This document shows, in pieces, positions 1 through 64,000 of a stretch of 64,000 bases of DNA. Origin of the DNA: Acidobacteriota bacterium (lineage in GTDB: Bacteria > Acidobacteriota > Thermoanaerobaculia > Multivoradales > Multivoraceae). Where the stretch lies: positions 7,622 through 71,621 of the forward strand of contig JAPPFP010000023.1 in assembly GCA_028877275.1 (NCBI GenBank), written 5' to 3'. The stretch's first letter is position 1. Every line of letters begins with the position of its first letter. A model generated the notes under the pieces. It had not been told where the DNA came from, ran no database searches, and saw only the letters and a program-made list of their open reading frames with translations. The position numbers and the translations under genes are program-made.

Positions 1-1175
1 AGGTGACCGTGGAAGGCGAGCCACCGGCCGTCTGGCGACCACGCGGCGCCGTAGTCCTCGTGCTCCTCCGAGAGGAGTGTGCGGACCGTGCCGGCCGGGG
101 CGCCCTCCGCGTCGAGGTCGAGGACGCCCAGGTCGAAGTCGATCGGCATGCGGAGGCGTCGCCAGGAGAACGTGGTGAAACCAAGCGCCCTTCCGTCGGG
201 GCGCCAGGAAGGCAGGAAGGCGCTCGTGCCGCCCGCCGTCGTCACGTCGACGGGGTCGCCCCCGCTCGCTGGAACGAGGCCCACCGCGGTGCGCGTGTGG
301 TACACGCTGAGAGCGACGCGACCGTCGGCCAGCGGCGTGACCGCGAGCACGTCACAGCCGTCTTGCGTCAGCCGTTCGGCCGGGCCGCCGTCCAGCGGCA
401 CGCGCCAGCCGACCAGGAACGAGTCGTCGGGCCCCGCTGCCGCGAGATAGAGCGCGTCTCCCGCGGGGGACCACTCCACGCGACTGTCCCATCCGAAGCG
501 GAAGTCGGCGGCGAGCGTGCGCGTCTCGCCCGTCGCGATCTCCGTCACGGCCAGGTCCGCGCGGTATCCGCCCGCAACCTGAAGATGCGCGACCGAGCGT
601 CCGTCGGGAGATCGAACCGGCGCGGCCCACCCCTCGGCGCGATCGACGAGCACGGTCGCGTCGTCGAGTCCCGGCCCATACTCGACCCATGCGGCATCGG
701 CGCCCGCGTGTCGAAGCGCGGTCACGGTCCCGTCGGACAGCAAACGCGGATGGTCGACGCGGGCGTCTCCGGGATCCACGATGCGCGACTCCTGGCCGGT
801 GGTCGGGTCCAGGGTCCAGACCCCGTGACTTGCGGGTCGGCGGTCGACGTACACGACACGCGAGCCGTCGGGCGACCAGGTCACCCGGAACCGTTCCGCC
901 GGCGTCGTGGTCAAGACGCGACCTACCCCTGTCGCAACGTCGTAGACCGTCAGCGATCTGGCGCCCGCGGCAAAGTCGGCGAACACGACGCGGTCGCCGG
1001 CAGGCGACGGGATGCCGGGGTAGGCGTCGTAGAGGTCCGTGTGGACGTGTCGCGCGAGCACGACGTCCGGGACTTCTTCGACGTTGCTTCCGCACGCCGA
1101 CGCAGCGAGGAGCGGTACCGCCAGCAGGCCGGGGGATGCAGCCCACCGGCGCCATGACCGCCGCCGAGCCTGCAC
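1..1175 (-). CDS. TolB-like (PD40) beta-propeller lipoprotein, 3' end outside the window
   Basis: Not in the ORF track; I translated it by hand from the GTG at 1175, which directly follows the upstream TGA. Reads MQARRRSWRRWAASPGLLAVPLLAASACGS (lipobox LAASA-C), then repeats VTWSPDGSRVVY and AAWSPDGRWLAF. Frame is open to the window edge. Confidence 0.75.
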   Translation of the reverse strand, partial: MQARRRSWRRWAASPGLLAVPLLAASACGSNVEEVPDVVLARHVHTDLYDAYPGIPSPAGDRVVFADFAAGARSLTVYDVATGVGRVLTTTPAERFRVTWSPDGSRVVYVDRRPASHGVWTLDPTTGQESRIVDPGDARVDHPRLLSDGTVTALRHAGADAAWVEYGPGLDDATVLVDRAEGWAAPVRSPDGRSVAHLQVAGGYRADLAVTEIATGETRTLAADFRFGWDSRVEWSPAGDALYLAAAGPDDSFLVGWRVPLDGGPAERLTQDGCDVLAVTPLADGRVALSVYHTRTAVGLVPASGGDPVDVTTAGGTSAFLPSWRPDGRALGFTTFSWRRLRMPIDFDLGVLDLDAEGAPAGTVRTLLSEEHEDYGAAWSPDGRWLAFHGH

Positions 1176-3335
1176 TCAGGCTTCCGGTTCGCCGGCCTTG
1201 CGCTTGTCGTCGAGGGCCGACATCAGGCCGACCTCGTTCAGGTAGGTGCCGGCCTTCGCGTCCTTGGCCGCTTCGACCTGGGCTTCGCTCGCGCCGGCTT
1301 CGGCGAGAGCCGAGAAGGGGCACCTGCCGGCGGCGGTCGCGGCTTGTGCTTCGGCCTCGGCGACGTCCCTGGCGGGCGACTCGTCCTTCTTGTCGAGCTC
1401 GTAGGCGGCGATCATCTGCTCCATCAGCTTGCGGCCGAGCTCGATGCCCTCTTCGACGGTCTTGATCCCGATCCGGGAGACGTGCTTCTCGCGCGCAACG
1501 AGTTCGACGCGCTCCTGGGTGCGGTCACGCATGAACCCTGCCGGAACCCGGAGAATGCGCTCGACGGCTTCGGCGGTCCACTCGTGGTTCGAGAGCAGCG
1601 GGACCCGGTCGTCGTCGCGGGCGATCAGCTTGCGCTCGTCCGCGGGCGCTTCGGCGGCGCCGTTGCCGTTCGCCTCGGTCGCCTGTACGCGGGCCTCGAT
1701 CGTCACGGGTTCGCCGGTCTCGTCCTCGATCATCACGCGCGCGAACTCGAAGGTGACGGTGGGCAGCTTGCTCATCCGCGCCTTCTTCTCGATCCGCGCC
1801 TTGGCGCGGCGCCGGCGGTAGGCGTCCTCGATCGTCTTGAGCGCCAGGCGGGCGTCGGCGGTCCACTTCAGCTTGCGGCCGTCGTAGGTGGTCTCGACCT
1901 CGAGACCGCCCTCCATCTCGGCGATCCGCTCCAGCATCTCTTCGGTGATCTGCTCGAAGGAGTCGCTGCCGCAGACGCCGCAGCGGACCGGGTCGGGTTC
2001 GGCCGAGGTGACGCCGCACTTGCGGCAGATGAAGGTCGGCCGGCTGCGCGCGAGCTGCAGGGCGATCTTCTCGGCCAGGGCTTCCGTCTCGCGCGCGGTG
2101 TACTTCGGCATGTAGCGGTCCATCGCCTCGTCGAGCACGTCGCTCGAGATCACGCTGTGGCCCTGTTCGACCGCCAGACGGTAGAGGGCCGTACGGGCGA
2201 TGCCGCGTACCTGCTCGGGGACGCGCTTGAAGCGCTCCTCGGCTTCGGGGGTCCAGCGGATGCTCTCCTCGGCCTTGACGTCGAGTTCCGGGTACTCCAG
2301 CCGGGTCGTCAGGAGCAGGTCGCAGGGGCAGGCGCGGAGCAGGTTCTCGGCGTTGCTGCCGAGGCCCGTCTCGCTGTCGTCGCTGTGGACGCCGACCCGG
2401 CCGATGACGAGCATCCAGGGATCGATCTTGCGGGCGTGATCGAGGACCTTCTGGAACGCCTTGCCGTCGAGCAGGGTCTTCGTCAACTCGACGCCGACCT
2501 CGGTCGCCATCGTCTGGGCGACATCCAGGTGGGACTGGTAGATCTGCGCCAGGCCGGTGTCGATGATCTCCTCGTGGAGCTGGTTCTGCTCCTCGAAACG
2601 GAAGATCTTCGCGGCGCGCTCGGTCAGCACGTTGACGACGCCCTTGAATACGGAGTAGTGGAGGTAGGGGTCGTAGACCGAGATCGCCTCGACCTTCTTG
2701 CCGAAGGTCTTCGCCAGGTCGATCGCGGTCATCAGGGCGCCGAAGGACTGGGGCGAACCGTCGACGCCGACCAGGATCGTGTCGCGGCCGTCGGTCTCTT
2801 CGTGGCGCCCGTTGCCGTTGCCGTTCGACGCCCCGGTCTTCGCCGGCAGCCGCTTGATGACCAGGACGTCCCGGTCGGCGGTGCGGGCGACCCGCTCACA
2901 GACCGAGCCGATCTGGGTGTCGCGGACGCGGCCGATTCCCATCACGCCGAGCACGGTCAGGTCGTAGCCCGACTCGCGGATGTCGCGGACGATCTCGACG
3001 TGGTGCTTGCCGTCCATCATCTTCGGCTCGAACTCGAGCCCGGCGTCGTCGCAGACCGCCTTCATCGGCTCGAGGTAGCTCTCCGAGATGAGCTCCAGAC
3101 CCATCGTGATGAGCGAGTCGTGGATCTTCCGCTGGCGGTCGAGCTCCGTTTCCTCGAGGTACTCGTCCGGCAGGGTGTACTCCATCTGCTTGAACCGGTA
3201 GTCGTGCATGCTGGCCGCGTAGACGTGGCAGCCGACCATCGTGGAGTCGAACTTGCGACCCAGCTCGACCGCCGACGCGATCGCCTGGTTCGAGTAGTCC
3301 GAGTTGTCGACGGGGACGTAGATCGTCTTGTACAT
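1176..3335 (-). CDS. Universal stress protein fusion: two USP domains, three PCP_red-like domains and a Cys4 zinc ribbon
   Basis: USP starts MYKTIYVPVDNSDYS and TILVGVDGSPQS, with GSVCERV and GLGSNAENLLR motifs. Three WTxEA/DA...RVP-type repeats resemble the BchB/ChlB C-terminal PCP_red domain. Also CRKC-x11-CGVC and a C-terminal GRCPF. Confidence 0.8.
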   Translation of the reverse strand: MYKTIYVPVDNSDYSNQAIASAVELGRKFDSTMVGCHVYAASMHDYRFKQMEYTLPDEYLEETELDRQRKIHDSLITMGLELISESYLEPMKAVCDDAGLEFEPKMMDGKHHVEIVRDIRESGYDLTVLGVMGIGRVRDTQIGSVCERVARTADRDVLVIKRLPAKTGASNGNGNGRHEETDGRDTILVGVDGSPQSFGALMTAIDLAKTFGKKVEAISVYDPYLHYSVFKGVVNVLTERAAKIFRFEEQNQLHEEIIDTGLAQIYQSHLDVAQTMATEVGVELTKTLLDGKAFQKVLDHARKIDPWMLVIGRVGVHSDDSETGLGSNAENLLRACPCDLLLTTRLEYPELDVKAEESIRWTPEAEERFKRVPEQVRGIARTALYRLAVEQGHSVISSDVLDEAMDRYMPKYTARETEALAEKIALQLARSRPTFICRKCGVTSAEPDPVRCGVCGSDSFEQITEEMLERIAEMEGGLEVETTYDGRKLKWTADARLALKTIEDAYRRRRAKARIEKKARMSKLPTVTFEFARVMIEDETGEPVTIEARVQATEANGNGAAEAPADERKLIARDDDRVPLLSNHEWTAEAVERILRVPAGFMRDRTQERVELVAREKHVSRIGIKTVEEGIELGRKLMEQMIAAYELDKKDESPARDVAEAEAQAATAAGRCPFSALAEAGASEAQVEAAKDAKAGTYLNEVGLMSALDDKRKAGEPEA

Positions 3336-3402
3336 GGTGGTGTCTCTTGTGTTGACGGAGTGTCGGGTCAGAGAGATTCGGCTTCCTGGCCGGAGAGTCG
3401 GG

Positions 3403-5181
3403 TTAGACGGCGGGAGCCTCGGTTGCGGTGAGGGTGGCGCCCGAGGCCTCTTCGTCGGCCGCCTTCTGGCGGGCGCGGCGGCGGACCAGGAAGACGACCA
3501 GCAACTCGATGGCGAGCACGATCAGGGCGGCGCGGAGCACGGGACCCGCCACCGCCTGCTCGACGCTCGGCTCGGTGTAGACGTAGAACCAGGACGACAG
3601 GGCCCGCTTGTTGCCGCGTTCGCGGTTGAAACCGTCCCAGACGCTGAAGGCGACCGGCGTGTACTGCTCCTCGGCGAAGCTGACGCCGGCTCGCGACGAG
3701 CGGCGTCGCTTGTAGGTCACGGTCCACGCGCCCTGGTCGTAGGAGGTCACCGCCTCGACGATGTCCGCCTCGGTCGGCTCGATCGAATCGCTGCCGCGGC
3801 CCCGGAACGTGTCGGCGACGCCGTAGGTCAGGTTGACGAACCAGAGGTCGACCGGGTTCTGGGCGTCGCCGTACAGGAAGTACGGCTTGAGTTCGGGAGT
3901 CTCTTCGGGCGCTAGCGACGCCGGGAACTGCAGCGCCACGGCGTCCGAGAACTCCGCACCTCCGGCGCCCGCGTCGGCGGTTCCGAAGAAATCGTCGCCG
4001 CCGTCGCCGAAGAAGTCGTCACCGCTGTCGCCGAAGAAGTCGTCTTCCGCGGGCGCTTCCTCGCCGCCGAAGTCGCCGAAGAAGTCGTCGGAGTCGCCAG
4101 CATCGTCGGCCGCGTCGCCGCCGATGCCGTTGTCCTCGTCCCACATTGGCACTTCCAGGCTCGGGTTGTTGCGGCCCGAGGTATCGGCGCGCAGATCGTG
4201 CCAGCGGACCCGAAACGCGATCTCGTCGCGGTTGTAGACCGCCTGGGCCTCGATCGAGGTGACGGGGGGAAAGAAGTTGCGTCCCGGTTCGGTGATCTGG
4301 CCGACCAGGGGGAAGCGGGTCATCGGCGCGGACTCGAACAGCGCGTCGAGCGTTTCCTCGTCCTGCAGGTCGATCGGCTCCGCCGAGTAGACCGCCGTGA
4401 TCAGGGTGCCGTAGTTCGGATCGTCTCCGTCGCCCAGGGAGTAGACGTAGTTCACCAGGTGCTGGCGATCCTCGACCTCGAGCGAGTCGGCGTAGGACGG
4501 CATCGGCGTGCCGTTCAGCCCGGTGGAGAACGTGCGGTAGATGTCCTCCTTGGTCGGACCGCCGCGGTAGGTCCAGCGCTGGGTCAGGTCGGCGGCTCTG
4601 ATCGGGTCGCCCTTGTCGTTGACCAGGGTCGGCGCCGAAGCGCCGTCCCCCCGGCCGACCTCGCCGTGGCATGCGCCGCAGGCCTGCTCCTCGTAGAGCA
4701 CGCGGCCGCGGGCGACCGACTCCTCGGTCGATTCGAGCGGCCGGGGAATCTCGATCGGTTCGGCGTAGCGGTCGGGGTTCTCGAAGTCGGGCGAGAAGGT
4801 CTTGATGTAGTAGATGACGTTCTGGATCTCGGCGCTTGTCAGGTTCGGCCAGCCCGGCATCGAGGTGTAGGGGGCTCCGATCTCGATGATCCGGCGCAGG
4901 TCGTCGTCCGTCGGCAGCATGCCGTTCGGTGTGGTGCGGAACTTGTACTTGCCGGTGGTGAAGTCACGCGGCTTCGGCCGGACCCGCGGCGTGGCGTAGC
5001 CGTTGCCGTCGCCCGTGTCGCCGTGGCACTGGCCGCAGTACTTGTCGTAGACGACCTTGCCGGCCGCCCGCTGCTCTTCCGTGCCGAGGTCGACCTGGGC
5101 GACGGCGGGCAGAGCCAGGATCAGGGCGGCGGTGGCGAACGTTGCCGCGGTCCGGGTGCGTCGGTTGGCGTGCGCGGTCAT
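3403..5181 (-). CDS. Diheme cytochrome c fused to an ethylbenzene dehydrogenase gamma (EB_dh/DOMON-like) domain, with C-terminal membrane anchor
   Basis: ATG at 5181 overlaps the upstream TGA. Signal peptide; CGQCH and CGACH; PRDFTTGKYKFRTT. EbdC-like motifs FSDAVALQFP, PVDLW and VAFSVWDG..RERGNK; C-terminal hydrophobic helix. Confidence 0.8.
   Translation of the reverse strand: MTAHANRRTRTAATFATAALILALPAVAQVDLGTEEQRAAGKVVYDKYCGQCHGDTGDGNGYATPRVRPKPRDFTTGKYKFRTTPNGMLPTDDDLRRIIEIGAPYTSMPGWPNLTSAEIQNVIYYIKTFSPDFENPDRYAEPIEIPRPLESTEESVARGRVLYEEQACGACHGEVGRGDGASAPTLVNDKGDPIRAADLTQRWTYRGGPTKEDIYRTFSTGLNGTPMPSYADSLEVEDRQHLVNYVYSLGDGDDPNYGTLITAVYSAEPIDLQDEETLDALFESAPMTRFPLVGQITEPGRNFFPPVTSIEAQAVYNRDEIAFRVRWHDLRADTSGRNNPSLEVPMWDEDNGIGGDAADDAGDSDDFFGDFGGEEAPAEDDFFGDSGDDFFGDGGDDFFGTADAGAGGAEFSDAVALQFPASLAPEETPELKPYFLYGDAQNPVDLWFVNLTYGVADTFRGRGSDSIEPTEADIVEAVTSYDQGAWTVTYKRRRSSRAGVSFAEEQYTPVAFSVWDGFNRERGNKRALSSWFYVYTEPSVEQAVAGPVLRAALIVLAIELLVVFLVRRRARQKAADEEASGATLTATEAPAV
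3982..4089 (-). repeat. Intragenic repeat encoding DDFFG x4
   Basis: + strand GTCGCCGAAGAAGTCGTC at 4003, 4027 and 4072, with a variant ending at 3996. The first three copies have 24-nt spacing. Confidence 0.85.
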
Positions 5182-5999
5182 CAGTGCTGCCCCAGCGCGC
5201 GCGGCTCGTAGCCGTTGAAGTCGTAGATGAACAGGTTGACGTCCCACATCTCCTCGGTGGTCAGGAACTTCTCCCAGGCGGGCATGGCACTGTCCCAGGG
5301 CGTGCCGCCGGCTGGCATGCCGGGACCGCCCTTGGCGATCCGCCAGTGAACGAACGAGGATTGCAGGGCCGGCAGCGTGCCGACGTCGTTGAAGTTGCTG
5401 GGCACCGGGTTCAGGCCGTGGGCGAACATGCCGTCGCCGCCCATGCCGTCGCCGTGGCACCAGAAGCAGTTCTCGTAGTACACCCGGCGGCCGTTCTCCA
5501 CGTGCTTCCCGTACAGCTCCGGGTCGTCGTGCTTGTAGTGGAGGTACGGGTTCTCCGCCGTCGCCATGTCGATCGTCTCGTCGTGAACGGTGAGTTCAGT
5601 GGGCGGCGGCGGATGGATCTCGCGGCCGAATCCGGGCGCCTCGAGCGGCATGGTCAGGTCGGCGTAGGCGTTGTAGGCAGCGAGGCCCGGGAGAGCGACG
5701 AGCAGACCGGCCAGGGCCAGACGGTAACGGGGCTCGAGAATCAGGCGCTGGATTGGTTGGACCGTTTCCGCCAACCGCTCACGGCTGGAAGAGGCGTAGC
5801 TAACCAGCGCGAGGCCGGTGATCCCCAGATAGATCGTCGCGACGGACTGCGGGATCGGCACGGTGAAGCCGAACCTGAAGAAGGCCCACAGGGCGCCCCC
5901 GGTGTAGAGGAGCCAGACGAGGGTGTGGGCCCGCCGCCAGGCGAGCACTCCGCCAATGGCGGCCAGTGCCAGAACGATGGGTAGGTTGAGTCCCCACAT
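5181..5999 (-). CDS. Membrane-anchored monoheme cytochrome c
   Basis: Several N-terminal TM helices; CFWCH; PWDSAMPAW with a candidate distal Met. Confidence 0.85.
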   Translation of the reverse strand: MWGLNLPIVLALAAIGGVLAWRRAHTLVWLLYTGGALWAFFRFGFTVPIPQSVATIYLGITGLALVSYASSSRERLAETVQPIQRLILEPRYRLALAGLLVALPGLAAYNAYADLTMPLEAPGFGREIHPPPPTELTVHDETIDMATAENPYLHYKHDDPELYGKHVENGRRVYYENCFWCHGDGMGGDGMFAHGLNPVPSNFNDVGTLPALQSSFVHWRIAKGGPGMPAGGTPWDSAMPAWEKFLTTEEMWDVNLFIYDFNGYEPRALGQH

Positions 6000-6010
6000 G
6001 ATGGATCAGG

Positions 6011-6496
6011 TCAATAGCCGAGGTCGGTGTCGAGGGTTACGGTCGGTGTTCCGCCCAGACTCTGCAACCAGGCGATCACCGCTTTCATTTCGTCTTCCGA
6101 GAGGCTGATCGGCGGCTGGTCTATCGCCTGCATTCCATCCGCAAAGCCGGGAACGATGAACGCCGCCGGTTCGTAGAGGGACTGGGCCAGGTACTCGAGG
6201 CCGGAGAGCCCTTCGATCTGGGTCGCGGCGCGGGCGCCGATTCCGTCCAGGTCCGGGTAGCGGAGCGGCCCGCTCTGGCCGACGGTGTGACAGCCGACCA
6301 GGCACTGTCCCTTGCCGCTGGCGAGTTCCGCACCGACCGCGACCAGATCCTCCGTCGTCATCTCGGCGCTGATCAGCACGGGCGGCGGCGGATGGGCCTC
6401 CTTCTGCGGCACGATCTGGCCCAGGTACATGTAGAAGGCCGTCGTACCCAGCACGAGCAGGACCAGCCGCAGGGGCATGGGGACGCTCAGCTTCAT
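6011..6496 (-). CDS. Membrane-anchored monoheme cytochrome c with CX3CH motif
   Basis: N-terminal TM helix; GKGQCLVGCH; ATGA overlap with the upstream gene. Confidence 0.8.
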   Translation of the reverse strand: MKLSVPMPLRLVLLVLGTTAFYMYLGQIVPQKEAHPPPPVLISAEMTTEDLVAVGAELASGKGQCLVGCHTVGQSGPLRYPDLDGIGARAATQIEGLSGLEYLAQSLYEPAAFIVPGFADGMQAIDQPPISLSEDEMKAVIAWLQSLGGTPTVTLDTDLGY

Positions 6497-8424
6497 GCCG
6501 CCTGCCCCCCTTCGAGCTGGTCGCGGCCGTCAGCGACCGGCTTCGGTTCCCAATCCTTCTTCCCGCCAAGACTGCTGAGCCAGAAGACGACACCGAGCAG
6601 GCCGAAGAAGATGAGGACAGTGACGGACACGACCTGCGTTGCGAAGCCGAGGGTCGGCGTGTAGGCGTCCGGGGACGTGTCCAGGATCACGCCGTACACG
6701 TGCCACTCCTGGCGCAGCCCGGAACGGACGTATCCCATCAATCCCATCAGCCAGGTGAAGCTGAGCGCGATGAAGATGAGAGCGTACTGGGAGACCGCCG
6801 GCATCCTGCCCCATTTGGTCTCGCCCGACTGCGCGGCGTTGCGGTACAGGGGCAGGTCGATCACCGTGATCACGACCAGGGCCGCGAGCACCGAGTAGAC
6901 CTGCGGGATCGCGAAGCGTATGCGTATCGCGGCGTCCACGTAGTAGCCGTAGACGCCGTAGAAGATGACCAGAGCCGCGGCGGAGGAGAAGACGATCGCC
7001 TGGGCGCGGGTGAGGAGATCCCTGTGCGGATGGACCGACTGTCTGCCGGTCCGCCGATAGAGCAGGAAGCTCATGTAGGTCGAGAGGATCAGGATGTTGA
7101 CCGCCGTGTTCTTGGCCGACATCTGCCCGAGATAGGAAAGCTGCGGGTGGCTGCTGCCGCCCATCGCGGCGATCTCCGATACCGATGAGATGGCGTAGCG
7201 CGGCGTCGCCCAGACGGCGAAGCAGAGGGCAATCGCGATCAGCAACCACTTGATGAATTTCTGGAAGTGAACGCCGCCCTCCATGCGGCCCATCCCCAGC
7301 CAGAGGTAGTAGTTCGCCCCCAGGAACAGGTTGCCGATGAGAGCCGCCTGGATGACGAACAGCCAGGAGAAGGTGCCGCCCATCATCTGGATGCCCAGGG
7401 TCTGGCTGAACGCGTAGATCTCGGCGGCGAGGTAGTAACCCGCGAACGGCAGGGGGAGGAAGGCGATGATGGCGACGAAGTTGCCGACGTAGCCCATCCA
7501 GTCGAAGTGGGCCTTCTCCTCGTCCGTCTTCGCCTGCAGGTAGCGGAAGGCCGCGTAGGCCGCGGCGATCGAGCCGCCGAAGGCGACGTTGGCGATGATC
7601 CGGTGGATGTTGATCGGCATCCAGGTGAAGTTGAAGAAGGCGTCCCGCAGGCTCAGCAGGGCGCCGCTCTCCGAAACGGCGGAGACGAAGTCCGGGACGC
7701 CGTCGCCATCCACGTCGTCGCGCCTGCCGGGCGACATCATGAAAGTGAGCCAGGCGTTGGCGATGAACATGATCGCGGTGCCCACGATGTTCAGCATGAA
7801 GCCCAGGAACAGGTGCATCTTCGGCCCGAACTTGCCCCAGCCGTAGTAGTAGCTGTAGAGGAACAGCGCCTCCAGGAAGAACAGCAGAACGTAGGGCAGG
7901 AACGTCGGCGAGAAGATGTGCATCAGGTAGTTCGTGAACTTCGGGTAGAGGATGATCAGCCCGAAGGTCAGGAACGCCCCGAAGGTGGCGGTCATCGAGA
8001 ACGAGACGGAGAGCAGCTTCGTGAACTCGTACGCGAGCTTGTTGTAGCGCTCCTCCTTCTTCACGTAGCCGACGAACTCGATGATGAAGGCGAACAGCGG
8101 CACCGCGAGGACGAACGCCGCGAACAGCAGGTGGAGCTGCGCCAGCACCCAGACGGTGACCCGGCTGCCGACGAACGGGACCGTCCGGTATTCGGCCTCC
8201 TCGTAGGGCCTGGCCTGCGCTTCGGCTTCGTCCGCGGCCTGTTCGTCGGCGATGCCCTGCTGGCGTGGCGTGAGCTCGGCCTCGCCCTGCTCTTCCTGGG
8301 CGGCGACCTGCCGGTCCGGCTGGCGGTACTCGTTGTCCACCAGGAATCCGCCCAGGCGCACCGTGACGATCACGGACACGAAGGCGAGAACGCCGATGCC
8401 GAAGAGGATCCTGTTTCTGTTCAT
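6493..8424 (-). CDS. Cytochrome bd oxidase subunit I-like (CydA-like) membrane protein, divergent type
   Basis: Start MNRNRILFG after GGGA. Motifs QLHLLFAAF (His19-like), FLEALFLYSYYYGW, ANAWLTFMMSP, NIHRIIAN (His186-like) and C-terminal GYVRSGLRQEWHVYG (cf. GWxxxExGRQPW). Many TM helices. Confidence 0.8.
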   Translation of the reverse strand: MNRNRILFGIGVLAFVSVIVTVRLGGFLVDNEYRQPDRQVAAQEEQGEAELTPRQQGIADEQAADEAEAQARPYEEAEYRTVPFVGSRVTVWVLAQLHLLFAAFVLAVPLFAFIIEFVGYVKKEERYNKLAYEFTKLLSVSFSMTATFGAFLTFGLIILYPKFTNYLMHIFSPTFLPYVLLFFLEALFLYSYYYGWGKFGPKMHLFLGFMLNIVGTAIMFIANAWLTFMMSPGRRDDVDGDGVPDFVSAVSESGALLSLRDAFFNFTWMPINIHRIIANVAFGGSIAAAYAAFRYLQAKTDEEKAHFDWMGYVGNFVAIIAFLPLPFAGYYLAAEIYAFSQTLGIQMMGGTFSWLFVIQAALIGNLFLGANYYLWLGMGRMEGGVHFQKFIKWLLIAIALCFAVWATPRYAISSVSEIAAMGGSSHPQLSYLGQMSAKNTAVNILILSTYMSFLLYRRTGRQSVHPHRDLLTRAQAIVFSSAAALVIFYGVYGYYVDAAIRIRFAIPQVYSVLAALVVITVIDLPLYRNAAQSGETKWGRMPAVSQYALIFIALSFTWLMGLMGYVRSGLRQEWHVYGVILDTSPDAYTPTLGFATQVVSVTVLIFFGLLGVVFWLSSLGGKKDWEPKPVADGRDQLEGGQAA

Positions 8425-8437
8425 CTGTTTCCCGACG

Positions 8438-9025
8438 CTACTGGCGTGCCGCCCGCTCCGCCTGCATCGTTCGGCGCTCCTGCTGCAGCTCACGGACGTA
8501 GGCGACGACCGCCCAGCGGTCCTCGACCGTCAGCGGGTAGCGGTAGCCCGCCATCAGGCCGACGCCGTTCGTGATCACGTCGTACATCCGTCCGTCGTTG
8601 TAGGCGGCGATGCGTTCATCGTGGAGGGAGGCGGTGGGGGTGCTGGCGCGCTCGAACAGGATGCCCTGGCCCGTGCCGCGCTCGTCGTGGCAAGGCTGGC
8701 AGTAGATCGTGTAGCGGTTTTCGCCGCGGGCGAGGATGTCGCCGGTGACCGCGATCGGTGAGGTCTCCAGGAAGTAGCCCGCGTCGTCGCGGCCGAACAG
8801 CAGGCGGTGATCGACGTCGAGCTGCCCGCGCGCCACGGTGCCCGCGACCGGCTGGCGCATGGCCATGCCGTCATAGAAGAAGGCGCTCGCCTCCTGCGGG
8901 TCGTAGCGCTCCTGGTAGTCCATGTTCGGGTTGGGGTGGATCGGCGGGAATGGCGACGGCATGCCCCGGCAGCCGAGCAGGAGCAGAACGGCGGCCAGAG
9001 CCACGGCTTCGGGCAGCCGGCGCAT
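8438..9025 (-). CDS. actE: Alternative complex III monoheme lipoprotein subunit E
   Basis: Lipobox LLLLG-C; NMDYQERYDPQ..FFYDG.AMR.PVAGTVARG; CQPCH; DRWAVVAYVRELQ. Start overlaps the actB stop. Confidence 0.85.
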   Translation of the reverse strand: MRRLPEAVALAAVLLLLGCRGMPSPFPPIHPNPNMDYQERYDPQEASAFFYDGMAMRQPVAGTVARGQLDVDHRLLFGRDDAGYFLETSPIAVTGDILARGENRYTIYCQPCHDERGTGQGILFERASTPTASLHDERIAAYNDGRMYDVITNGVGLMAGYRYPLTVEDRWAVVAYVRELQQERRTMQAERAARQ

Positions 9026-12000
9026 CAGTGTGCGTCCTCGCCGTGCCCGGCGTCCTCGCCGTGGTCCTCGGCGGGCGGCGGCGCCGGTGTGATCTCGCGG
9101 TTCGGGTGGCGGATCTTCGCGAGATACGTCGTGCGCGGCTTCGTGTGCAGGTCGTCGAGCAGATTGTAGTTCCGGGGGCTCGCCTTGGCCTCGGAAACGC
9201 CGCTCGCCGCGTCCGTGATGTCGCCGAAGCGGATCGCTTCGGCCGGGCAGGCCTGCTGGCACGCGGTGACGACGTCGCCGTCGGCCAGACCCCGCCCGTC
9301 CTGCCTGGCGTCGACCTTGGCGCGGCTGATGCGCTGGACGCAGTACGTGCACTTCTCCATGACGCCCCGGGAACGGATCGTGACGTCCGGGTTCTTGCCC
9401 AGCTTCATCACCTCGGGAGTGTCCTTGGTGAAGTTGAAGTAGTTGAAGCGCCGCACCTTGTAGGGGCAGTTGTTCGAGCAGTAGCGGGTACCGATGCAAC
9501 GGTTGTAGACCATCGCGTTCAGCCCTTCGCTGTCGTGCACGGTGGCCGCGACCGGGCAGACCTGTTCGCAGGGCGCGTTCTCGCACTGCATGCAGGGCAC
9601 CGGCTGGAAGCTCGTCTGCGGCTCGGACGGGAGGTCGTGGACGAGGTCCTGGAGCATGCCGCCGAATTCGCCCTCGTCGGAGAAGTAGCGGTCGATGCGG
9701 AGCCAGTGCATCTCCCGGCCCTCCATCACCTGCTCCTTGCCGACGATCGGCACGTTGTTCTCGCTCTGGCAGGCGATCATGCAGGCGTTGCAGCCGACGC
9801 AGGCGTTCAGGTCGATCGTCATGCCCCACTGCGGGGAGTCCTGGTAGGTCCACTCGTCCCACATCGAGTTCTCGTGTGGCTTCTCGCTGTGGGCGGTCGC
9901 GAAGTCGGGATGCGCCTCGAAGTAGTCGAGATCGGCCTCGCGGACGATCGGACGCCCTTCCATCGAGTGGTGGTCCTGAGTCTGCGCCAGCGGGTACGTG
10001 CCGCCGGTCGGGCTGAGCGTGCCGCGGGAGAGATCGGGCGCTTCCGAGGTGCGCAGGAGGTAGGTGTTCCGCCCGGGAGCGTGGCCCCCGGCGTTGGCGG
10101 CGCTGGCGATGCGGCCCGGGAAGTCGCGACCGTAGCCGAGGTCGAGCGTCACCGTGTTGTCAGCCTGTCCCGGCACCTGCCAGACCGGCAGTTCGAGTTC
10201 CCGCCCGCCGGAAGCCAGCGTCACGAGGTCCTCGTTCTCGAGACCCAGCGCGCCGGCGGTGGCGGGGCTGATCAGGGCGGCGTTGTCCCAGGTCAGCTTG
10301 GTCATCGCGTCCGGCAGCTCCTGGAGCCAGCCGTTGTTGGCGAAGCGACCGTCGTGAATCGCCGGGGAACACCGGAAGACGATCTCCAGGTCGTCGCTCG
10401 CGGCGACCGCCTGGGCGGCGTTGCCCGCCGCCCGCAGCGCGGCCGCGCCATCCTCGGGCGCGATGGCGGGGAGATCGACCGCCGGCGGGGCACTGCCCTC
10501 CAGCAGGCCGTCGTGCAGGACCTTGCGCCAGGCGACTTCGAACTCGGAGAGCGCGACGGGGAAGGGCAGCGACATCGGGTCGACCGGAACCGCCTCTTCC
10601 GCTGCTGCATCTTCGCCCTCGCCGTCCGCGGTCGCTTCGGCTTCCGCCTCGGCTTCCGGCGCGGTCCCGGCGACGGCCGCCTCGTCGGCGTCCTCCTCGA
10701 GCGGCAGGCCGAGGATCCCGGACCAGGTCTCGCGGACCAGATCGCGGCCATCGCGGGACTCGCCCAGCGCGGCCAGCGCCAGCACTTCGACCAGGCTCTT
10801 CGCGCCGTAGAGCGGCTCGATCAGGGGTTGCACGACGCTCGCGGTGCCATCGGTGGCGCGGGCGTCGCCCCAGCTCTCGAGATAGTGGGCGAGCGGTACG
10901 TGCCAGCGCGCGAAGCGACTCGTCTCGTCCCGGTAGGCGCCGACGTGGATGACCGCGCCGGCATTGCCCAGGCTCTCGAGGGCGGCGGAGAAGTCGAGGT
11001 CGGCGGGAGCGTTGTAGGCGGGGTTGGCCCCCAGAACCAGCAGACGGTCTACCGCGCCTTCCTGGATCGCCGCCGCCAGGGCGGCAAGGTCCGCGTCGCT
11101 CGAACTGCCGCTGTCGGGCGTCCGGTGGTACGTCACCGTCGAGCCGGCGTTGCCGAGCGCCGAGTTCAGGGCGTAGACGGCGGCGTGGACGGCCGCCGGC
11201 TGGCGGTTGCCGGCGACGATCAGGCCGGCGCCGCGGTGGGCGATCAGGTCCTGCGCCAGTGCGTCGACCCACGCGTCGTCGATGTCCGCGGCCGGCGCGC
11301 CGCCGTCAAGCGGCAGTTCCAGCCCGTGTCCCGCGAGCGCGCTGCCGAGCCGGGCGACGAAGGTGGCGACGCGGCCGCTCTGCACGCGCAGGCGGTGGTC
11401 GGCGTTCGCCGCCGTGACCGAGTGGACACCGTCGACGGCGTAGTGGCGCAGCGGACTGCCGCCACCTTCCTCGTTCACGCGCCGTGCCCGCGAGTAGCCG
11501 CGCAGGTTGCGGACGCTGTCGCCCTCGGTGCTGAGGAAGTCGGAGTCCAGGGTTAGCAGGACCTGCGCGCGGTCCACGTGGTACAGCGCGTGGACGTGTT
11601 CACCGGCAGCGAGCGTCGTCCCCCGATCGGCGTTCTCCTCGCTCACCGGCTCCCAGGACACCCAGCGTGCCTGCGGATAGCGGTCGAGAAGCGCTTCCTT
11701 GAGCCGGACCAGGGTCGGCGACGAGGACGGCTCGGCGAGGATCGCGAAGCCCGAGCCGTCGGCCGCGGGGCCGAGGTCGCCTTCGGTCCAGGCGGCCACG
11801 AAGTCCTCCCAGGAGGATGCTTCGTCGCCGAACCGCACGGACTTGGACCGGTCCGGGTCGTACAGGTCGAGCATCGACGACTGAGCCCACACGCTCGACG
11901 CGCCTTCCGAGAACGGATGGAGCGCGTTGCCTTCGACCTTGGTGGGCCGGCCCTCGTGGCTCTCCACCAGCAGACCGAGCGCGCGGCTACCCAGCGGCAT

Positions 12001-12306
12001 CGTGGTGGCGTAGGCCAGCGGAACGCCAGGGACCATGCCTTCCGGGGCGTCGACGTAGGGGACGATGTGTTCGACGGGGCGGCGGATGATGTCGCAGCCG
12101 GTCAGGCCGGCGAGCGACGCCGTCCCGCCCAGCATGGCGAGCACGCTGCGCCGGCTGACGCCGTCCCGCAGCAAATCGGGAGGCGCTTCCGACGCGCCCT
12201 CCGGGAACTCCCGCTCGAGAAAGGCGACCGGCGCGGAATCGCCCTGAAGTTGCTCCAGGCTGCGCCAGTATGTTCTCTCCGGCCGCTTGCCGTTGCCACC
12301 GCTCAT
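9025..12306 (-). CDS. actB: Alternative complex III subunit B (molybdopterin oxidoreductase-like domain plus Fe-S domain)
   Basis: YWRSL..L leader and Tat-like SRRSVL; EGRPTKVEGN; DGRFANNGWLQELP; Fe-S motifs CVGCNAC, CMQC, CIGTRYCSNNC, CTYC. ATG at 12306 overlaps the actA stop. Confidence 0.92.
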   Translation of the reverse strand: MSGGNGKRPERTYWRSLEQLQGDSAPVAFLEREFPEGASEAPPDLLRDGVSRRSVLAMLGGTASLAGLTGCDIIRRPVEHIVPYVDAPEGMVPGVPLAYATTMPLGSRALGLLVESHEGRPTKVEGNALHPFSEGASSVWAQSSMLDLYDPDRSKSVRFGDEASSWEDFVAAWTEGDLGPAADGSGFAILAEPSSSPTLVRLKEALLDRYPQARWVSWEPVSEENADRGTTLAAGEHVHALYHVDRAQVLLTLDSDFLSTEGDSVRNLRGYSRARRVNEEGGGSPLRHYAVDGVHSVTAANADHRLRVQSGRVATFVARLGSALAGHGLELPLDGGAPAADIDDAWVDALAQDLIAHRGAGLIVAGNRQPAAVHAAVYALNSALGNAGSTVTYHRTPDSGSSSDADLAALAAAIQEGAVDRLLVLGANPAYNAPADLDFSAALESLGNAGAVIHVGAYRDETSRFARWHVPLAHYLESWGDARATDGTASVVQPLIEPLYGAKSLVEVLALAALGESRDGRDLVRETWSGILGLPLEEDADEAAVAGTAPEAEAEAEATADGEGEDAAAEEAVPVDPMSLPFPVALSEFEVAWRKVLHDGLLEGSAPPAVDLPAIAPEDGAAALRAAGNAAQAVAASDDLEIVFRCSPAIHDGRFANNGWLQELPDAMTKLTWDNAALISPATAGALGLENEDLVTLASGGRELELPVWQVPGQADNTVTLDLGYGRDFPGRIASAANAGGHAPGRNTYLLRTSEAPDLSRGTLSPTGGTYPLAQTQDHHSMEGRPIVREADLDYFEAHPDFATAHSEKPHENSMWDEWTYQDSPQWGMTIDLNACVGCNACMIACQSENNVPIVGKEQVMEGREMHWLRIDRYFSDEGEFGGMLQDLVHDLPSEPQTSFQPVPCMQCENAPCEQVCPVAATVHDSEGLNAMVYNRCIGTRYCSNNCPYKVRRFNYFNFTKDTPEVMKLGKNPDVTIRSRGVMEKCTYCVQRISRAKVDARQDGRGLADGDVVTACQQACPAEAIRFGDITDAASGVSEAKASPRNYNLLDDLHTKPRTTYLAKIRHPNREITPAPPPAEDHGEDAGHGEDAH

Positions 12307-12950
12307 CGGTGGCACCCCGTGCAGTCCTCGGGCGGCGCGAGCGCCCGTTCCGCGATCGCCAGTTCGGCGAAGGCCGCGTGGTCGCCGGTCGGCCTCCACT
12401 CCATGTCGGTCACCGCCTCGAGCGGCCGGAGGTGCGGACCCGGGTCGCGGTGACAGTCGAGGCACCAGCTCATGCTCAGGGGCTCCACCTGGTAAACGAC
12501 TTCCATCTCGTGGACCGGACCGTGGCAGGTGCCGCAGCCGACGCCGGCCCCGACGTGAACGCTGTGGTCGAAGAAGGCGTAGTCGGGCAGGTTGTGGATA
12601 CGCACCCAGCGCATCGGCCGATCCTGCTCGACGCTCTTGCGAATCGGCTCCAGCAGTTCGCTGTCCCGGGCGGCCACGTGGTGGCAGTTCATGCAGACCT
12701 GGGTCGGGGGAACGTTGGACACCGCCGATTCCTCAACCGAGGCGTGGCAGTAGCGGCAGTCGAGGCCCAGTTCGCCCACGTGGAGGGCGTGGCTGTAAGG
12801 CACGGGCTGCGCCGGGCGATAGCCGACGTCGGTGTACTCGGGCGAGAAAAACCACCAGATGCCGCCCACGACAACGGCACCGACGACCGGCAGGGCGACC
12901 GCCGCGTACAGCGGTAGCTTGAGGGTCCACTTGGGGAAGATCTGAGGCAA
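12303..12950 (-). CDS. actA: Alternative complex III pentaheme cytochrome c subunit A
   Basis: MPQIFP start, one TM helix, QPVPYSHALH. Five CxxCH motifs: CRYCH, CMNCH, CGTCH, CLDCH, CTGCH. Confidence 0.92.
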   Translation of the reverse strand: MPQIFPKWTLKLPLYAAVALPVVGAVVVGGIWWFFSPEYTDVGYRPAQPVPYSHALHVGELGLDCRYCHASVEESAVSNVPPTQVCMNCHHVAARDSELLEPIRKSVEQDRPMRWVRIHNLPDYAFFDHSVHVGAGVGCGTCHGPVHEMEVVYQVEPLSMSWCLDCHRDPGPHLRPLEAVTDMEWRPTGDHAAFAELAIAERALAPPEDCTGCHR

Positions 12951-13004
12951 GATTCCGTACCTTGAAGCAGGGTACGAAGCCCTGCCCGTCCTGCGGTCGC
13001 GCGG

Positions 13005-13010
13005 AGTGTA
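13005..13010 (-). promoter_or_regulatory. Candidate -10 box (TACACT) for the act operon
   Basis: TACACT on the minus strand about 55 nt upstream of the actA start. No clear -35 box. Confidence 0.4.
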
Positions 13011-13060
13011 CAGCGTGGGTTCGAGGCGGTCAAAGCCCGGCGCCGGGATAGGGTCGAGCC

Positions 13061-13717
13061 ATGTCCGAGGAGCGGCTTTCGGGCCCCGATGAGGGGGTAC
13101 AGAACACCGGCCCGCGACTCCTGAACCCCTGGGTTCTCGCGGCGCTGGCGGGTCTCGTCCTGATCCCGGCGATCAGGCCGCTGCTCCGGTTCGAGCCCGA
13201 CCCGCCGCCGGTCCTGCGGGAGTTGCCGCAGTGGCGGCTGGTCGACCAGAACGGAGAGGCGTTCGGCAGCGACGACCTGGCGGGCGAGGTCTACGTTGCC
13301 TCCTTCCTGTTCACGCGCTGCGCCACCGTCTGTCCGCGCCTCACGGCCTCGCTGCGCCAGTTGGAGCGTCGCTATCGCGAGGAGGGCGTGGAGGACGTGA
13401 GACTCGTGAGCTTCACGGTCGACCCGGCGCACGACACCCCGGATCTCCTCCGCGACTATGCGCGAAGCCGGAGCCTGGACCTGGAGCGCTGGAGTCTCGT
13501 CACCGGCGCCGAGCCGGAGATGCGTTCGGTGGTCGTCGACGGCTTCGCCCTGCCCATGGGAGAACGACTGGACCTCGCCGGCGGTCTGGTGGATGTCGCC
13601 CACGCGGCGCGGCTGGCTCTCGTCGACCGCGACGGCGGCGTTCGCGGCTACTACGGCTCGGATGCCGTTGGCCTGGACGAGGTCTTCCACCGCACCCGCC
13701 AGATCCTGGCCGAGTAG
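13061..13717 (+). CDS. SCO1/SenC family copper chaperone
   Basis: TM anchor; FTRCATVCP (CxxxCP); SFTVDPAHDTP; conserved His in VAHAARLALVD. Confidence 0.9.
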   Translation: MSEERLSGPDEGVQNTGPRLLNPWVLAALAGLVLIPAIRPLLRFEPDPPPVLRELPQWRLVDQNGEAFGSDDLAGEVYVASFLFTRCATVCPRLTASLRQLERRYREEGVEDVRLVSFTVDPAHDTPDLLRDYARSRSLDLERWSLVTGAEPEMRSVVVDGFALPMGERLDLAGGLVDVAHAARLALVDRDGGVRGYYGSDAVGLDEVFHRTRQILAE

Positions 13718-13749
13718 CGCCGGGACAGCGGGAACGGGCCGGACAAGGA

Positions 13750-13768
13750 CGCCGGCCTTCGGCCGGCG
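13750..13768. terminator. GC-rich hairpin between convergent genes (terminator or REP-like)
   Basis: CGCCGGCC-TTC-GGCCGGCG perfect stem; a near-identical copy lies at 52387-52404. Confidence 0.5.
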
Positions 13769-13772
13769 GCGT

Positions 13773-14936
13773 CTACCCGGCCGCCTGCGGCGGCAGCGGG
13801 TCAGAAGACCCGCGCACCCAGTCGGCCCGTTCCCGCTGTCCCGGCGGTTCCATCTCCAGGATCCACTGGCGGATCAGCTCCACGGCTTCGACGTCGACCA
13901 GGCCTCGGCCGATCTCGGGCATCGCGATGCCCGGGTGGGTCGACTCGAGCCGGTAGACGAGGATCGACTCGTCGGGCTTGCCGGGGACGACGGCGTAGAC
14001 GCGGTCGCCGGTGCCGAGGCCTGCGGCGACCGGGTGCTTGTAGACACCGAGGCGGGTGCGATTGTCGTGGTCCTTGCGCAGATCGAGGCCCGATGTTCGG
14101 CCGCTGCCCGTCAGGTTGTGGCAGTGGGCGCAGTTGATGTCGAGCCAGGTGCGCGCCCGCTCATCGACGCTGCCGGAGGCGGCGACGTCCCAGACCGGTG
14201 CCCGCGGCGCTTCCGCGGCCGGCGGCGCGCCCTCGAGGAAGCCGATGCGCCGCCATCGTTCGAGCTGGTTTTCCCGCAGGGTCGTGCCGTCGGGGTCGGC
14301 GTAGGTGTACTCGCGGTTCAGTTGCGCCGCCTGGGGCCCGATCGGCAGTACGCGCTCGCCGTCCGTCCGGTGACAGGTCTTGCACTGGTTCGCGTTCGGC
14401 ACCCGGTACGTGTGCTCGATCCTCGCGCCTCCCGCATCGATCCATGACGCCTCGAGCGGCCCGCCCACGATCGCGAGTTCAGCGTCGGTCAGCTCCGCGT
14501 TCCAGATGTACGGCAGGCCCACCCAACCACCTTCCTCGTGGATGAGCAGCCTGGTCTCAAGCGGCCGCAGGCCCTCCTCGGGAACCCTGAAGTCTGTCGG
14601 GTAGGCGAAGGTCTTCGAGATGACCGTGCCGACAGGGAACTCGAACGGGCCCTCTTCGCGGTAGAGCGCGGGTTCGACTTCGCCGTCAGGCCCTTCCGGC
14701 AGGCGCACGAAGCGGAACTTCAGCGCGTAGTCCGAGAACAGGGCCGTGTTCAGGTCGTAGGGCTCGACCCTTGCGGCCGGAATGTGGCTGGCAAGCTCTC
14801 CGGCGAACAGCCCCCAGGCCGAGAGCTTCTCCGGGTAGCGGGCGAACGGTCCCTGGCCGGAACCGCGCTCCCCGGCCCCGCAGCCCGCGAGCGCGGCGAT
14901 CGTCAGTGCCGCGGCTGCGAGCCTACGGAGCGCCAC
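13773..14936 (-). CDS. SO2930/HNE_0200-like diheme c-type cytochrome lipoprotein
   Basis: Lipobox LAG-C; YDLNTALFSDYALKFRF; FPVGTVISKTF; CKTCH and CAHCH; MPEIGR. Overlaps the upstream beta-helix gene, its usual partner. Confidence 0.8.
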   Translation of the reverse strand: MALRRLAAAALTIAALAGCGAGERGSGQGPFARYPEKLSAWGLFAGELASHIPAARVEPYDLNTALFSDYALKFRFVRLPEGPDGEVEPALYREEGPFEFPVGTVISKTFAYPTDFRVPEEGLRPLETRLLIHEEGGWVGLPYIWNAELTDAELAIVGGPLEASWIDAGGARIEHTYRVPNANQCKTCHRTDGERVLPIGPQAAQLNREYTYADPDGTTLRENQLERWRRIGFLEGAPPAAEAPRAPVWDVAASGSVDERARTWLDINCAHCHNLTGSGRTSGLDLRKDHDNRTRLGVYKHPVAAGLGTGDRVYAVVPGKPDESILVYRLESTHPGIAMPEIGRGLVDVEAVELIRQWILEMEPPGQRERADWVRGSSDPLPPQAAG

Positions 14937-16191
14937 CGGTCGCCGCGCCGAGATCGACCGGTTGCGGTACCGCCGGCAGCGAACCCTGATGCGCCGCCAG
15001 GTCCGTGCTCACGTTCGGCTCACCGCCCGCGAAGACGGAGCCGAGATCGAGATTCACGAAGTCGGCGTCGCCGTTGTTCTCGATGTACAGCCGCAGGTCC
15101 GCAGGCACCTTGCCGGCGACCAGCTTGTCCGGGTTCGAAACGCCGTCCCAGACGATGTCCGGAAAGGCGCCGCCCGCCAGGGCGACGAAGGCGTCCGCGA
15201 AGTCGCCATTCGGGCTCTCGCCGCCGCCGACGAACTCGTTGTCGTGGATGTAGACGCCCTCGGTGTAGGGGTCGTAGCCCGGGTCGTTGTAGGCGCGGCC
15301 GGTCGAGAGGTAGGAGATGACCGCCAGGTTCGAGTTCTGGTTGCGGTGGATCCGGTTCTCGAACAGCTCGACGTTGTCGCTGGCCATCACGATGATCCCC
15401 GAGCCGGCCGGGATCGTCGACACGATCGCGCCTTCCTTGCCGAAGTTCGGCAGGTTGTTCTCGACGATGTCGTTGTCGTACACGCGAGCATCGCGGCCGT
15501 CCTTGACGGGCAGTTCCGGCAGCGAGAAGACGAGCAGGCCACCGGTGTTGCCGTGGGCCCGGTTGCCGTAGACGTCGGCCCCGGTCGTGTTCTCGATCTC
15601 GATGCCGGCCACGTTCTCCCAGGCCTCGTTGCGCCGGACGACGACGTTGGCGGACTGGCCGACGTAGATGCCGGCGTCCGAGGCGCCGCGTACCCGGCTG
15701 TCCTCGATCAGGACGTTCGTGACCTGAACCGGGTAGAGGCCGTAGGCACCGTTGTTCGTGTCGGGTCCGTTCGTCCACTCGACCCGGACACTCCGGAAGG
15801 CGGCGCCGGTCGTGCCTTCCACCTTGATGCCGTCGCCCCTGGTGTTCTCGACCGCGAGGTTCTCGACCGTGAAGTCGTCGGCGGTCGCGAGGATTCCCTC
15901 GCCTCCCGTCCCCGGGGCCTGTGATGAGAAGTCGAGAATCGTGTCGTCCATGCCCTGGCCGCGTAGGGTCACGCCCTCGACATCGAGGGAGAGGGTGGCG
16001 TCGAGTTCGAAGCGACCGGCCGCGAGTTCGATGACCGCTCCGGGCTCGGCCGTCAGCAGCGCCTCCTGCAGCGTCCGGTGGTCATTGTCTCCGGGACGCA
16101 GCGTCGCGTCCTCCTGCGCGCAGGCTGCAAGCGTGAGCAGGCAGACCGAGGTGCAGAGGCAGTGTGTCCAAATGGCAGAGGAGTGCTTCAT
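14923..16191 (-). CDS. Parallel beta-helix repeat lipoprotein
   Basis: Lipobox LAA-C; NGAYGLYPV, GASDAGIYVGQS, NVAGIEIEN and NTGGLLVF repeats. Confidence 0.85.
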   Translation of the reverse strand: MKHSSAIWTHCLCTSVCLLTLAACAQEDATLRPGDNDHRTLQEALLTAEPGAVIELAAGRFELDATLSLDVEGVTLRGQGMDDTILDFSSQAPGTGGEGILATADDFTVENLAVENTRGDGIKVEGTTGAAFRSVRVEWTNGPDTNNGAYGLYPVQVTNVLIEDSRVRGASDAGIYVGQSANVVVRRNEAWENVAGIEIENTTGADVYGNRAHGNTGGLLVFSLPELPVKDGRDARVYDNDIVENNLPNFGKEGAIVSTIPAGSGIIVMASDNVELFENRIHRNQNSNLAVISYLSTGRAYNDPGYDPYTEGVYIHDNEFVGGGESPNGDFADAFVALAGGAFPDIVWDGVSNPDKLVAGKVPADLRLYIENNGDADFVNLDLGSVFAGGEPNVSTDLAAHQGSLPAVPQPVDLGAATGGAP

Positions 16192-16264
16192 GGCTGGGTT
16201 CCATCTCCGGGTCGTTACCTGGCCGGTCGAGTCATGCCATCATAGCCCTGAAGGGGGAGACTTC

Positions 16265-16783
16265 ATGGCCCGAAAGATCGTACTCGCCGCCCTCGTTGCC
16301 GGCCTCGCGGCCGCGGCGGCCGCGCGTGATGACGGACCGGTTCCCGAGCCAGAACCGATCGGCACGATGAGCGAGCTGATGATCAAGCTCATGTATCCGG
16401 CCTCGGACGCCATCCTCTACGTCGAGAGCCGGGCCCCGACCAACGAGGTCGAGTGGAACGAACTGCAGGCGCAGGCGCTCCTCCTCGCCGAGTCGGCCAA
16501 CCTGATCATGATGCCGAGCCGCGTGGTGGGGGACCGCGACGAGTGGATGCGCGACGCCCGGCTGATGTTCGATGCTGGCGCCGCGGCCTACGAGGCGGCC
16601 CTCGAGCAGGACCTGGACGCGCTGATCGCCCTGAACGAGCAGGTGTACATGTCCTGCGTCGTATGCCATCGCCGCACCCGGCCCGACTACGGGAGGAACT
16701 ACAAGCGCTTCGACGATCCGCCGGCCGAGGCCCTTCCTCCCGCTGAAGAAGCGCCTTCCGCGGAAGAAGGGCGGGCGCCATAG
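16265..16783 (+). CDS. Secreted class II (cytochrome c'-like) monoheme cytochrome
   Basis: ATG after GGGGGAG; signal peptide; helical body with a C-terminal CVVCH. Confidence 0.7.
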   Translation: MARKIVLAALVAGLAAAAAARDDGPVPEPEPIGTMSELMIKLMYPASDAILYVESRAPTNEVEWNELQAQALLLAESANLIMMPSRVVGDRDEWMRDARLMFDAGAAAYEAALEQDLDALIALNEQVYMSCVVCHRRTRPDYGRNYKRFDDPPAEALPPAEEAPSAEEGRAP

Positions 16784-16852
16784 ACGGCCGCCCCGGGCCG
16801 TTGCGAGGGCGACGCTGCTACGATGACGCGCCCAACTTCAGGAGGTCGGAAC

Positions 16853-17788
16853 GTGAACTCAATCGAAGCTCGCAGGCGTTCGGTTCGGTGCGCGGCGTTG
16901 CTGCTCGCGGCCGCGGTCTTTCCCGTTGGACTCGCCGCGGACGATTCCAACGCGGATGTCTGGGACCGGGTCGAACATCACACGGTGAAGAACGGCGCGG
17001 TCGGCATCCACTACGTCACTCTCGGCGAGGGCGAGCCGGTCCTCTTCATCCACGGCTTCCCCGACATCTGGTACAGCTACCGACACCAGATGGCGGCGCT
17101 CGAGGGGGACTTCCGGGCGGCGGCGATGGACCTCCGCGGTTACAACCGGAGCGGCCAGCCGAAGCAGGTCGAGGACTACGCCATGCCGCATCTGCTGGCG
17201 GATGTGGCGGCCGTGATCGAGGATCTCGGCGCGCCGATCAACCTGGTCGGCCACGACTGGGGCGGCGCCATCGCCTGGCGGTTCGCGATCGAGCATCCGG
17301 ACAAGGTCAAGCGGTTGATCATCATGAACCTCACCCACCCCCGCGGCTATGCGAACGTGATCGCGAACGCGACCGAGGAGCAGCGCCGCAACGTCCAGTA
17401 CGCCCGGAACTTCGCGTCGTCCGAGCCGGACGGCAGCCCGGTGCCGGAGGGCCTGCTCGGCCGTTACGAGAGTGAGGGCGAGAAGGTGGCCGGCCACTAC
17501 CGCGAGGCGTTCTCCCGCTCCTACTGGGACGGCATGCTGAACTACTACCGGGCCAACTACGGCGGCGTCGCGGCCGGCGGTGAGCTGCCGAACCTTCAGA
17601 TGCCCGTGCTCCAGTTCCACGGTCTGAAGGACACGGCTGTGGACAAGGACGGGCTCAAGAACACCTGGGACTGGATCGACCGCGACTACACCCTGGTCAC
17701 GGTGCCGACGGTCGGCCACTGGGTCCAGTTGGAAGCCGCGGACCTGGTATCGAACACGATGCGCGCCTGGCTGCTGGCCAGGCAGTGA
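16853..17788 (+). CDS. Alpha/beta hydrolase (epoxide hydrolase-like), probably secreted
   Basis: AGGAGG before the GTG at 16853; HGFP, GHDWGG nucleophile, YYRAN, GHWVQ. Confidence 0.85.
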   Translation: MNSIEARRRSVRCAALLLAAAVFPVGLAADDSNADVWDRVEHHTVKNGAVGIHYVTLGEGEPVLFIHGFPDIWYSYRHQMAALEGDFRAAAMDLRGYNRSGQPKQVEDYAMPHLLADVAAVIEDLGAPINLVGHDWGGAIAWRFAIEHPDKVKRLIIMNLTHPRGYANVIANATEEQRRNVQYARNFASSEPDGSPVPEGLLGRYESEGEKVAGHYREAFSRSYWDGMLNYYRANYGGVAAGGELPNLQMPVLQFHGLKDTAVDKDGLKNTWDWIDRDYTLVTVPTVGHWVQLEAADLVSNTMRAWLLARQ

Positions 17789-17810
17789 GGGCGCCACAGG
17801 AGATTGCCGC

Positions 17811-18683
17811 ATGTCGATGACACCGCAGACCAAGCGTTCCCTTCCGGTCTTCCTGGCCGGTGCCGCGGCGGCCGCCATGGTCCTGGCCTGCGCACCGGCC
17901 GAAGCGCCGGTGGGGGAGGAAGCGGCCGGCGAGCAGGCCGCCGCGGACAGCGAGCCGGGACGCGAGTACTACGAGATCCGTCGCTACCGCCTGGCCGACG
18001 AGGACAGCCGGCGGACCGTCCTCGCCTACCTGGAGAACGCCCTGGTGCCGGCGCTCAACCGGGCCGGGATCGACCGGGTGGGCGTGTTCGGAGTCGAACC
18101 GCCCGCAGAGGCGAACGAACCGGTCGAGCCGGTGGACGCGCTGTCCCTGTGGGCGATCATCGCCTTCCCGACGATCGAGGACTTCACGGCGATGAAGTCG
18201 ACGCTCGAGGCCGACGCCGAGTACCTCGAGGCCGCGGCGCCGATGTATGCGACTCCGAGGCAGGAGCCGATCTACGAGCGCCTGGAGAGCTGGTTCCTGC
18301 GGGCCTTCAAGGGGATGCCGGTGATGGAACTGCCGTCCCAGACCGCGGCTGGTGAGGACCGGATTTTCGAACTGCGCCTGTACGAGAGCCACAACGAGGA
18401 GACCGCCCGCCGCAAGGTCCACATGTTCGACAACGGTGAGATCGACATCATGCGGGATGTCGAGATGGCGCCCCTGCTGTTTGGCGAACTCCTGATCGGG
18501 GAGGATGTGCCGGCCTTGGTCTACATCCTGTCGGCGTCCGACATGGAGGCGCACCGCGAGCACTGGCAGGCTTTCGGCGGCCATCCCGAGTGGATCCGGA
18601 TGCGCGACATGGACTACTACAAGGGGACCGTCTCGCGAATCGAGAACGTGTTCCTGCGGCCGACCGCGTTCTCGCAGATCTAG
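17811..18683 (+). CDS. NIPSNAP family lipoprotein (two domains)
   Basis: Lipobox VLA-C; YYEIRRY and IFELRLYES; HWQAFGGHPEW. Confidence 0.8.
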   Translation: MSMTPQTKRSLPVFLAGAAAAAMVLACAPAEAPVGEEAAGEQAAADSEPGREYYEIRRYRLADEDSRRTVLAYLENALVPALNRAGIDRVGVFGVEPPAEANEPVEPVDALSLWAIIAFPTIEDFTAMKSTLEADAEYLEAAAPMYATPRQEPIYERLESWFLRAFKGMPVMELPSQTAAGEDRIFELRLYESHNEETARRKVHMFDNGEIDIMRDVEMAPLLFGELLIGEDVPALVYILSASDMEAHREHWQAFGGHPEWIRMRDMDYYKGTVSRIENVFLRPTAFSQI

Positions 18684-19259
18684 CTACTCGTCTGAGCCGG
18701 CTTCGGCGGCGCTGCCCGGCCAACGCACCCAGTAGCCGTCGGCCCAGACCAGGTCCTCGTTGAAGTCGGTGCCGCGGAACGCGCCGATCTCGTAGGTGGA
18801 CTGCGGCTGTTCGCTGTTCGAGCCGTCGCGCCCGCCGCTCCAGATGCCGATGACCTGGGTGCCGAGAAGCTGGTCCGATCCGGCGAAGCCGAACCGGTAC
18901 GGGTTGTTCCAGCCGTCTCGTTCGGGTACGTCCTGCAGGTAGAAGAACGTGTTCGACGGACGGAGCAGGGCGGAGAGGTCCGCGTGGGAGAAGTCGGGAT
19001 AGGTGAACTCGCTCCAGCTGAACGTGGCGGTCGTGCTCGAGCCGGCTGCCGCGGCGCTGACCTGGTCGGTCAGCCACTGCATCCAGGCTGAGCCAACGGC
19101 CTTCATGTCGGCCTGGGTGCGGGTCTGGTTCGCGTTCTGCAGCCCGGTCATCAGGTTCGGCACCAGCAAGGCGGAGATGATGCCGATGATCGCCACGACG
19201 ATCAGGAGTTCGATCAGGGTGAAGCCGGCTTGCCGGCTGTGGGAGCGCGCTCCGGTCAT
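18684..19259 (-). CDS. Prepilin-type N-methylation protein (GspG-like pseudopilin)
   Basis: G/FTLIELLIVVAIIGII cleavage motif; DGWNNPYRF. Confidence 0.85.
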   Translation of the reverse strand: MTGARSHSRQAGFTLIELLIVVAIIGIISALLVPNLMTGLQNANQTRTQADMKAVGSAWMQWLTDQVSAAAAGSSTTATFSWSEFTYPDFSHADLSALLRPSNTFFYLQDVPERDGWNNPYRFGFAGSDQLLGTQVIGIWSGGRDGSNSEQPQSTYEIGAFRGTDFNEDLVWADGYWVRWPGSAAEAGSDE

Positions 19260-19410
19260 CTTCGTGCTCCTTGGGTTGAAGTTCGGGTCTGGCCGCGGGG
19301 GAGTAAGGGGGCGCTTTCGCCGGCGGCTTACAGGATGATACGGGGCGGAGGGCCAGGGCGTCCAAGCGGTGGGTGGCGGCTAGGATACGCCCGTTCGGCA
19401 AACCGCTCGA

Positions 19411-20853
19411 GTGGGCTTGGTGGACTTCAGCCTCTACGACTTCGATCCTGCGATCTACGACGAGATGTTCGTCGCGGAGGGAGAGCCGCGCGAGCACTGC
19501 CGGGCAGTCGTCGAGGCGCTCAGGAAACTGCCCGACGACGACCTGAACACGATCCAGGATCGGGTGACGCGTTCGTTTTCCCAGGAGGGGATCACCTTCA
19601 CCGTCTACGGGGACGAGGAGGCGGAGGAGCGGATCATTCCGATCGACTGCGTGCCGCGCCTGCTCGCCCTGGCGGAGTGGCGGGAACTCGAAGCCGGCCT
19701 CGTGCAGCGGATCAGGACGCTGAACCTGTTCCTCGCCGACGTCTACGGCGACTGTCGCATCGTCAAGGACGGCGCGATTCCCGCCGACGTCATTCTCGGC
19801 TGCCCGCAGTACCGGCTGGCGATGCGTGGGGTCAGTGTGCCCAACGACGTCTGGGTGACGATCTGCGGCACGGACATCGTCCGCACGCACGAGGGCTTTC
19901 TGGTGCTGGAGGACAACCTGCGCGTGCCCTCGGGCGTGTCCTACATGATCGCCAATCGCAAGGCGGTGAAGGCCGGCCTGCGCCTGCTCTACCGGCGTTC
20001 CCGGGTTCAGGATGTCGAGCAGTACGGCAGCCTGTTGCGGCAGACGCTCTGCGAGCTGTCGCCCGGCGGCCGCCCGGATCCGTGCCTGGCTTTGCTCACT
20101 CCCGGCACCTACAACTCGGCGTTCTACGAGCACATGTTCCTGGCTCACGAGATCGGCGCCGAGCTCGTCGAAGGGCAGGACCTGCTGGTCAACGACGGGT
20201 TCGTCTACATGCGAACGACCTCCGGCCTCCGGCGCGTCGACGTGATCTACCGCCGCGTGGACGACGATTTTCTCGATCCGCTGGTCTTCCGCGAGGACTC
20301 CCTGCTGGGCGTTCCGGGCCTGATGAACGCGTTCAAGCGCGGCAACGTGGCCCTGGCCAACGCTCCCGGAACCGGAGTGGCCGACGACAAGAGCGTCTAC
20401 GCCTACGTGCCGGACATGGTGCGCTACTACCTGGGCGAGGAGCCCCTCCTCCAGAACGTCGAGACCCGCCTCTGCCGGCGGCCCGAGGATCTGGAGTACA
20501 CGCTGGACAATCTGGAACGCCTGGTGGTCAAGCGCGTAGGCGAGTCGGGCGGCTACGGCATGCTGGTCGGGCCGCACTCGACGCCGGAGGAGCGGGACGA
20601 GTACGCGAAGACGCTCCGTGCCGATCCCGCGGACTTCATTTCGCAGCCCACCCTGGCGCTGTCCCGGTCGCCCTGCCTGGTCGACGGCCACGCGGAGCCG
20701 CGTCATGTCGACCTGCGGCCCTTCGTGCTGACCGGGAACGAGACCCGCATCGTGCCCGGGGCGTTCTGCAGGGTCGCCCTGCGAAGGGGCAGCCTGGTCG
20801 TCAACTCGAGCCAGGGCGGAGGCGGCAAGGATCTCTGGGTGGTGGACCTCTGA
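19411..20853 (+). CDS. Circularly permuted type 2 ATP-grasp protein
   Basis: YDEMF, GITFTVY, LEDNLRVPSGVSY, VDVIYRRVDDDFLDPL, NAPGTGVADDK, VVNSSQGGGGKDLWV. Confidence 0.92.
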   Translation: MGLVDFSLYDFDPAIYDEMFVAEGEPREHCRAVVEALRKLPDDDLNTIQDRVTRSFSQEGITFTVYGDEEAEERIIPIDCVPRLLALAEWRELEAGLVQRIRTLNLFLADVYGDCRIVKDGAIPADVILGCPQYRLAMRGVSVPNDVWVTICGTDIVRTHEGFLVLEDNLRVPSGVSYMIANRKAVKAGLRLLYRRSRVQDVEQYGSLLRQTLCELSPGGRPDPCLALLTPGTYNSAFYEHMFLAHEIGAELVEGQDLLVNDGFVYMRTTSGLRRVDVIYRRVDDDFLDPLVFREDSLLGVPGLMNAFKRGNVALANAPGTGVADDKSVYAYVPDMVRYYLGEEPLLQNVETRLCRRPEDLEYTLDNLERLVVKRVGESGGYGMLVGPHSTPEERDEYAKTLRADPADFISQPTLALSRSPCLVDGHAEPRHVDLRPFVLTGNETRIVPGAFCRVALRRGSLVVNSSQGGGGKDLWVVDL

Positions 20854-21815
20854 TGCTCTCGCGCAGCGCTCAGGGGGTCTACTGGATGGCCCGTTACCTG
20901 GCCAGGGCCGGCTATCTGAGCCGCTTGCTGGAGTTGCAGGTGCAGTTCCTGGTCGACCGCTCGGTCGAGGAGATCCACTTCGGCTGGAAGCGGATCTACC
21001 AGTGCATGAGGCGGTTTCCGCCGCCGGGCGAGCAGTTCCTCCCGGAGGCGGACGAGTTCGCCCTGGCCGACGCCTTCACGTTGGCGGACGACCTGACCTT
21101 CGAGCGTTCGAACCCGGATTCGGTGTGGAGCGCCATCGCGAGCGGGCGCGAGAACGCTCGCCAGATGCGTCACTGCATCAGCGGCGAGATGTGGACGTGC
21201 CTGAACGCTGCCTGGCTGCGGATTCGGGATCTCGAGGCCGTCGATATCTGGAGGACGCCGGAGGTCTTCTACGCACGGACTCGCAGCGAGATCCATAACT
21301 TCGTCGGGGTCGCGGACGCGACGATGTACCGTGGCGCGGCCTGGCGGTTCATGCGACTCGGCCGGGCCATCGAGCGGGCGCAGCTCGCGGTGTCCCTGCT
21401 GCTGGCACAGATCGAGCTCAGCCGGCAGACGGAGCGGCGAACCCTTGGCTGGGCGAGCATGCTGCGCACTCACCACGCCCTGGAGGCCTACGGTCGCGTC
21501 CACGGGATCGAGATGAAGCCGGACCGGGTCCTCGACCTGCTGGTCGCCGATCCATCCCTGCCCGGCTCCGTGCTCGCCACCGTGCAGGCCGCGGCGGCGG
21601 AACTCGAAGGACTCGGCGGCGGACCTGGCGTCGACGCGGACGCCGCCGCCCGGCGGTTGGCAGGCCGGGCCGAGGCGCTCATCCTCTACGATTGGCCGGA
21701 AGCGTCGGAGCCCGAAGAACTGCTGGAACGGGTCAGCCAGTCCGCCCGCGATCTGCACGAGGCCGTGCTCGGCGCCTTCGTGGACTACGCGATCGAGGAT
21801 TCTCCGCTGCGGTGA
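20853..21815 (+). CDS. Alpha-E domain protein
   Basis: MLSR...YWMARYL start overlapping the upstream TGA; RENARQMR..IS.EMW..LN; FMRLGRAIERA. Confidence 0.88.
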   Translation: MLSRSAQGVYWMARYLARAGYLSRLLELQVQFLVDRSVEEIHFGWKRIYQCMRRFPPPGEQFLPEADEFALADAFTLADDLTFERSNPDSVWSAIASGRENARQMRHCISGEMWTCLNAAWLRIRDLEAVDIWRTPEVFYARTRSEIHNFVGVADATMYRGAAWRFMRLGRAIERAQLAVSLLLAQIELSRQTERRTLGWASMLRTHHALEAYGRVHGIEMKPDRVLDLLVADPSLPGSVLATVQAAAAELEGLGGGPGVDADAAARRLAGRAEALILYDWPEASEPEELLERVSQSARDLHEAVLGAFVDYAIEDSPLR

Positions 21816-22720
21816 CGTCTACCCGCCCGCTCCGTTACGACGTTGAGCACCGGACGAGATACGAGTACTCGGAGAGCGTCCGCGGCTGCGTTCTGCTGCT
21901 CTGCCTGCAGCCGGCCGGGACGTCGGGCCAGAGGGTGCGTCGCTTCGAGATCGAGACGGTCCCGGCCGCGTCTCTGAGTCCGGAGCGGGACTGCTTCGGC
22001 AACCGCCGCCACGTTCTCAATGTCCATCGGCGCCACGGGGAACTCGTGATCACGTCCCGGTTCCGGGCGGAACTCGCCGCGACCTCGAGCGTGGAAGCGG
22101 TCGGCGGCTGGGAGGAAGTGCGAAGCCTGCGCCACCTGCCGGAGTACTGGCACTTTGTGGAGCCCAGCGTGCTGGCTCGGCCGTCACCCGCGCTCGAGGA
22201 CTTCGTCCGCAGCGAGGGGTTCCGCCCGGAGGAAGATCCGATGGAGAGCCTGGTCCGCGTGTCCGACGGGATCCGCGAGCGCTTCGAGTACGAGCCGGGC
22301 AGCACCGCGGCCGATTCGCCCATCGAGCACCTGCTGGAGTCGGGCCGGGGCGTGTGTCAGGACTACGCTCACCTGATGATCGCGATCGCCCGTTCCTGGG
22401 GCATCCCCTCCCGCTACGTGTCCGGCTATCTCCACAACACGGGCCGGGCCGGCGAGCGGGTGACGGCGGGCGCCAGTCACGCGTGGGTAGAATGCTGGCT
22501 GCCGGGGGCCGGCTGGGTCGGCTTCGATCCAACAAACACGACCTTCAGCGATCAGCGGCACATTCGCGTGGCCGCTGGCCGGGACTATGCCGACGTCTCT
22601 CCCACGCGGGGGGTGTTTCAGGGTGCCGGGGATGCGCGAATCGCGGTGGATGTGATAGTGAATGCAGTTGATCAGACGCGACTTAGCGGAAGAAACGGCA
22701 ACGGGAGGCAGAGAGTATGA
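21812..22720 (+). CDS. Transglutaminase family protein with N-terminal bacterial transglutaminase domain
   Basis: GTGA overlap; H.T.Y.Y; triad motifs GVCQDYAH, SHAW, GFDPTN; GRDYADVSP. Confidence 0.9.
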   Translation: MTSTRPLRYDVEHRTRYEYSESVRGCVLLLCLQPAGTSGQRVRRFEIETVPAASLSPERDCFGNRRHVLNVHRRHGELVITSRFRAELAATSSVEAVGGWEEVRSLRHLPEYWHFVEPSVLARPSPALEDFVRSEGFRPEEDPMESLVRVSDGIRERFEYEPGSTAADSPIEHLLESGRGVCQDYAHLMIAIARSWGIPSRYVSGYLHNTGRAGERVTAGASHAWVECWLPGAGWVGFDPTNTTFSDQRHIRVAAGRDYADVSPTRGVFQGAGDARIAVDVIVNAVDQTRLSGRNGNGRQRV

Positions 22721-23052
22721 ACGTCCAGGTGGAGAATCACGACAAGGTTCTTGTAGCCAAAGTCGAGGGCCGGGTCGACAGCTCGAACTCCCAGGACTTT
22801 GAACGCCAGTTGCAGGGGGCGATCGGCGAGGATGTCCAGGCCGTGGTCATCGACCTGGGTCAGCTCGCCTACATCAGCAGCGCCGGCCTGAGGGTCGTGT
22901 TGCTGGTCGCCAAGACCCTCGGCCAGCGCAACGTGAGCATCTCTCTCTGCGCGCTGAGCGATCCCGTTCAGTCCGTGTTCGAGATCAGCGGCTTCAACCG
23001 CATCATCCAGATCTACGACTCGCAGGCCGACGCCCTGGCGGCCGCGGGGTAG
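22717..23052 (+). CDS. STAS domain anti-sigma factor antagonist (RsbV/SpoIIAA-like)
   Basis: GRVDS; YISSAGLRV with the phosphoacceptor Ser; ATGA overlap. Confidence 0.9.
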   Translation: MNVQVENHDKVLVAKVEGRVDSSNSQDFERQLQGAIGEDVQAVVIDLGQLAYISSAGLRVVLLVAKTLGQRNVSISLCALSDPVQSVFEISGFNRIIQIYDSQADALAAAG

Positions 23053-23084
23053 AGGGTTAGAGCGCGGAAGGGGTGGTCGTCTAG

Positions 23085-24257
23085 GTGGGCGATCGGGACA
23101 ATCCCGACTACAAGATCCTGGTTGTCGACGACGAGCCGGATCTGGAGCGGCTGGTTCGCCAGCGCATGCGGCGCCACATCCGCAGGGGCAAGTACGGCTT
23201 CGAGTTCGCCGGCAACGGCGTCGAGGCGCTGGAAGTCCTGACGGAGAAGAAGGACATCGACATCGTTCTCTCGGACATCAACATGCCGAGGATGGACGGT
23301 CTGACCCTGTTGCAGCAGATCCCGGAGGTGAACTCGGATCTCCGTTCGGTCATCGTCTCGGCGTACGGGGACATGGAGAACATCCGTACCGCCATGAACC
23401 GGGGCGCCTTCGACTTCGTCACCAAGCCGATCGATTTCACCGACCTCGAGGTGACGATCGAGCGGACGCTGCGCCACCTCGACGAGTGGCGCGCCGCGCT
23501 CGCATCGCGCGACAAGCTGGTGGCGATACAGAACGAGCTCGATGTGGCGACGAAGATCCAGCAGTCGATCCTGCCCGACACCTTCCCCCATGTAGACGGG
23601 TGTGAGGTCTACGGTTGCATGCACGCGGCACGTAACGTCGGAGGGGACTTCTTCGACGTGATCAACCTCGAGGCGGGACGGATCGGGCTTGCGGTAGCCG
23701 ACGTGTCGGACAAGGGCGTGCCGGCGGCCCTGTTCATGATGTCGAGCCGGACGCTGCTCAAGGGGGCGGCAGTCGGCGTCGAGGATCCCGGAGCGGTCCT
23801 CCGGGAAGTGAACGACCTCCTGAACGAGACGAACGAGGCGGCGATGTTCGTCACCGTGTTCTACGGTGTCTACGATCCCTCGACCAGGATGCTGACCTTC
23901 TCGAACGGTGGTCACAACCCTCCGCTGGTGGTTCACCCCGACGGCAGTTCGGAGGAACTCGAACTGACCGGCGGCCTCGCCCTCGGCGCGATTCCCGGCT
24001 TCGAGTACGGGCAGGCCAGCGTCCGGCTGAATCCGGGCGACCTTGTCGTCTTCTTTACGGACGGAGTGACCGAGGCGATCAACGTGTCGAACGAGGAGTT
24101 CGGTCTCGAGTCGCTTCAGGGTCTGTTTGGCGACGGGATGACACCGAGCGCCCGGGAAGCCGCCGAGATGATCCTGCAGGCGGTACAGGACTTCGCCGGC
24201 GAAGCGCCGCAGTTCGACGATCTGACCTGTATGACCCTGCGCGTCGCCGACGAGTGA
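23085..24257 (+). CDS. Response regulator with PP2C/SpoIIE phosphatase output
   Basis: REC motifs LVVDDE, SDINMPRMDG, FVTKP; PP2C motifs VGGDFFD, ADVSDKG, FTDGVTEA, DDLT. Confidence 0.92.
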   Translation: MGDRDNPDYKILVVDDEPDLERLVRQRMRRHIRRGKYGFEFAGNGVEALEVLTEKKDIDIVLSDINMPRMDGLTLLQQIPEVNSDLRSVIVSAYGDMENIRTAMNRGAFDFVTKPIDFTDLEVTIERTLRHLDEWRAALASRDKLVAIQNELDVATKIQQSILPDTFPHVDGCEVYGCMHAARNVGGDFFDVINLEAGRIGLAVADVSDKGVPAALFMMSSRTLLKGAAVGVEDPGAVLREVNDLLNETNEAAMFVTVFYGVYDPSTRMLTFSNGGHNPPLVVHPDGSSEELELTGGLALGAIPGFEYGQASVRLNPGDLVVFFTDGVTEAINVSNEEFGLESLQGLFGDGMTPSAREAAEMILQAVQDFAGEAPQFDDLTCMTLRVADE

Positions 24258-24673
24258 GCGCTACCCTCCAGCTCCGTATTCCGAACCGGATCGAGGAGCT
24301 TCCGGGTGTCTCGGAGGCTGTGGAGGCGCTCGGCCAGGAGGAGCGTTGGGCGCAGGACGTGACCTACGCCATCGTTCTCGGTCTGGAGGAAGTGGCGACG
24401 AACGTCGTGCGTCACGGCGGCGGCGAGCCCGGCAGCAGCGAGATCGAGATCGAGGTCACATCGAGCGACGACGAAGTACGGATCGAGGTTCGCGATGGCG
24501 GGAGGGCGTTCGATCCGTTCCACGAAGCGCCGGAGCCGGACCTCGACGCGGGGGTCCAGGAGCGGCAGATCGGCGGTCTGGGCGTCCACTTCGTGAAGGT
24601 GCTCATGGACGAGACGTCGTACAGCCGCGAGGGCGGCCGCAACCACGTGACCATGGTCAAGCGCCGGAGTTGA
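24254..24673 (+). CDS. Anti-sigma factor Ser/Thr kinase (RsbW-like)
   Basis: EEVATNVVRHG, RDGGRAFDP, GGLGVHFV; GTGA overlap. Confidence 0.9.
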   Translation: MSATLQLRIPNRIEELPGVSEAVEALGQEERWAQDVTYAIVLGLEEVATNVVRHGGGEPGSSEIEIEVTSSDDEVRIEVRDGGRAFDPFHEAPEPDLDAGVQERQIGGLGVHFVKVLMDETSYSREGGRNHVTMVKRRS

Positions 24674-24699
24674 ACCGCGGCGCGGGACTGCCGGGAGCG

Positions 24700-25914
24700 A
24701 TGCGCGCACGTGCTGCTCGAACAGCTCTGACCGCGTCAGCCTGGGCGGCGGCGGCGCTGCTCGCTACGACACCGTCGCAGGCTCAGCCGGAAGCGTCGCC
24801 CGTGGAGCCGGAAGGGACGCCGGGCGTTTCGGCCGAGCGCATCGTGTTCGGGCAGTCCGCCGCTTTCAGTGGTCCGGCTGCCGAACTGGGCAGGGGGATG
24901 CGGCTCGGCATCCAGGCGGCGTTCAAGGAGGCCAATGATGCCGGCGGCGTGCATGGCCGGCGGCTGGAGCTGGTCACGGTGGATGACCGCTACGAGCCGG
25001 AGGACGCGATCACGAACACGCGCCGCCTGATCGAGGAGGAGGGCGTGTTCGCGCTGGTAGGCGGCGTCGGCACGCCGACTTCCCGCTCCGCCGTACCGGT
25101 TGCCGAAGAGGCGGGTGTTCCGTACATCGCTCCGTTCACGGGCGCGGGCTTTCTCCGCAGCGAACCGCATGTGATCAACCTCCGCGCCTCGTACGCCCAG
25201 GAGACGGAGGAGATGGTGGAGCGACTGACCAGGGATCTCGGCATCGAGCGGATCGCGGTCGTCATCCAGAACGACTCCTTCGGGCGCGCCGGCCTGGCGG
25301 GCGTTCGCGCCGCGTTCGACAGGCGGGGCATGGAGGCGGTCGCGATCGGCGTGTATCCGCGCAACACGACCGCCGTCAAGACGGCCATCGTCGACATCGG
25401 GGTGGGGCGGCCCGAGGCCGTCATCATCGTGGGCGCCTACCAGCCGGTGGCCAGCCTGATCGCCTGGGCGCGGCATATCGGCCTGGATCCGGTGTTCATG
25501 ACCCTGTCCTTCGTGGGCAGCAACGCCCTCGCGGAAGAACTCGGTCCCCAAGGCGCCGGCGTCTACGTGACGCAGGTCGTACCGTTTCCGAGCGCTCGGA
25601 ACTCGAGAGTGGCCACCGCCTACCGGCGGGCGCTGCGCGCCCATACGCCCGGCGCCGAGCCCGGTTTCGTCTCGTTCGAGGGCTACCTTGCCGGACGTCT
25701 GGTGATCGAGGCGCTCGAGCGCTGCGGGACGATGGTCGATCGGGAACGCTTCATTCAGACTCTGCGCGACGCCGGTTCGATCGACCTGACCGGCTTCCGC
25801 CTCGTGTTCGGCGACGGGGACAACCAGGGTTCGGACGCCGTGTTCCTTACCGTGATCGACGAGAGTGGGCGGTATCGGCCCGCGACGCGTCTCGAAGGCG
25901 CGACAAGGCAATGA
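24700..25914 (+). CDS. Type I periplasmic binding protein (Leu/Ile/Val-binding family)
   Basis: Signal peptide; IVFGQSAAFSGP, GGVHGRRLELV..DD.YEP, NLRASY. Confidence 0.85.
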   Translation: MRARAARTALTASAWAAAALLATTPSQAQPEASPVEPEGTPGVSAERIVFGQSAAFSGPAAELGRGMRLGIQAAFKEANDAGGVHGRRLELVTVDDRYEPEDAITNTRRLIEEEGVFALVGGVGTPTSRSAVPVAEEAGVPYIAPFTGAGFLRSEPHVINLRASYAQETEEMVERLTRDLGIERIAVVIQNDSFGRAGLAGVRAAFDRRGMEAVAIGVYPRNTTAVKTAIVDIGVGRPEAVIIVGAYQPVASLIAWARHIGLDPVFMTLSFVGSNALAEELGPQGAGVYVTQVVPFPSARNSRVATAYRRALRAHTPGAEPGFVSFEGYLAGRLVIEALERCGTMVDRERFIQTLRDAGSIDLTGFRLVFGDGDNQGSDAVFLTVIDESGRYRPATRLEGATRQ

Positions 25915-28066
25915 TCGGCTGGTTTCGCAAGCTCACCGAAGCCCGGTTCAGGATCGCCACCCAGCTCTACGTTGGCATCGGCGGCGCGGCCGCCTTGACG
26001 CTGGCGGCCAGCCTGGTGGCGCTGTTCGCCTTCGCTCAGGTCGGCGATTCGCAGAACCGGGTCACCCAGGGAACGGTGCCGGAACTGGCGGCTGCCTTCG
26101 GCGTCGCCCAGGGCAGCGGAACGCTGGTGGCGGCGGGCCCGAGGCTGACCGCGACGGCGAACCAGGACGAACTGACTCGGACTGGCGTCGAGATCGCGCC
26201 GGCGCAGCGGGCCTTCGAGGAGCAACTCGAGGCCCTGATGAGCCGGGGGATGGCGTCCGAGGCGTCGCTTGGCGGCGACGCGGAGATCCTGAGCATCCAG
26301 GCGCGTGGCGGAGAGCTCATCGGCAACATCGCGGCGATCCAGGAGTCGGTGGCGGAGGGCTTCGAACTGAGCGCGGACAGCGAGGCGCTGCGGCTGGAAC
26401 TCGAGTCGCTCCACAGCCGGATCGAGGCGCTTCTGGTGCCTGCCCTTGATGATCAACTGTTCTACGCGATGACGGGCTTTCGGTCGTTTGAGCAGCCGCC
26501 CGCGTCCCGTGAGGTCCACTTCTCGGAACCGGAGATCGACCGCTACCGTGTGCTGATCGGACTCCAGCAGGACGTCACGATCATCGATCAGCTCCTGAAC
26601 AGTCTGGCGGTGCTGACCGACCGGCCGCTGATCGAGCCGGTCGAGGAACGGTACGAGTCGGCGGCGACGAGCATTGAGCGCGCCCTCAGCGCGATCGACG
26701 AGACCGCGACCTCGGACCGGTTGCAGGGGCTATTCGGTGAGATGCTGGCGAAGAGCCGTACCGCCTTCGACCTGAGGCGACAGGAAGTCGACGTGCTCGA
26801 CCGGCAGCAGGCACTGCTGGAGGAGAACCAGAACCTGGCCGTCGAACTCGGTGGCGACGTCGAGAGTCTGGTCGCCGCCTCGCGGGCCCGTACCGATGCG
26901 GCGACCGATGCCGCGTCCCAGGCGATCCGCACCGGGCGCGCGCTGCTTCTGGGGCTCAACGTCCTGAGCATCGCCGGAGCGGTCTTCATCGGCTGGTTGT
27001 TCGTCGGACGGCTCCTGGTGCGGCGGTTCGAGGCGCTCTCGAGCAGCATGCTGGAGATGGCCGGAGGCAACCTGGAAGCCGAGATCGGGATTGGCGGCAA
27101 GGACGAGGTCGCCGACATGGCCGCGGCTCTCGAGGTCTTTCGCCGTCACGCGCTGGAAGTGCAGCGGCTGAACCTGGTCGAGAAGCTGGCGGACGAACTG
27201 AAGGAGAAGAACGACGAGCTGGAGGTCGTGCTGGTCGATCTGCAGAAGGCCCAGGACCAGATCGTGATGCGCGAGAAGCTCGCGGCGCTGGGCGAGTTGA
27301 CGGCGGGCGTCGCCCACGAGATCAAGAACCCTCTCAACTTCGTCAAGAATTTCTCCGAGGTGTCCTCGGAACTCCTGGAAGAGGTCGACGAGATCATGAA
27401 GGAGAACGAGGACGGCAGCCTGAGCGAAGACCAGCGGGAGGAGATCGGAGAGATCTTCGAGGATCTGAGCGGCAACCTGAAGCTGATCCAGAACCACGGT
27501 GAGCGCGCCAACCGGATCGTCACCGACATGCTGAAGATGGGCCGGGGCGCCGCCGGTCGTGAGGAGGCGGATATCAACCGTCTCGTCGACGAGCACATCG
27601 GGCTCGCGTACCACAGCGCCCGGGCTTCCGACTCGGAGTTCAACCTCACCATCGAGAAGGACTTCGATCCGGACCTGGGCACCCTGGAGGTCGTGTCCCA
27701 GGACGTGGGCCGTGTGTTCCTCAATCTGGTCGGCAACGCCTGCTACGCCACGAACGAGAAGCGGCTCACCACCGACGATGAGGCCTACGAGCCGACGCTC
27801 ACCGTGACGACGCGAAGGATGGACGACGGCGTCGAGGTCCGGATCCGGGACAACGGCGACGGGATTCCGCAGGACATCGTGGACAAGATCTTCAACCCGT
27901 TCTTCACGACCAAGCCGACCGACCAGGGGACGGGCCTTGGTCTGGCGCTCTCGGCCGACATCGTCCGCGAGCACGGCGGCATGATCCGGGTCGATACGGT
28001 GCCGGGCGAGTTCACGGAGATGATCGTCGAGCTGTCCGCGGCGCCCCCCGACATCGAGCTCCCTTG

Positions 28067-28067
<1 letters not shown>
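25911..28067 (+). CDS. Sensor histidine kinase (helical TorS-like periplasmic domain, HAMP, HisKA, HATPase)
   Basis: Two TM helices; HAMP DEVADMA; [10 protein letters not shown]-box; DNGDGIP, FFTTKP, GTGLGL. Confidence 0.9.
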
Positions 28068-28804
<737 letters not shown>

Positions 28805-28808
28805 GACG

Positions 28809-31178
28809 ATGAGAGCACTCGACCGCAAACTGCTGCGCGACCTCTGGAACGTTCGGTCCCAGGTACTGGCGATCGCCCTGGTCGTCTCGTCAGGGATCGC
28901 GCTGCTGGTCATGGCGCAGGGAGTGTTCGGCTCGCTGCTCACGACCCGCGACGCCTACTACACCCGCTACTCCTTCGCCGACGTGTTCGCCGGCGCCAAG
29001 CGCGTCCCCAACTGGATCGAGGAGCGCATCGCGGCGATCCCGGGAGTCAGGCAGGTCCAGACCCGGGTGGTGGTGAGCGTCTCGCTGGACGTGCCCGAAG
29101 TCACCGATCCGATCAATGGACGTCTGATCTCCCTGCCGGACCGCGGCCGGCCGGCGCTCAACGATGTCGCGCTGCGCCGCGGGCGGTTCCTGGACCCGGA
29201 CCGGGCGGAGGAGGCCCTGGTTGGCGAGCGCTTCGCCGAAGCTCACGGGCTCGACCTGGGCGATCGCCTGTTCGCGGTCATCAACGGTCGCCGCCAGCCC
29301 CTGGAGATCGTCGGCGTCGCGCTCAGCCCGGAGTTCGTCTACGGCATCGGTCCGGGAGAACTGTTTCCGGATCCGAAGCACTTCGGCTTCCTGTGGATGA
29401 CCCGGCGGCACCTGGCCACCGCGTTCGAGATGGAGGGCGGGTTCAACGACGTGGCCCTGACGCTGACCGACCGCTCGCCCAGCCTCGAGCGCGCGGTGAT
29501 CGTCGAACTCGACGCGATTCTCGATCCCTACGGCGGTCTGGGCGCGATTCCACGTGCGGACCAGACCTCGAACTGGTACCTCCAGAACGAGTTGACGCAG
29601 CTCGAGAACATGGGACTCCTGGTGCCGTTGATCTTCATCGCCGTGGCCACGTTCCTGCTCAACGTGGTCCTGCGGCGAACGGTCGCGGTGCAGCGCGAAC
29701 AGATCGCGGCGCTCAAGGCTCTCGGCTATTCGAACGTCCGGCTCGGCGTCCACTACGTGCAGTGGGCCGTCGTCGTGGTGGCCCTCGGCGCCCTGCTCGG
29801 GATCGGCGCCGGCCTGTTGCTGGCCGAAGCGATGCTAGGCCTCTACATGGAGTACTTCCGCTTCCCCCTCCTGATCTACAACGTGTCGGCGTCGAGCATC
29901 CTGATCGCCGTCGGAGTGAGCCTCGTCGCCGCGACGGTGGGCGCCCTGGGCGCGGTGCGCAGCGTCGTCTCGCTGCCGCCCGCCGAAGCGATGCGCCCGG
30001 CGGCGCCCGAGACCTTCCGGGTCTCCCTGTTCGAACGGCTGGGCGCCCGGCGATGGTTGTCGCAGCCCGCGAGGATGGTGCTCCGCAACCTGTCGCGACG
30101 CCCGGTGCGGGCGGGCCTGTCGATTGTGGGCATCGCCTTCGCCGGCGCGATCATGGTCGTGGGCTCGGCGATGATGGATTCGATGGACGAACTGCTCGAA
30201 GTGCAGTTCAACATCATCCAGCGCCAGGACCTGTCGGTGAGCTTCTTCGAGCCGGTCGAACGAAGCGCGGTGCACGAACTCGCGGCCCTCTCCGGCGTGC
30301 TGCAGGTGGAGCCGACCAACGGTATCGCCGCGCGGCTGCGCAACGGCCACCTGCAGAAGCAGACGGCGATCCAGGCGCTGGCGCCCGATGCCAGGTTGCA
30401 GCGCGTGGTCGATGTGGACTATCGCGCCATCCGGCTCGACCGGCCGGGTCTCGTCCTGTCCACGCTGCTGGCGGAGCAGTTGCAGGTCGAGCCGGGCGAC
30501 ACGCTGATGGTCGAGATCATGGAAGACGGCAGGCCGGTGCGCGAGGTCGTGCTGACCGATACGGTCGACGACCTGCTCGGCGTGACGGCGTACATGGAGC
30601 AGGAGTCGCTCCGGCGGCTGGTGCGGCGCGACGACACGATCAGCGGCGCGATGCTCAAGATCGACGCGCTGGCCGAGGAACGACTGTTCGGCCTGCTGAA
30701 GGCGATGCCGGCGGTGGCCGGCGTGACCTTGCGCAGCGCCGCGCTCGAGAACATCCAGACCTACATGCTCGACAATATGTCGATGATGATGAGCGTCAAC
30801 CTGCTCTTCGCGGTGATCATCGCCTTCGGCGTCATCTACAACACGGCGCGGATCTCCCTGTCCGAGACCAGCCGTGAACTCGCCAGCCTGCGGGTGATCG
30901 GCTTCACCCGCGGCGAGATCTCCTCGATCCTGCTGGGCGAGCTCGGGATCCTCACCGTGGCCTCGATTCCACTCGGTTTGCTCCTCGGCTACGGCATGAT
31001 CGCCGGCGTGATGAGCGCTTTCGAGAGCGAGCTGTTCCGGTTGCCGGTGGTGGTCGACCCGAACACGTTCCTGGTTTCCGCGGCGACCGTTCTCGGATCG
31101 ATGGCCGTGTCGGCCTGGACCGTTCGGCGTAAGCTCCACGAACTCGATCTGGTCGCGGTTCTCAAGACCCGCGAGTAG
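28809..31178 (+). CDS. FtsX/MacB-like ABC permease (duplicated domains)
   Basis: KLLRDL start; IAALKALG and LASLRVIG repeats; ends VLKTRE. Confidence 0.88.
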
Positions 31179-31191
31179 GAAGAAGGAACTG

Positions 31192-32394
31192 ATGATGACG
31201 CGGCGCTGGGTGTTGTGGGGCGTGGGCTTGGTCGTGGTCGCGGCCGCCGCGTTTCTCGGCACGCGCCCGCAGCCGGTCCCGGCGGAGCTCGCGCAGGTGA
31301 CGCGAGGACCGCTGGAGGTGACGATCGACGAGGAGGGCGAGACCAGGGTCCGGGACCGCTTCGTCATCTCGGCGCCGCTCGCCGGCCGCGTGCTGCGAAT
31401 CGAACTCGAACCGGGTGATGTCGTGGTGGCTGGCGAGACGGTGCTCGCGATCTTCCTGCCGTCCGCGCCGGTGCTTCTCGACGCCCGTAGCCGGGCCGAG
31501 GCGGAGGCGGTAGTGCAGACCGCGACCGCCGCGCTCGGCCAGGCCGAGGCGCACTACGAGCGGGCGGCGGCCGAACTCGCCTACTCGCGCTCCGAGGCGG
31601 GACGCTATCTGCGGCTGAGTCAGGAGGGAATCGTCTCGGTCGAGACGATGGAGAGCGCCCAGCTCGACCTCGACACCCGGCAGGAAGCCGTCGAGGCAGC
31701 CGACTACGCGGTGCGCACGGCCCGCAGCGAGTTGCAGGCGGCGCGGGTCCGACTGCTGCGGTTCAGCGCCGAGAGCGCCGAGGACATGAACGGCACGGCA
31801 ATCCGGATCGTGTCGCCGGTTTCGGGTGTCGTGCTTCGTCGCGTGCGCGAGAGCGAGTCCGTCGTGCCGGCTGGCGAAGCCCTGCTCGAGGTCGGCGATC
31901 CGGCGCAGATCGAAGTGGTGACGGACTACCTGTCGAAGGACGCCGTCCGGATGCGCTCGGGACAGCGCGTACTGATCGATCGATGGGGTGGCGATCGCCC
32001 GCTGCAGGGCCGGCTGCGCCGGGTGGAACCGTCGGGCTTCACGAAGATCTCGGCGCTCGGCGTGGAAGAGCAGCGGGTGAACGTGGTCATCGACATCGTC
32101 GATCCGCCTGCGGTCTGGGCCGGCCTGGGCGATGGCTTCCGGGTCGAAACCCGGGTCGTCGTCTGGGAGAGCGGAGACGAACTGAAGGCGCCGACCGGGG
32201 CGTTGTTCCGGCGCGACGAGAACTGGGCGGTGTTCGCGATCGCGGGAGGCCGCGCGACCCTTCGGGAGATCGAGGTCGGCGAGCGGAACGCGCGGGAAGC
32301 CCAGGTTCTTGGCGGCCTTGAGCCCGGCGAGCAGGTCGTGGTCTATCCGAGCGACAGTCTGAGCGACGGCTCGCCGGTCTCGGCCGAACTCTGA
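31192..32394 (+). CDS. HlyD/MacA family periplasmic adaptor subunit
   Basis: N-terminal TM; SAPLAGRV, SPVSGVVL, FTKISALGVEEQRV. Confidence 0.88.
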   Translation: MMTRRWVLWGVGLVVVAAAAFLGTRPQPVPAELAQVTRGPLEVTIDEEGETRVRDRFVISAPLAGRVLRIELEPGDVVVAGETVLAIFLPSAPVLLDARSRAEAEAVVQTATAALGQAEAHYERAAAELAYSRSEAGRYLRLSQEGIVSVETMESAQLDLDTRQEAVEAADYAVRTARSELQAARVRLLRFSAESAEDMNGTAIRIVSPVSGVVLRRVRESESVVPAGEALLEVGDPAQIEVVTDYLSKDAVRMRSGQRVLIDRWGGDRPLQGRLRRVEPSGFTKISALGVEEQRVNVVIDIVDPPAVWAGLGDGFRVETRVVVWESGDELKAPTGALFRRDENWAVFAIAGGRATLREIEVGERNAREAQVLGGLEPGEQVVVYPSDSLSDGSPVSAEL

Positions 32395-32407
32395 GCGCCG
32401 CGGCGGT

Positions 32408-33538
32408 TCACGAGGAAAGGGGGTCGATGACGCCCTCCGCGAACTCGTGGAGCATCGCCATCTCCTCGTCCTGCTCGAACCAGCCGACGTGGTGCCAGAG
32501 GAAGAACTCTTCGATGCCGAACGTCTCGTTGAGCCGCCCCACGTGGTCGAGCACCTGCTGGCGTGACCCCATCCACAGCCGGCCCATCGGCACGTGGTAG
32601 GGAGGAGCGTTGTAGGCGAAGTTGAACAGCCACTCGAAGCCTTCGTAGAGCTTCTGCGTCTCGGCCGGGTTTCGTCCCATGATCAGGTGTCCGCCCAGGG
32701 CGAGCATGTCGTTGGGACCGATGATCCGGCCGTGTTGCAGCGCTTCCTCCAGGCAGACGTCCAGGGTCAGGGGGATGAACTCCTCCTTCGACTCGTTGAA
32801 CATGCCCATCATCTTGCCGCCCTCGCGGGCCCAGAACTTCGCTGTCCCCATGCTGTAGCTGAACGGCGCGTAGACCGGCGGGTGCGGGTCGTTCTGCAGC
32901 GGGCGGGGAACGATCCCGATCTCCTTCAGCGTGCCTTCACTGGTGATCGACCCGGGCGACCATTCGCTCGTGGGTGCGAACGTCCAGTCCATCGCCGGCG
33001 GCGCCTGCCAGAACTCGCCCGAGATGCTGACCACCTCCTGCGTCCAGAGCGCCTTCACGAGGCGCCAGTTCTCCTCGAACGCGCGGCGGTTGCGTCGGTC
33101 CACTTCCGACTTGTCGGAGTGTGTCGCCGTGATCCCGATGTGCTGGCCGAACGTGCCGGTCCACCTTGGCGTGTTGCCCCTGGTGAAGCCGGCGAACATG
33201 CGGCCGCCGGTGAAGTGGTCGAGCATCGCCAGGTTCTCGGCCAATTGAATCGGGTTGACCGCTGTCAGGTTCATGCCGAGCTGGCCGACGCGCATCCGCT
33301 CGGTGTGCTGGGCGACGAAGTAGTCCCAGAACAGCGGATTCGTCGTCGTCTCGATCCCTTCCACCTGCAAGTGCTGCTCGGTCATGCAGAAGCCCGTGTA
33401 GCCGACCGACTCGGCGAATGTCATCTGGGTCCGGAGATTCGCCATCAGCGCCTGAAACCGGTTCGGGTCCGATCCTGCGCGGCCGACCCGTTCGCCGAGG
33501 CGTCTCATGTAGGGGATGGCGAGGATGACGAACTCCAT
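32408..33538 (-). CDS. LLM-class flavin-dependent monooxygenase (luciferase-like)
   Basis: ATG at 33538 overlaps the Rieske gene stop; MTEQH, LAENLAMLDHFTGGR, PRPLQ..HPP. Confidence 0.85.
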   Translation of the reverse strand: MEFVILAIPYMRRLGERVGRAGSDPNRFQALMANLRTQMTFAESVGYTGFCMTEQHLQVEGIETTTNPLFWDYFVAQHTERMRVGQLGMNLTAVNPIQLAENLAMLDHFTGGRMFAGFTRGNTPRWTGTFGQHIGITATHSDKSEVDRRNRRAFEENWRLVKALWTQEVVSISGEFWQAPPAMDWTFAPTSEWSPGSITSEGTLKEIGIVPRPLQNDPHPPVYAPFSYSMGTAKFWAREGGKMMGMFNESKEEFIPLTLDVCLEEALQHGRIIGPNDMLALGGHLIMGRNPAETQKLYEGFEWLFNFAYNAPPYHVPMGRLWMGSRQQVLDHVGRLNETFGIEEFFLWHHVGWFEQDEEMAMLHEFAEGVIDPLSS

Positions 33539-34716
33539 CAGCCGCCCACCTTGCCGGCATCCCCGTTCAGGTAGTCCAGCACGCTCTGCTGAAAGTGCAT
33601 GATCGGCGACTCCGCGCCGAAGCCGGCGGCCATGGGACCGACCTTGAACTTCGGGGACCGCAGGTTGCGCTGGATCATCTCGCAGATCCACATGTCCTCG
33701 AGCTGGAAGTTGCCGGACTCCATCGGGTGCCCCTCCTGATTCGCCAGGCTGATCAGCGTGGGCGCCTTGCCCGCTTCGGCGCGTGAGGCCGATCCGTACG
33801 TCGTCCAGCTCTGCGTCCACATGGTCGTGAGGTCCGGGGTCTTCGGTTCCAGCACCGAGACGTGAAAGCCCCAGGGGCTCGGCGACAGGATCGTCAGTGG
33901 AAAGAGCATGACCACGCCCGGATAGAAGCTCTCCTCGTGGCCCGGCAGGCGGGTCGCCCCCGCGCCGTCGGCGAGTTCGGCCGACAGCACGGTGGACGAT
34001 TGCGGATCCCCTTCCCGCTCGGTCGAGTACCAGACGGTGTGTCGGCCCACGGGATGCCACACGTTCCGGTCGGGATAGACGCTACCCAGCGTCTTGTTGT
34101 GGAGATAGCCGAGGTGGTAGCCGTCGATCGCGTTCTCGTAGAAGACCTTCCAGTTGCAGTGCATCTCATAGCGGACATCGCCCGCGTAGCTCAGGCTGCC
34201 GTCGGCCAGGTCGTGGGGCCAGGCGTGGTCGTCGAGTCCGGCGATCCACTCGTCGAACGGTTCGGGCGGTTCCGGATCGGGATTCACGTAGACCATGCCG
34301 CGATGGGCGCCGACCGCGGCTCGATGGAGCGAGAGGTTCTCGCGAGGGACGGCGCCGAAACACTCCGCTTCGTTGGGCACGCCGTGCAGGGCGCCGTTCG
34401 TCTCGTAGGTCCAGCGGTGGTACGGGCAGCGGATCGTGCTGCCCAGGTTGCCGCTGCCTTCGACGATCTCGCAGCCGCGGTGGCGGCAGACGTTGTGGAA
34501 GGCCTGGAGCTCCCCGGCCCCGTCCCGGAGCACGAACAGGGAGTGGTTCATCACGCGGCAGGTACGGAAGTCCCCGGGTTGCTTCAGGTCCTGCTCGGTG
34601 GCGGCCCAGACCCAGGAGCGGTCGAACAGGCCGTCGACTTCACGGTCCAGCCACTCGGCGTCGAAGTAGGCCTCGGGCGGAAGGATCTGACGGGGATGAT
34701 CGAAGGGTGTACTCAC
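33538..34716 (-). CDS. Rieske non-heme iron oxygenase alpha subunit (choline monooxygenase/CntA-like group)
   Basis: CRHRG...CPYHRW Rieske motif; NWKVFYENAIDGYH..YLH; ED..ICE..Q. Confidence 0.88.
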   Translation of the reverse strand: MSTPFDHPRQILPPEAYFDAEWLDREVDGLFDRSWVWAATEQDLKQPGDFRTCRVMNHSLFVLRDGAGELQAFHNVCRHRGCEIVEGSGNLGSTIRCPYHRWTYETNGALHGVPNEAECFGAVPRENLSLHRAAVGAHRGMVYVNPDPEPPEPFDEWIAGLDDHAWPHDLADGSLSYAGDVRYEMHCNWKVFYENAIDGYHLGYLHNKTLGSVYPDRNVWHPVGRHTVWYSTEREGDPQSSTVLSAELADGAGATRLPGHEESFYPGVVMLFPLTILSPSPWGFHVSVLEPKTPDLTTMWTQSWTTYGSASRAEAGKAPTLISLANQEGHPMESGNFQLEDMWICEMIQRNLRSPKFKVGPMAAGFGAESPIMHFQQSVLDYLNGDAGKVGG

Positions 34717-35285
34717 GGCTGCTCCTCCTTTCCGAGTCCGTGCAGCAGGGTTCTGGCGGCCAGGTGCGCCGCGTCCGCCGCGGCGACGCGGCCCGAGGCG
34801 ACTTCGTTCCAGGCGGTCCAGATGAGTTGGTCGATCTGCGCGACGACCCAGGCGGTCGGTACGTCGGCCGCGACGGCGCCCTCGGCCTTGAGCTCGCCGA
34901 CCAGCGTTCCGACCCGGTCGAGCTGCTGACGGTACTCGGCGGTTGTGTGTTCGTCACCGATGTCCGCGCGATAGAGGAAGCTGTAGCGGTCCCCCAGGGG
35001 GATGACCGCCTCGAACATGCGTTGCAGTTGCCGGCTGGCGCTCGCGCTCCGGTCGATGGCCGCGGCCACTGCTTCGTTCGTCTCCTCGATACAGATCTCG
35101 GCCAGCACCGTGAGCAGGTCGTCGCGGTTCCTGAAGTGCCGGTGGAGCGTCGCGCGCCCGACTCCGGCGTTAAGGGCGACCTCGCTGAAAGTCGCTCCCG
35201 GGTTGCGCGACCAGAGGCGGATTGCGGCGTCGACGATGGCGTCGCGGGCGGTTGGACGTGGGCTGGGACTCAGGGCTGATCTCAT
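34713..35285 (-). CDS. TetR family transcriptional regulator
   Basis: HTH motif VALNAGVGRATLHRHF. Start placed at ATG 35285 because GAGGT lies 6 nt upstream and the ATG at 35312 is too close to the -10 box. Confidence 0.88.
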   Translation of the reverse strand: MRSALSPSPRPTARDAIVDAAIRLWSRNPGATFSEVALNAGVGRATLHRHFRNRDDLLTVLAEICIEETNEAVAAAIDRSASASRQLQRMFEAVIPLGDRYSFLYRADIGDEHTTAEYRQQLDRVGTLVGELKAEGAVAADVPTAWVVAQIDQLIWTAWNEVASGRVAAADAAHLAARTLLHGLGKEEQP

Positions 35286-35315
35286 GCGTTTACCTCGACG
35301 AGCGTTTCGCATTCA

Positions 35316-35345
35316 TATGATACAAAGATGCCTCATACGATGCAA
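35316..35345 (-). promoter_or_regulatory. Sigma70 promoter with overlapping TetR operator
   Basis: Minus strand TTGCAT (35345-35340), 17-nt spacer, TATCAT (35322-35317). Imperfect palindrome TATGATACA-AAGA-TGCCTCATA at 35316-35337 matches at 7 of 9 positions. Confidence 0.75.
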
Positions 35346-35377
35346 CTAGAGTTTCACATGATCCCGATCTCACTCAG

Positions 35378-36781
35378 TCAGCTCTGATCCTCTGCGCCAG
35401 CGAGCATGGCGAGGTTCTCCTGGTGCCGGTGGCGACTCAGCCGGTAGTAGCGGAGGGCGTAGATGGCGGCGACGTAGAGAAAGGCAAGCACCGGGCCGTA
35501 GAGCCATCCCAGGCGGTCGACCATCTCCTGGTCGATCGCGGAGACGTCCGCGTCGGTCGGGAAGCTGATCGCGGTCAGCAGGAGGCCCCCGATCCAGATT
35601 CCCAGGCCGGTTGCCACCTTGCCCGTGAAGGAGAGAACGGAGGACACGAGTCCCTCTTCCCGCCGGCCGGTGGCCACAGCCCGGGCGTCGACGATGTCCG
35701 CCACCATGGAGGCGCCTACCGTGCTCGTCATGACGATCAGGGCCACCTGGACGACGCCGACCGCGACCATCAGCGGAAAGAGTGCCGAGTGGCCGACCGG
35801 CGGAAACCCGCCGAGCAGCGCGAGGATGACCGGGCCGCTGCCGACCAGGAGCGACAGGATCGAGAGTCGGATCAGCACCGCCTTCTTGTCGCGGCCGCGA
35901 CTGGCGGTCGGCAGGAGCAGGACGGCCAGGAGCGGCGATGCCAGTTGAGCCGCCAGGATGGTGCTTGTCTGTGTGCTGTCGAAGCCCCAGAACCAGGGTT
36001 GCATGTAGGCCCACATCGCGGTCGCCGTGCCGCTGGCCGCGGCGGTCAGCGCGGTCGAGGCGACAATCGCGGCCAGACTGCCGTCTCGCAGGGTCGCCAG
36101 GCTCTCGCCGAGGACCCGCCGGGCCGAGGCTGCTCCGGGCGGTGGTGGAGCGAGCGTGGGAATGTGCCGGTGGGTGGCGGCCGCGGCCAGCGCGAGGCAG
36201 AGGCAGAGCGCGCAGGCGGTGACCAGGCCGGCCTGCTCATAGCCCGCGCGTCGCAGGATGCCCGCGCCGTCGGGATAGTCCGGGGTATCGGCCAGCCACC
36301 AGACATACATCGAAACCGCCATCAGGGTGCCGAAGAACCAGCCGCCGGCATAGGAGTAGTTCATCAGGCGCGTACGATCCTCGTAGCCCGGCGCGAGTTC
36401 CGGCAGCAGCGCGTTGAAGGGGACCGTGTGCATCGTCAGCGCCAGGCGCAGCGCGATGGTGAAGCCGGCGAGCCACAGGAACATGGCCGTTCGACCCAGG
36501 TCGGGAGGCGCCCAGAGCAGGTAGTAGCAGACCGGGATCGGGAGCACCGCGCCGTAGAGAAAGGGATGGCGCCGCCCCAGGCGGCTCCGTAGCCGGTCCG
36601 ACCAGCGCCCTACCAGGGGATCGGACACCGCATCGACGACGAGCGCAAGCAGAAGGGCGGAACCCGCCAGCGCCGGGTCCAGGCCGATCACCTGGCTGTA
36701 GTAGATGAGGAGAAAGAAGGAGATGCCGTTGCTGACCAGGCCGCCGGCCGTTCCCGAGGCGGTGAAGGCGGCTCGGTCCAA
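35378..36781 (-). CDS. MFS transporter, GPH (MelB-like) family
   Basis: DAVSDPLVGRWSDRLRSRLGRRHPF; ADIVD..A..TGRREEG; about 12 TM helices. Start codon uncertain. Confidence 0.85.
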   Translation of the reverse strand: MDRAAFTASGTAGGLVSNGISFFLLIYYSQVIGLDPALAGSALLLALVVDAVSDPLVGRWSDRLRSRLGRRHPFLYGAVLPIPVCYYLLWAPPDLGRTAMFLWLAGFTIALRLALTMHTVPFNALLPELAPGYEDRTRLMNYSYAGGWFFGTLMAVSMYVWWLADTPDYPDGAGILRRAGYEQAGLVTACALCLCLALAAAATHRHIPTLAPPPPGAASARRVLGESLATLRDGSLAAIVASTALTAAASGTATAMWAYMQPWFWGFDSTQTSTILAAQLASPLLAVLLLPTASRGRDKKAVLIRLSILSLLVGSGPVILALLGGFPPVGHSALFPLMVAVGVVQVALIVMTSTVGASMVADIVDARAVATGRREEGLVSSVLSFTGKVATGLGIWIGGLLLTAISFPTDADVSAIDQEMVDRLGWLYGPVLAFLYVAAIYALRYYRLSRHRHQENLAMLAGAEDQS

Positions 36782-36834
36782 CGCGGGCGCTAACCGTCTT
36801 CAGAGAAACCGGGCGACGCGCACGCTGGGCGGGG

Positions 36835-37785
36835 TCACTCGGCGATCTGGAACGGCGCCGACCACTCCATCGATCCCCAGCGGATCGTCAGCATGCCGCC
36901 AGCGCCGTCCACTTCCAGCACACCCTCCGTGTGCTCCGCAGGTTCAGCAAGGGTGCGGAAGGCCAGTGGCGTTTCGCCGGCATCGTGTTCGGCCATGTGC
37001 ATCGTGCCCCAGACGTCGGCCAGGTGGTTGAAGACGAGCTTCCAGCCATCTCCCTCGCGCTTGAGCCACAGACTGTAGACGCCGGGGTAGGTCGGACCGT
37101 GGTTGTGGGCGGCGATCCGTGCGTCCTCGAACGCGAGGTCGGCGTCGGTCCAGAACTTGAACGGCTTGCCGTAGATCGGTCCCAGGACTTCGCCGTCGGC
37201 CAGAGACTCGAGTTCGTCGTAGTCGGGACCGGGAGCCGGCAGGCGGTCGGAGCGGAGCCGGATCGCCTGTCCGTCGACCTCGACCCGGGAGAGGGCCAGA
37301 TCGTCATCGTCTCCGACCGGTTGACGCTCGACGATGATCCCGGCCGCCTCGGCCGCTTCCTTCGTTACTCCCTTGACATCGGCGTTGAAGAAGCCGGTCT
37401 CGAGTTTCCCGGTCAGGCCGTCCCCGTCGCGCGCGAGGTCCATCTCGACCGGCACGAGCTGGCCGCCGAAGTCCAGGTTCCACTTGAGCTGGACGCCCGT
37501 TTCCGTCCGGCTGATGTTCTCGATCACGACGTCGGCCAGACGCGACAGGTAGAAGTCGGCGGTCGCCTTGCCGTCGTCGTCGGCAAAGGTGATCAGGCTG
37601 TTGAGCGAGCCTTGCTGGGTGAGCACCTCGAGCACCCACTCGCCGAGGAACGGTTCGATCTCGCTGGTGTCGGCGCGCGGCGTCTCGGATGGCGGCGGAG
37701 GTTCCTGGGCCAGGCCCGGGCCGGCCAGCAGCAGCGCGGTCAGGAACGGGAGGATGCTGGGTCTGCGATGGGGGTTTCGTGCCAT
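36835..37785 (-). CDS. Secreted protein with C-terminal DUF2911-like domain
   Basis: Signal peptide ending GLA-Q; GVYSLW...WKLVFN...WGT...IRW pattern. Confidence 0.6.
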   Translation of the reverse strand: MARNPHRRPSILPFLTALLLAGPGLAQEPPPPSETPRADTSEIEPFLGEWVLEVLTQQGSLNSLITFADDDGKATADFYLSRLADVVIENISRTETGVQLKWNLDFGGQLVPVEMDLARDGDGLTGKLETGFFNADVKGVTKEAAEAAGIIVERQPVGDDDDLALSRVEVDGQAIRLRSDRLPAPGPDYDELESLADGEVLGPIYGKPFKFWTDADLAFEDARIAAHNHGPTYPGVYSLWLKREGDGWKLVFNHLADVWGTMHMAEHDAGETPLAFRTLAEPAEHTEGVLEVDGAGGMLTIRWGSMEWSAPFQIAE

Positions 37786-37879
37786 GCCGGGAGAGTTCTC
37801 CTGGTGAACGGGGATTCCTGTGGGCAGGTCCGGGCGCCTGCGACGGGCGAGTCTACTAGCAGCGGACGCGTCGCCCGAC

Positions 37880-39076
37880 TCAGAAGTAGTCCGGCATGGA
37901 CGGCGGTTCGGCCGCGAAGACCCGGTCCGCCTGTTCCAGCGCGGCGTCCGATCCCCGGACGGACTGCATGGCCGCGAGGCGGCGGGCACTCAGGTGACCG
38001 GTGTAGAGAGAGCCGAGCGCGCGGATGTCCATCCTCAGCGTGTCGGGCCCCGCATCCTGATCGGCCCGGCTCGCCCTGGCGTTGCCGCCGTCGACCTCGA
38101 TCAGCCACCGACCGGCGTTTCCGGGCAGGACGTCGTCCGTCAGTTCCAGGTCGAGCCTCGCGCTCGCGGCCGCGGGAAAGCCGCGTTCGGCGAACGCCGC
38201 CCGGACGTCGACGATGCGGAGCATCCAGGTCTCGGCGATGGAGATCTCGGTCCCGACCTCCGGCACGGCGAGGAGCAGCGGGTCGTCCAGCGGCCCGTAC
38301 CAGATCGCGTGCCGGGCCAGGGTCCGGCAGTCCGAGAACAGGGCAAGGATGCGCCGGGCCGCGCCGGGATGCGCCACCTGAACGTCGCGGACGTTGAGGT
38401 CATACGGATAGCGGCCCACCGCGCCCAGCGTGTAGACGACGTAACCGTCGATGGCGCCGTCATCCCCGGGCAGCACGTAGCCATGCACGTCGCGGCCGGC
38501 CGGGTGGTTGTGGACACGCTGCCAGATGTGTTCGTTGCGGTCGAGCCAGCCGGGGCGGTCGGCGGCCAGCCGCCGGTAGAGCCGCGCGAGCCCGTCGGCG
38601 TCGGTTTCCCGGTCGAGCCGGCGGAGTTCCCCGCCCGCCTGGATTCGCCCCAGTCCGGCGAGCGGCAGCCGGTACTGGTAGCGGTGGCCGGCAACCGCGT
38701 AGCCGGCGCGGCCGTACAGGGTGAAGGTCGTGGGGTAGAGGGTCGACACCGCCACGCCGGCGTCGTGCATGTCCTTCAGGGTGGCCGCCATCAGGGACTT
38801 CGCGGCGCCGCGGCCGCGGGCCGTGGGACTGATGGCGACCCCGGCGATGCCGATGTTGCGGACCGACCGGCCCCCCAGGAACAGACCCATGTCGTACTGG
38901 ACCAGCCCTCCGACGACATCACTGCCGGCCCGCACGACACGCACGTGGTCCCGTGTCGCCTGCAGCCAGGAGACACACGAGTCGTACGGGGTGTTGAAGG
39001 CCAGCGCCTCCTGGCGGGCCAGCGCCTCCAGGTCGGCGGTGGTCTGGATCGGGCCGAAGTCGAGGCGCTGCGTCAC
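37880..39076 (-). CDS. Eis-like GNAT acetyltransferase with SCP2-like C-terminal domain
   Basis: IAGVAISPTARGRG, STLYPT..LY.RAGY, WMLRIVDV..A...RG, ends MPDYF. Confidence 0.85.
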   Translation of the reverse strand: MTQRLDFGPIQTTADLEALARQEALAFNTPYDSCVSWLQATRDHVRVVRAGSDVVGGLVQYDMGLFLGGRSVRNIGIAGVAISPTARGRGAAKSLMAATLKDMHDAGVAVSTLYPTTFTLYGRAGYAVAGHRYQYRLPLAGLGRIQAGGELRRLDRETDADGLARLYRRLAADRPGWLDRNEHIWQRVHNHPAGRDVHGYVLPGDDGAIDGYVVYTLGAVGRYPYDLNVRDVQVAHPGAARRILALFSDCRTLARHAIWYGPLDDPLLLAVPEVGTEISIAETWMLRIVDVRAAFAERGFPAAASARLDLELTDDVLPGNAGRWLIEVDGGNARASRADQDAGPDTLRMDIRALGSLYTGHLSARRLAAMQSVRGSDAALEQADRVFAAEPPSMPDYF

Positions 39077-39186
39077 GGGGCCGGAGTCTACTTGTCCGGT
39101 TCCGTCGGGCCTTGCGTCGGCCTGAGCGCATCGGTCAGGATCTCGCTCGTCCCGGCGTCGGGCGCCTGTTCGAGGGGTTTCGGAAG

Positions 39187-40149
39187 TTGACTGCAATCGT
39201 CCGGACGGATCGGCTGAGCAAGAGCTACGGCGCGGTGACCGGGCTCGCCGGCGTCAGTTTCGCGTGCGGCGCGGGCGAGGTCGTCGGAGTTCTTGGCCTG
39301 AACGGCGCCGGCAAATCGACGCTGCTGCGGATCCTGGCGGGCGAGCTCCTGCCCAGCGGCGGCAGCGTCTCGATCGGTGGGGTCGAACCGGGAGACGACG
39401 CGCGGGCCATGCGTTCGCGGGTGGGCTATCTGCCCGAGGAGCCGCCGCTCTACCGCGAGATGCGAGTCCGCGACTACCTGGGCTTCGTGGGCGCGCTGAA
39501 CGGAGTGGCGCGCCGGGAGCTCCCCGATCGCGTCGCGGTCGTGGCCGAGCGGGTGCACATAGACGGCCACCTCGACCGGGTGGTCGGCGAGCTGTCGATG
39601 GGCTATCGCAAACGCGTCGGCATCGCCCAGGCGATTCTCCACGAGCCGGATGTCGTCCTGCTCGACGAACCGGTGTCCTCGCTCGACCCGGCCGAGATCG
39701 TCGGCATGCGCGAACTCGTGCGTTCGCTCGGTGGTCGGCGTACCGTGTTCACGTCATCCCACCATCTGCGTGAGGTCCACGAGACCTGCGACTCGATCCT
39801 CGTCCTGCACGAGGGGGAGCTTCTGGCGCACGGCACTCAGGAGGAACTCGGAGTTCTGGCGGGCCGGGAGCGGATCGAGGTCGAGGTGCGGGCAACGGCG
39901 GCGGAGGCGGCCGGCCGGCTTCCGGCGGGCGCCCAAGCGGTTCATTCGGCGGATCTCGGCGGCGGCGTCTCGACGCTGACCCTCGATCTGCGTGGCGCCG
40001 AGCGCGAGGACGTGGCCGCGGCGCTGGTCGGGGCCGGCTTCGGCATCCGGCGGCTGGAGCCGGTGCGCTCCGATCTGGAGCGGGTGTTCCTCGACCTGGT
40101 TCGGGGCGATGGCGGCGCCGCCGGGGCAGGTAGGGAGAACGGGCCGTGA
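39187..40149 (+). CDS. ABC transporter ATP-binding protein (GldA-like)
   Basis: GLNGAGKST, GYLPEEPPLY, LSMGYRKRVGIAQA, LDEP. Start codon approximate. Confidence 0.88.
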   Translation: MTAIVRTDRLSKSYGAVTGLAGVSFACGAGEVVGVLGLNGAGKSTLLRILAGELLPSGGSVSIGGVEPGDDARAMRSRVGYLPEEPPLYREMRVRDYLGFVGALNGVARRELPDRVAVVAERVHIDGHLDRVVGELSMGYRKRVGIAQAILHEPDVVLLDEPVSSLDPAEIVGMRELVRSLGGRRTVFTSSHHLREVHETCDSILVLHEGELLAHGTQEELGVLAGRERIEVEVRATAAEAAGRLPAGAQAVHSADLGGGVSTLTLDLRGAEREDVAAALVGAGFGIRRLEPVRSDLERVFLDLVRGDGGAAGAGRENGP

Positions 40150-40868
40150 GCACGGTCCTGCTGATCGCCCGCCGTGAACTCCGCGCCGCCTTCGCCGGGC
40201 TCTACGGCTGGGCGATCCTGGCCCTGGTCCTGATGCTCGACGGCCTGTTCTTCAACGCCTGGACGCTGGGCAGCCAGCGGCCTTCCTCCGAGGTGCTGAG
40301 CCTCTTCTTCTACACGAACTTCGGCGTCACGATGGCGGCGGCTGTGTTCGTCACGATGCGCTCCTTCGCTGCCGAACGCGAGCAGCGCACCCTGGTGCTC
40401 CTGCTGACCTCGCCCGCCGGGGACTGGCAAGTGGTGCTCGGCAAGTACCTGGGCGCGTTGGGCTTCGTGCTCTGCACCGTGGCCGCCGCGGTCTACATCC
40501 CGGTCATGGTCTGGCTCAAGGGCAACCTGGAGTGGGGGCAGGCCGCGGCCGGCTATCTCGGCATCGCGCTGGCCGCGGCGGTGTGCACCGCGATCGGCAT
40601 CTTCTGTTCGGCCACGGCGCCGAACCAGTTGGCCGCCGGCGTCGCCGGAGGCTTCCTGGTCACGCTCCAGGTGTTGTTCTGGCTGCTCTCCGGGATCAGC
40701 GAGCCTCCCCTGGATGGCGTGTTCGCGGCGATGGACCTCTACCGCGAGCACTTCGAACCGTTCCAGGACGGGGCGGTCCACCTGAAGACCCTGGTCTACG
40801 CGCCGACGGTCTCCTTCCTGTTCCTGCTGCTCAGCGTGCGGGTGCTGCAGGCTCGGAGGTGGCGGTGA
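40146..40868 (+). CDS. ABC-2 permease (GldF-like)
   Basis: IARRELRAAF, TMRSFAAERE..TL.LLLTSP, GKYLG; ends RRWR. Confidence 0.85.
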   Translation: MSTVLLIARRELRAAFAGLYGWAILALVLMLDGLFFNAWTLGSQRPSSEVLSLFFYTNFGVTMAAAVFVTMRSFAAEREQRTLVLLLTSPAGDWQVVLGKYLGALGFVLCTVAAAVYIPVMVWLKGNLEWGQAAAGYLGIALAAAVCTAIGIFCSATAPNQLAAGVAGGFLVTLQVLFWLLSGISEPPLDGVFAAMDLYREHFEPFQDGAVHLKTLVYAPTVSFLFLLLSVRVLQARRWR

Positions 40869-42724
40869 TCGGACTCCGCCGCCTGGCGCCCGTGCTATGG
40901 CTGATCGGTTCCGCCGTGGTCCTCGCGGGAGGACGGTTCGCGGGGCCGGGCGTGCTGCGCGGCCTCCTGCTGGGAGTCGGGACGGGACTGGCCGTTCTGG
41001 TAGTCGCTTCCTGCGCGGCAGAGTTCGCTGCCTCGGCCTCTGGAAGCGCTGGGCGGCTTGCGGCGAAGAAAGCGACGGGTCTGTACGGCCTGGCGGCGGT
41101 GGGTCTGTTCTCGGGTCTGCTGACCGTCTGGGGTGTCATCGGTCAGCCGGCGTTCGACGACGATGGTGCCGGATCCTGGCGGCCGGTGTGGACGGTGGCC
41201 TGGCTACTCGCCTGGTGGGTGGGCACCGCCGGCGCGGTTGGGGGCGACTGGACTCGCTACCGTAGCGGCGGCGACCTGGAAACCCGCCGGGTGCGCGCCG
41301 CGACCGCGGCGGCTCTGAGCCTGGCGCTGGCGGTGGCCTGGGTGTTCGCCGTCAACTACACCGCCGGCGAGCGCGACCGGCTTTGGGAGTGGAGTGTCCG
41401 TAGCCGGGCCCGCGCCTCCGAGGCGACTCTGGAACTCGTCGGCGCCCTGCGGGAGCCGGTCGAAGTCGTTGCGTTCTTTCCTCCGGCGAACCAGGTTCTG
41501 CGACGGATCGAACCGTTCCTCGACGAGGTCGGGGCGGCCGGGCCCGTAGACGTGACGGTGCTCGACCAGGCGCTCGAACCAACCCGTGCGGCGGAGCTCG
41601 GCGCTCGCGAGAACGGCGTCCTGCTCCTTTTGCGTGGGGGCGATCAGCGCAGGATCGAGCTCGATGTGGACTACGAGCGGGCGAAGCGGAGCTTGGGCTC
41701 CCTCGACCGGGAGTTCCAGGAGGCGTTGCTCGAGATCGGCAGGGAACGCCGGACACTGTACGTGACCGCGGGCCACGGCGAGCGGGGCGAGTACGCGAAC
41801 GATGCCGGCGAACCGGGCCTCGGGAACGCGTACGGCATCCTGCGGGCGCTCAACGTCAGCACCCGGAATCTGCCGGTGGCCGACCTGATCCAGGACCTGC
41901 CGCTGGACGCCGGTGTCGTCGCCGCGCTCGGCCCGACGCGGCGCTTCCTGCCCGAGGAGGTCGACAGTCTGCGCCGCTTCTGGACACGCGGCGGCTCGGT
42001 TCTGCTGCTCCTGGAGCCGGAAGTCGACGTCGGTCTCGAGCCGCTGCTCGAGGAGATGGCCGTACGTCGACTCGAAGGCACGGTCGCGAACGACCGCTAC
42101 CACCTGCGGCGGGACGGGGGGCCGAGCGACCGCCGGCTGGTCCTGACCAACCGCTTCGGCAGCCACGCGACGACGAGCGACCTGTCGAGGGCGGCGAGCC
42201 GGATCGGCCTGGTGCTCGAAGGGGCCGCCGGACTCGAGGGCGTGGCCGGCGGTCCGGCCCGGTCGGCCGTTCTGGTGCGCCCGATGACCGGCAGCTGGCT
42301 GGAGCTCGACGGCGACTTCGAGCGCGACCGCGAGGCGGAACCGGACGCGATCGAGGCCCTGGCGATGGCGTCGACCCTGCCGGTGGAGAGTGCAGGTGAA
42401 GGCGGCGAGAGCCGGGCCGTCGTCATCGGCGACGTCGACGCGCTGAACGACGACTACGTCTACGTCACGGGTCCCGGCGCGATGTCGGCCAACGCCAAGC
42501 TCCTGCTCGACGCGTACGTGTGGCTGGCCCGGGAGGATGAAACGGCGGTCGCGAGCGTTCCGGGCGACGATGATCCCGTGCTGCAGCGGACGCGCGGCGA
42601 GTCGATCCGCTGGTTCCTCGGGACCGTCTTCGGAGTACCCGCCCTGGTCCTGGCAACGGGCTTCGGGTACGTCCGTCGCCGCCGTTCGGGCGGCTGGCGA
42701 CGGGCTGCGGGGGAGGGATCGTGA
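40865..42724 (+). CDS. GldG-like ABC auxiliary protein
   Basis: GTGA overlap; N-terminal TM helices; GHGE; C-terminal TM followed by RRRR. Confidence 0.75.
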   Translation: MIGLRRLAPVLWLIGSAVVLAGGRFAGPGVLRGLLLGVGTGLAVLVVASCAAEFAASASGSAGRLAAKKATGLYGLAAVGLFSGLLTVWGVIGQPAFDDDGAGSWRPVWTVAWLLAWWVGTAGAVGGDWTRYRSGGDLETRRVRAATAAALSLALAVAWVFAVNYTAGERDRLWEWSVRSRARASEATLELVGALREPVEVVAFFPPANQVLRRIEPFLDEVGAAGPVDVTVLDQALEPTRAAELGARENGVLLLLRGGDQRRIELDVDYERAKRSLGSLDREFQEALLEIGRERRTLYVTAGHGERGEYANDAGEPGLGNAYGILRALNVSTRNLPVADLIQDLPLDAGVVAALGPTRRFLPEEVDSLRRFWTRGGSVLLLLEPEVDVGLEPLLEEMAVRRLEGTVANDRYHLRRDGGPSDRRLVLTNRFGSHATTSDLSRAASRIGLVLEGAAGLEGVAGGPARSAVLVRPMTGSWLELDGDFERDREAEPDAIEALAMASTLPVESAGEGGESRAVVIGDVDALNDDYVYVTGPGAMSANAKLLLDAYVWLAREDETAVASVPGDDDPVLQRTRGESIRWFLGTVFGVPALVLATGFGYVRRRRSGGWRRAAGEGS

Positions 42725-43716
42725 CGAAATCGCCCTGGCGATCGACCTGGCTCCACTTCGCCCTGCTCGTCTTCGCGCTGGCCGGCGCCTGGCTGTCGTT
42801 CGAACGGCCGTTCGCGGACGCGGGTGGCGAGGTCTCCGTGGGCGCGGTCGTCGTTCAGGCGGCGGCGGGAGAGGTGGAACGTGTGGTCTACGAGCGTGGC
42901 GAACAGAGGCTCGAGCTCGAAGCCCGGGAAGACGAGCTGGGTCGCTGGTTCGCCGGCCGCGAGGGCGCCGACACGGTGTTCGTCGGCGGCCGGCAGGTGG
43001 AGACGCTGTGGCGAGGACTGGAGCCGCTGCGGGCGGTGAGGGTGCTGGAAGACGTCGACGGGACGAAGCTCGAGGAACTCGGTCTCAGCGGGAACGAGCC
43101 GCCACCGGAACGCCTGAGCCTCACCGTGCGGGGCCGCGAAGTTCGCTACCGGCTCGGCGGCAGGCCGTTCGGCGGCGCCGATCGCTACGCGCGCCGCGAA
43201 CCCGGGCGGGAGGGCGAGAGTGATGCGGGCGGCACCGTGCTGGTGCTGCCGTCCGAGGTCGCCTCGAGTCTCGGAGGCGGCGCCGAACTGCTGATGGAGA
43301 GGCGCTTGCTGGCCTCGTCGCGTCCCGAGGTGGAGGCCATGTCCCTTCGGCGACCCGGCTCCAACGCGAGCGAACCACTCCGGATCCTCCAGCGAACCGG
43401 TGCGAATCCGGCCGACACCTACTGGACCGTGAGTGGATCGGACGAAGCCGATGCTGACATTGGCACCTGGGTCGACAAGTTCTTCCGCCTCTCGGTCGCC
43501 GCTTACCGGAGCGGCGAGCCCGGCGCCGGCTGGCGGACCGAGGCCGCCGTCACGGTCGAGTCCCGCGAGCACGGCGCGTCGACTCTCGAGATCTGGTCCG
43601 CGCCCGCCGGCGAGGGCCGGGTCTGGCTCGCCCGCTCGCCGTTCACCCGGCTGGTCGTCGAGCTCTCCGCGTCGCTTGCCGAGGAAGTCTGCGCCGACCT
43701 GGACGGCCTGCTCTAG
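42721..43716 (+). CDS. DUF4340-like membrane-anchored protein
   Basis: N-terminal TM; LEELGL motif; usual fourth gene of Gld-like ABC modules. Confidence 0.6.
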   Translation: MTKSPWRSTWLHFALLVFALAGAWLSFERPFADAGGEVSVGAVVVQAAAGEVERVVYERGEQRLELEAREDELGRWFAGREGADTVFVGGRQVETLWRGLEPLRAVRVLEDVDGTKLEELGLSGNEPPPERLSLTVRGREVRYRLGGRPFGGADRYARREPGREGESDAGGTVLVLPSEVASSLGGGAELLMERRLLASSRPEVEAMSLRRPGSNASEPLRILQRTGANPADTYWTVSGSDEADADIGTWVDKFFRLSVAAYRSGEPGAGWRTEAAVTVESREHGASTLEIWSAPAGEGRVWLARSPFTRLVVELSASLAEEVCADLDGLL

Positions 43717-43735
43717 GCGTTACACTGCGCCGCCT

Positions 43736-44572
43736 ATGGACATCGGCATCTTCATGTTTCCCACCGGCGACGCGATGCGGCCCGACGAACTCGGGGCCGA
43801 GGTCGAGGCGCGCGGCTTCGAGTCCTTGTGGTTCCCGGAGCACACCCACATCCCGACTTCCCGGCGGACGCCGTTCCCCGGCGGCGGCGAGTTGCCGCCG
43901 GAGTACTCCCGTTCCCACGACCCGTTCGTCGCGCTGACCGCGGCCGCGATGACCACGAAGACGATCCGGCTTGGCACCGGCATCTGCCTGATCATCGAGC
44001 GCGACACGATCACCACGGCCAAGGCGGTGGCGAGTCTCGACGTGCTCTCCGGCGGCCGCTTCGTGTTCGGCATCGGCGGCGGCTGGAACCGGGAAGAGAT
44101 GGAGCACCACGGCACGGACTACGCGACCCGCTTCGCCAAGCTGGAAGAGCAGGTGGCGGCGTTCAAGACGATCTGGACCGAGGACGAGGCGGAGTTCCAC
44201 GGCCGCCACGTCGACTTCGAGCCGATCTGGTCCTGGCCGAAGCCCGAGCAGAAGCCCCACCCGCCGATCCTGCTCGGCGGCGGCACCGGCTACACTCGTC
44301 AGCGCGTCGTCGATCACTGCGACGGCTGGCTGCCCATCGGCCGCTCGACCGAGGCGGTGCTCGATGGCATCGAGGACCTGAAGGTCCGCGCGGCGCAGGC
44401 CGGACGCGCCATGGACACGATCTCCATCAGCGTCTTCGGCGCGAAGCCCCAGCAGGAGGTGCTCGATGCGTACGCCGAGGCCGGTGTCGGTCGCGTCATC
44501 CTGCTGGTGCATCCGCAGGGCCGCGACCAGACCCTGCCGCGGCTCGACCGCTACGCCGCGTTGCGGGCCTAG
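43736..44572 (+). CDS. LLM-class, probably F420-dependent, oxidoreductase (Rv2161c-like)
   Basis: GFESLWFPEHTHIP, DPFVAL, GGGWNREEM..HG, WPKP.Q.PHPP. Confidence 0.85.
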   Translation: MDIGIFMFPTGDAMRPDELGAEVEARGFESLWFPEHTHIPTSRRTPFPGGGELPPEYSRSHDPFVALTAAAMTTKTIRLGTGICLIIERDTITTAKAVASLDVLSGGRFVFGIGGGWNREEMEHHGTDYATRFAKLEEQVAAFKTIWTEDEAEFHGRHVDFEPIWSWPKPEQKPHPPILLGGGTGYTRQRVVDHCDGWLPIGRSTEAVLDGIEDLKVRAAQAGRAMDTISISVFGAKPQQEVLDAYAEAGVGRVILLVHPQGRDQTLPRLDRYAALRA

Positions 44573-45720
44573 AGGTCGGCGCCGGTCTCCGACACGAGCA
44601 GATCGACGACTTCCCGCAGGGCCTCCTCCTTGCTCGCCCCCTCGACGAGTCGAAGCCGGTAGAGGTCGAGCTGCCGGTCGGCGCTCGACCCCTCGCGCAC
44701 GACCTTCAGGCAGTGCCGGAGTTCCTGATCGCAGCCGAGGGAGCGGGCGTCCTCGGCGAGTTCGTCGACGAGTTCCTGCAGTTGGTCGGCGATGTCGATG
44801 CGGCCGCCGCGCCGGGTGTCGCCCAGGAAGGCCAGCATGCCGTAACGCTGCGCGAGCCACTTGTTCTCGACGATGATCTCGGTCGGCGGCTCGGCAGGAA
44901 GGGCGCCCTCGCGGTCGCGCCGCGCCAGCATCCTGATGAGGGACGCGTAGAGGGCGACGATGCACATCGCGTCCTCGATCGCCGGACAGGTGTCGCAGAT
45001 CCGCAGTTCGACCGTGGGGAACTTGTGGGAGGGCCGGATGTCCCACCAGATCTCGCTGCCGTCGGCAATGAACGCCATGCGCTGGTACTCGCCGAGCAGC
45101 GCCTCGTACTCGGCGCGCGAAGCGAGCGGTCCGGGAATGCTGGTCCGGGGCATCGCCTCGAAGAGATTCAGCCGGTTGCACTTGAACCCCGACTCGCGGC
45201 CCTCGCCGAACGGCGACGAGGCGGAGAGCCCGATGAAAAGGGGCAGGTAGCGGCGGAGCGCGGTCATGACCCGTATCCGGGTGTCGAAGTCGCCGAAACC
45301 GGCATGCACGTGCATGCCGCAGATGACCAGGCGACGCACCGTCTCCTGGTAGGTCGAGGCGAACTGCCGGTAACGGTCCTTCGGCGTGGGCAGTTGGGCC
45401 TCCCAGGCCGCGAAGGGATGGGCCGAAGCGCCGATCACCGCCGCGCCGTGCGCTCGTGCCGCCTCGACGACGAGCCGGCGGGCCGCCTTCAGACCCTCGC
45501 GCACTCCGGCCACGGAGTCGTGGACGGCGGTGTTCGTTTCGATCTGGGAGCGAAGGAACTCGTGGACGATCTTCTGGCCGCCCGCGGCTTCGCCGCAGGC
45601 TTTGAAGATGGCGGGGTCGGGGTTGTTCAGGAGATCGCGCGAGTCGGGGTCGACGAGGAACAGTTCCTCTTCGACGCCAAGCGTGATCGTGACGTTGTCG
45701 GCGTTGGGGGAGGAACTCAT
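44569..45720 (-). CDS. YbdK-family carboxylate-amine ligase (glutamate-cysteine ligase 2)
   Basis: TLGVEEELFLVD, CGMHVHAG, SASSPF, IWWDIRPS..FPTVELRICD. Confidence 0.9.
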   Translation of the reverse strand: MSSSPNADNVTITLGVEEELFLVDPDSRDLLNNPDPAIFKACGEAAGGQKIVHEFLRSQIETNTAVHDSVAGVREGLKAARRLVVEAARAHGAAVIGASAHPFAAWEAQLPTPKDRYRQFASTYQETVRRLVICGMHVHAGFGDFDTRIRVMTALRRYLPLFIGLSASSPFGEGRESGFKCNRLNLFEAMPRTSIPGPLASRAEYEALLGEYQRMAFIADGSEIWWDIRPSHKFPTVELRICDTCPAIEDAMCIVALYASLIRMLARRDREGALPAEPPTEIIVENKWLAQRYGMLAFLGDTRRGGRIDIADQLQELVDELAEDARSLGCDQELRHCLKVVREGSSADRQLDLYRLRLVEGASKEEALREVVDLLVSETGADL

Positions 45721-45756
45721 GGCCGGCGAACTCTACGCCGTTTCCTCCCGGCGGTC

Positions 45757-46974
45757 CTAGTAGTGGAGCTCTTCGCCCTCCGACTTCGCGATCACCGCCG
45801 CGCCGATGGAGTCGGACGTGATGTTGACCATCGTTCGGTACATGTCGAGCGGGCGGTCGACGCTGAGCATCAGGCCGGCGAGGGCGTAGGCCTCGGGCGT
45901 CGTCAGGTCGATCGCCTCGAGCACGATGAAGATCATCACCAGGCCAGCCGAGGGAATCGCGGCGGCGCCGACGGAGGCCAGCAGAGCGGTCAGCACGACG
46001 ACCACCTGGGTGGCCAGCGAGAGCTCGACACCGAGGGCCTGGGCGATGAAGAGCGCGCCGACGATCTCCAGGAGAGCGGTGCCGTCCATGTTGACGGTCG
46101 CGCCCATCGGCGCCACGAAACTCGTCACCCGGTTCGACGCTCCGACTTTCTCGCGCAGGCACTTCATCGTCATCGGCAGGGTGGCCGCCGAGGAACTGGT
46201 CGAGAACGCCATCGCCATGGCCGACGCCATCGCCCGGTAGTGATGGACGGGGTTCTTCCTGGAGAGGAGGCTGAACAGCAGCGGCAGGACGACGAAGACG
46301 TGCAGCGTCAGGCCGACCGCGATCGTGAGGACATACTTGCCGACCTGCTGGAACACGTCGAGTCCCATCTCGCTCACCGCGCGGGCGAGGAGGGCGAAGA
46401 CGCCGATCGGAAGCAGGCGGATGACCCACGTCGTCACCTTCATCATCGCGTCGAAGCCGGCGCTGAAGCCTTGGCGGAGAAGGTCGCCCGCCTTGCCGGT
46501 CATCACTCCGATCGCGGCGCCGAGCACGATCGAGAAGAAGATGAGCCCCAGGATGTCGCCGCCCGCCGCCGCGCCTACCGGGTTGTCCGGAACCAGGCGT
46601 TGGATGATGTCGGCCATCGAGCTGGGTGTCTGCAGGTCCTCGGGAGTGAGGGGCTGCACGCCTTCGGGCATGACGAGGCCTCTGCCGGGTCGTATGCTGT
46701 TGGCGAGCGTGAGTCCGACCAGAATGGCCATGAAACTGCTCAACGCGTACCACAGGAGGGTCTTGCCGCCCAGCCTCCCGATCGACCTTCCGTCGCCGAT
46801 GCCGGACACGCCATGGACGATCGAGGTGAAGATCAGGGGCACGATGACCATCCTGAGCAGGCGCATGAAGAGGTCGGCGATCCAGCCGATCCAGCCCACT
46901 TCGCCGAAGACCAGGGCGAAACAGAGCCCCAGCGCCATTCCGATGAGTACCTGCCAATGAAGTGCGAGTTTCAT
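45757..46974 (-). CDS. Dicarboxylate/amino acid:cation symporter (GltP/DAACS)
   Basis: AFSTSSSAATLP, GATVNMDGT, DMYRTMVNITSD. Confidence 0.92.
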   Translation of the reverse strand: MKLALHWQVLIGMALGLCFALVFGEVGWIGWIADLFMRLLRMVIVPLIFTSIVHGVSGIGDGRSIGRLGGKTLLWYALSSFMAILVGLTLANSIRPGRGLVMPEGVQPLTPEDLQTPSSMADIIQRLVPDNPVGAAAGGDILGLIFFSIVLGAAIGVMTGKAGDLLRQGFSAGFDAMMKVTTWVIRLLPIGVFALLARAVSEMGLDVFQQVGKYVLTIAVGLTLHVFVVLPLLFSLLSRKNPVHHYRAMASAMAMAFSTSSSAATLPMTMKCLREKVGASNRVTSFVAPMGATVNMDGTALLEIVGALFIAQALGVELSLATQVVVVLTALLASVGAAAIPSAGLVMIFIVLEAIDLTTPEAYALAGLMLSVDRPLDMYRTMVNITSDSIGAAVIAKSEGEELHY

Positions 46975-48145
46975 GAGTCGGCAGGGTAGCACGCGCAAAT
47001 CGCGGGTTCGTCGCCCGCTTCGGCGCCGCCCGCGCGTTCTCGCGCTGGCCGCTGTCGTGGTGCTGGCGGGGCTCGCGGCGAGCTGCGGCAGCGTCCGCTA
47101 CTACTCTCAGGCGGTCTGGGGCGGAGCCGATGTCCTGGTGAAGCGGAAACCGATCGACCGCCTGCTCGAATCCGGCCGGGCGCAGGTTCTGTCAGCCGCG
47201 ACGCGGGAACGGCTGCGGCTCAGCCAGGAGATTCGCGACTTCGCCAGCCGGGAACTCGGACTCCCGGACAACCGGAGCTATCGCAGCTATGCCGATCTGG
47301 GCCGGGCCTACCAGGTCTGGAACGTGGTCGCCGCGCCCCGGCTCAGCCTGGAGCCGAAGACCTGGTGCTATCCGTTCGCCGGTTGCGCCGCCTATCGCGG
47401 TTACTTCAACGAGCGCGCGGCGCGGCGCCACGGCGACCGGCTGGCCGCCGGCGGCTACGACGTACGCGTCGGCGGGGTGGCGGCGTACTCGACCCTGGGC
47501 TGGTTCGCCGATCCGGTGCTCAACACGTTTCTCGACTATGCCGAGGCGGACTTCGCGGCCCTGATCTTTCACGAGCTCGCCCACCAGGTCGTCTACGTCA
47601 AGGACGACAGCGCGTTCAACGAGTCCTTCGCGACCGCGGTCGAGGTGGAAGGGGTGCGCCGGTGGCTGCGTTCGCTCGGCCGCGACGAGGAACTCGCCGC
47701 CTTCGAGAGCGCCCGGCGGCGCCGGCGCGACCTGAACGGTTACCTGCTCGAGGCGCGAGCGGAACTCGAGTCGATCTACGGCAGCGACGACAGCGACGAG
47801 CGGAAGCTGGCCCGGAAGGCAGAGCTGTTCCGGTCACTGCCCTCGCGCTACCGGCGGGAACTCGTTCCGGCCTGGCGCGCGGCCGGCGACGACGCGGGCG
47901 GGGAATCCAACCTCGGCGAGTGGCTGTCGCGGCTCAACAATGCGGACCTCGTGGCGGTCGCGACCTACAACGACCTCGTGCCCTCGTTCAGGGCCCTGCT
48001 GGAGGCGTCGGAGGACAGCTTCCCGGCCTTCTACGGGGAAGTGGAGCGGCTGGCGGGGCTGGAACCGGACGATCGGCGCCGCGCCCTCGACGCGCTGGCT
48101 ACTGGCGATCCAGAACCGCCCGCGCCCGGTCCGGGTAGTCAGTGA
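46973..48145 (+). CDS. Putative zinc aminopeptidase lipoprotein
   Basis: Lipobox LAAS-C; AYSTLGWFADP; IFHELAHQ...FNESFA. Start codon uncertain. Confidence 0.85.
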   Translation: MSRQGSTRKSRVRRPLRRRPRVLALAAVVVLAGLAASCGSVRYYSQAVWGGADVLVKRKPIDRLLESGRAQVLSAATRERLRLSQEIRDFASRELGLPDNRSYRSYADLGRAYQVWNVVAAPRLSLEPKTWCYPFAGCAAYRGYFNERAARRHGDRLAAGGYDVRVGGVAAYSTLGWFADPVLNTFLDYAEADFAALIFHELAHQVVYVKDDSAFNESFATAVEVEGVRRWLRSLGRDEELAAFESARRRRRDLNGYLLEARAELESIYGSDDSDERKLARKAELFRSLPSRYRRELVPAWRAAGDDAGGESNLGEWLSRLNNADLVAVATYNDLVPSFRALLEASEDSFPAFYGEVERLAGLEPDDRRRALDALATGDPEPPAPGPGSQ

Positions 48146-49082
48146 ACACGCCGTCGACGCCGAGTTCGAACAGGTAGCGCTCGAGTTCGGCTTCGTGGCT
48201 GCCGTGGAGGTCCGGCACCTGGTCGGCGCGGAACGTGTAGGGATGGATGGTCAGGCCGGCGTCGCGAGCCCAGCCGATCAGCTCGGGCTGCCGCTCCAGC
48301 ATCGTCTTGGCCGGGCCGATGCCGTCGGCGAACGCGGCAATGCCGGCCATGCCCTCGGCGCTCAGGAACTGCCGGTACTGCTCGACCTCGGCCATCAGCA
48401 GGACCTGGGGCAGTTCGGAGCCCAGTTCGCGCAGGCGCCTGAGACTCTCCTCCTCGAAGCTCTGAACGAAGATCGGAGCGCCGCTCTCCCGGTAGCCGTA
48501 GCGCTCGACGACTTCGAGCAACGCCTCCTCCATCGGCAGGCCCTCGGTGCGGTGCCAGGCGGGCGCCTTGATTTCGGGATAGATGCCGACCGTTCGGCCG
48601 GTGCGCTCGTTCAGGCCCTGGACGAGCTCGATCATCTCGGCGAAGGAGGGTACGGCGAAGCGGCTCTTGCCCCTGGGGAAGCGGTCGCGCAGCCGCTCCC
48701 TTGCCTCGAGCCGCCGGATCTCGGCGAGCGAGAAGTCGGCGGCGTACCAGCGGCCGTCCTCGCGGGCGCGGCTGGGGAAGACCTGTTCGACGTTCGTCGT
48801 CGCCTGGAGGTAGATGTCGTGCAGGCAGATCAGATGACCGTCCCGGGTCAGGACGAGGTCGGGCTCGATGTAGTCGGCCCCCATGCCGTGGGCGAGGGCG
48901 TAGGCCGGCAGCGTGTGCTCGGGCAGGTAGCCGCTGGCGCCGCGGTGGGCGATGACGATCCTGGACGGTGACGACACGGCATCCTCCGTGGCCCCGTCGT
49001 CGCCGGCGAGCGTGGCGGCAGGCAGTCCTGTCGCGCACGCCAGCGCGGCGGCGACGACCGGGGCTCCGGCTTGCGACTTCAC
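48099..49082 (-). CDS. Glycerophosphodiester phosphodiesterase (GlpQ-like), secreted
   Basis: IAHRGASGYLPEHTL, IEPDLVLTRDG, YPEIK, GVDGVFTDYP. Confidence 0.9.
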   Translation of the reverse strand: MKSQAGAPVVAAALACATGLPAATLAGDDGATEDAVSSPSRIVIAHRGASGYLPEHTLPAYALAHGMGADYIEPDLVLTRDGHLICLHDIYLQATTNVEQVFPSRAREDGRWYAADFSLAEIRRLEARERLRDRFPRGKSRFAVPSFAEMIELVQGLNERTGRTVGIYPEIKAPAWHRTEGLPMEEALLEVVERYGYRESGAPIFVQSFEEESLRRLRELGSELPQVLLMAEVEQYRQFLSAEGMAGIAAFADGIGPAKTMLERQPELIGWARDAGLTIHPYTFRADQVPDLHGSHEAELERYLFELGVDGVFTDYPDRARAVLDRQ

Positions 49083-49090
49083 GCTTCGGC

Positions 49091-51151
49091 TCAAGGTCGG
49101 CGGGCCGACACATCGGACAGCGCCTCGACCTCGACCCTGGCGTCGTTGAAGCAGGCGCCCGCCCCGATGTCGGTCAAGGTGTCCGGCGCGAGGGCGCAGG
49201 CGTTCGTTCCCGATTCCGTGCTTCTTGCCCAGACCCCCTTGGGCAACAGGGCGACCCCGGGCTTGAGGTCCGCGTTGAGGCGGACGCGGCAGCGGACTTC
49301 GCCGTAGTCGTTGAACACGCGCACTCGCGGTTTGTCGCCGCCCAGTCCACGCGCGGCGGCGTCCTCCGGGTGCATCTCGAGCGGCACCTGGCCGCGGCGC
49401 AACTGGCCGAAGGTGGAACTCACCGTCTGCGGCACGGAGGGAGAGATGAGCGCCAGCGGGTACCGTCCACCGCCCGGCTCGGCGTGAAAGGCGTAGAGCC
49501 CGCGGGCCGATTCGGTCTCGAGCGAGGGCGGGCAGAGATGAACCTTGCGGTCGGCAGTGTGGGGGAAGACGTCGACGAACTGGATCGGACGGCGCCCGGT
49601 CTCCGGCAGCACCAGGCCCTCGTTCGCGAGCCGCCGTTGCCGCCGCCGGCCCAGCACCGCCTGCCGCCACTCCGCCTCCGAGCGGGGGTCATCGTCACGC
49701 AGGAGTCCGAGTCGGTCGGCCAGTGCGCCGAACACCCGGAGGTTGGAGCGGGCCTCGCCCACCGGCTGCGCCACCGGCTTCGTGTCGTGGAGCACCATCG
49801 CTCCGTAGCCCATCGCCAGGTCGTCGTGTTCGAGGAAGGTCGTCGCCGGCAGCACCAGGTCGGCATAGGCGGCGGTGTCCGTCATCACCTGGTCGAAGAC
49901 GACGGTGAACAGGTCCTCCCGCTTCAGACCGCGGCGGACGAGCTCCTGGTTCGGCAGCGTCGCGAGCGGATTCGCGTTGTAGACGAAGAGGACCTGGACG
50001 GGTGGTCCGGAGTTGGCGTCCGGGTCGGTCAGCACCCTGCCGACGTGGTTCATGTTCACGATCCGCGTGCCCGGCGACGGCTCGCGCCGGCCCACGTCGC
50101 GGAAGGCGGCGCCGTTGCTCATCGTGTAGCCGCCGGCGCGAACCTTGAACTTCCCGGCCACGGCGGGCAGGGCGAGGATCGCCGCGACCGCCGATCCGCC
50201 GTTCCGGTTGCGCTCGACGCCCCAGCCACAACGGATGACGGCCGGTGAGGAGGTGTTGTACCACTCGTAGCACCGGGCGATGTCGCGCGCCGGGACGCCG
50301 GTGACCTCGGCGGCGCGCTCGAAGGTCCAGGGCTCGGCCCGCCGGCGCAGGTCGTCGACACCGGTCGCGTGTTCGGCCAGGAACTCGAGGTCCGCAGCGC
50401 CGCGGTGGAAGAACTCGCGGTGAAGCGCCAGGGCCAGGCACAGGTCGGTACCCGGCCGGGGCTGAAGGTGGAGGTCGGCCTGCTTCGCCAGCGGCGTGCG
50501 TCGAGGATCGACGACGACCAGCTTGCCGCCGCGAGCCCGGGCGGCGCGCAGGATCGGCACCAGGTGGATGCCGGTGGAGGAGGGGTTGGCGCCCCACACG
50601 ATCGCCAGGTGTGCGTGTTCGTAGTCCTCGAGCGCGACGCCGGCCATCTTGCCGTAGAGGCCGAGCGCGGCCGCGGTGCTGGGCGCCGCGCAGACGGTGC
50701 GTGCGAGCTGGGAAGCCCCGAAGCGACGGAACAGGATCGCGTCGGCGGTGTCCTGCGTGAGCAGGCCGTTCGAGCCGCCGTAGCTGAGCGGCAGCACGGA
50801 CTCCCCGCCGAAGGCGGTCTTCGCCTCGATCATCCGTTCGACGATCAGGTGGAGGGCCTCCTCCCAGGAGATCCGCCGGAAGTCGCCGGTGCCCTTGGCG
50901 CCGTCTCGCAGCGCCGGATGGAGCACGCGATCCTCGCCGTACAGGTGGCGCGAGATCCGTCCGACCTTGGAGCAGATGAAGCCGCCGGTCAGCGGATGCG
51001 CGACTTCCGGTGGCGCTGCCCGCACCTTGGTGACGCGTCCGTCCGCGACCTCCACCTCGAGCGAGCAGGAGTCGGGGCAGTCGAGCGTGCAGGCGGTGTG
51101 GTGAAACGCCGTGCTGCCTGGGGAGGCCTGCGCTGGATCCGCGATCGTCAT
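49091..51151 (-). CDS. Cytoplasmic molybdopterin (bis-MGD) oxidoreductase with N-terminal 4Fe-4S cluster
   Basis: CTLDCPDSC...ICSK; ADLVLPATTFLE; C-terminal MHPEDAAARG. No Tat signal. Confidence 0.88.
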   Translation of the reverse strand: MTIADPAQASPGSTAFHHTACTLDCPDSCSLEVEVADGRVTKVRAAPPEVAHPLTGGFICSKVGRISRHLYGEDRVLHPALRDGAKGTGDFRRISWEEALHLIVERMIEAKTAFGGESVLPLSYGGSNGLLTQDTADAILFRRFGASQLARTVCAAPSTAAALGLYGKMAGVALEDYEHAHLAIVWGANPSSTGIHLVPILRAARARGGKLVVVDPRRTPLAKQADLHLQPRPGTDLCLALALHREFFHRGAADLEFLAEHATGVDDLRRRAEPWTFERAAEVTGVPARDIARCYEWYNTSSPAVIRCGWGVERNRNGGSAVAAILALPAVAGKFKVRAGGYTMSNGAAFRDVGRREPSPGTRIVNMNHVGRVLTDPDANSGPPVQVLFVYNANPLATLPNQELVRRGLKREDLFTVVFDQVMTDTAAYADLVLPATTFLEHDDLAMGYGAMVLHDTKPVAQPVGEARSNLRVFGALADRLGLLRDDDPRSEAEWRQAVLGRRRQRRLANEGLVLPETGRRPIQFVDVFPHTADRKVHLCPPSLETESARGLYAFHAEPGGGRYPLALISPSVPQTVSSTFGQLRRGQVPLEMHPEDAAARGLGGDKPRVRVFNDYGEVRCRVRLNADLKPGVALLPKGVWARSTESGTNACALAPDTLTDIGAGACFNDARVEVEALSDVSARRP

Positions 51152-51234
51152 GCGGGGAAGCGTACAACGCGGAATGTCGGTACGATTCGCGCTCGCCGAC
51201 CGGCCCCGGTTCGGCCATTACACGGACTCTTGCC

Positions 51235-52371
51235 ATGACCCTGACGCTCGATCGCCAGACCTCCGCGCAGCAGGCGCCGGAGCAGCGTGTCTTCAACTTC
51301 TCGCCGGGTCCGGCGGTGCTGCCGTTGCCGGTCCTCCGGGAGATCCAGCGCGATCTGCTGGCGCTGCCGGGCGCCGGCAGTTCCGTGCTGGAGATCAGTC
51401 ACCGCTCGGCGGCGTTCGACGCGATTCTCAAGGAAGCGGAAGCCAACCTGCGCGAGCTGCTTGCCATTCCGGCCGACTACCGGGTGCTCTTCCTGCAAGG
51501 CGGGGCCTCGCTGCAGTTCTCGATGGTCCCGATCAATCTGCTGCGCGGTCAGGACCTGCCGGCGAGTTACATCCTGACCGGATCGTGGGGCGGCAAGGCC
51601 GCCGTCGAAGCGCGGCGCGAGGGCAGGGTCCACGTCGCCTGGGACGGAAAGGCCGACAACTTCGTGCGGGTGCCGAACGACGGAGAGCTCGATCTGCCGC
51701 CGGCCTCGGCCTACGTCTACTACACGTCGAACGAGACGATCCAGGGTGTCCAGTTCCGCCGTCCGCCCGCGGTCGGCGCCGCGCCCCTGGTGTGCGACGC
51801 GTCGTCGGACTTTCTCTCGGCCCCGGTCGACGTGGGCGAACACGGCCTGCTCTACGCCTGTGCCCAGAAGAACGCCGGTCCCGCCGGGCTGACCGTGGTC
51901 ATCGTCTCGGACAAGGTTCTCGAACGGTGCGGCGACGACGTGCACTCGATGCTCAGCTACCGGCTTCAGGCGGAGAAGGGCTCGCGCCTCAACACCCCGA
52001 ACGTCTTCGGCGTGTACGTCTTCCTGCTCATCACGCGTTGGCTGCGCGACGAGGTCGGCGGTCTGGGGGCCGCGGCTGAGCGGGCGGCGGCAAAGAGCGG
52101 GCTGATCTACGACGTACTGGACCGGGACGGCGGCGAGTTCTTCATCGCCCATGCCGAGCGCGAGTGTCGTTCGCGCATGAACGTGACCTTCAGGCTGCGC
52201 CGCGCCGGTCTGGAAGAGGCCTTCGTGGCGGGCGCGGCCGAGCTGGATCTCGTCTCGATCAAGGGCCACCGTTCAGTCGGCGGCTTCCGTATCTCCGCCT
52301 ACAACGCGATGCCCGTCGAAGGCGTCCAACGCCTGCGCGACTACATGCTGGACTTCCGCGCCAGCCACTGA
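51235..52371 (+). CDS. serC: Phosphoserine aminotransferase
   Basis: FNFSPGPA, LEISHRS, FLQGGAS.QF, NETIQG, AQKNAGPAG, KGHRSVGG.R.S.YNA. Confidence 0.95.
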   Translation: MTLTLDRQTSAQQAPEQRVFNFSPGPAVLPLPVLREIQRDLLALPGAGSSVLEISHRSAAFDAILKEAEANLRELLAIPADYRVLFLQGGASLQFSMVPINLLRGQDLPASYILTGSWGGKAAVEARREGRVHVAWDGKADNFVRVPNDGELDLPPASAYVYYTSNETIQGVQFRRPPAVGAAPLVCDASSDFLSAPVDVGEHGLLYACAQKNAGPAGLTVVIVSDKVLERCGDDVHSMLSYRLQAEKGSRLNTPNVFGVYVFLLITRWLRDEVGGLGAAAERAAAKSGLIYDVLDRDGGEFFIAHAERECRSRMNVTFRLRRAGLEEAFVAGAAELDLVSIKGHRSVGGFRISAYNAMPVEGVQRLRDYMLDFRASH

Positions 52372-52386
52372 GCAAACCCTGGGTGC

Positions 52387-52429
52387 GCCGGCCTTCTGGC
52401 CGGCATCAGGCGCGATGCCGCGAAGCGGC
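52387..52429. terminator. Two GC hairpins between convergent genes
   Basis: GCCGGCC-TTCT-GGCCGGC (52387-52404) and GCCGC-GAA-GCGGC (52417-52429). Confidence 0.45.
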
Positions 52430-52441
52430 GAGCCCGTATCG

Positions 52442-53431
52442 CTATCGGCGGCTCGTCAACAGCGCCGACCCCGCGATCACCAGAAGCAGCAGCACCCCAC
52501 CTACGCCCAACAGGATCGGCGACGTGTCGCGGTTGACGTTGTTGGTGACCACCTCGTCGCCCGGCTGGTCGAAGATCGAACTGGCGTCCCTCGCCGCTGT
52601 CGCGGCCGCCGCCATCGCCGCCTCGTCTTCCGGCTGGCCCAGGCCGTCCTCGGCGATGATCCGCTCGACGGTCCGAACGAGATCCCAGAGCTCGTCCGGG
52701 CTGTACGCGTCGCGGTAGCCCGGCATCGCCGTGCCGTCCATGCCGAGATAGAGACGGCTGTAGATGTCGGCGCTGCCCTTTCCGCCCTTGAAGACCCCGC
52801 CGACGATGTTGGTCGGCAGGGTGTGGTTGCCCTCGAAGTCGGGCATCGGGTCGTTGCGAAGCCGCCTGCCGTTCGGGCCGTGGCAGGAAGCGCAGGCTTC
52901 CAGGTAGATCCGTTCGCCCCGCGCGCGTCGTTCGTCGTCGAAGGGAGGCTCGGGCGGTATCTCGATCGCCGGACCCGGGACCGTTCGCCTCGCGAACTCC
53001 GCGTCGGCCTCCGCGGCGCTCAACTCGCCCGCGGCGACCGCCCGGTCGAGTTCGCCGCGGATGGCGTCCAGGCTGAAACCGCGCACGTAGCGGGCCATCG
53101 CCTCGATCTCGGCGTCGGGAACCTGGCCCCACGCGGACATGCCGGTGCCCGGCATGCCGCGGCGGATGAGCTCCTCCAGGTCCTGGTCCGAGGGGATCGC
53201 GTTCTCGGTGGTCGCCAGCTTGAACCGGCCCGACTGGAAGCTGCGGGGCCGTTCGCCCGTGGTGTAGCTGAACTTGCCCAGACCGTCGCCGTCTTCGCCG
53301 TGGCACTCCCGGCAGTAGCGGAGGAAGGCCTGCCTGCCGAGGTCGTCGTCCGCTTCCGGGCCCTGAGCCGCCAGCGCGGCCGCAGGGGCGAGTTGCGCGG
53401 CCGCCCAGAGCAGGACGGTGAGACGCGGCAC
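52442..53431 (-). CDS. Diheme cytochrome c with C-terminal membrane anchor
   Basis: Signal peptide; CRECH and CASCH; PRSFQSGRFKLATT, GMPGTGM, GMDGTAMP. Confidence 0.85.
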   Translation of the reverse strand: MPRLTVLLWAAAQLAPAAALAAQGPEADDDLGRQAFLRYCRECHGEDGDGLGKFSYTTGERPRSFQSGRFKLATTENAIPSDQDLEELIRRGMPGTGMSAWGQVPDAEIEAMARYVRGFSLDAIRGELDRAVAAGELSAAEADAEFARRTVPGPAIEIPPEPPFDDERRARGERIYLEACASCHGPNGRRLRNDPMPDFEGNHTLPTNIVGGVFKGGKGSADIYSRLYLGMDGTAMPGYRDAYSPDELWDLVRTVERIIAEDGLGQPEDEAAMAAAATAARDASSIFDQPGDEVVTNNVNRDTSPILLGVGGVLLLLVIAGSALLTSRR

Positions 53432-53436
53432 TGGCG

Positions 53437-55014
53437 CTACTCCCCGCCGACTCGCTCCAGGTACACGGCCTCCAGCAGGTCGAGCTTGTCCTTCAGCACG
53501 CCCGGCGTTGCCTCCGGCTCCGGGGCGTCGAGCACCATCCAGGTGTCGCTCTCCTCGTCGTACTCCGGCCATTCCGGGGCGCCGTCGCCGTTCGGGTCGC
53601 CGGTGGCGGCGAAGCGGGTCCAGTAGCCGGCCATCGAGTCGGCGAGGGCTTCGCCGTCCGCGCCGGGGTAGCGCTCGGAGTCCGGGACGCCCGGGTCGCC
53701 GAAGGCGTAGGACACCTCCGAACCGTGGGGCGCGCCGGGGAACGTCTCGCGCTGCGCTTCGGGGACGAACCGGAAGTAGTAGGTGCGCGCCGGCGAGGAG
53801 ACGTTCTTCATCTGTGCAGCCAGGTAGCGGGCGGAGATCACGTAGCGCTGATCGCCGAAGAGGGTGGCGGCGGCAATGCGCTCGGTGTCTTCCTCGGTCT
53901 CACCGTCCGCTCCGTACAGGTTGCGGGCCTTTTGCTCACGCTGGCCGAACGTAGTGAAGAAGTCGTCGGGCGCCATGGCGAAGGCGCGGAAGATCGTTCC
54001 TTCGAAGCTGTTGCCGCCGGTGATGTAGGGCACGTCGTGCTGCTCGCCCCGGGCGAAGACGATGCCGGGCTCGTCCGGGAGCACGGTGCCCGTGATCGGC
54101 ACCCAGAAGCCGGTGCCGAGGGCGTTGAGGTCCTCGAACGGAACGCTGCGCAGATCGTCCGCGGACGGCTCGTCGCCGAGGGCGAAGCCGGCCCCGGCGA
54201 ACAGCGCCGCGCCGTGGTCGCGTGCCGAGGGCAGCCCCCACCGGGCCTCGCTGAGGTGAGGCAACCGCCAGGTGCCGTAGCCGCTCTGGGCGATCGCCCG
54301 GTGGAACAGGCCGGCGGACGCTGGCGTGCTCATCAGCGTGTTCACGGCCATCCCGCCGGCCGAGACGCCGAAGATCGTCACGCGGTCCGCATCGCCGCCG
54401 AAGGCCGCGGCGTTCTGCTGCACCCATTCGAGGGCGGCGATCATGTCGAGCACGCCGTGGCTGCCCTCGGGCTCGCCGGAAGCCGCGGCTTCGGCGGCCA
54501 GGGCGGGATGGGCGAAGAAGCCGAGGGCGCCCAGCCGGTACTGGATGCTGACGACGACGACGCCACGGCTTGCCAGACCGGCGCCGCGGCCCGTCGCTGG
54601 AGCTTCGCCGAGCCGGCCGTTTCCGGCGCGGAAGCCGCCGCCGTGGATCCAGACCATGACCGGCATCGCGTCCGAGTCGGAGCGCTCGGCCGCCGTCCAA
54701 ACGTTCAGGTACAGGCAATCCTCGCTCTGCGGGAGTTGCGCGCGCCCCTGGGGGCAGATGGGACGGTACTCGTTGGCCTGGAGAGGCTCCGTCCAGGGTT
54801 CGACGGCTACGGGCGGACGCCAGCGCAGGTGGCCCTCGGGCGCCTGCGCGAAGGGGATGCCGAGAAAGACGGCGATGTCGTCGCTGCTTTCGGGGGCGAA
54901 GCCCTGGACGGGGCCGGCGTCAGTCTGGACCAGGAAGGGGTCGGACGGTTCGGCGGCGCAGGCGAGGAGGAGAGGGAAGGCGAGGGCGAGGAAGGCGGTG
55001 GATCGGGTCTTCAT
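53437..55014 (-). CDS. Type B carboxylesterase lipoprotein
   Basis: Lipobox LLA-C; SEDCLYLNVW, HGGGF, FGVSAGG nucleophile, PHGSE. Confidence 0.9.
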   Translation of the reverse strand: MKTRSTAFLALAFPLLLACAAEPSDPFLVQTDAGPVQGFAPESSDDIAVFLGIPFAQAPEGHLRWRPPVAVEPWTEPLQANEYRPICPQGRAQLPQSEDCLYLNVWTAAERSDSDAMPVMVWIHGGGFRAGNGRLGEAPATGRGAGLASRGVVVVSIQYRLGALGFFAHPALAAEAAASGEPEGSHGVLDMIAALEWVQQNAAAFGGDADRVTIFGVSAGGMAVNTLMSTPASAGLFHRAIAQSGYGTWRLPHLSEARWGLPSARDHGAALFAGAGFALGDEPSADDLRSVPFEDLNALGTGFWVPITGTVLPDEPGIVFARGEQHDVPYITGGNSFEGTIFRAFAMAPDDFFTTFGQREQKARNLYGADGETEEDTERIAAATLFGDQRYVISARYLAAQMKNVSSPARTYYFRFVPEAQRETFPGAPHGSEVSYAFGDPGVPDSERYPGADGEALADSMAGYWTRFAATGDPNGDGAPEWPEYDEESDTWMVLDAPEPEATPGVLKDKLDLLEAVYLERVGGE

Positions 55015-55020
55015 GGTGGT

Positions 55021-56463
55021 TCAGTCCTGGCCGCCGGTCGGCGTGACGGCGCCCGGCGCGCTCCGGCGTCGGTTGGGTGCGACGGCGATCGTCTCCAGGA
55101 GGTCCAGCATGGTGCGCCAGCCGCGCTCGACGTTCTGGACGGAGATCCGCTCGTTGTTGCCGTGGACGCCTCCCTGGTCGGCGCCCGGAATGACGGCCGG
55201 CGAGAAGCCGTAGGCGACGATGCCGAGGTCGCGGAAGAAGTGGCTGTCGGTGAATCCCGCGGTGACCGCCGGCAGGACGGTGGAGCCGGGGAAGCGGCGC
55301 GCGGTGACGGCTTCGATGGCGCGGTAGAGGTCCGTATCGGTCGAGGAGACGGCCGGCGCGAAGGACATCAGGACCTCGATCGAGATGGACGGCTGGTCGA
55401 GCCGCTTTCTCAGCTCGTGGATGAACGCGCGGGGCCCCTGGTCGGGAAGCAGCCGGCAGTCCAGTTCCGCGGTCGCCGCGGGGGCCACGACGTTGATCTT
55501 GCTCGACGCCTTGAGCCTCGTGACGGCGCAGGTGTTCCGGGTGAGCGCGTGGAGCATCGGGTTCGTCCGGTGCAGGGCGGCGAGGCGCTCAGGTTGCGCG
55601 ATCAGGCCCTCGGGGTCGGCCAGGTCGGCGGCGGCGGACTCGAGTTCGGCCAGGTCGCGGAAGAAGTCGCCGACCGCGGGCACGATGCGGGGAGCGAACG
55701 GATCCTGGCGGAGCCGTTCGAGCGCCTCGATCAGGTCGGTCACCGCGCTGCGGGTCGAGGGGCTCGATCCGTGGCCGGCGGGTCCGACCGCGTTCAGCCG
55801 CAGCCACATTGGCACCTTCTGCGTCACCTCGACGCTGAACACCACGCGGTTGCCCAGGATCCGCCCGCTTCCGCCCTCGTTCAGCACGAGACCGACCCCG
55901 TCCAGCAGGTCCGGCCGGTTGCGCACGATCCAGCCGGCGCCGAGCCGCCCGCCCGCCTCCTCGTCCGCCGTGGCCAGGAAGACGACGTCGCGTTCGAGGG
56001 GCACCCCCGAACGGGCGAGGGCGAGGAACGCCTCCAGGTGCATGATGCCGAGGCCCTTCGTGTCGAGGGCCCCGCGACCGTTGAGGTATCCGTTCTCGTA
56101 GGTTCCGGAGAGCGGATCGTGCTTCCAGAACCGCGGGTCGGCGGGCACGACGTCGATGTGGTGGAGCAGGATGATGCCCGGGGCCTGACCCCCTTCCAGC
56201 CGTGCCCAGATGCTGCCGCGGCCGGGTTCGGGCTCCACGGTCTCGTAGGGGATCCCCTCGCGCTCGAAGATGTCCGCGAAGAAGGCGACCGCCGCGCTCT
56301 CGTTGCCCGGCGGGTTCGTCGTATCGATGCGAATGTACTGCTGGAGCCGCCGCGAGGCTTCCGGCAGCCGCGGATCGCTGGTCGCGTCCTGACCCGTGCC
56401 CGAGGCCGGCGCCAGCGCCAGGAGCGCGGCCATCGCCGAAGCGATCACGGTGGCGGTGCGCAT
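55021..56463 (-). CDS. M20 family metallo-peptidase/amidohydrolase, secreted
   Basis: HIDVVP, GRGALDTK, DEEAGG, NEGG, GFTDS, HGNNERI. Confidence 0.9.
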   Translation of the reverse strand: MRTATVIASAMAALLALAPASGTGQDATSDPRLPEASRRLQQYIRIDTTNPPGNESAAVAFFADIFEREGIPYETVEPEPGRGSIWARLEGGQAPGIILLHHIDVVPADPRFWKHDPLSGTYENGYLNGRGALDTKGLGIMHLEAFLALARSGVPLERDVVFLATADEEAGGRLGAGWIVRNRPDLLDGVGLVLNEGGSGRILGNRVVFSVEVTQKVPMWLRLNAVGPAGHGSSPSTRSAVTDLIEALERLRQDPFAPRIVPAVGDFFRDLAELESAAADLADPEGLIAQPERLAALHRTNPMLHALTRNTCAVTRLKASSKINVVAPAATAELDCRLLPDQGPRAFIHELRKRLDQPSISIEVLMSFAPAVSSTDTDLYRAIEAVTARRFPGSTVLPAVTAGFTDSHFFRDLGIVAYGFSPAVIPGADQGGVHGNNERISVQNVERGWRTMLDLLETIAVAPNRRRSAPGAVTPTGGQD

Positions 56464-56642
56464 CGGGTTGGTCGTCGTAGCGTCCGAACGGTCGGTCGGT
56501 GAGTGCCAAGCATATGGCAAGCGGGTGAACCCGGGGCGTTTGTCACCGTACAGAAAGGAGGCGGCGGAGCGAGTCCTTCGGCCTCGCACGTCTCCTCAGG
56601 CGGCTATGATCGCGCGGCCGCGCAACGACCGAAGGAGAACCC

Positions 56643-58637
56643 TTGACGAGATCACAACGAAGACTCGCGACGTCGACGCTGATGCCGGCGTTGCTGGTCC
56701 TTGCTTCGGCAACGGCCTGGGCCCAGCACGGCGTTGGCGACGGCAACTGGCCGTCCTACGGCGGCGACTACGGCAGCACGAAGTACACCGCGCTCGACCA
56801 GATCGACCGGGACAACGTCGCCGATCTCGAGGTGATCTGGGGTTGGGATTCTCCGGACAACGCCGAGCTGGCGGAACGGCACCGGATCCTCTGGCCTGGC
56901 CCCTACAAGGTGACGCCCCTCATGGTCGGCGGCACGCTCTATGTGTCGACCTCCTTCGGCCAGGTTGCAGCGATCGACGGCGAGACCGGTGAGCAGAAGT
57001 GGGTGTTCGACACCGAGGACTGGCGCGCCAGCCGGCCCACGAACCTCGGCTACAACCACCGCGGCGTCGGCTACTGGACGGACGGCGAACAGGCCAGGAT
57101 CCTGATGCCGACCAATCAGGCGTACCTGTGGGCGATCGACGCGCACACCGGCGAGCCGGTCGGCGGCTTCGGCGAGGGCGGAAAGGTCGATCTGACGGAG
57201 GGCCTCGGCAGGCCGGTGCAGCGCCGCATCTACTCGGTCATCTCGGCGCCGATGATCATCGGCGACACCGTGGTCGTCGGCTCGTCGATCTTCGACGGTC
57301 CGACCCGGAAGGAGATGCCGCCCGGCCACGTTCGGGGCTTCGACGTCCGCACCGGCGAGCAGAAGTGGATCTTCCACACGATTCCCCAGGGCGACGAACC
57401 GGGCGTGGAGACCTGGGAGGACGACTCCTGGACCTACAGCGGCAACACGAACGTCTGGTCGCTGATGAGCGGCGACCCGGAGCTGGGCTATGTCTACCTG
57501 CCGACGGGCACGCCGACGAACGACTGGTACGGCGGCCATCGCCTTGGCGACAACCTCTACGCGGAAAGCCTGGTCTGTCTCGACGCCGACACGGGCGAGA
57601 AGGTGTGGCACTTCCAGTTCGTCCACCATGGCCTGTGGGACTACGACGTGCCGGCGGCGCCGAACCTGGTCGACATCACGGTCGACGGCAGGGAGATCAA
57701 GGCGGTCGCCCAGATCACGAAGCAGGGCTTCATCTACGTGTTCGACCGCGCGACCGGCGAACACGTGTGGCCGATCGAGGAGCGGCCGGTGCCGCAGACC
57801 GACGTCCCCGGTGAGCGCACCTCGCCGACCCAGCCGTTCCCGACCAGGCCAGCGCCCTACGAGCACCAGGGCTTCGAGAGCGACGACATGCTCATCTCGT
57901 TCACTCCCGAACTCCACGAGGCGGCCAAGGCGATCCGCGACAAGTGGGTTGCCGGACCGCTGTTCACGCCGCCGTCGCTCCAGGGGACCCTGCTGTTGCC
58001 GGGCTGGGGCGGGGGCGCGAACTGGTACGGCGCGGCGGTCGATCCCGAAACGTCCACGATCTACATCCCGTCGTTCACGGGGCCGATGGTGGTCAAGCTG
58101 GTCGAGCCCGACGGCGCCCGCTCGAACTTCCGCTACGTGCGCGGCATGAGCGGCATCGAGAGCTTCTTCCTGCAGGGTCCTGAGGGTCTGCCCCTGACCC
58201 GGCCGCCGTACGGCCGGATGACGGCGATCGACCTGAACACGGGCGAGCACGCCTGGATGAGACCCCTGGGTGACGGGCCGCGACAGCAGGTGATGGAGAT
58301 CACGGGCGAGGATCCGGGTCCCCTCGGCGGTCCGCCCGCCGCCGGTCCGCTGCTGACGAAGACGCTGCTCTTCCTGGCCCAGGGCGGCGCCCCGGGGTTG
58401 ACCGGCGGCGATGGCGGCGGCGAGGTCTCCGTTCTTCGGGCGCACGACAAGAAGACGGGAGAGGTGATCCACGAGATCGAGCTCGACGCGTCCCCGAGCG
58501 GGACGCCGATGTCCTACGCGATCGGCGGACGGCAGTACATTGCGCTGGCGGTTACCGGCACGGAGGAAGGCGAGGGTGAAACGGGGATCATCGCGCTCGC
58601 GTTGCCGGATGTCGCTCCGAGGGAGGCCGGCCCATGA
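56643..58637 (+). CDS. PQQ-dependent dehydrogenase (glucose/quinate type), periplasmic
   Basis: AAGGAG before TTG; signal peptide; HHGLWDYD, TKQG..YVFDR.TG, SPTQPFP, RQYIA. Confidence 0.9.
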   Translation: MTRSQRRLATSTLMPALLVLASATAWAQHGVGDGNWPSYGGDYGSTKYTALDQIDRDNVADLEVIWGWDSPDNAELAERHRILWPGPYKVTPLMVGGTLYVSTSFGQVAAIDGETGEQKWVFDTEDWRASRPTNLGYNHRGVGYWTDGEQARILMPTNQAYLWAIDAHTGEPVGGFGEGGKVDLTEGLGRPVQRRIYSVISAPMIIGDTVVVGSSIFDGPTRKEMPPGHVRGFDVRTGEQKWIFHTIPQGDEPGVETWEDDSWTYSGNTNVWSLMSGDPELGYVYLPTGTPTNDWYGGHRLGDNLYAESLVCLDADTGEKVWHFQFVHHGLWDYDVPAAPNLVDITVDGREIKAVAQITKQGFIYVFDRATGEHVWPIEERPVPQTDVPGERTSPTQPFPTRPAPYEHQGFESDDMLISFTPELHEAAKAIRDKWVAGPLFTPPSLQGTLLLPGWGGGANWYGAAVDPETSTIYIPSFTGPMVVKLVEPDGARSNFRYVRGMSGIESFFLQGPEGLPLTRPPYGRMTAIDLNTGEHAWMRPLGDGPRQQVMEITGEDPGPLGGPPAAGPLLTKTLLFLAQGGAPGLTGGDGGGEVSVLRAHDKKTGEVIHEIELDASPSGTPMSYAIGGRQYIALAVTGTEEGEGETGIIALALPDVAPREAGP

Positions 58638-59494
58638 AGCTCCTGTCCCTGCTGCGCGACGGCCGGTCCGCGATCGGCGTGCTCGCGGACGAGGAGACGG
58701 TCGTCGATCTGAGTGTCGCCGCGCCCGATCTGCCGCGCGGCATGTGCCGCTTCCTGGCTGCCGGCGACGAAGCGATGGACGCGGCCCGTCGGGCCGTCGA
58801 CTCCGGCGCCGGCCGTGTGCCGCTCGCCGAACAGACGTTGCTGGCCCCGGTCCCCAAGCCGCGGAAGTTCTTCGCCATCGGGCTCAACTATGCCGACCAC
58901 GCTGCCGAGACCGGCCAGCAGCTCCCCGAGTTCCCGACCGTGTTCAACAAGCAGGTGACCTGCGTCAACCGGCCGGGCGGCGCGATCCACATCCCGCGCG
59001 CGTCCTCGGCGGTCGACTACGAGGGCGAGTTCGCCTTCGTCATCGGCCGGCGTTGCCGGGGCGTCGCCGCGAGAGACGCCGCCGGAGCGATCGCGGGCTA
59101 CACGATCGTCAACGATGTATCCGTTCGGGACTGGCAGCGGCGGTCGCCGACGATGATCCTCGGCAAGGGCTGGGACACCCACGGTCCCATGGGACCGTAC
59201 CTGGTGACCGCCGACGAAGTCGAGGATCCGAACGACCTCGGCATCCGCACCTGGGTCAACGGCGAACTGCGCCAGGATTCGAACACCCGGGAGCTCGTTT
59301 TCAACTGTCCGAAGCTGGTCGAGACCATCTCGACCATGTGTACCCTCGAACCCGGCGACGTCGTGAGCACCGGTACGCCGGCGGGCGTGGGCCTCGCCTT
59401 CAAGCCGCCGAAGTTCCTGGTCGCCGGCGACACGGTGCGGATCGAGATCGACGGGTTGGGGGTGCTCGAGAACCCGGTGATCGCCGAGCCCTAG
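58634..59494 (+). CDS. Fumarylacetoacetate hydrolase family protein
   Basis: GLNYADH, DYEGE, NDVSVRDWQ, GDVVSTGTPAGVG. Confidence 0.92.
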   Translation: MKLLSLLRDGRSAIGVLADEETVVDLSVAAPDLPRGMCRFLAAGDEAMDAARRAVDSGAGRVPLAEQTLLAPVPKPRKFFAIGLNYADHAAETGQQLPEFPTVFNKQVTCVNRPGGAIHIPRASSAVDYEGEFAFVIGRRCRGVAARDAAGAIAGYTIVNDVSVRDWQRRSPTMILGKGWDTHGPMGPYLVTADEVEDPNDLGIRTWVNGELRQDSNTRELVFNCPKLVETISTMCTLEPGDVVSTGTPAGVGLAFKPPKFLVAGDTVRIEIDGLGVLENPVIAEP

Positions 59495-59513
59495 GCGGCC
59501 GGATCCATGCGGC

Positions 59514-62500
59514 TCAACCGCGGCCGCGCCCGACGGCGATCCGTACCTCGAGGTCGGGCCGCCTGGACCGCAGCTCGACCTTGATGGACTGGACTTCGGA
59601 CGGCGTCAGCGGTTCGCTGGTCGAGTAGCCGAGCATGTACTGGCTCCGAAGCTCTTCGCCGATGTGGTCGTAGGCCCAGAGCACGGCGTCCATGCCGCCG
59701 ACGTAGTACACCCGGCCACCGCTCGCCTTGGAGATTGCTTCCATGTCGAGCTTCCGTGGCCCGCGCCCCCACGGATCCTCGCCGAGGACCATGTTGATCA
59801 CGTAGATCGGCAGCCCCGAGTTGCCGGCGGTCCTGAACGTCCGCCGGTAACTGGCCTGGCTGCCGTAGTCGTCGCCGTCCGTCAGCACGACCAGGGCGCG
59901 GCGGCCCTGGTCCCGGGCGAGATGGACGAGACAGAACTCCATCGCGTCGTAGAGCGCCGTCTGACCGTCCGCGCGCAGGTTCTTCAGGCTGCCGATCAGG
60001 TCCCTGACCCGGCTCGTCGTGTCCGAGATCAGGCGCGGACGCGTGTCGAAGTCGACCAGGAACGCCTGGTCGATCTTGGTCAGGGTGTTCCCCAGGAAGC
60101 GTGCGGCCGCCCGGCGCGTGTCGGCCATCAGCGGGGCCATGCTGGTAGAGCTGTCGACCGCCAGGCCCAGGACCAGCGGCACGTCCTCGGCGATCGCGAA
60201 GCGCTCGATCGGGATCTCACGGCGGCCCGCGCTCAGCACGAAGTCCTCCCGCGTCAGGGTCTTGATAGGTTTCCCCTGCTCGTCGTTGACCACCACGTAG
60301 ACCTCGACGAGGTTGACGGTCGTCTCGGCGATGGGCGTGTCGGATGAGAGGAACTCCACGTCCTCGATCATCGTGCCGTCGTCGAAGTAGACGGCGACGC
60401 GAGCGAAGTCGGCGCCCGGCAGCGCGGGCCCCGGCAGGACGGTTCGGAACGGAGGCCGGGTCATCGTGGCGGAGAGGCGGTCGTTTCGGTAGAACTCCAC
60501 GCGATCGAGGAGCCTGCCCCCCGCCAGCTCCACCTGCGCCTCGATGGCATAGCGGCCGCCTGCCTGGGCTTCGACCGACGCGATGCCGACATCGGTCTTT
60601 GCCTGCCGTTGGTTGATCGTCAGTTCGTCCTCGCTCAGCCACCGGTCCGCCCGGTCGTAGGCCACGATCCGGACCGTGTGGGGCACCGCTTCCGGTCCCA
60701 GGTCGATCCTCGTCTCGAAGGGCTTCCTGCGGTCGTCGAAGACCAGTTCGTCGTCGAGGTAGAACTCGACCCGGCGGACGACCGTGCTCGTCGTGATCGT
60801 GCCGAAGGACCGCTTTCCGCTGAGGCCGGACCTCAGGCCGCGCGGCGGCAGGAGGCGCACGAGGCTTGCTACCGGTGCGTCGTCGGCCAGGGTATCGCGA
60901 CGGCTGCCCGGCACGGCGTCGCCGGCCCAGCCAGCGCGTCGGGCGGCCGCCTCCGCCTGCGCCAGGATCTCGGCTTCGGTCTGCCCGCCTCCGCCCGGCG
61001 CGAGCAACTCGGCATCGCTTCGGTCGTCAAGAGGGCTCGAGCCCGGTTCGAGAAAGGCGACGCGCCATCGGTCGTTCCTCAGGTCCTCGACCATCACGAT
61101 GAGTTCGTCGATGGCCGTCGGCAGGTCGAAGAGGGTTCGGAAACGCCAGACGCCGCCGTCGAGGTCGTCTCCGGTTCCCGAGCGATGGAGCAGGAAGGGG
61201 GGCGCATCCAGGCCGCGGCCGTAGACCGTGACCCGGAGAGCGGCACTCGACGGCGGGGGAGTGGCGGCGATCGTGGCCAGCCCGTCGAGCGTCACCAGCT
61301 CCGCGGCCGCGCCGCCGGTGGTCGACAGGATGCCCTGCGGCAACACGACGCTGCGAATGGTCAGGTCGTTGCTGGCGCCGACGGTGGAGTCGTCGCCGTC
61401 GCGGCTCATGGCTTCGAGAGCCCGGCTCGCGCGCAGGGCGATCAGGTCGGTCGGCGCGGCGACGGTCGCCCATCTGCGTACGGCGAGTTCGGTCGGCGGG
61501 CCGCCGGCCGCGGCAACGCGCACGTTGACCGGATGAGTGGCGCCGTCCGCCGCGCTCCTCGAGCGGTACCGGATGCGCCACGAATCCCGCAGTAGCTCGA
61601 GTGTCGAGCCCAGCTCTTCGCCGTCGGCGAGTACCTGGCCGCCACTGGCGGGAGCGACCTCCTGTGATGACTGAAGCCGCCCCGGCAGGAGGTCGCCGGC
61701 GCCTTCGGCTCCAGGCGCCGCGTGAAGGGGGTAGGCGCGCCAGCCCAGGGCCGCGACGGTCCGGGCCAGACTGCGCTGCTGCCTCTGTTCGCTGACGGAG
61801 GCGCGCTCGAACGCGGGGGTCGGTTCGCCCAGCAGACGTTGCGCGAAGGTGTCGGCGGAGAGGTCCACGCCGTCCCGAACCAGGATCAGGGCCCGCGGCG
61901 GACCTCTGGCGGAGGAACCGCCTTCCAGGGTTTCGAGCAGGTTCTCCCGCTGCGCCCGTAACGTGTCGAGCTCCAGCAGGACGCCGTCGAGCAGGTCCGC
62001 CGTGCGCAGACCGTCGGCGTCCGGATCACCGGAGCGGGCGTCGGCGGCGGCTCGCAGATCACGGCGCAGCTCCAGCAGGGCTCCCGCGTCGCCGGCTTGC
62101 GCTCCGACGGCCGAGACGGCTCCGCGCACCTCGGCGGCGTCCGCGGTGGATCCGAGCACCACCTCGACGATCCGGTCGGAGGCGACGACCTCGACCTCGC
62201 CCAGCGCCACCAGGGCGTCCGCGGCTTCGCCGATCGCTTCCGCCGCGGCTTCGACGCCCTCGGGAGTCGAGCCCGGCAGATCGAAGTAGACGACGATTCG
62301 CCACCGCTCCTCGACCCGTTCGACCGCCGAGACCTCCCGGAGATCGCCGTTCTCCAGCACTTCGACCATCGTTGGGTCGAGCTGCCGAGAGGACCCGCCC
62401 GGAATCTGAAAGACGATCTCCGACTCGCGGCTCAGTGTCTGCGCCGCGCCGGACGAGGTACCGGCAAGCGTCGCAGTCAGGGCCGCCAACAGCCAGCGCC

Positions 62501-62519
62501 GCGAGCCTGTGGGGATCAT
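59514..62519 (-). CDS. Secreted VWA domain protein (degenerate N-terminal VWA, Ig-like domains, C-terminal VWA with MIDAS)
   Basis: C-terminal VDSSTSM, GQTALYD, LTDGDD, ELRSQYMLGY; RVEFY repeats in the middle; N-terminal YFDLPGS and RDGVD. Confidence 0.8.
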   Translation of the reverse strand: MIPTGSRRWLLAALTATLAGTSSGAAQTLSRESEIVFQIPGGSSRQLDPTMVEVLENGDLREVSAVERVEERWRIVVYFDLPGSTPEGVEAAAEAIGEAADALVALGEVEVVASDRIVEVVLGSTADAAEVRGAVSAVGAQAGDAGALLELRRDLRAAADARSGDPDADGLRTADLLDGVLLELDTLRAQRENLLETLEGGSSARGPPRALILVRDGVDLSADTFAQRLLGEPTPAFERASVSEQRQQRSLARTVAALGWRAYPLHAAPGAEGAGDLLPGRLQSSQEVAPASGGQVLADGEELGSTLELLRDSWRIRYRSRSAADGATHPVNVRVAAAGGPPTELAVRRWATVAAPTDLIALRASRALEAMSRDGDDSTVGASNDLTIRSVVLPQGILSTTGGAAAELVTLDGLATIAATPPPSSAALRVTVYGRGLDAPPFLLHRSGTGDDLDGGVWRFRTLFDLPTAIDELIVMVEDLRNDRWRVAFLEPGSSPLDDRSDAELLAPGGGGQTEAEILAQAEAAARRAGWAGDAVPGSRRDTLADDAPVASLVRLLPPRGLRSGLSGKRSFGTITTSTVVRRVEFYLDDELVFDDRRKPFETRIDLGPEAVPHTVRIVAYDRADRWLSEDELTINQRQAKTDVGIASVEAQAGGRYAIEAQVELAGGRLLDRVEFYRNDRLSATMTRPPFRTVLPGPALPGADFARVAVYFDDGTMIEDVEFLSSDTPIAETTVNLVEVYVVVNDEQGKPIKTLTREDFVLSAGRREIPIERFAIAEDVPLVLGLAVDSSTSMAPLMADTRRAAARFLGNTLTKIDQAFLVDFDTRPRLISDTTSRVRDLIGSLKNLRADGQTALYDAMEFCLVHLARDQGRRALVVLTDGDDYGSQASYRRTFRTAGNSGLPIYVINMVLGEDPWGRGPRKLDMEAISKASGGRVYYVGGMDAVLWAYDHIGEELRSQYMLGYSTSEPLTPSEVQSIKVELRSRRPDLEVRIAVGRGRG

Positions 62520-62525
62520 CTCCTC

Positions 62526-64000
62526 CTACCTTACCTCCCGCCCCTCGATCGTTCGCGCCACGACACCTGTCCGGTCGAGTTCCACGCTGACTTCGCGCCA
62601 GTTGGGACCGCCTGGCTCCTCCTTCGGGTAGTAGGTCAGGAGGTAGTGGCTGCGGAGTTCCCGGCTGATCGAGTCGAAGATCGGTTCCAGGTCCTGGTCG
62701 TGGCGCACGTAGTAGACGCGACCGCCCCCGGCCTTCGCCATCCGCTCCAGCTTGCTGACGAAGGTACGGGTGCTGAAGCTCCGGCCGTCGGTGCGCGCCG
62801 CTTCGTCGTTCATCAGGACCAGGTAGACCGGCACCCGGGCGCGCCGCGCCTGCTCGAGACTCTGCCGAAAGGCGGCGTCGGAATCCTCGTCGTCGCCGTC
62901 GTAGAAGACGACGAGCGCCTTGCGGCCGCGCAGGCCCTCGAGCTGGTCGAGGGCCAGCGACAGGGCGCCCCAGACGGCCGTCCGGCCACGCGGCCGGAGC
63001 GCCCCGATGCCGCCGCGCACCGCGTTCAGGTTGTAGGTGGCGGCCCGGACCAGTCGCGGCTCGGTGCCGAAGCCCACCAGGAAGGCGCGGTCGCGTGCCG
63101 GCTCGAGCGCATCGAGGAACTCGACGGCCGCCCGCTTCACGTCGGGCATGCGCAGGAAGAGGCTGCTCGAGGTGTCGATCGCCAGCCCCAGCGTGAGCGG
63201 CAGGTCGAAGGCGATCCGGAAGGACTCGAGTTCCTGGGCGCGGTCGTCCTCGAAGACGGAGAAGTCACCAGCCGTCAGGTCCCTGACGGGCTGCCCCGAG
63301 CGGTCGGTGGCGACGACGTAGAGCTGGACGAGTTCGACCCCGATGCGCGCGGATAGCCCTGGACGGCTCAGGAACAGGACGTCCTCGGCGATCCGTCCGT
63401 CCGTCAACTGGGCCTCGACCCTCAGGTAGGACTCGGGATCGCCCACCGGTACCAGCACCTCCCGGCGAAACGGCGCCTCGGCTGCCGTCCCCGCGAGCCT
63501 GTCCTTGACGAAGAAGCGCATCTCCAGCAGGCGGCCACCGCGCGGCAGCTTGACCTCGGCGGCGACATCCACCGGTCCGGCCAAAGGCCCTTCCTCGGGC
63601 TCGGTGATGCGGACCCAGAAAGCGTGCGGCGGCTGGTTGACCAGGAGTTCATGACGGTCGAGCTCCCGGTCCCCGGCGTCAAAGGCGACTGCCTCGACCC
63701 GGCCGAGCCGGTCGCCGCGGCCGAGGTCGATTCGCGCCCGGTACGGGGCCCGATTGCGGGCCGCGACCCGCCGGCCGTTGAAGTAGAAGACGACCCGCTC
63801 GACCTGATCGGTGAAGGGGTCGAGAACCTCGGCCACGAAGGTCGCGCGGCCGCGCCGGTCCAGCGGGTTCTCCGGCCGGAGGCTGATCGCCCGGGCGCGT
63901 GCCGTGGCCCCGGAATCCACGGCCTGTTCCACGAGGTCGAGGAAGTCGACGACCGCGTAACCCCAGCGCCCGTCGCGGAGGTTCTCAGCCAGGACGATCG
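62526..64000 (-). CDS. VWA domain protein paralog, 5' end outside the window
   Basis: IDTSSSL, GRTAVWG, YDGDD, ELRSHYLLTYYP. Frame stays open from 63932 to the edge (IVLAENLRDGRWG), matching the paralog's IVMVEDLRNDRW. Confidence 0.8.
   Translation of the reverse strand, partial: IVLAENLRDGRWGYAVVDFLDLVEQAVDSGATARARAISLRPENPLDRRGRATFVAEVLDPFTDQVERVVFYFNGRRVAARNRAPYRARIDLGRGDRLGRVEAVAFDAGDRELDRHELLVNQPPHAFWVRITEPEEGPLAGPVDVAAEVKLPRGGRLLEMRFFVKDRLAGTAAEAPFRREVLVPVGDPESYLRVEAQLTDGRIAEDVLFLSRPGLSARIGVELVQLYVVATDRSGQPVRDLTAGDFSVFEDDRAQELESFRIAFDLPLTLGLAIDTSSSLFLRMPDVKRAAVEFLDALEPARDRAFLVGFGTEPRLVRAATYNLNAVRGGIGALRPRGRTAVWGALSLALDQLEGLRGRKALVVFYDGDDEDSDAAFRQSLEQARRARVPVYLVLMNDEAARTDGRSFSTRTFVSKLERMAKAGGGRVYYVRHDQDLEPIFDSISRELRSHYLLTYYPKEEPGGPNWREVSVELDRTGVVARTIEGREVR

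Follow-up and report, generated by a model that had tools for sequence, protein, structure and literature searches.

The window, a 64,000-nucleotide stretch of an acidobacterial genome, carries seven genes on its minus strand that form one tightly coupled operon: actA (12303..12950), actB (9025..12306) and actE (8438..9025) of alternative complex III (ACIII), a CydA-like gene (6493..8424) and three genes for c-type cytochromes, c161 (6011..6496), c272 (5181..5999) and cEbdC (3403..5181). The sequence reads as an ATGA overlap at the actA/actB and CydA-like gene/c161 junctions, and as a TGATG overlap at actB/actE (1 nt) and c272/cEbdC, with 13 nt between actE and the CydA-like gene and ∼11 nt between c161 and c272. 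A conserved eighth gene on the same strand, Usp/PCP_red (1176..3335), lies 67 nt downstream of cEbdC. Divergent from actA is a gene for a SCO1/SenC copper chaperone (13061..13717, plus strand; PF02630, E 1.4e-24), a neighbour that actA has across the whole genus and in several further families. A sigma-70-like promoter match (13005..13033, minus strand) sits ∼55 nt 5′ of actA, a position that is suggestive only; the search of positions 900–13200 found this 1 site, with 0.8 expected by chance.

The three act products match chains A, B and E of the ACIII structure 6f0k. ActA (215 aa) is a membrane-anchored pentaheme cytochrome c with five CxxCH motifs, one N-terminal transmembrane helix and a Pfam cytochrome c7/c3 assignment, and its match to chain A is full-length (E 3.9e-68). 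ActB (1093 aa; chain B, E 2.7e-264) is the fused molybdopterin-like and 4Fe-4S subunit, and bears a Tat signal with the twin-arginine motif SRRSVL as well as Fer4 (4Fe-4S) domains. ActE (195 aa; chain E, E 1.9e-53) is a lipoprotein monoheme cytochrome c with the lipobox LLLLGC and one CQPCH motif. Searching the genome by tblastn with the window proteins returned no second full-length ActA, ActB or ActE.

The CydA-like gene encodes a 643-residue membrane protein (hereafter, the bd-like protein), whose match to PF01654 (E 1.4e-24) is confined to its first part, residues 110–358, and is the only one in the genome. The protein consists of an extra N-terminal transmembrane helix, an acidic linker and a multi-helix core, for which a hydropathy scan and an AF2 model (pLDDT 82.4) give ∼13–14 further helices. 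Foldseek searches with this model returned CydA chains at all ten top positions, with probability 1.0, and no NrfD-type fold among them. As modelled, the bd-like protein is predicted to be a CydA fold of ∼14 helices without likeness to NrfD.

Alignment with phmmer placed the CydA chains of PDB entries 6rko, 5doq and 9r2g on residues 83–243 only, corresponding to the first four helices. His98, His204 and Glu185 of the bd-like protein are equivalent to H19, H126 and E107 of E. coli CydA, and Glu is missing at the position of E99, which in canonical CydA belongs to a pair of proton-channel glutamates. The region of CydA that holds H186, the Q-loop and M393 did not align by phmmer; H186 and M393 are the heme b558 ligands of the E. 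coli protein, and its periplasmic Q-loop serves quinol oxidation. Across 41 homologues with identities as low as 27%, there is hardly any variation at His98, at His204 or at a third histidine, His274. The bd-like protein itself contains no CxxCH (heme c) motif, and no CydB is encoded beside it, the downstream genes being those for cytochromes c.

As far as the available text of the preprint by Murali et al. (10.1101/2021.01.16.426971) goes, OR-N proteins have the first four helices, the core of the O2 site, in common with CydA, lack both a quinol site and, in the subunit itself, a heme c motif, and comprise subfamilies with 14 helices (N1/N2) or 10 helices (N3–N5). On sequence grounds, the bd-like protein belongs with this family, a branch of the cytochrome bd superfamily, and it may resemble N1/N2, a likeness by helix count alone. 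According to the accessible portion of PMC10839748, O2 reduction has been proven biochemically for no OR-N enzyme.

The remaining three products are heme proteins. Small, membrane-anchored c161 (Pfam Cytochrom_C, E 2.6e-5) has the heme motif CLVGCH (CX3CH), and its orthologues have CxxCH or CxxxCH. Monoheme c272 (motif CFWCH; PF13442) has an N-terminal membrane region, as judged from hydrophobic N-terminal segments. The diheme cytochrome c cEbdC (PF13442 twice) is fused to the genome's sole EB_dh domain (PF09459, E 4.8e-14) and runs from a signal peptide through two class-I heme c domains and the EbdC/NxrC-like heme b domain, within which lies an acidic insert of DDFFGD repeats, to a C-terminal transmembrane helix at residues 548–566.

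The window lacks actC, actD and actF, and its contig, C20, has no match to NrfD (PF03916) or ActD (PF11821); in the genome, such matches occur only on contigs C17 and C21. The first-pass annotation had reported this absence together with the overlaps among actA, actB and actE, the 13-nt gap and the gene content of the operon, all of which the sequence bears out. It went on to propose an ACIII without its NrfD arm, a proposal overturned by a locus on C17 that completes the set, a finding which that annotation had itself named as its refutation. There, actC (486 aa, NrfD type; PF03916, E 1.3e-25), actD (PF11821, E 1.5e-63) and actF (NrfD-like; E 4e-12 to ActC) are followed by genes for a 265-aa protein, CoxI, CoxIII, a 157-aa protein and CoxII. 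ActC, ActD and ActF match chains C, D and F of 6f0k (E 6.7e-202, 3.5e-46 and 1.5e-88), and no actA, actB or actE lies beside their genes, with housekeeping genes only upstream. Together, the window and C17 hold exactly one copy each of the six ACIII core subunits, all of them matched over their full length (6f0k chains A–F).

In this genome, which is 97.8% complete, the oxidase on C17 is the only heme-copper oxidase (one COX1 match) and is of the aa3 type; cytochrome b (PF00033) has no match. CoxII contains the CuA motif and lacks one for heme c, and the aa3 oxidase therefore needs a cytochrome c donor. The respiratory chain of the genus looks unusually simple, with one fused-ActB ACIII, one aa3 oxidase, one bd-like module and, on contig C21, a separate Qrc/ACIII-like set.

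The gene order of the window operon is kept in 77 of 78 related loci at 62–99% identity, the 78th sitting on a contig of 2.2 kb, too little sequence to judge, and because the order recurs in this way the arrangement is not due to chance. Within the genus, actB abuts the bd-like gene in 23 of 24 genomes (in the 24th, they are on different contigs), and actC (93–99% identical) lies away from this actABE–bd-like fusion in all 24, by at least 34 kb and, in closed genomes, by 370 kb to 1.1 Mb. Of 16 genomes in the order's other families, seven have the fusion, and exactly those seven have an actC of 70–75% identity that adjoins no actB; the remaining nine have adjacent actB–actC sets only. A sample of 201 genomes across the phylum added three with the same pairing of fusion and orphan actCDF, and a fragmentary fourth consistent with it. 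The orphan actCDF–cox locus accompanies the fusion in all genomes examined (10 from other families and 23 of 24 from the genus), which are kin and not independent samples.

In four genomes, both clusters lie on one contig, roughly 10–35 kb apart, and in 7 of the 78 related loci a convergent coxII stands directly behind the Usp gene. It is proposed, in support of a split ACIII, that the window and C17 clusters were formerly neighbours. Linkage could account for part of the co-occurrence, since the clusters adjoin in several genomes. The other-family genomes also hold complete canonical ACIII at further loci, and the orphan actCDF is therefore not strictly needed for respiration there. At one related locus, the ActB encoded beside the bd-like gene groups with canonical ActB (support 100/99), so that the two ActB lineages are not perfectly separated.

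An unsplit form is known from genome G216, where actA-actB-actE-actC-actD-actF and, further along the same contig, coxI-coxIII-coxII occur together, and the bd-like module lies elsewhere without act genes. ActC of G216 nests in the orphan-type ActC clade (FastTree support 0.94), which is split from canonical ActC with support of 0.99, and its ActB falls outside the canonical ActB clade (100/100). The unsplit form is ancestor-like. Modules of the form bd-like-c161-c272-cEbdC(-Usp) without actABE in the fetched flanks were found in G216 and three further genomes (G183, G061 and G145), and in each of these four the ACIII genes are contiguous.

The favoured reading, to which we assign a probability of roughly 0.65, is that the window encodes half of a split ACIII, fused at the operon level to a cytochrome c-dependent, putatively oxidase-forming bd-like (OR-N) module. 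ActA, ActB and ActE would form a periplasmic electron-transfer wire that assembles in trans with ActC, ActD and ActF from C17. The exact complement, the co-occurrence of the two loci and the unsplit homologue suggest that these six subunits make up one quinol:cytochrome c oxidoreductase. Quinol would be oxidised at ActC, and electrons would pass through the Fe-S clusters of ActB and the hemes of ActA to ActE, and from there either to the aa3 oxidase or to the co-transcribed bd-like complex. The latter would unite the bd-like heme protein with two membrane cytochromes, c161 and c272, and with the EbdC-like diheme-c/heme-b protein; it is most likely a second, cytochrome c-fed terminal oxidase, its reduction of O2 being putative. 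The suggestion in the first-pass annotation that the bd-like protein is a terminal acceptor fed by the ActB–ActA–ActE wire is compatible with this reading; the other role suggested there, as a quinone interface in place of the NrfD arm, is taken up below.

Other observations also run counter to the favoured reading. The oxidase role is weakened by the missing equivalent of E99, which would fit an unlikely alternative: that the bd-like module is not an oxygen reductase but a complex facing the periplasm through which electrons enter or leave, and that ActABE links it to the quinone pool through ActCDF. Its EbdC-like heme b would then be a dock for a periplasmic dehydrogenase, or the module a route for reverse electron flow. 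The available text of PMC6606698 proposes a homologous Nitrospira cluster as NXR anchor and reverse electron transport route, and that of PMC10839748 treats OR-N oxidase function as putative. However, the operon includes no partner dehydrogenase, and the best match in the genome to the type II DMSO-reductase alpha family scores 78.9 bits against a family cut-off of 984.75, a result that extends to the whole genome the first-pass remark that no NXR lies nearby. Furthermore, the agreement of His98, His204 and Glu185 with the four-helix core of CydA, the near-invariance of the three histidines, and the recurrent SCO1 and oxidase-gene neighbours argue against this alternative.

A further counterpoint is that the 13-nt coupling of actE to the bd-like gene, kept in 77 loci, is also predicted by a physical ActABE/bd-like complex. 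ActABE might be a dual-docking module that sits on ActCDF, where it feeds aa3, on the bd-like complex, or on both as a bridge within a megacomplex; such an arrangement is distinctly improbable. If true, it would mean that ACIII was rewired in this acidobacterial lineage with a bd-fold protein as a real structural partner of ActB/ActE, and it would offer a first handle on electron supply to OR-N oxidases.

Replacement of ActC/ActF by the bd-fold protein, as membrane anchor and quinone interface of a hybrid ActA–ActB–ActE complex, is very unlikely. This had been the structural claim of the first-pass annotation. The translational coupling of the seven genes, the short gap behind actE, the absence of an NrfD gene from the window and the synteny, conserved in 77 of 78 loci, speak for it. 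It is contradicted by an orphan actCDF that supplies the exact missing complement and accompanies the fusion in all genomes checked, by the unsplit A-B-E-C-D-F form of G216 and by the four free-standing bd-like modules. The bd-like protein also aligns with CydA in helices 1–4 only, outside the Q-loop and heme b558 region, its closest folds are CydA chains with none NrfD-like, and OR-N proteins are described without a quinol site in the available preprint text (10.1101/2021.01.16.426971). That the adjacency is a mere convenience of co-regulation, with ACIII and the bd-like module as independent branches that came to share a promoter after a rearrangement, is likewise very doubtful: both units occur apart in other Acidobacteriota and the split comes precisely at a boundary of functional modules, but the fusion is kept across many families at 62–70% protein identity with short or overlapping junctions, which argues for selection on co-expression and stoichiometry.

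The split ACIII, its output wire co-expressed with a putative bd-like oxidase, is best read as a variant of already known arrangements. The ACIII of Rhodothermus marinus (6f0k) and Flavobacterium johnsoniae (6btm), which work with aa3/caa3 oxidases, have the same six core subunits, act–cox linkage, a fused ActB with Tat signal and a lipoprotein ActE. Unlike in those organisms, actABE and actCDF here lie in operons on different contigs, the ABE half continues into a bd-like module, and the unsplit relative G216 has the order A-B-E-C-D-F instead of A-B-C-D-E-F. In Chloroflexus aurantiacus, the Cr operon encodes actABEG without actCDF, and the authors propose that ActCDF is shared in trans from the Cp operon (PMC9316378, available text). 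Chloroflexus thereby has two ABE sets and one CDF set, the latter in a complete operon, whereas the present genome has one of each, with neither operon complete and each paired with a different terminal oxidase.

The Nitrospira-type parallels raised in the first-pass annotation do exist in print, both as linkage of ACIII to a non-canonical bd-like oxidase and as the clusters with an alternative NxrC that are treated below. For the former, the available texts describe, in Nitrospirales, ACIII genes (actAB1B2CDE) with an OR-N5 bd-like oxidase behind them (PMC12342949) and TO_3 of Manganitrophus (10.1101/2021.11.15.468770). These have actC/actD beside actB, a split ActB and a ∼10-helix OR-N5 pair; the present locus instead has a fused ActB and, with actC/D/F located elsewhere, uses one long bd-like protein that is partnered by an EbdC-like one. 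Canonical CydAB (6rko, 5doq) shares the fold of the first four helices and the equivalents of H19, H126 and E107, and differs in its Q-loop/heme b558 region, its E99, its adjacent CydB and its smaller number of transmembrane helices, the extra N-terminal one being among those that it lacks.

Nitrite- and manganese-oxidising Nitrospirota and Nitrospinota are believed to rely mainly on OR-N bd-like oxidases as terminal oxidases. Here, in many Acidobacteriota, operon structure hard-wires an OR-N module to the half of ACIII that delivers electrons, and this wiring, with the simple respiratory chain, nominates ACIII/ActE as its physiological donor. The locus is also a clean example of a respiratory complex whose peripheral arm and membrane arm come from separate operons, each of which goes with an oxidase of its own; in such genomes, ACIII will consequently be miscalled as incomplete by annotation pipelines.

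In composition, the module resembles clusters of a bd-like protein, two cytochromes c and an alternative NxrC, reported in the available text of PMC6606698 for Nitrospira, Nitrospina and anammox bacteria and represented by TO_1 of Manganitrophus (10.1101/2021.11.15.468770, likewise): each combines a long bd-like protein with two membrane cytochromes c and a transmembrane-anchored EB_dh heme b protein. Unlike those clusters, it occurs in an acidobacterial host in which no NXR-type enzyme was found, which shows that the module can exist independently of nitrite oxidation; its EB_dh protein has two N-terminal heme c domains; and it stands downstream of actABE, always with Usp/PCP_red behind it. 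The product of that gene is cytoplasmic and has Usp and PCP_red domains, two of each, as well as a Zn-ribbon-like stretch. The gene follows cEbdC in all related loci long enough to show it, and it stays with the bd-like module in loci that lack actABE, too.

The alternative complex III (ACIII) encoded in this genome is split between two loci, and its electron-output half is fused to a bd-like module of the OR-N type, a family within the cytochrome bd superfamily (Murali et al. preprint). Seven minus-strand genes at 3403-12950 are linked by overlaps or very short gaps. actA and actB share an ATGA overlap, and actB and actE a 1-nt overlap in TGATG; the CydA-like gene (6493-8424, minus strand; 643 aa), whose product is termed here the bd-like protein, follows actE after 13 nt. 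An ATGA overlap then leads into the cytochrome c gene c161, about 11 nt separate c161 from c272, and c272 overlaps cEbdC by TGATG. Domain scans and motifs support the labels assigned in the first-pass annotation (ActA, ActB, ActE, CydA-like, cytochromes c). ActA contains five CxxCH motifs as well as a single TM helix; ActB combines 4Fe-4S domains with a twin-arginine signal, and ActE one CQPCH motif with a lipobox. The three proteins downstream of the CydA-like protein are c-type cytochromes, the last of which, cEbdC, joins a diheme cytochrome c to an EB_dh (EbdC-like) domain and is anchored at its C-terminus.

In cEbdC (3403-5181, minus strand), the EB_dh domain is broken at about residues 420-470 by an inserted acidic stretch of low complexity in which DDFFGD-like units recur. 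At residue 65 of c161 (6011-6496, minus strand), the heme motif is CX3CH (CLVGCH) in place of CxxCH; this form occurs in 25 of 82 c161 ortholog segments, with CxxCH in the remainder, and looks like a one-residue insertion within the heme-attachment motif. Four runs labelled as metatranscriptomes (X15, X16, X17 and X19; three studies), from strains about 92-99% similar, yielded contigs that cover much of 1000-10400, with thin coverage over 10340-13600; a single X15 contig spans 5021-9470, from c272 through actE into actB. These contigs point only weakly to expression of the locus in relatives, being compatible with DNA carry-over and unable to prove transcription or a single mRNA.

As previously noted, the membrane arm is missing beside actABE: whole-genome searches returned no NrfD or ActD match on the window's contig. 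Such matches were found at two places in the genome, on contigs C17 and C21. On C17 the genes run actC (486 aa), actD, actF (411 aa), a 265-aa protein, coxI, coxIII, a 157-aa protein and coxII; the ActF encoded there is NrfD-like, matching ActC at E 4e-12. Unrelated housekeeping genes lie upstream of C17 actC, with no actA, actB or actE among them, and tblastn detected no second full-length copy of the window's ActA, ActB or ActE in the genome. When compared with the Rhodothermus ACIII structure 6f0k, the three window and three C17 proteins matched chains A (E 3.9e-68), B (E 2.7e-264), C (E 6.7e-202), D (E 3.5e-46), E (E 1.9e-53) and F (E 1.5e-88); the two loci therefore give exactly one of each core subunit. 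It had been proposed that this is an ACIII without an NrfD arm, in which the bd-fold protein replaces that arm. The gene arrangement underlying that proposal is real and conserved, but the armless complex is contradicted by actC-actD-actF on C17. Nor is the separation an assembly artefact, because closed single-contig genomes of the genus show the same split.

Conservation of the split was examined in 41 genomes of the order, comprising the source genome and 40 relatives. All 24 same-genus genomes encode the bd-like gene, which adjoins actB in 23 of them; the exception is G016, where the two genes are on separate contigs. A 93-99% identical actC is located elsewhere in 24/24, at a distance of 34 kb in G012 and 0.37-1.1 Mb in closed genomes. 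In other families of the order, the bd-like gene (66-70% identical) is present in 7 of 16 genomes (G026, G031, G033, G034, G036, G038 and G040) and always adjoins actB. Exactly the same seven genomes carry an actC of 70-75% identity without an adjoining actB, hereafter an orphan actC; the remaining nine have only sets in which actB and actC are neighbours, the actC being 56-60% identical. Annotation of fetched stretches by tblastn with window and C17 proteins defined two conserved clusters, actA-actB-actE-bd-like-c161-c272-cEbdC-Usp and actC-actD-actF-(CarboxypepD_reg-like protein)-coxI-coxIII-(p157)-coxII. Other families with the fusion also hold a complete canonical actABCDEF-cox paralog, exemplified by locus L012 of G031. 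One copy of the CarboxypepD_reg-like protein is kept between actF and coxI in all orphan clusters examined, and it is possibly an extra subunit. In fetched locus L006, two paralogous ~265-aa proteins whose C-terminal domain is CarboxypepD_reg-like (12084-12881, plus strand; 7824-8618, minus strand) flank or interrupt the actCDF-cox cluster.

The linkage of actABE to the bd-like gene extends to public genome contigs. Among 78 related loci fetched at 62-99% identity, fusion order is kept in 77, that is, wherever the contig is long enough. Their titles are nearly all Acidobacteriota (Candidatus Multivorans, Thermoanaerobaculia, Vicinamibacteria and Polarisedimenticolia), and two name other groups. 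L066 and L087 have a canonical ACIII operon directly upstream, and in 7/78 loci the gene next after Usp is a convergent coxII. An Atlas look-up placed the nearest clusters most commonly in Pseudomonadota, Nitrospirota and Nitrospinota, as leads only.

An unsplit form of the operon was found in a phylum sample of 201 genomes, 14 of which encode bd-like orthologs at E <= 1e-40; two of these, the unpublished G088 and G189, were left out of later comparison. G162, G167 and G214 combine the fusion with an orphan-type actC (74%) that lies apart from every actB, and the fragmentary G200 is consistent with the same pattern. G183, G216, G061 and G145 encode bd-like-c161-c272-cEbdC with a Usp gene nearby and no actABE in the fetched flanks of the module; their ACIII genes are contiguous. 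In G216, contig L111 carries actA-actB-actE-actC-actD-actF-...-coxI-coxIII-p157-coxII on one contig, with ActE directly after ActB, in contrast with the canonical A-B-C-D-E-F order of L012, L113 and L114.

Trees were built from loci with one tblastn segment over at least 80-85% of the query and without a stop; ActC rows L012 and L114 were left out owing to a stop inside the segment. G216 ActC nests in the orphan-type ActC clade (support 0.94), which is split from canonical ActC at 0.99 (FastTree, 16 rows), and G216 ActB falls outside a well-supported canonical ActB clade (100/100; IQ-TREE, 20 rows). The simplest history is that an A-B-E-C-D-F-cox operon broke after actE and that its ABE half then joined a pre-existing bd-like module. 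One exception, ActB of the Thermoanaerobaculia contig L077 (about 3332-6559, adjoining the bd-like gene), groups with canonical ActB (100/99), a pattern suggesting that paralogous ACIII sets have recombined or that one gene has replaced the other.

The bd-like protein itself is only partly CydA-like in sequence. Its PF01654 match is confined to the first part of the protein, and phmmer searches of the PDB aligned only residues 83-243, to CydA helices 1-4. In this alignment His98, His204 and Glu185 correspond to E. coli H19, H126 and E107, and E99 is matched by Pro or by Tyr, varying with the template. Residues H98, H204 and H274 are nearly invariant across 41 homologs, down to 27% identity. 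In a confident AlphaFold2 model (pLDDT 82.4, pTM 0.82), one additional helix at the N-terminus is followed by an acidic linker, itself poorly modelled, and then by a long core of helices. All 10 significant Foldseek matches of the model are CydA chains, with no NrfD-like structure among them. An interface prediction for the ActB Fe-S domain (residues 800-1093) with the bd-like protein scored 0.00 without controls, and speaks neither for nor against contact.

The four-gene bd-like module matches a cluster that PMC6606698 describes from Nitrospira, Nitrospina and anammox bacteria and that comprises a bd-like protein, two cytochromes c and an alternative NxrC; the previously noted Nitrospira-type parallel with an EbdC-like partner has a published counterpart. 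It also matches TO_1 of Manganitrophus (10.1101/2021.11.15.468770), where in addition ACIII is linked to another OR-N type in TO_3. PMC12342949 likewise links ACIII to other OR-N types in Nitrospirales, and PMC9316378 describes an actABE-only operon in Chloroflexus, with ActCDF proposed to serve in trans. The actABE/bd-like arrangement is real, well conserved and assembled from known parts. Literature on actABE/actCDF, ACIII with bd-like proteins, sponge Acidobacteriota and 'Candidatus Multivorans' yielded no prior description in Acidobacteriota; the OR-N operon figure or supplements of Murali et al. may already show something similar.

The source genome is 97.8% complete and has one COX1 match, within the C17 operon, one PF01654 match and no PF00033 cytochrome b match. 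C17 CoxII has a CuA motif and no heme c motif, so the sole heme-copper oxidase must be supplied by a donor of the cytochrome c type, for example ACIII. It is proposed that ActABE from the window operon assembles on ActCDF from the C17 operon, that quinol would be oxidised at ActC, and that electrons would run from ActB through ActA to ActE. From ActE they could pass to the aa3 oxidase, whose genes share the operon of the membrane arm, or to the bd-like complex, whose genes share that of ActABE. This second complex would most likely reduce O2 using cytochrome c-derived electrons.

Behind the bd-like module, every locus of sufficient length carries a gene for a 719-aa cytoplasmic protein (1176-3335, minus strand), also in genomes lacking actABE. 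The protein combines two Usp and two PCP_red (PF08369) domains with a Zn-ribbon stretch like that of HypA, and it may serve as a regulator or maturation factor specific to the module. A SCO1/SenC copper chaperone (13061-13717, plus strand) is divergent from actA, with a 387-aa diheme cytochrome c (13773-14936, minus strand) beyond it. SCO1 also adjoins actA in several other families; its position is noteworthy given an old proposal, cited from PMC6606698, of putative copper-binding sites in a Nitrospira bd-like oxidase.

The C21 locus (L007, about 69300-74500) is a separate Qrc/ACIII-like set, kept in all same-genus genomes searched. A multiheme cytochrome c resembling ActA, a QrcB-like molybdopterin subunit of 766 aa and a 498-aa NrfD are encoded there, together with an ActD-like stretch and an Fe-S subunit that shares 55-58% identity with the C-terminus of ActB. 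As a self-contained set with its own NrfD and ActD-like stretch, it was rejected as the source of the missing ACIII arm. Within the window, a molybdopterin oxidoreductase (686 aa; best NCBIfam matches all far under cut-offs), a 373-aa protein without a family and a 376-aa cytochrome c (49091-53572, minus strand) may form another periplasmic redox module.
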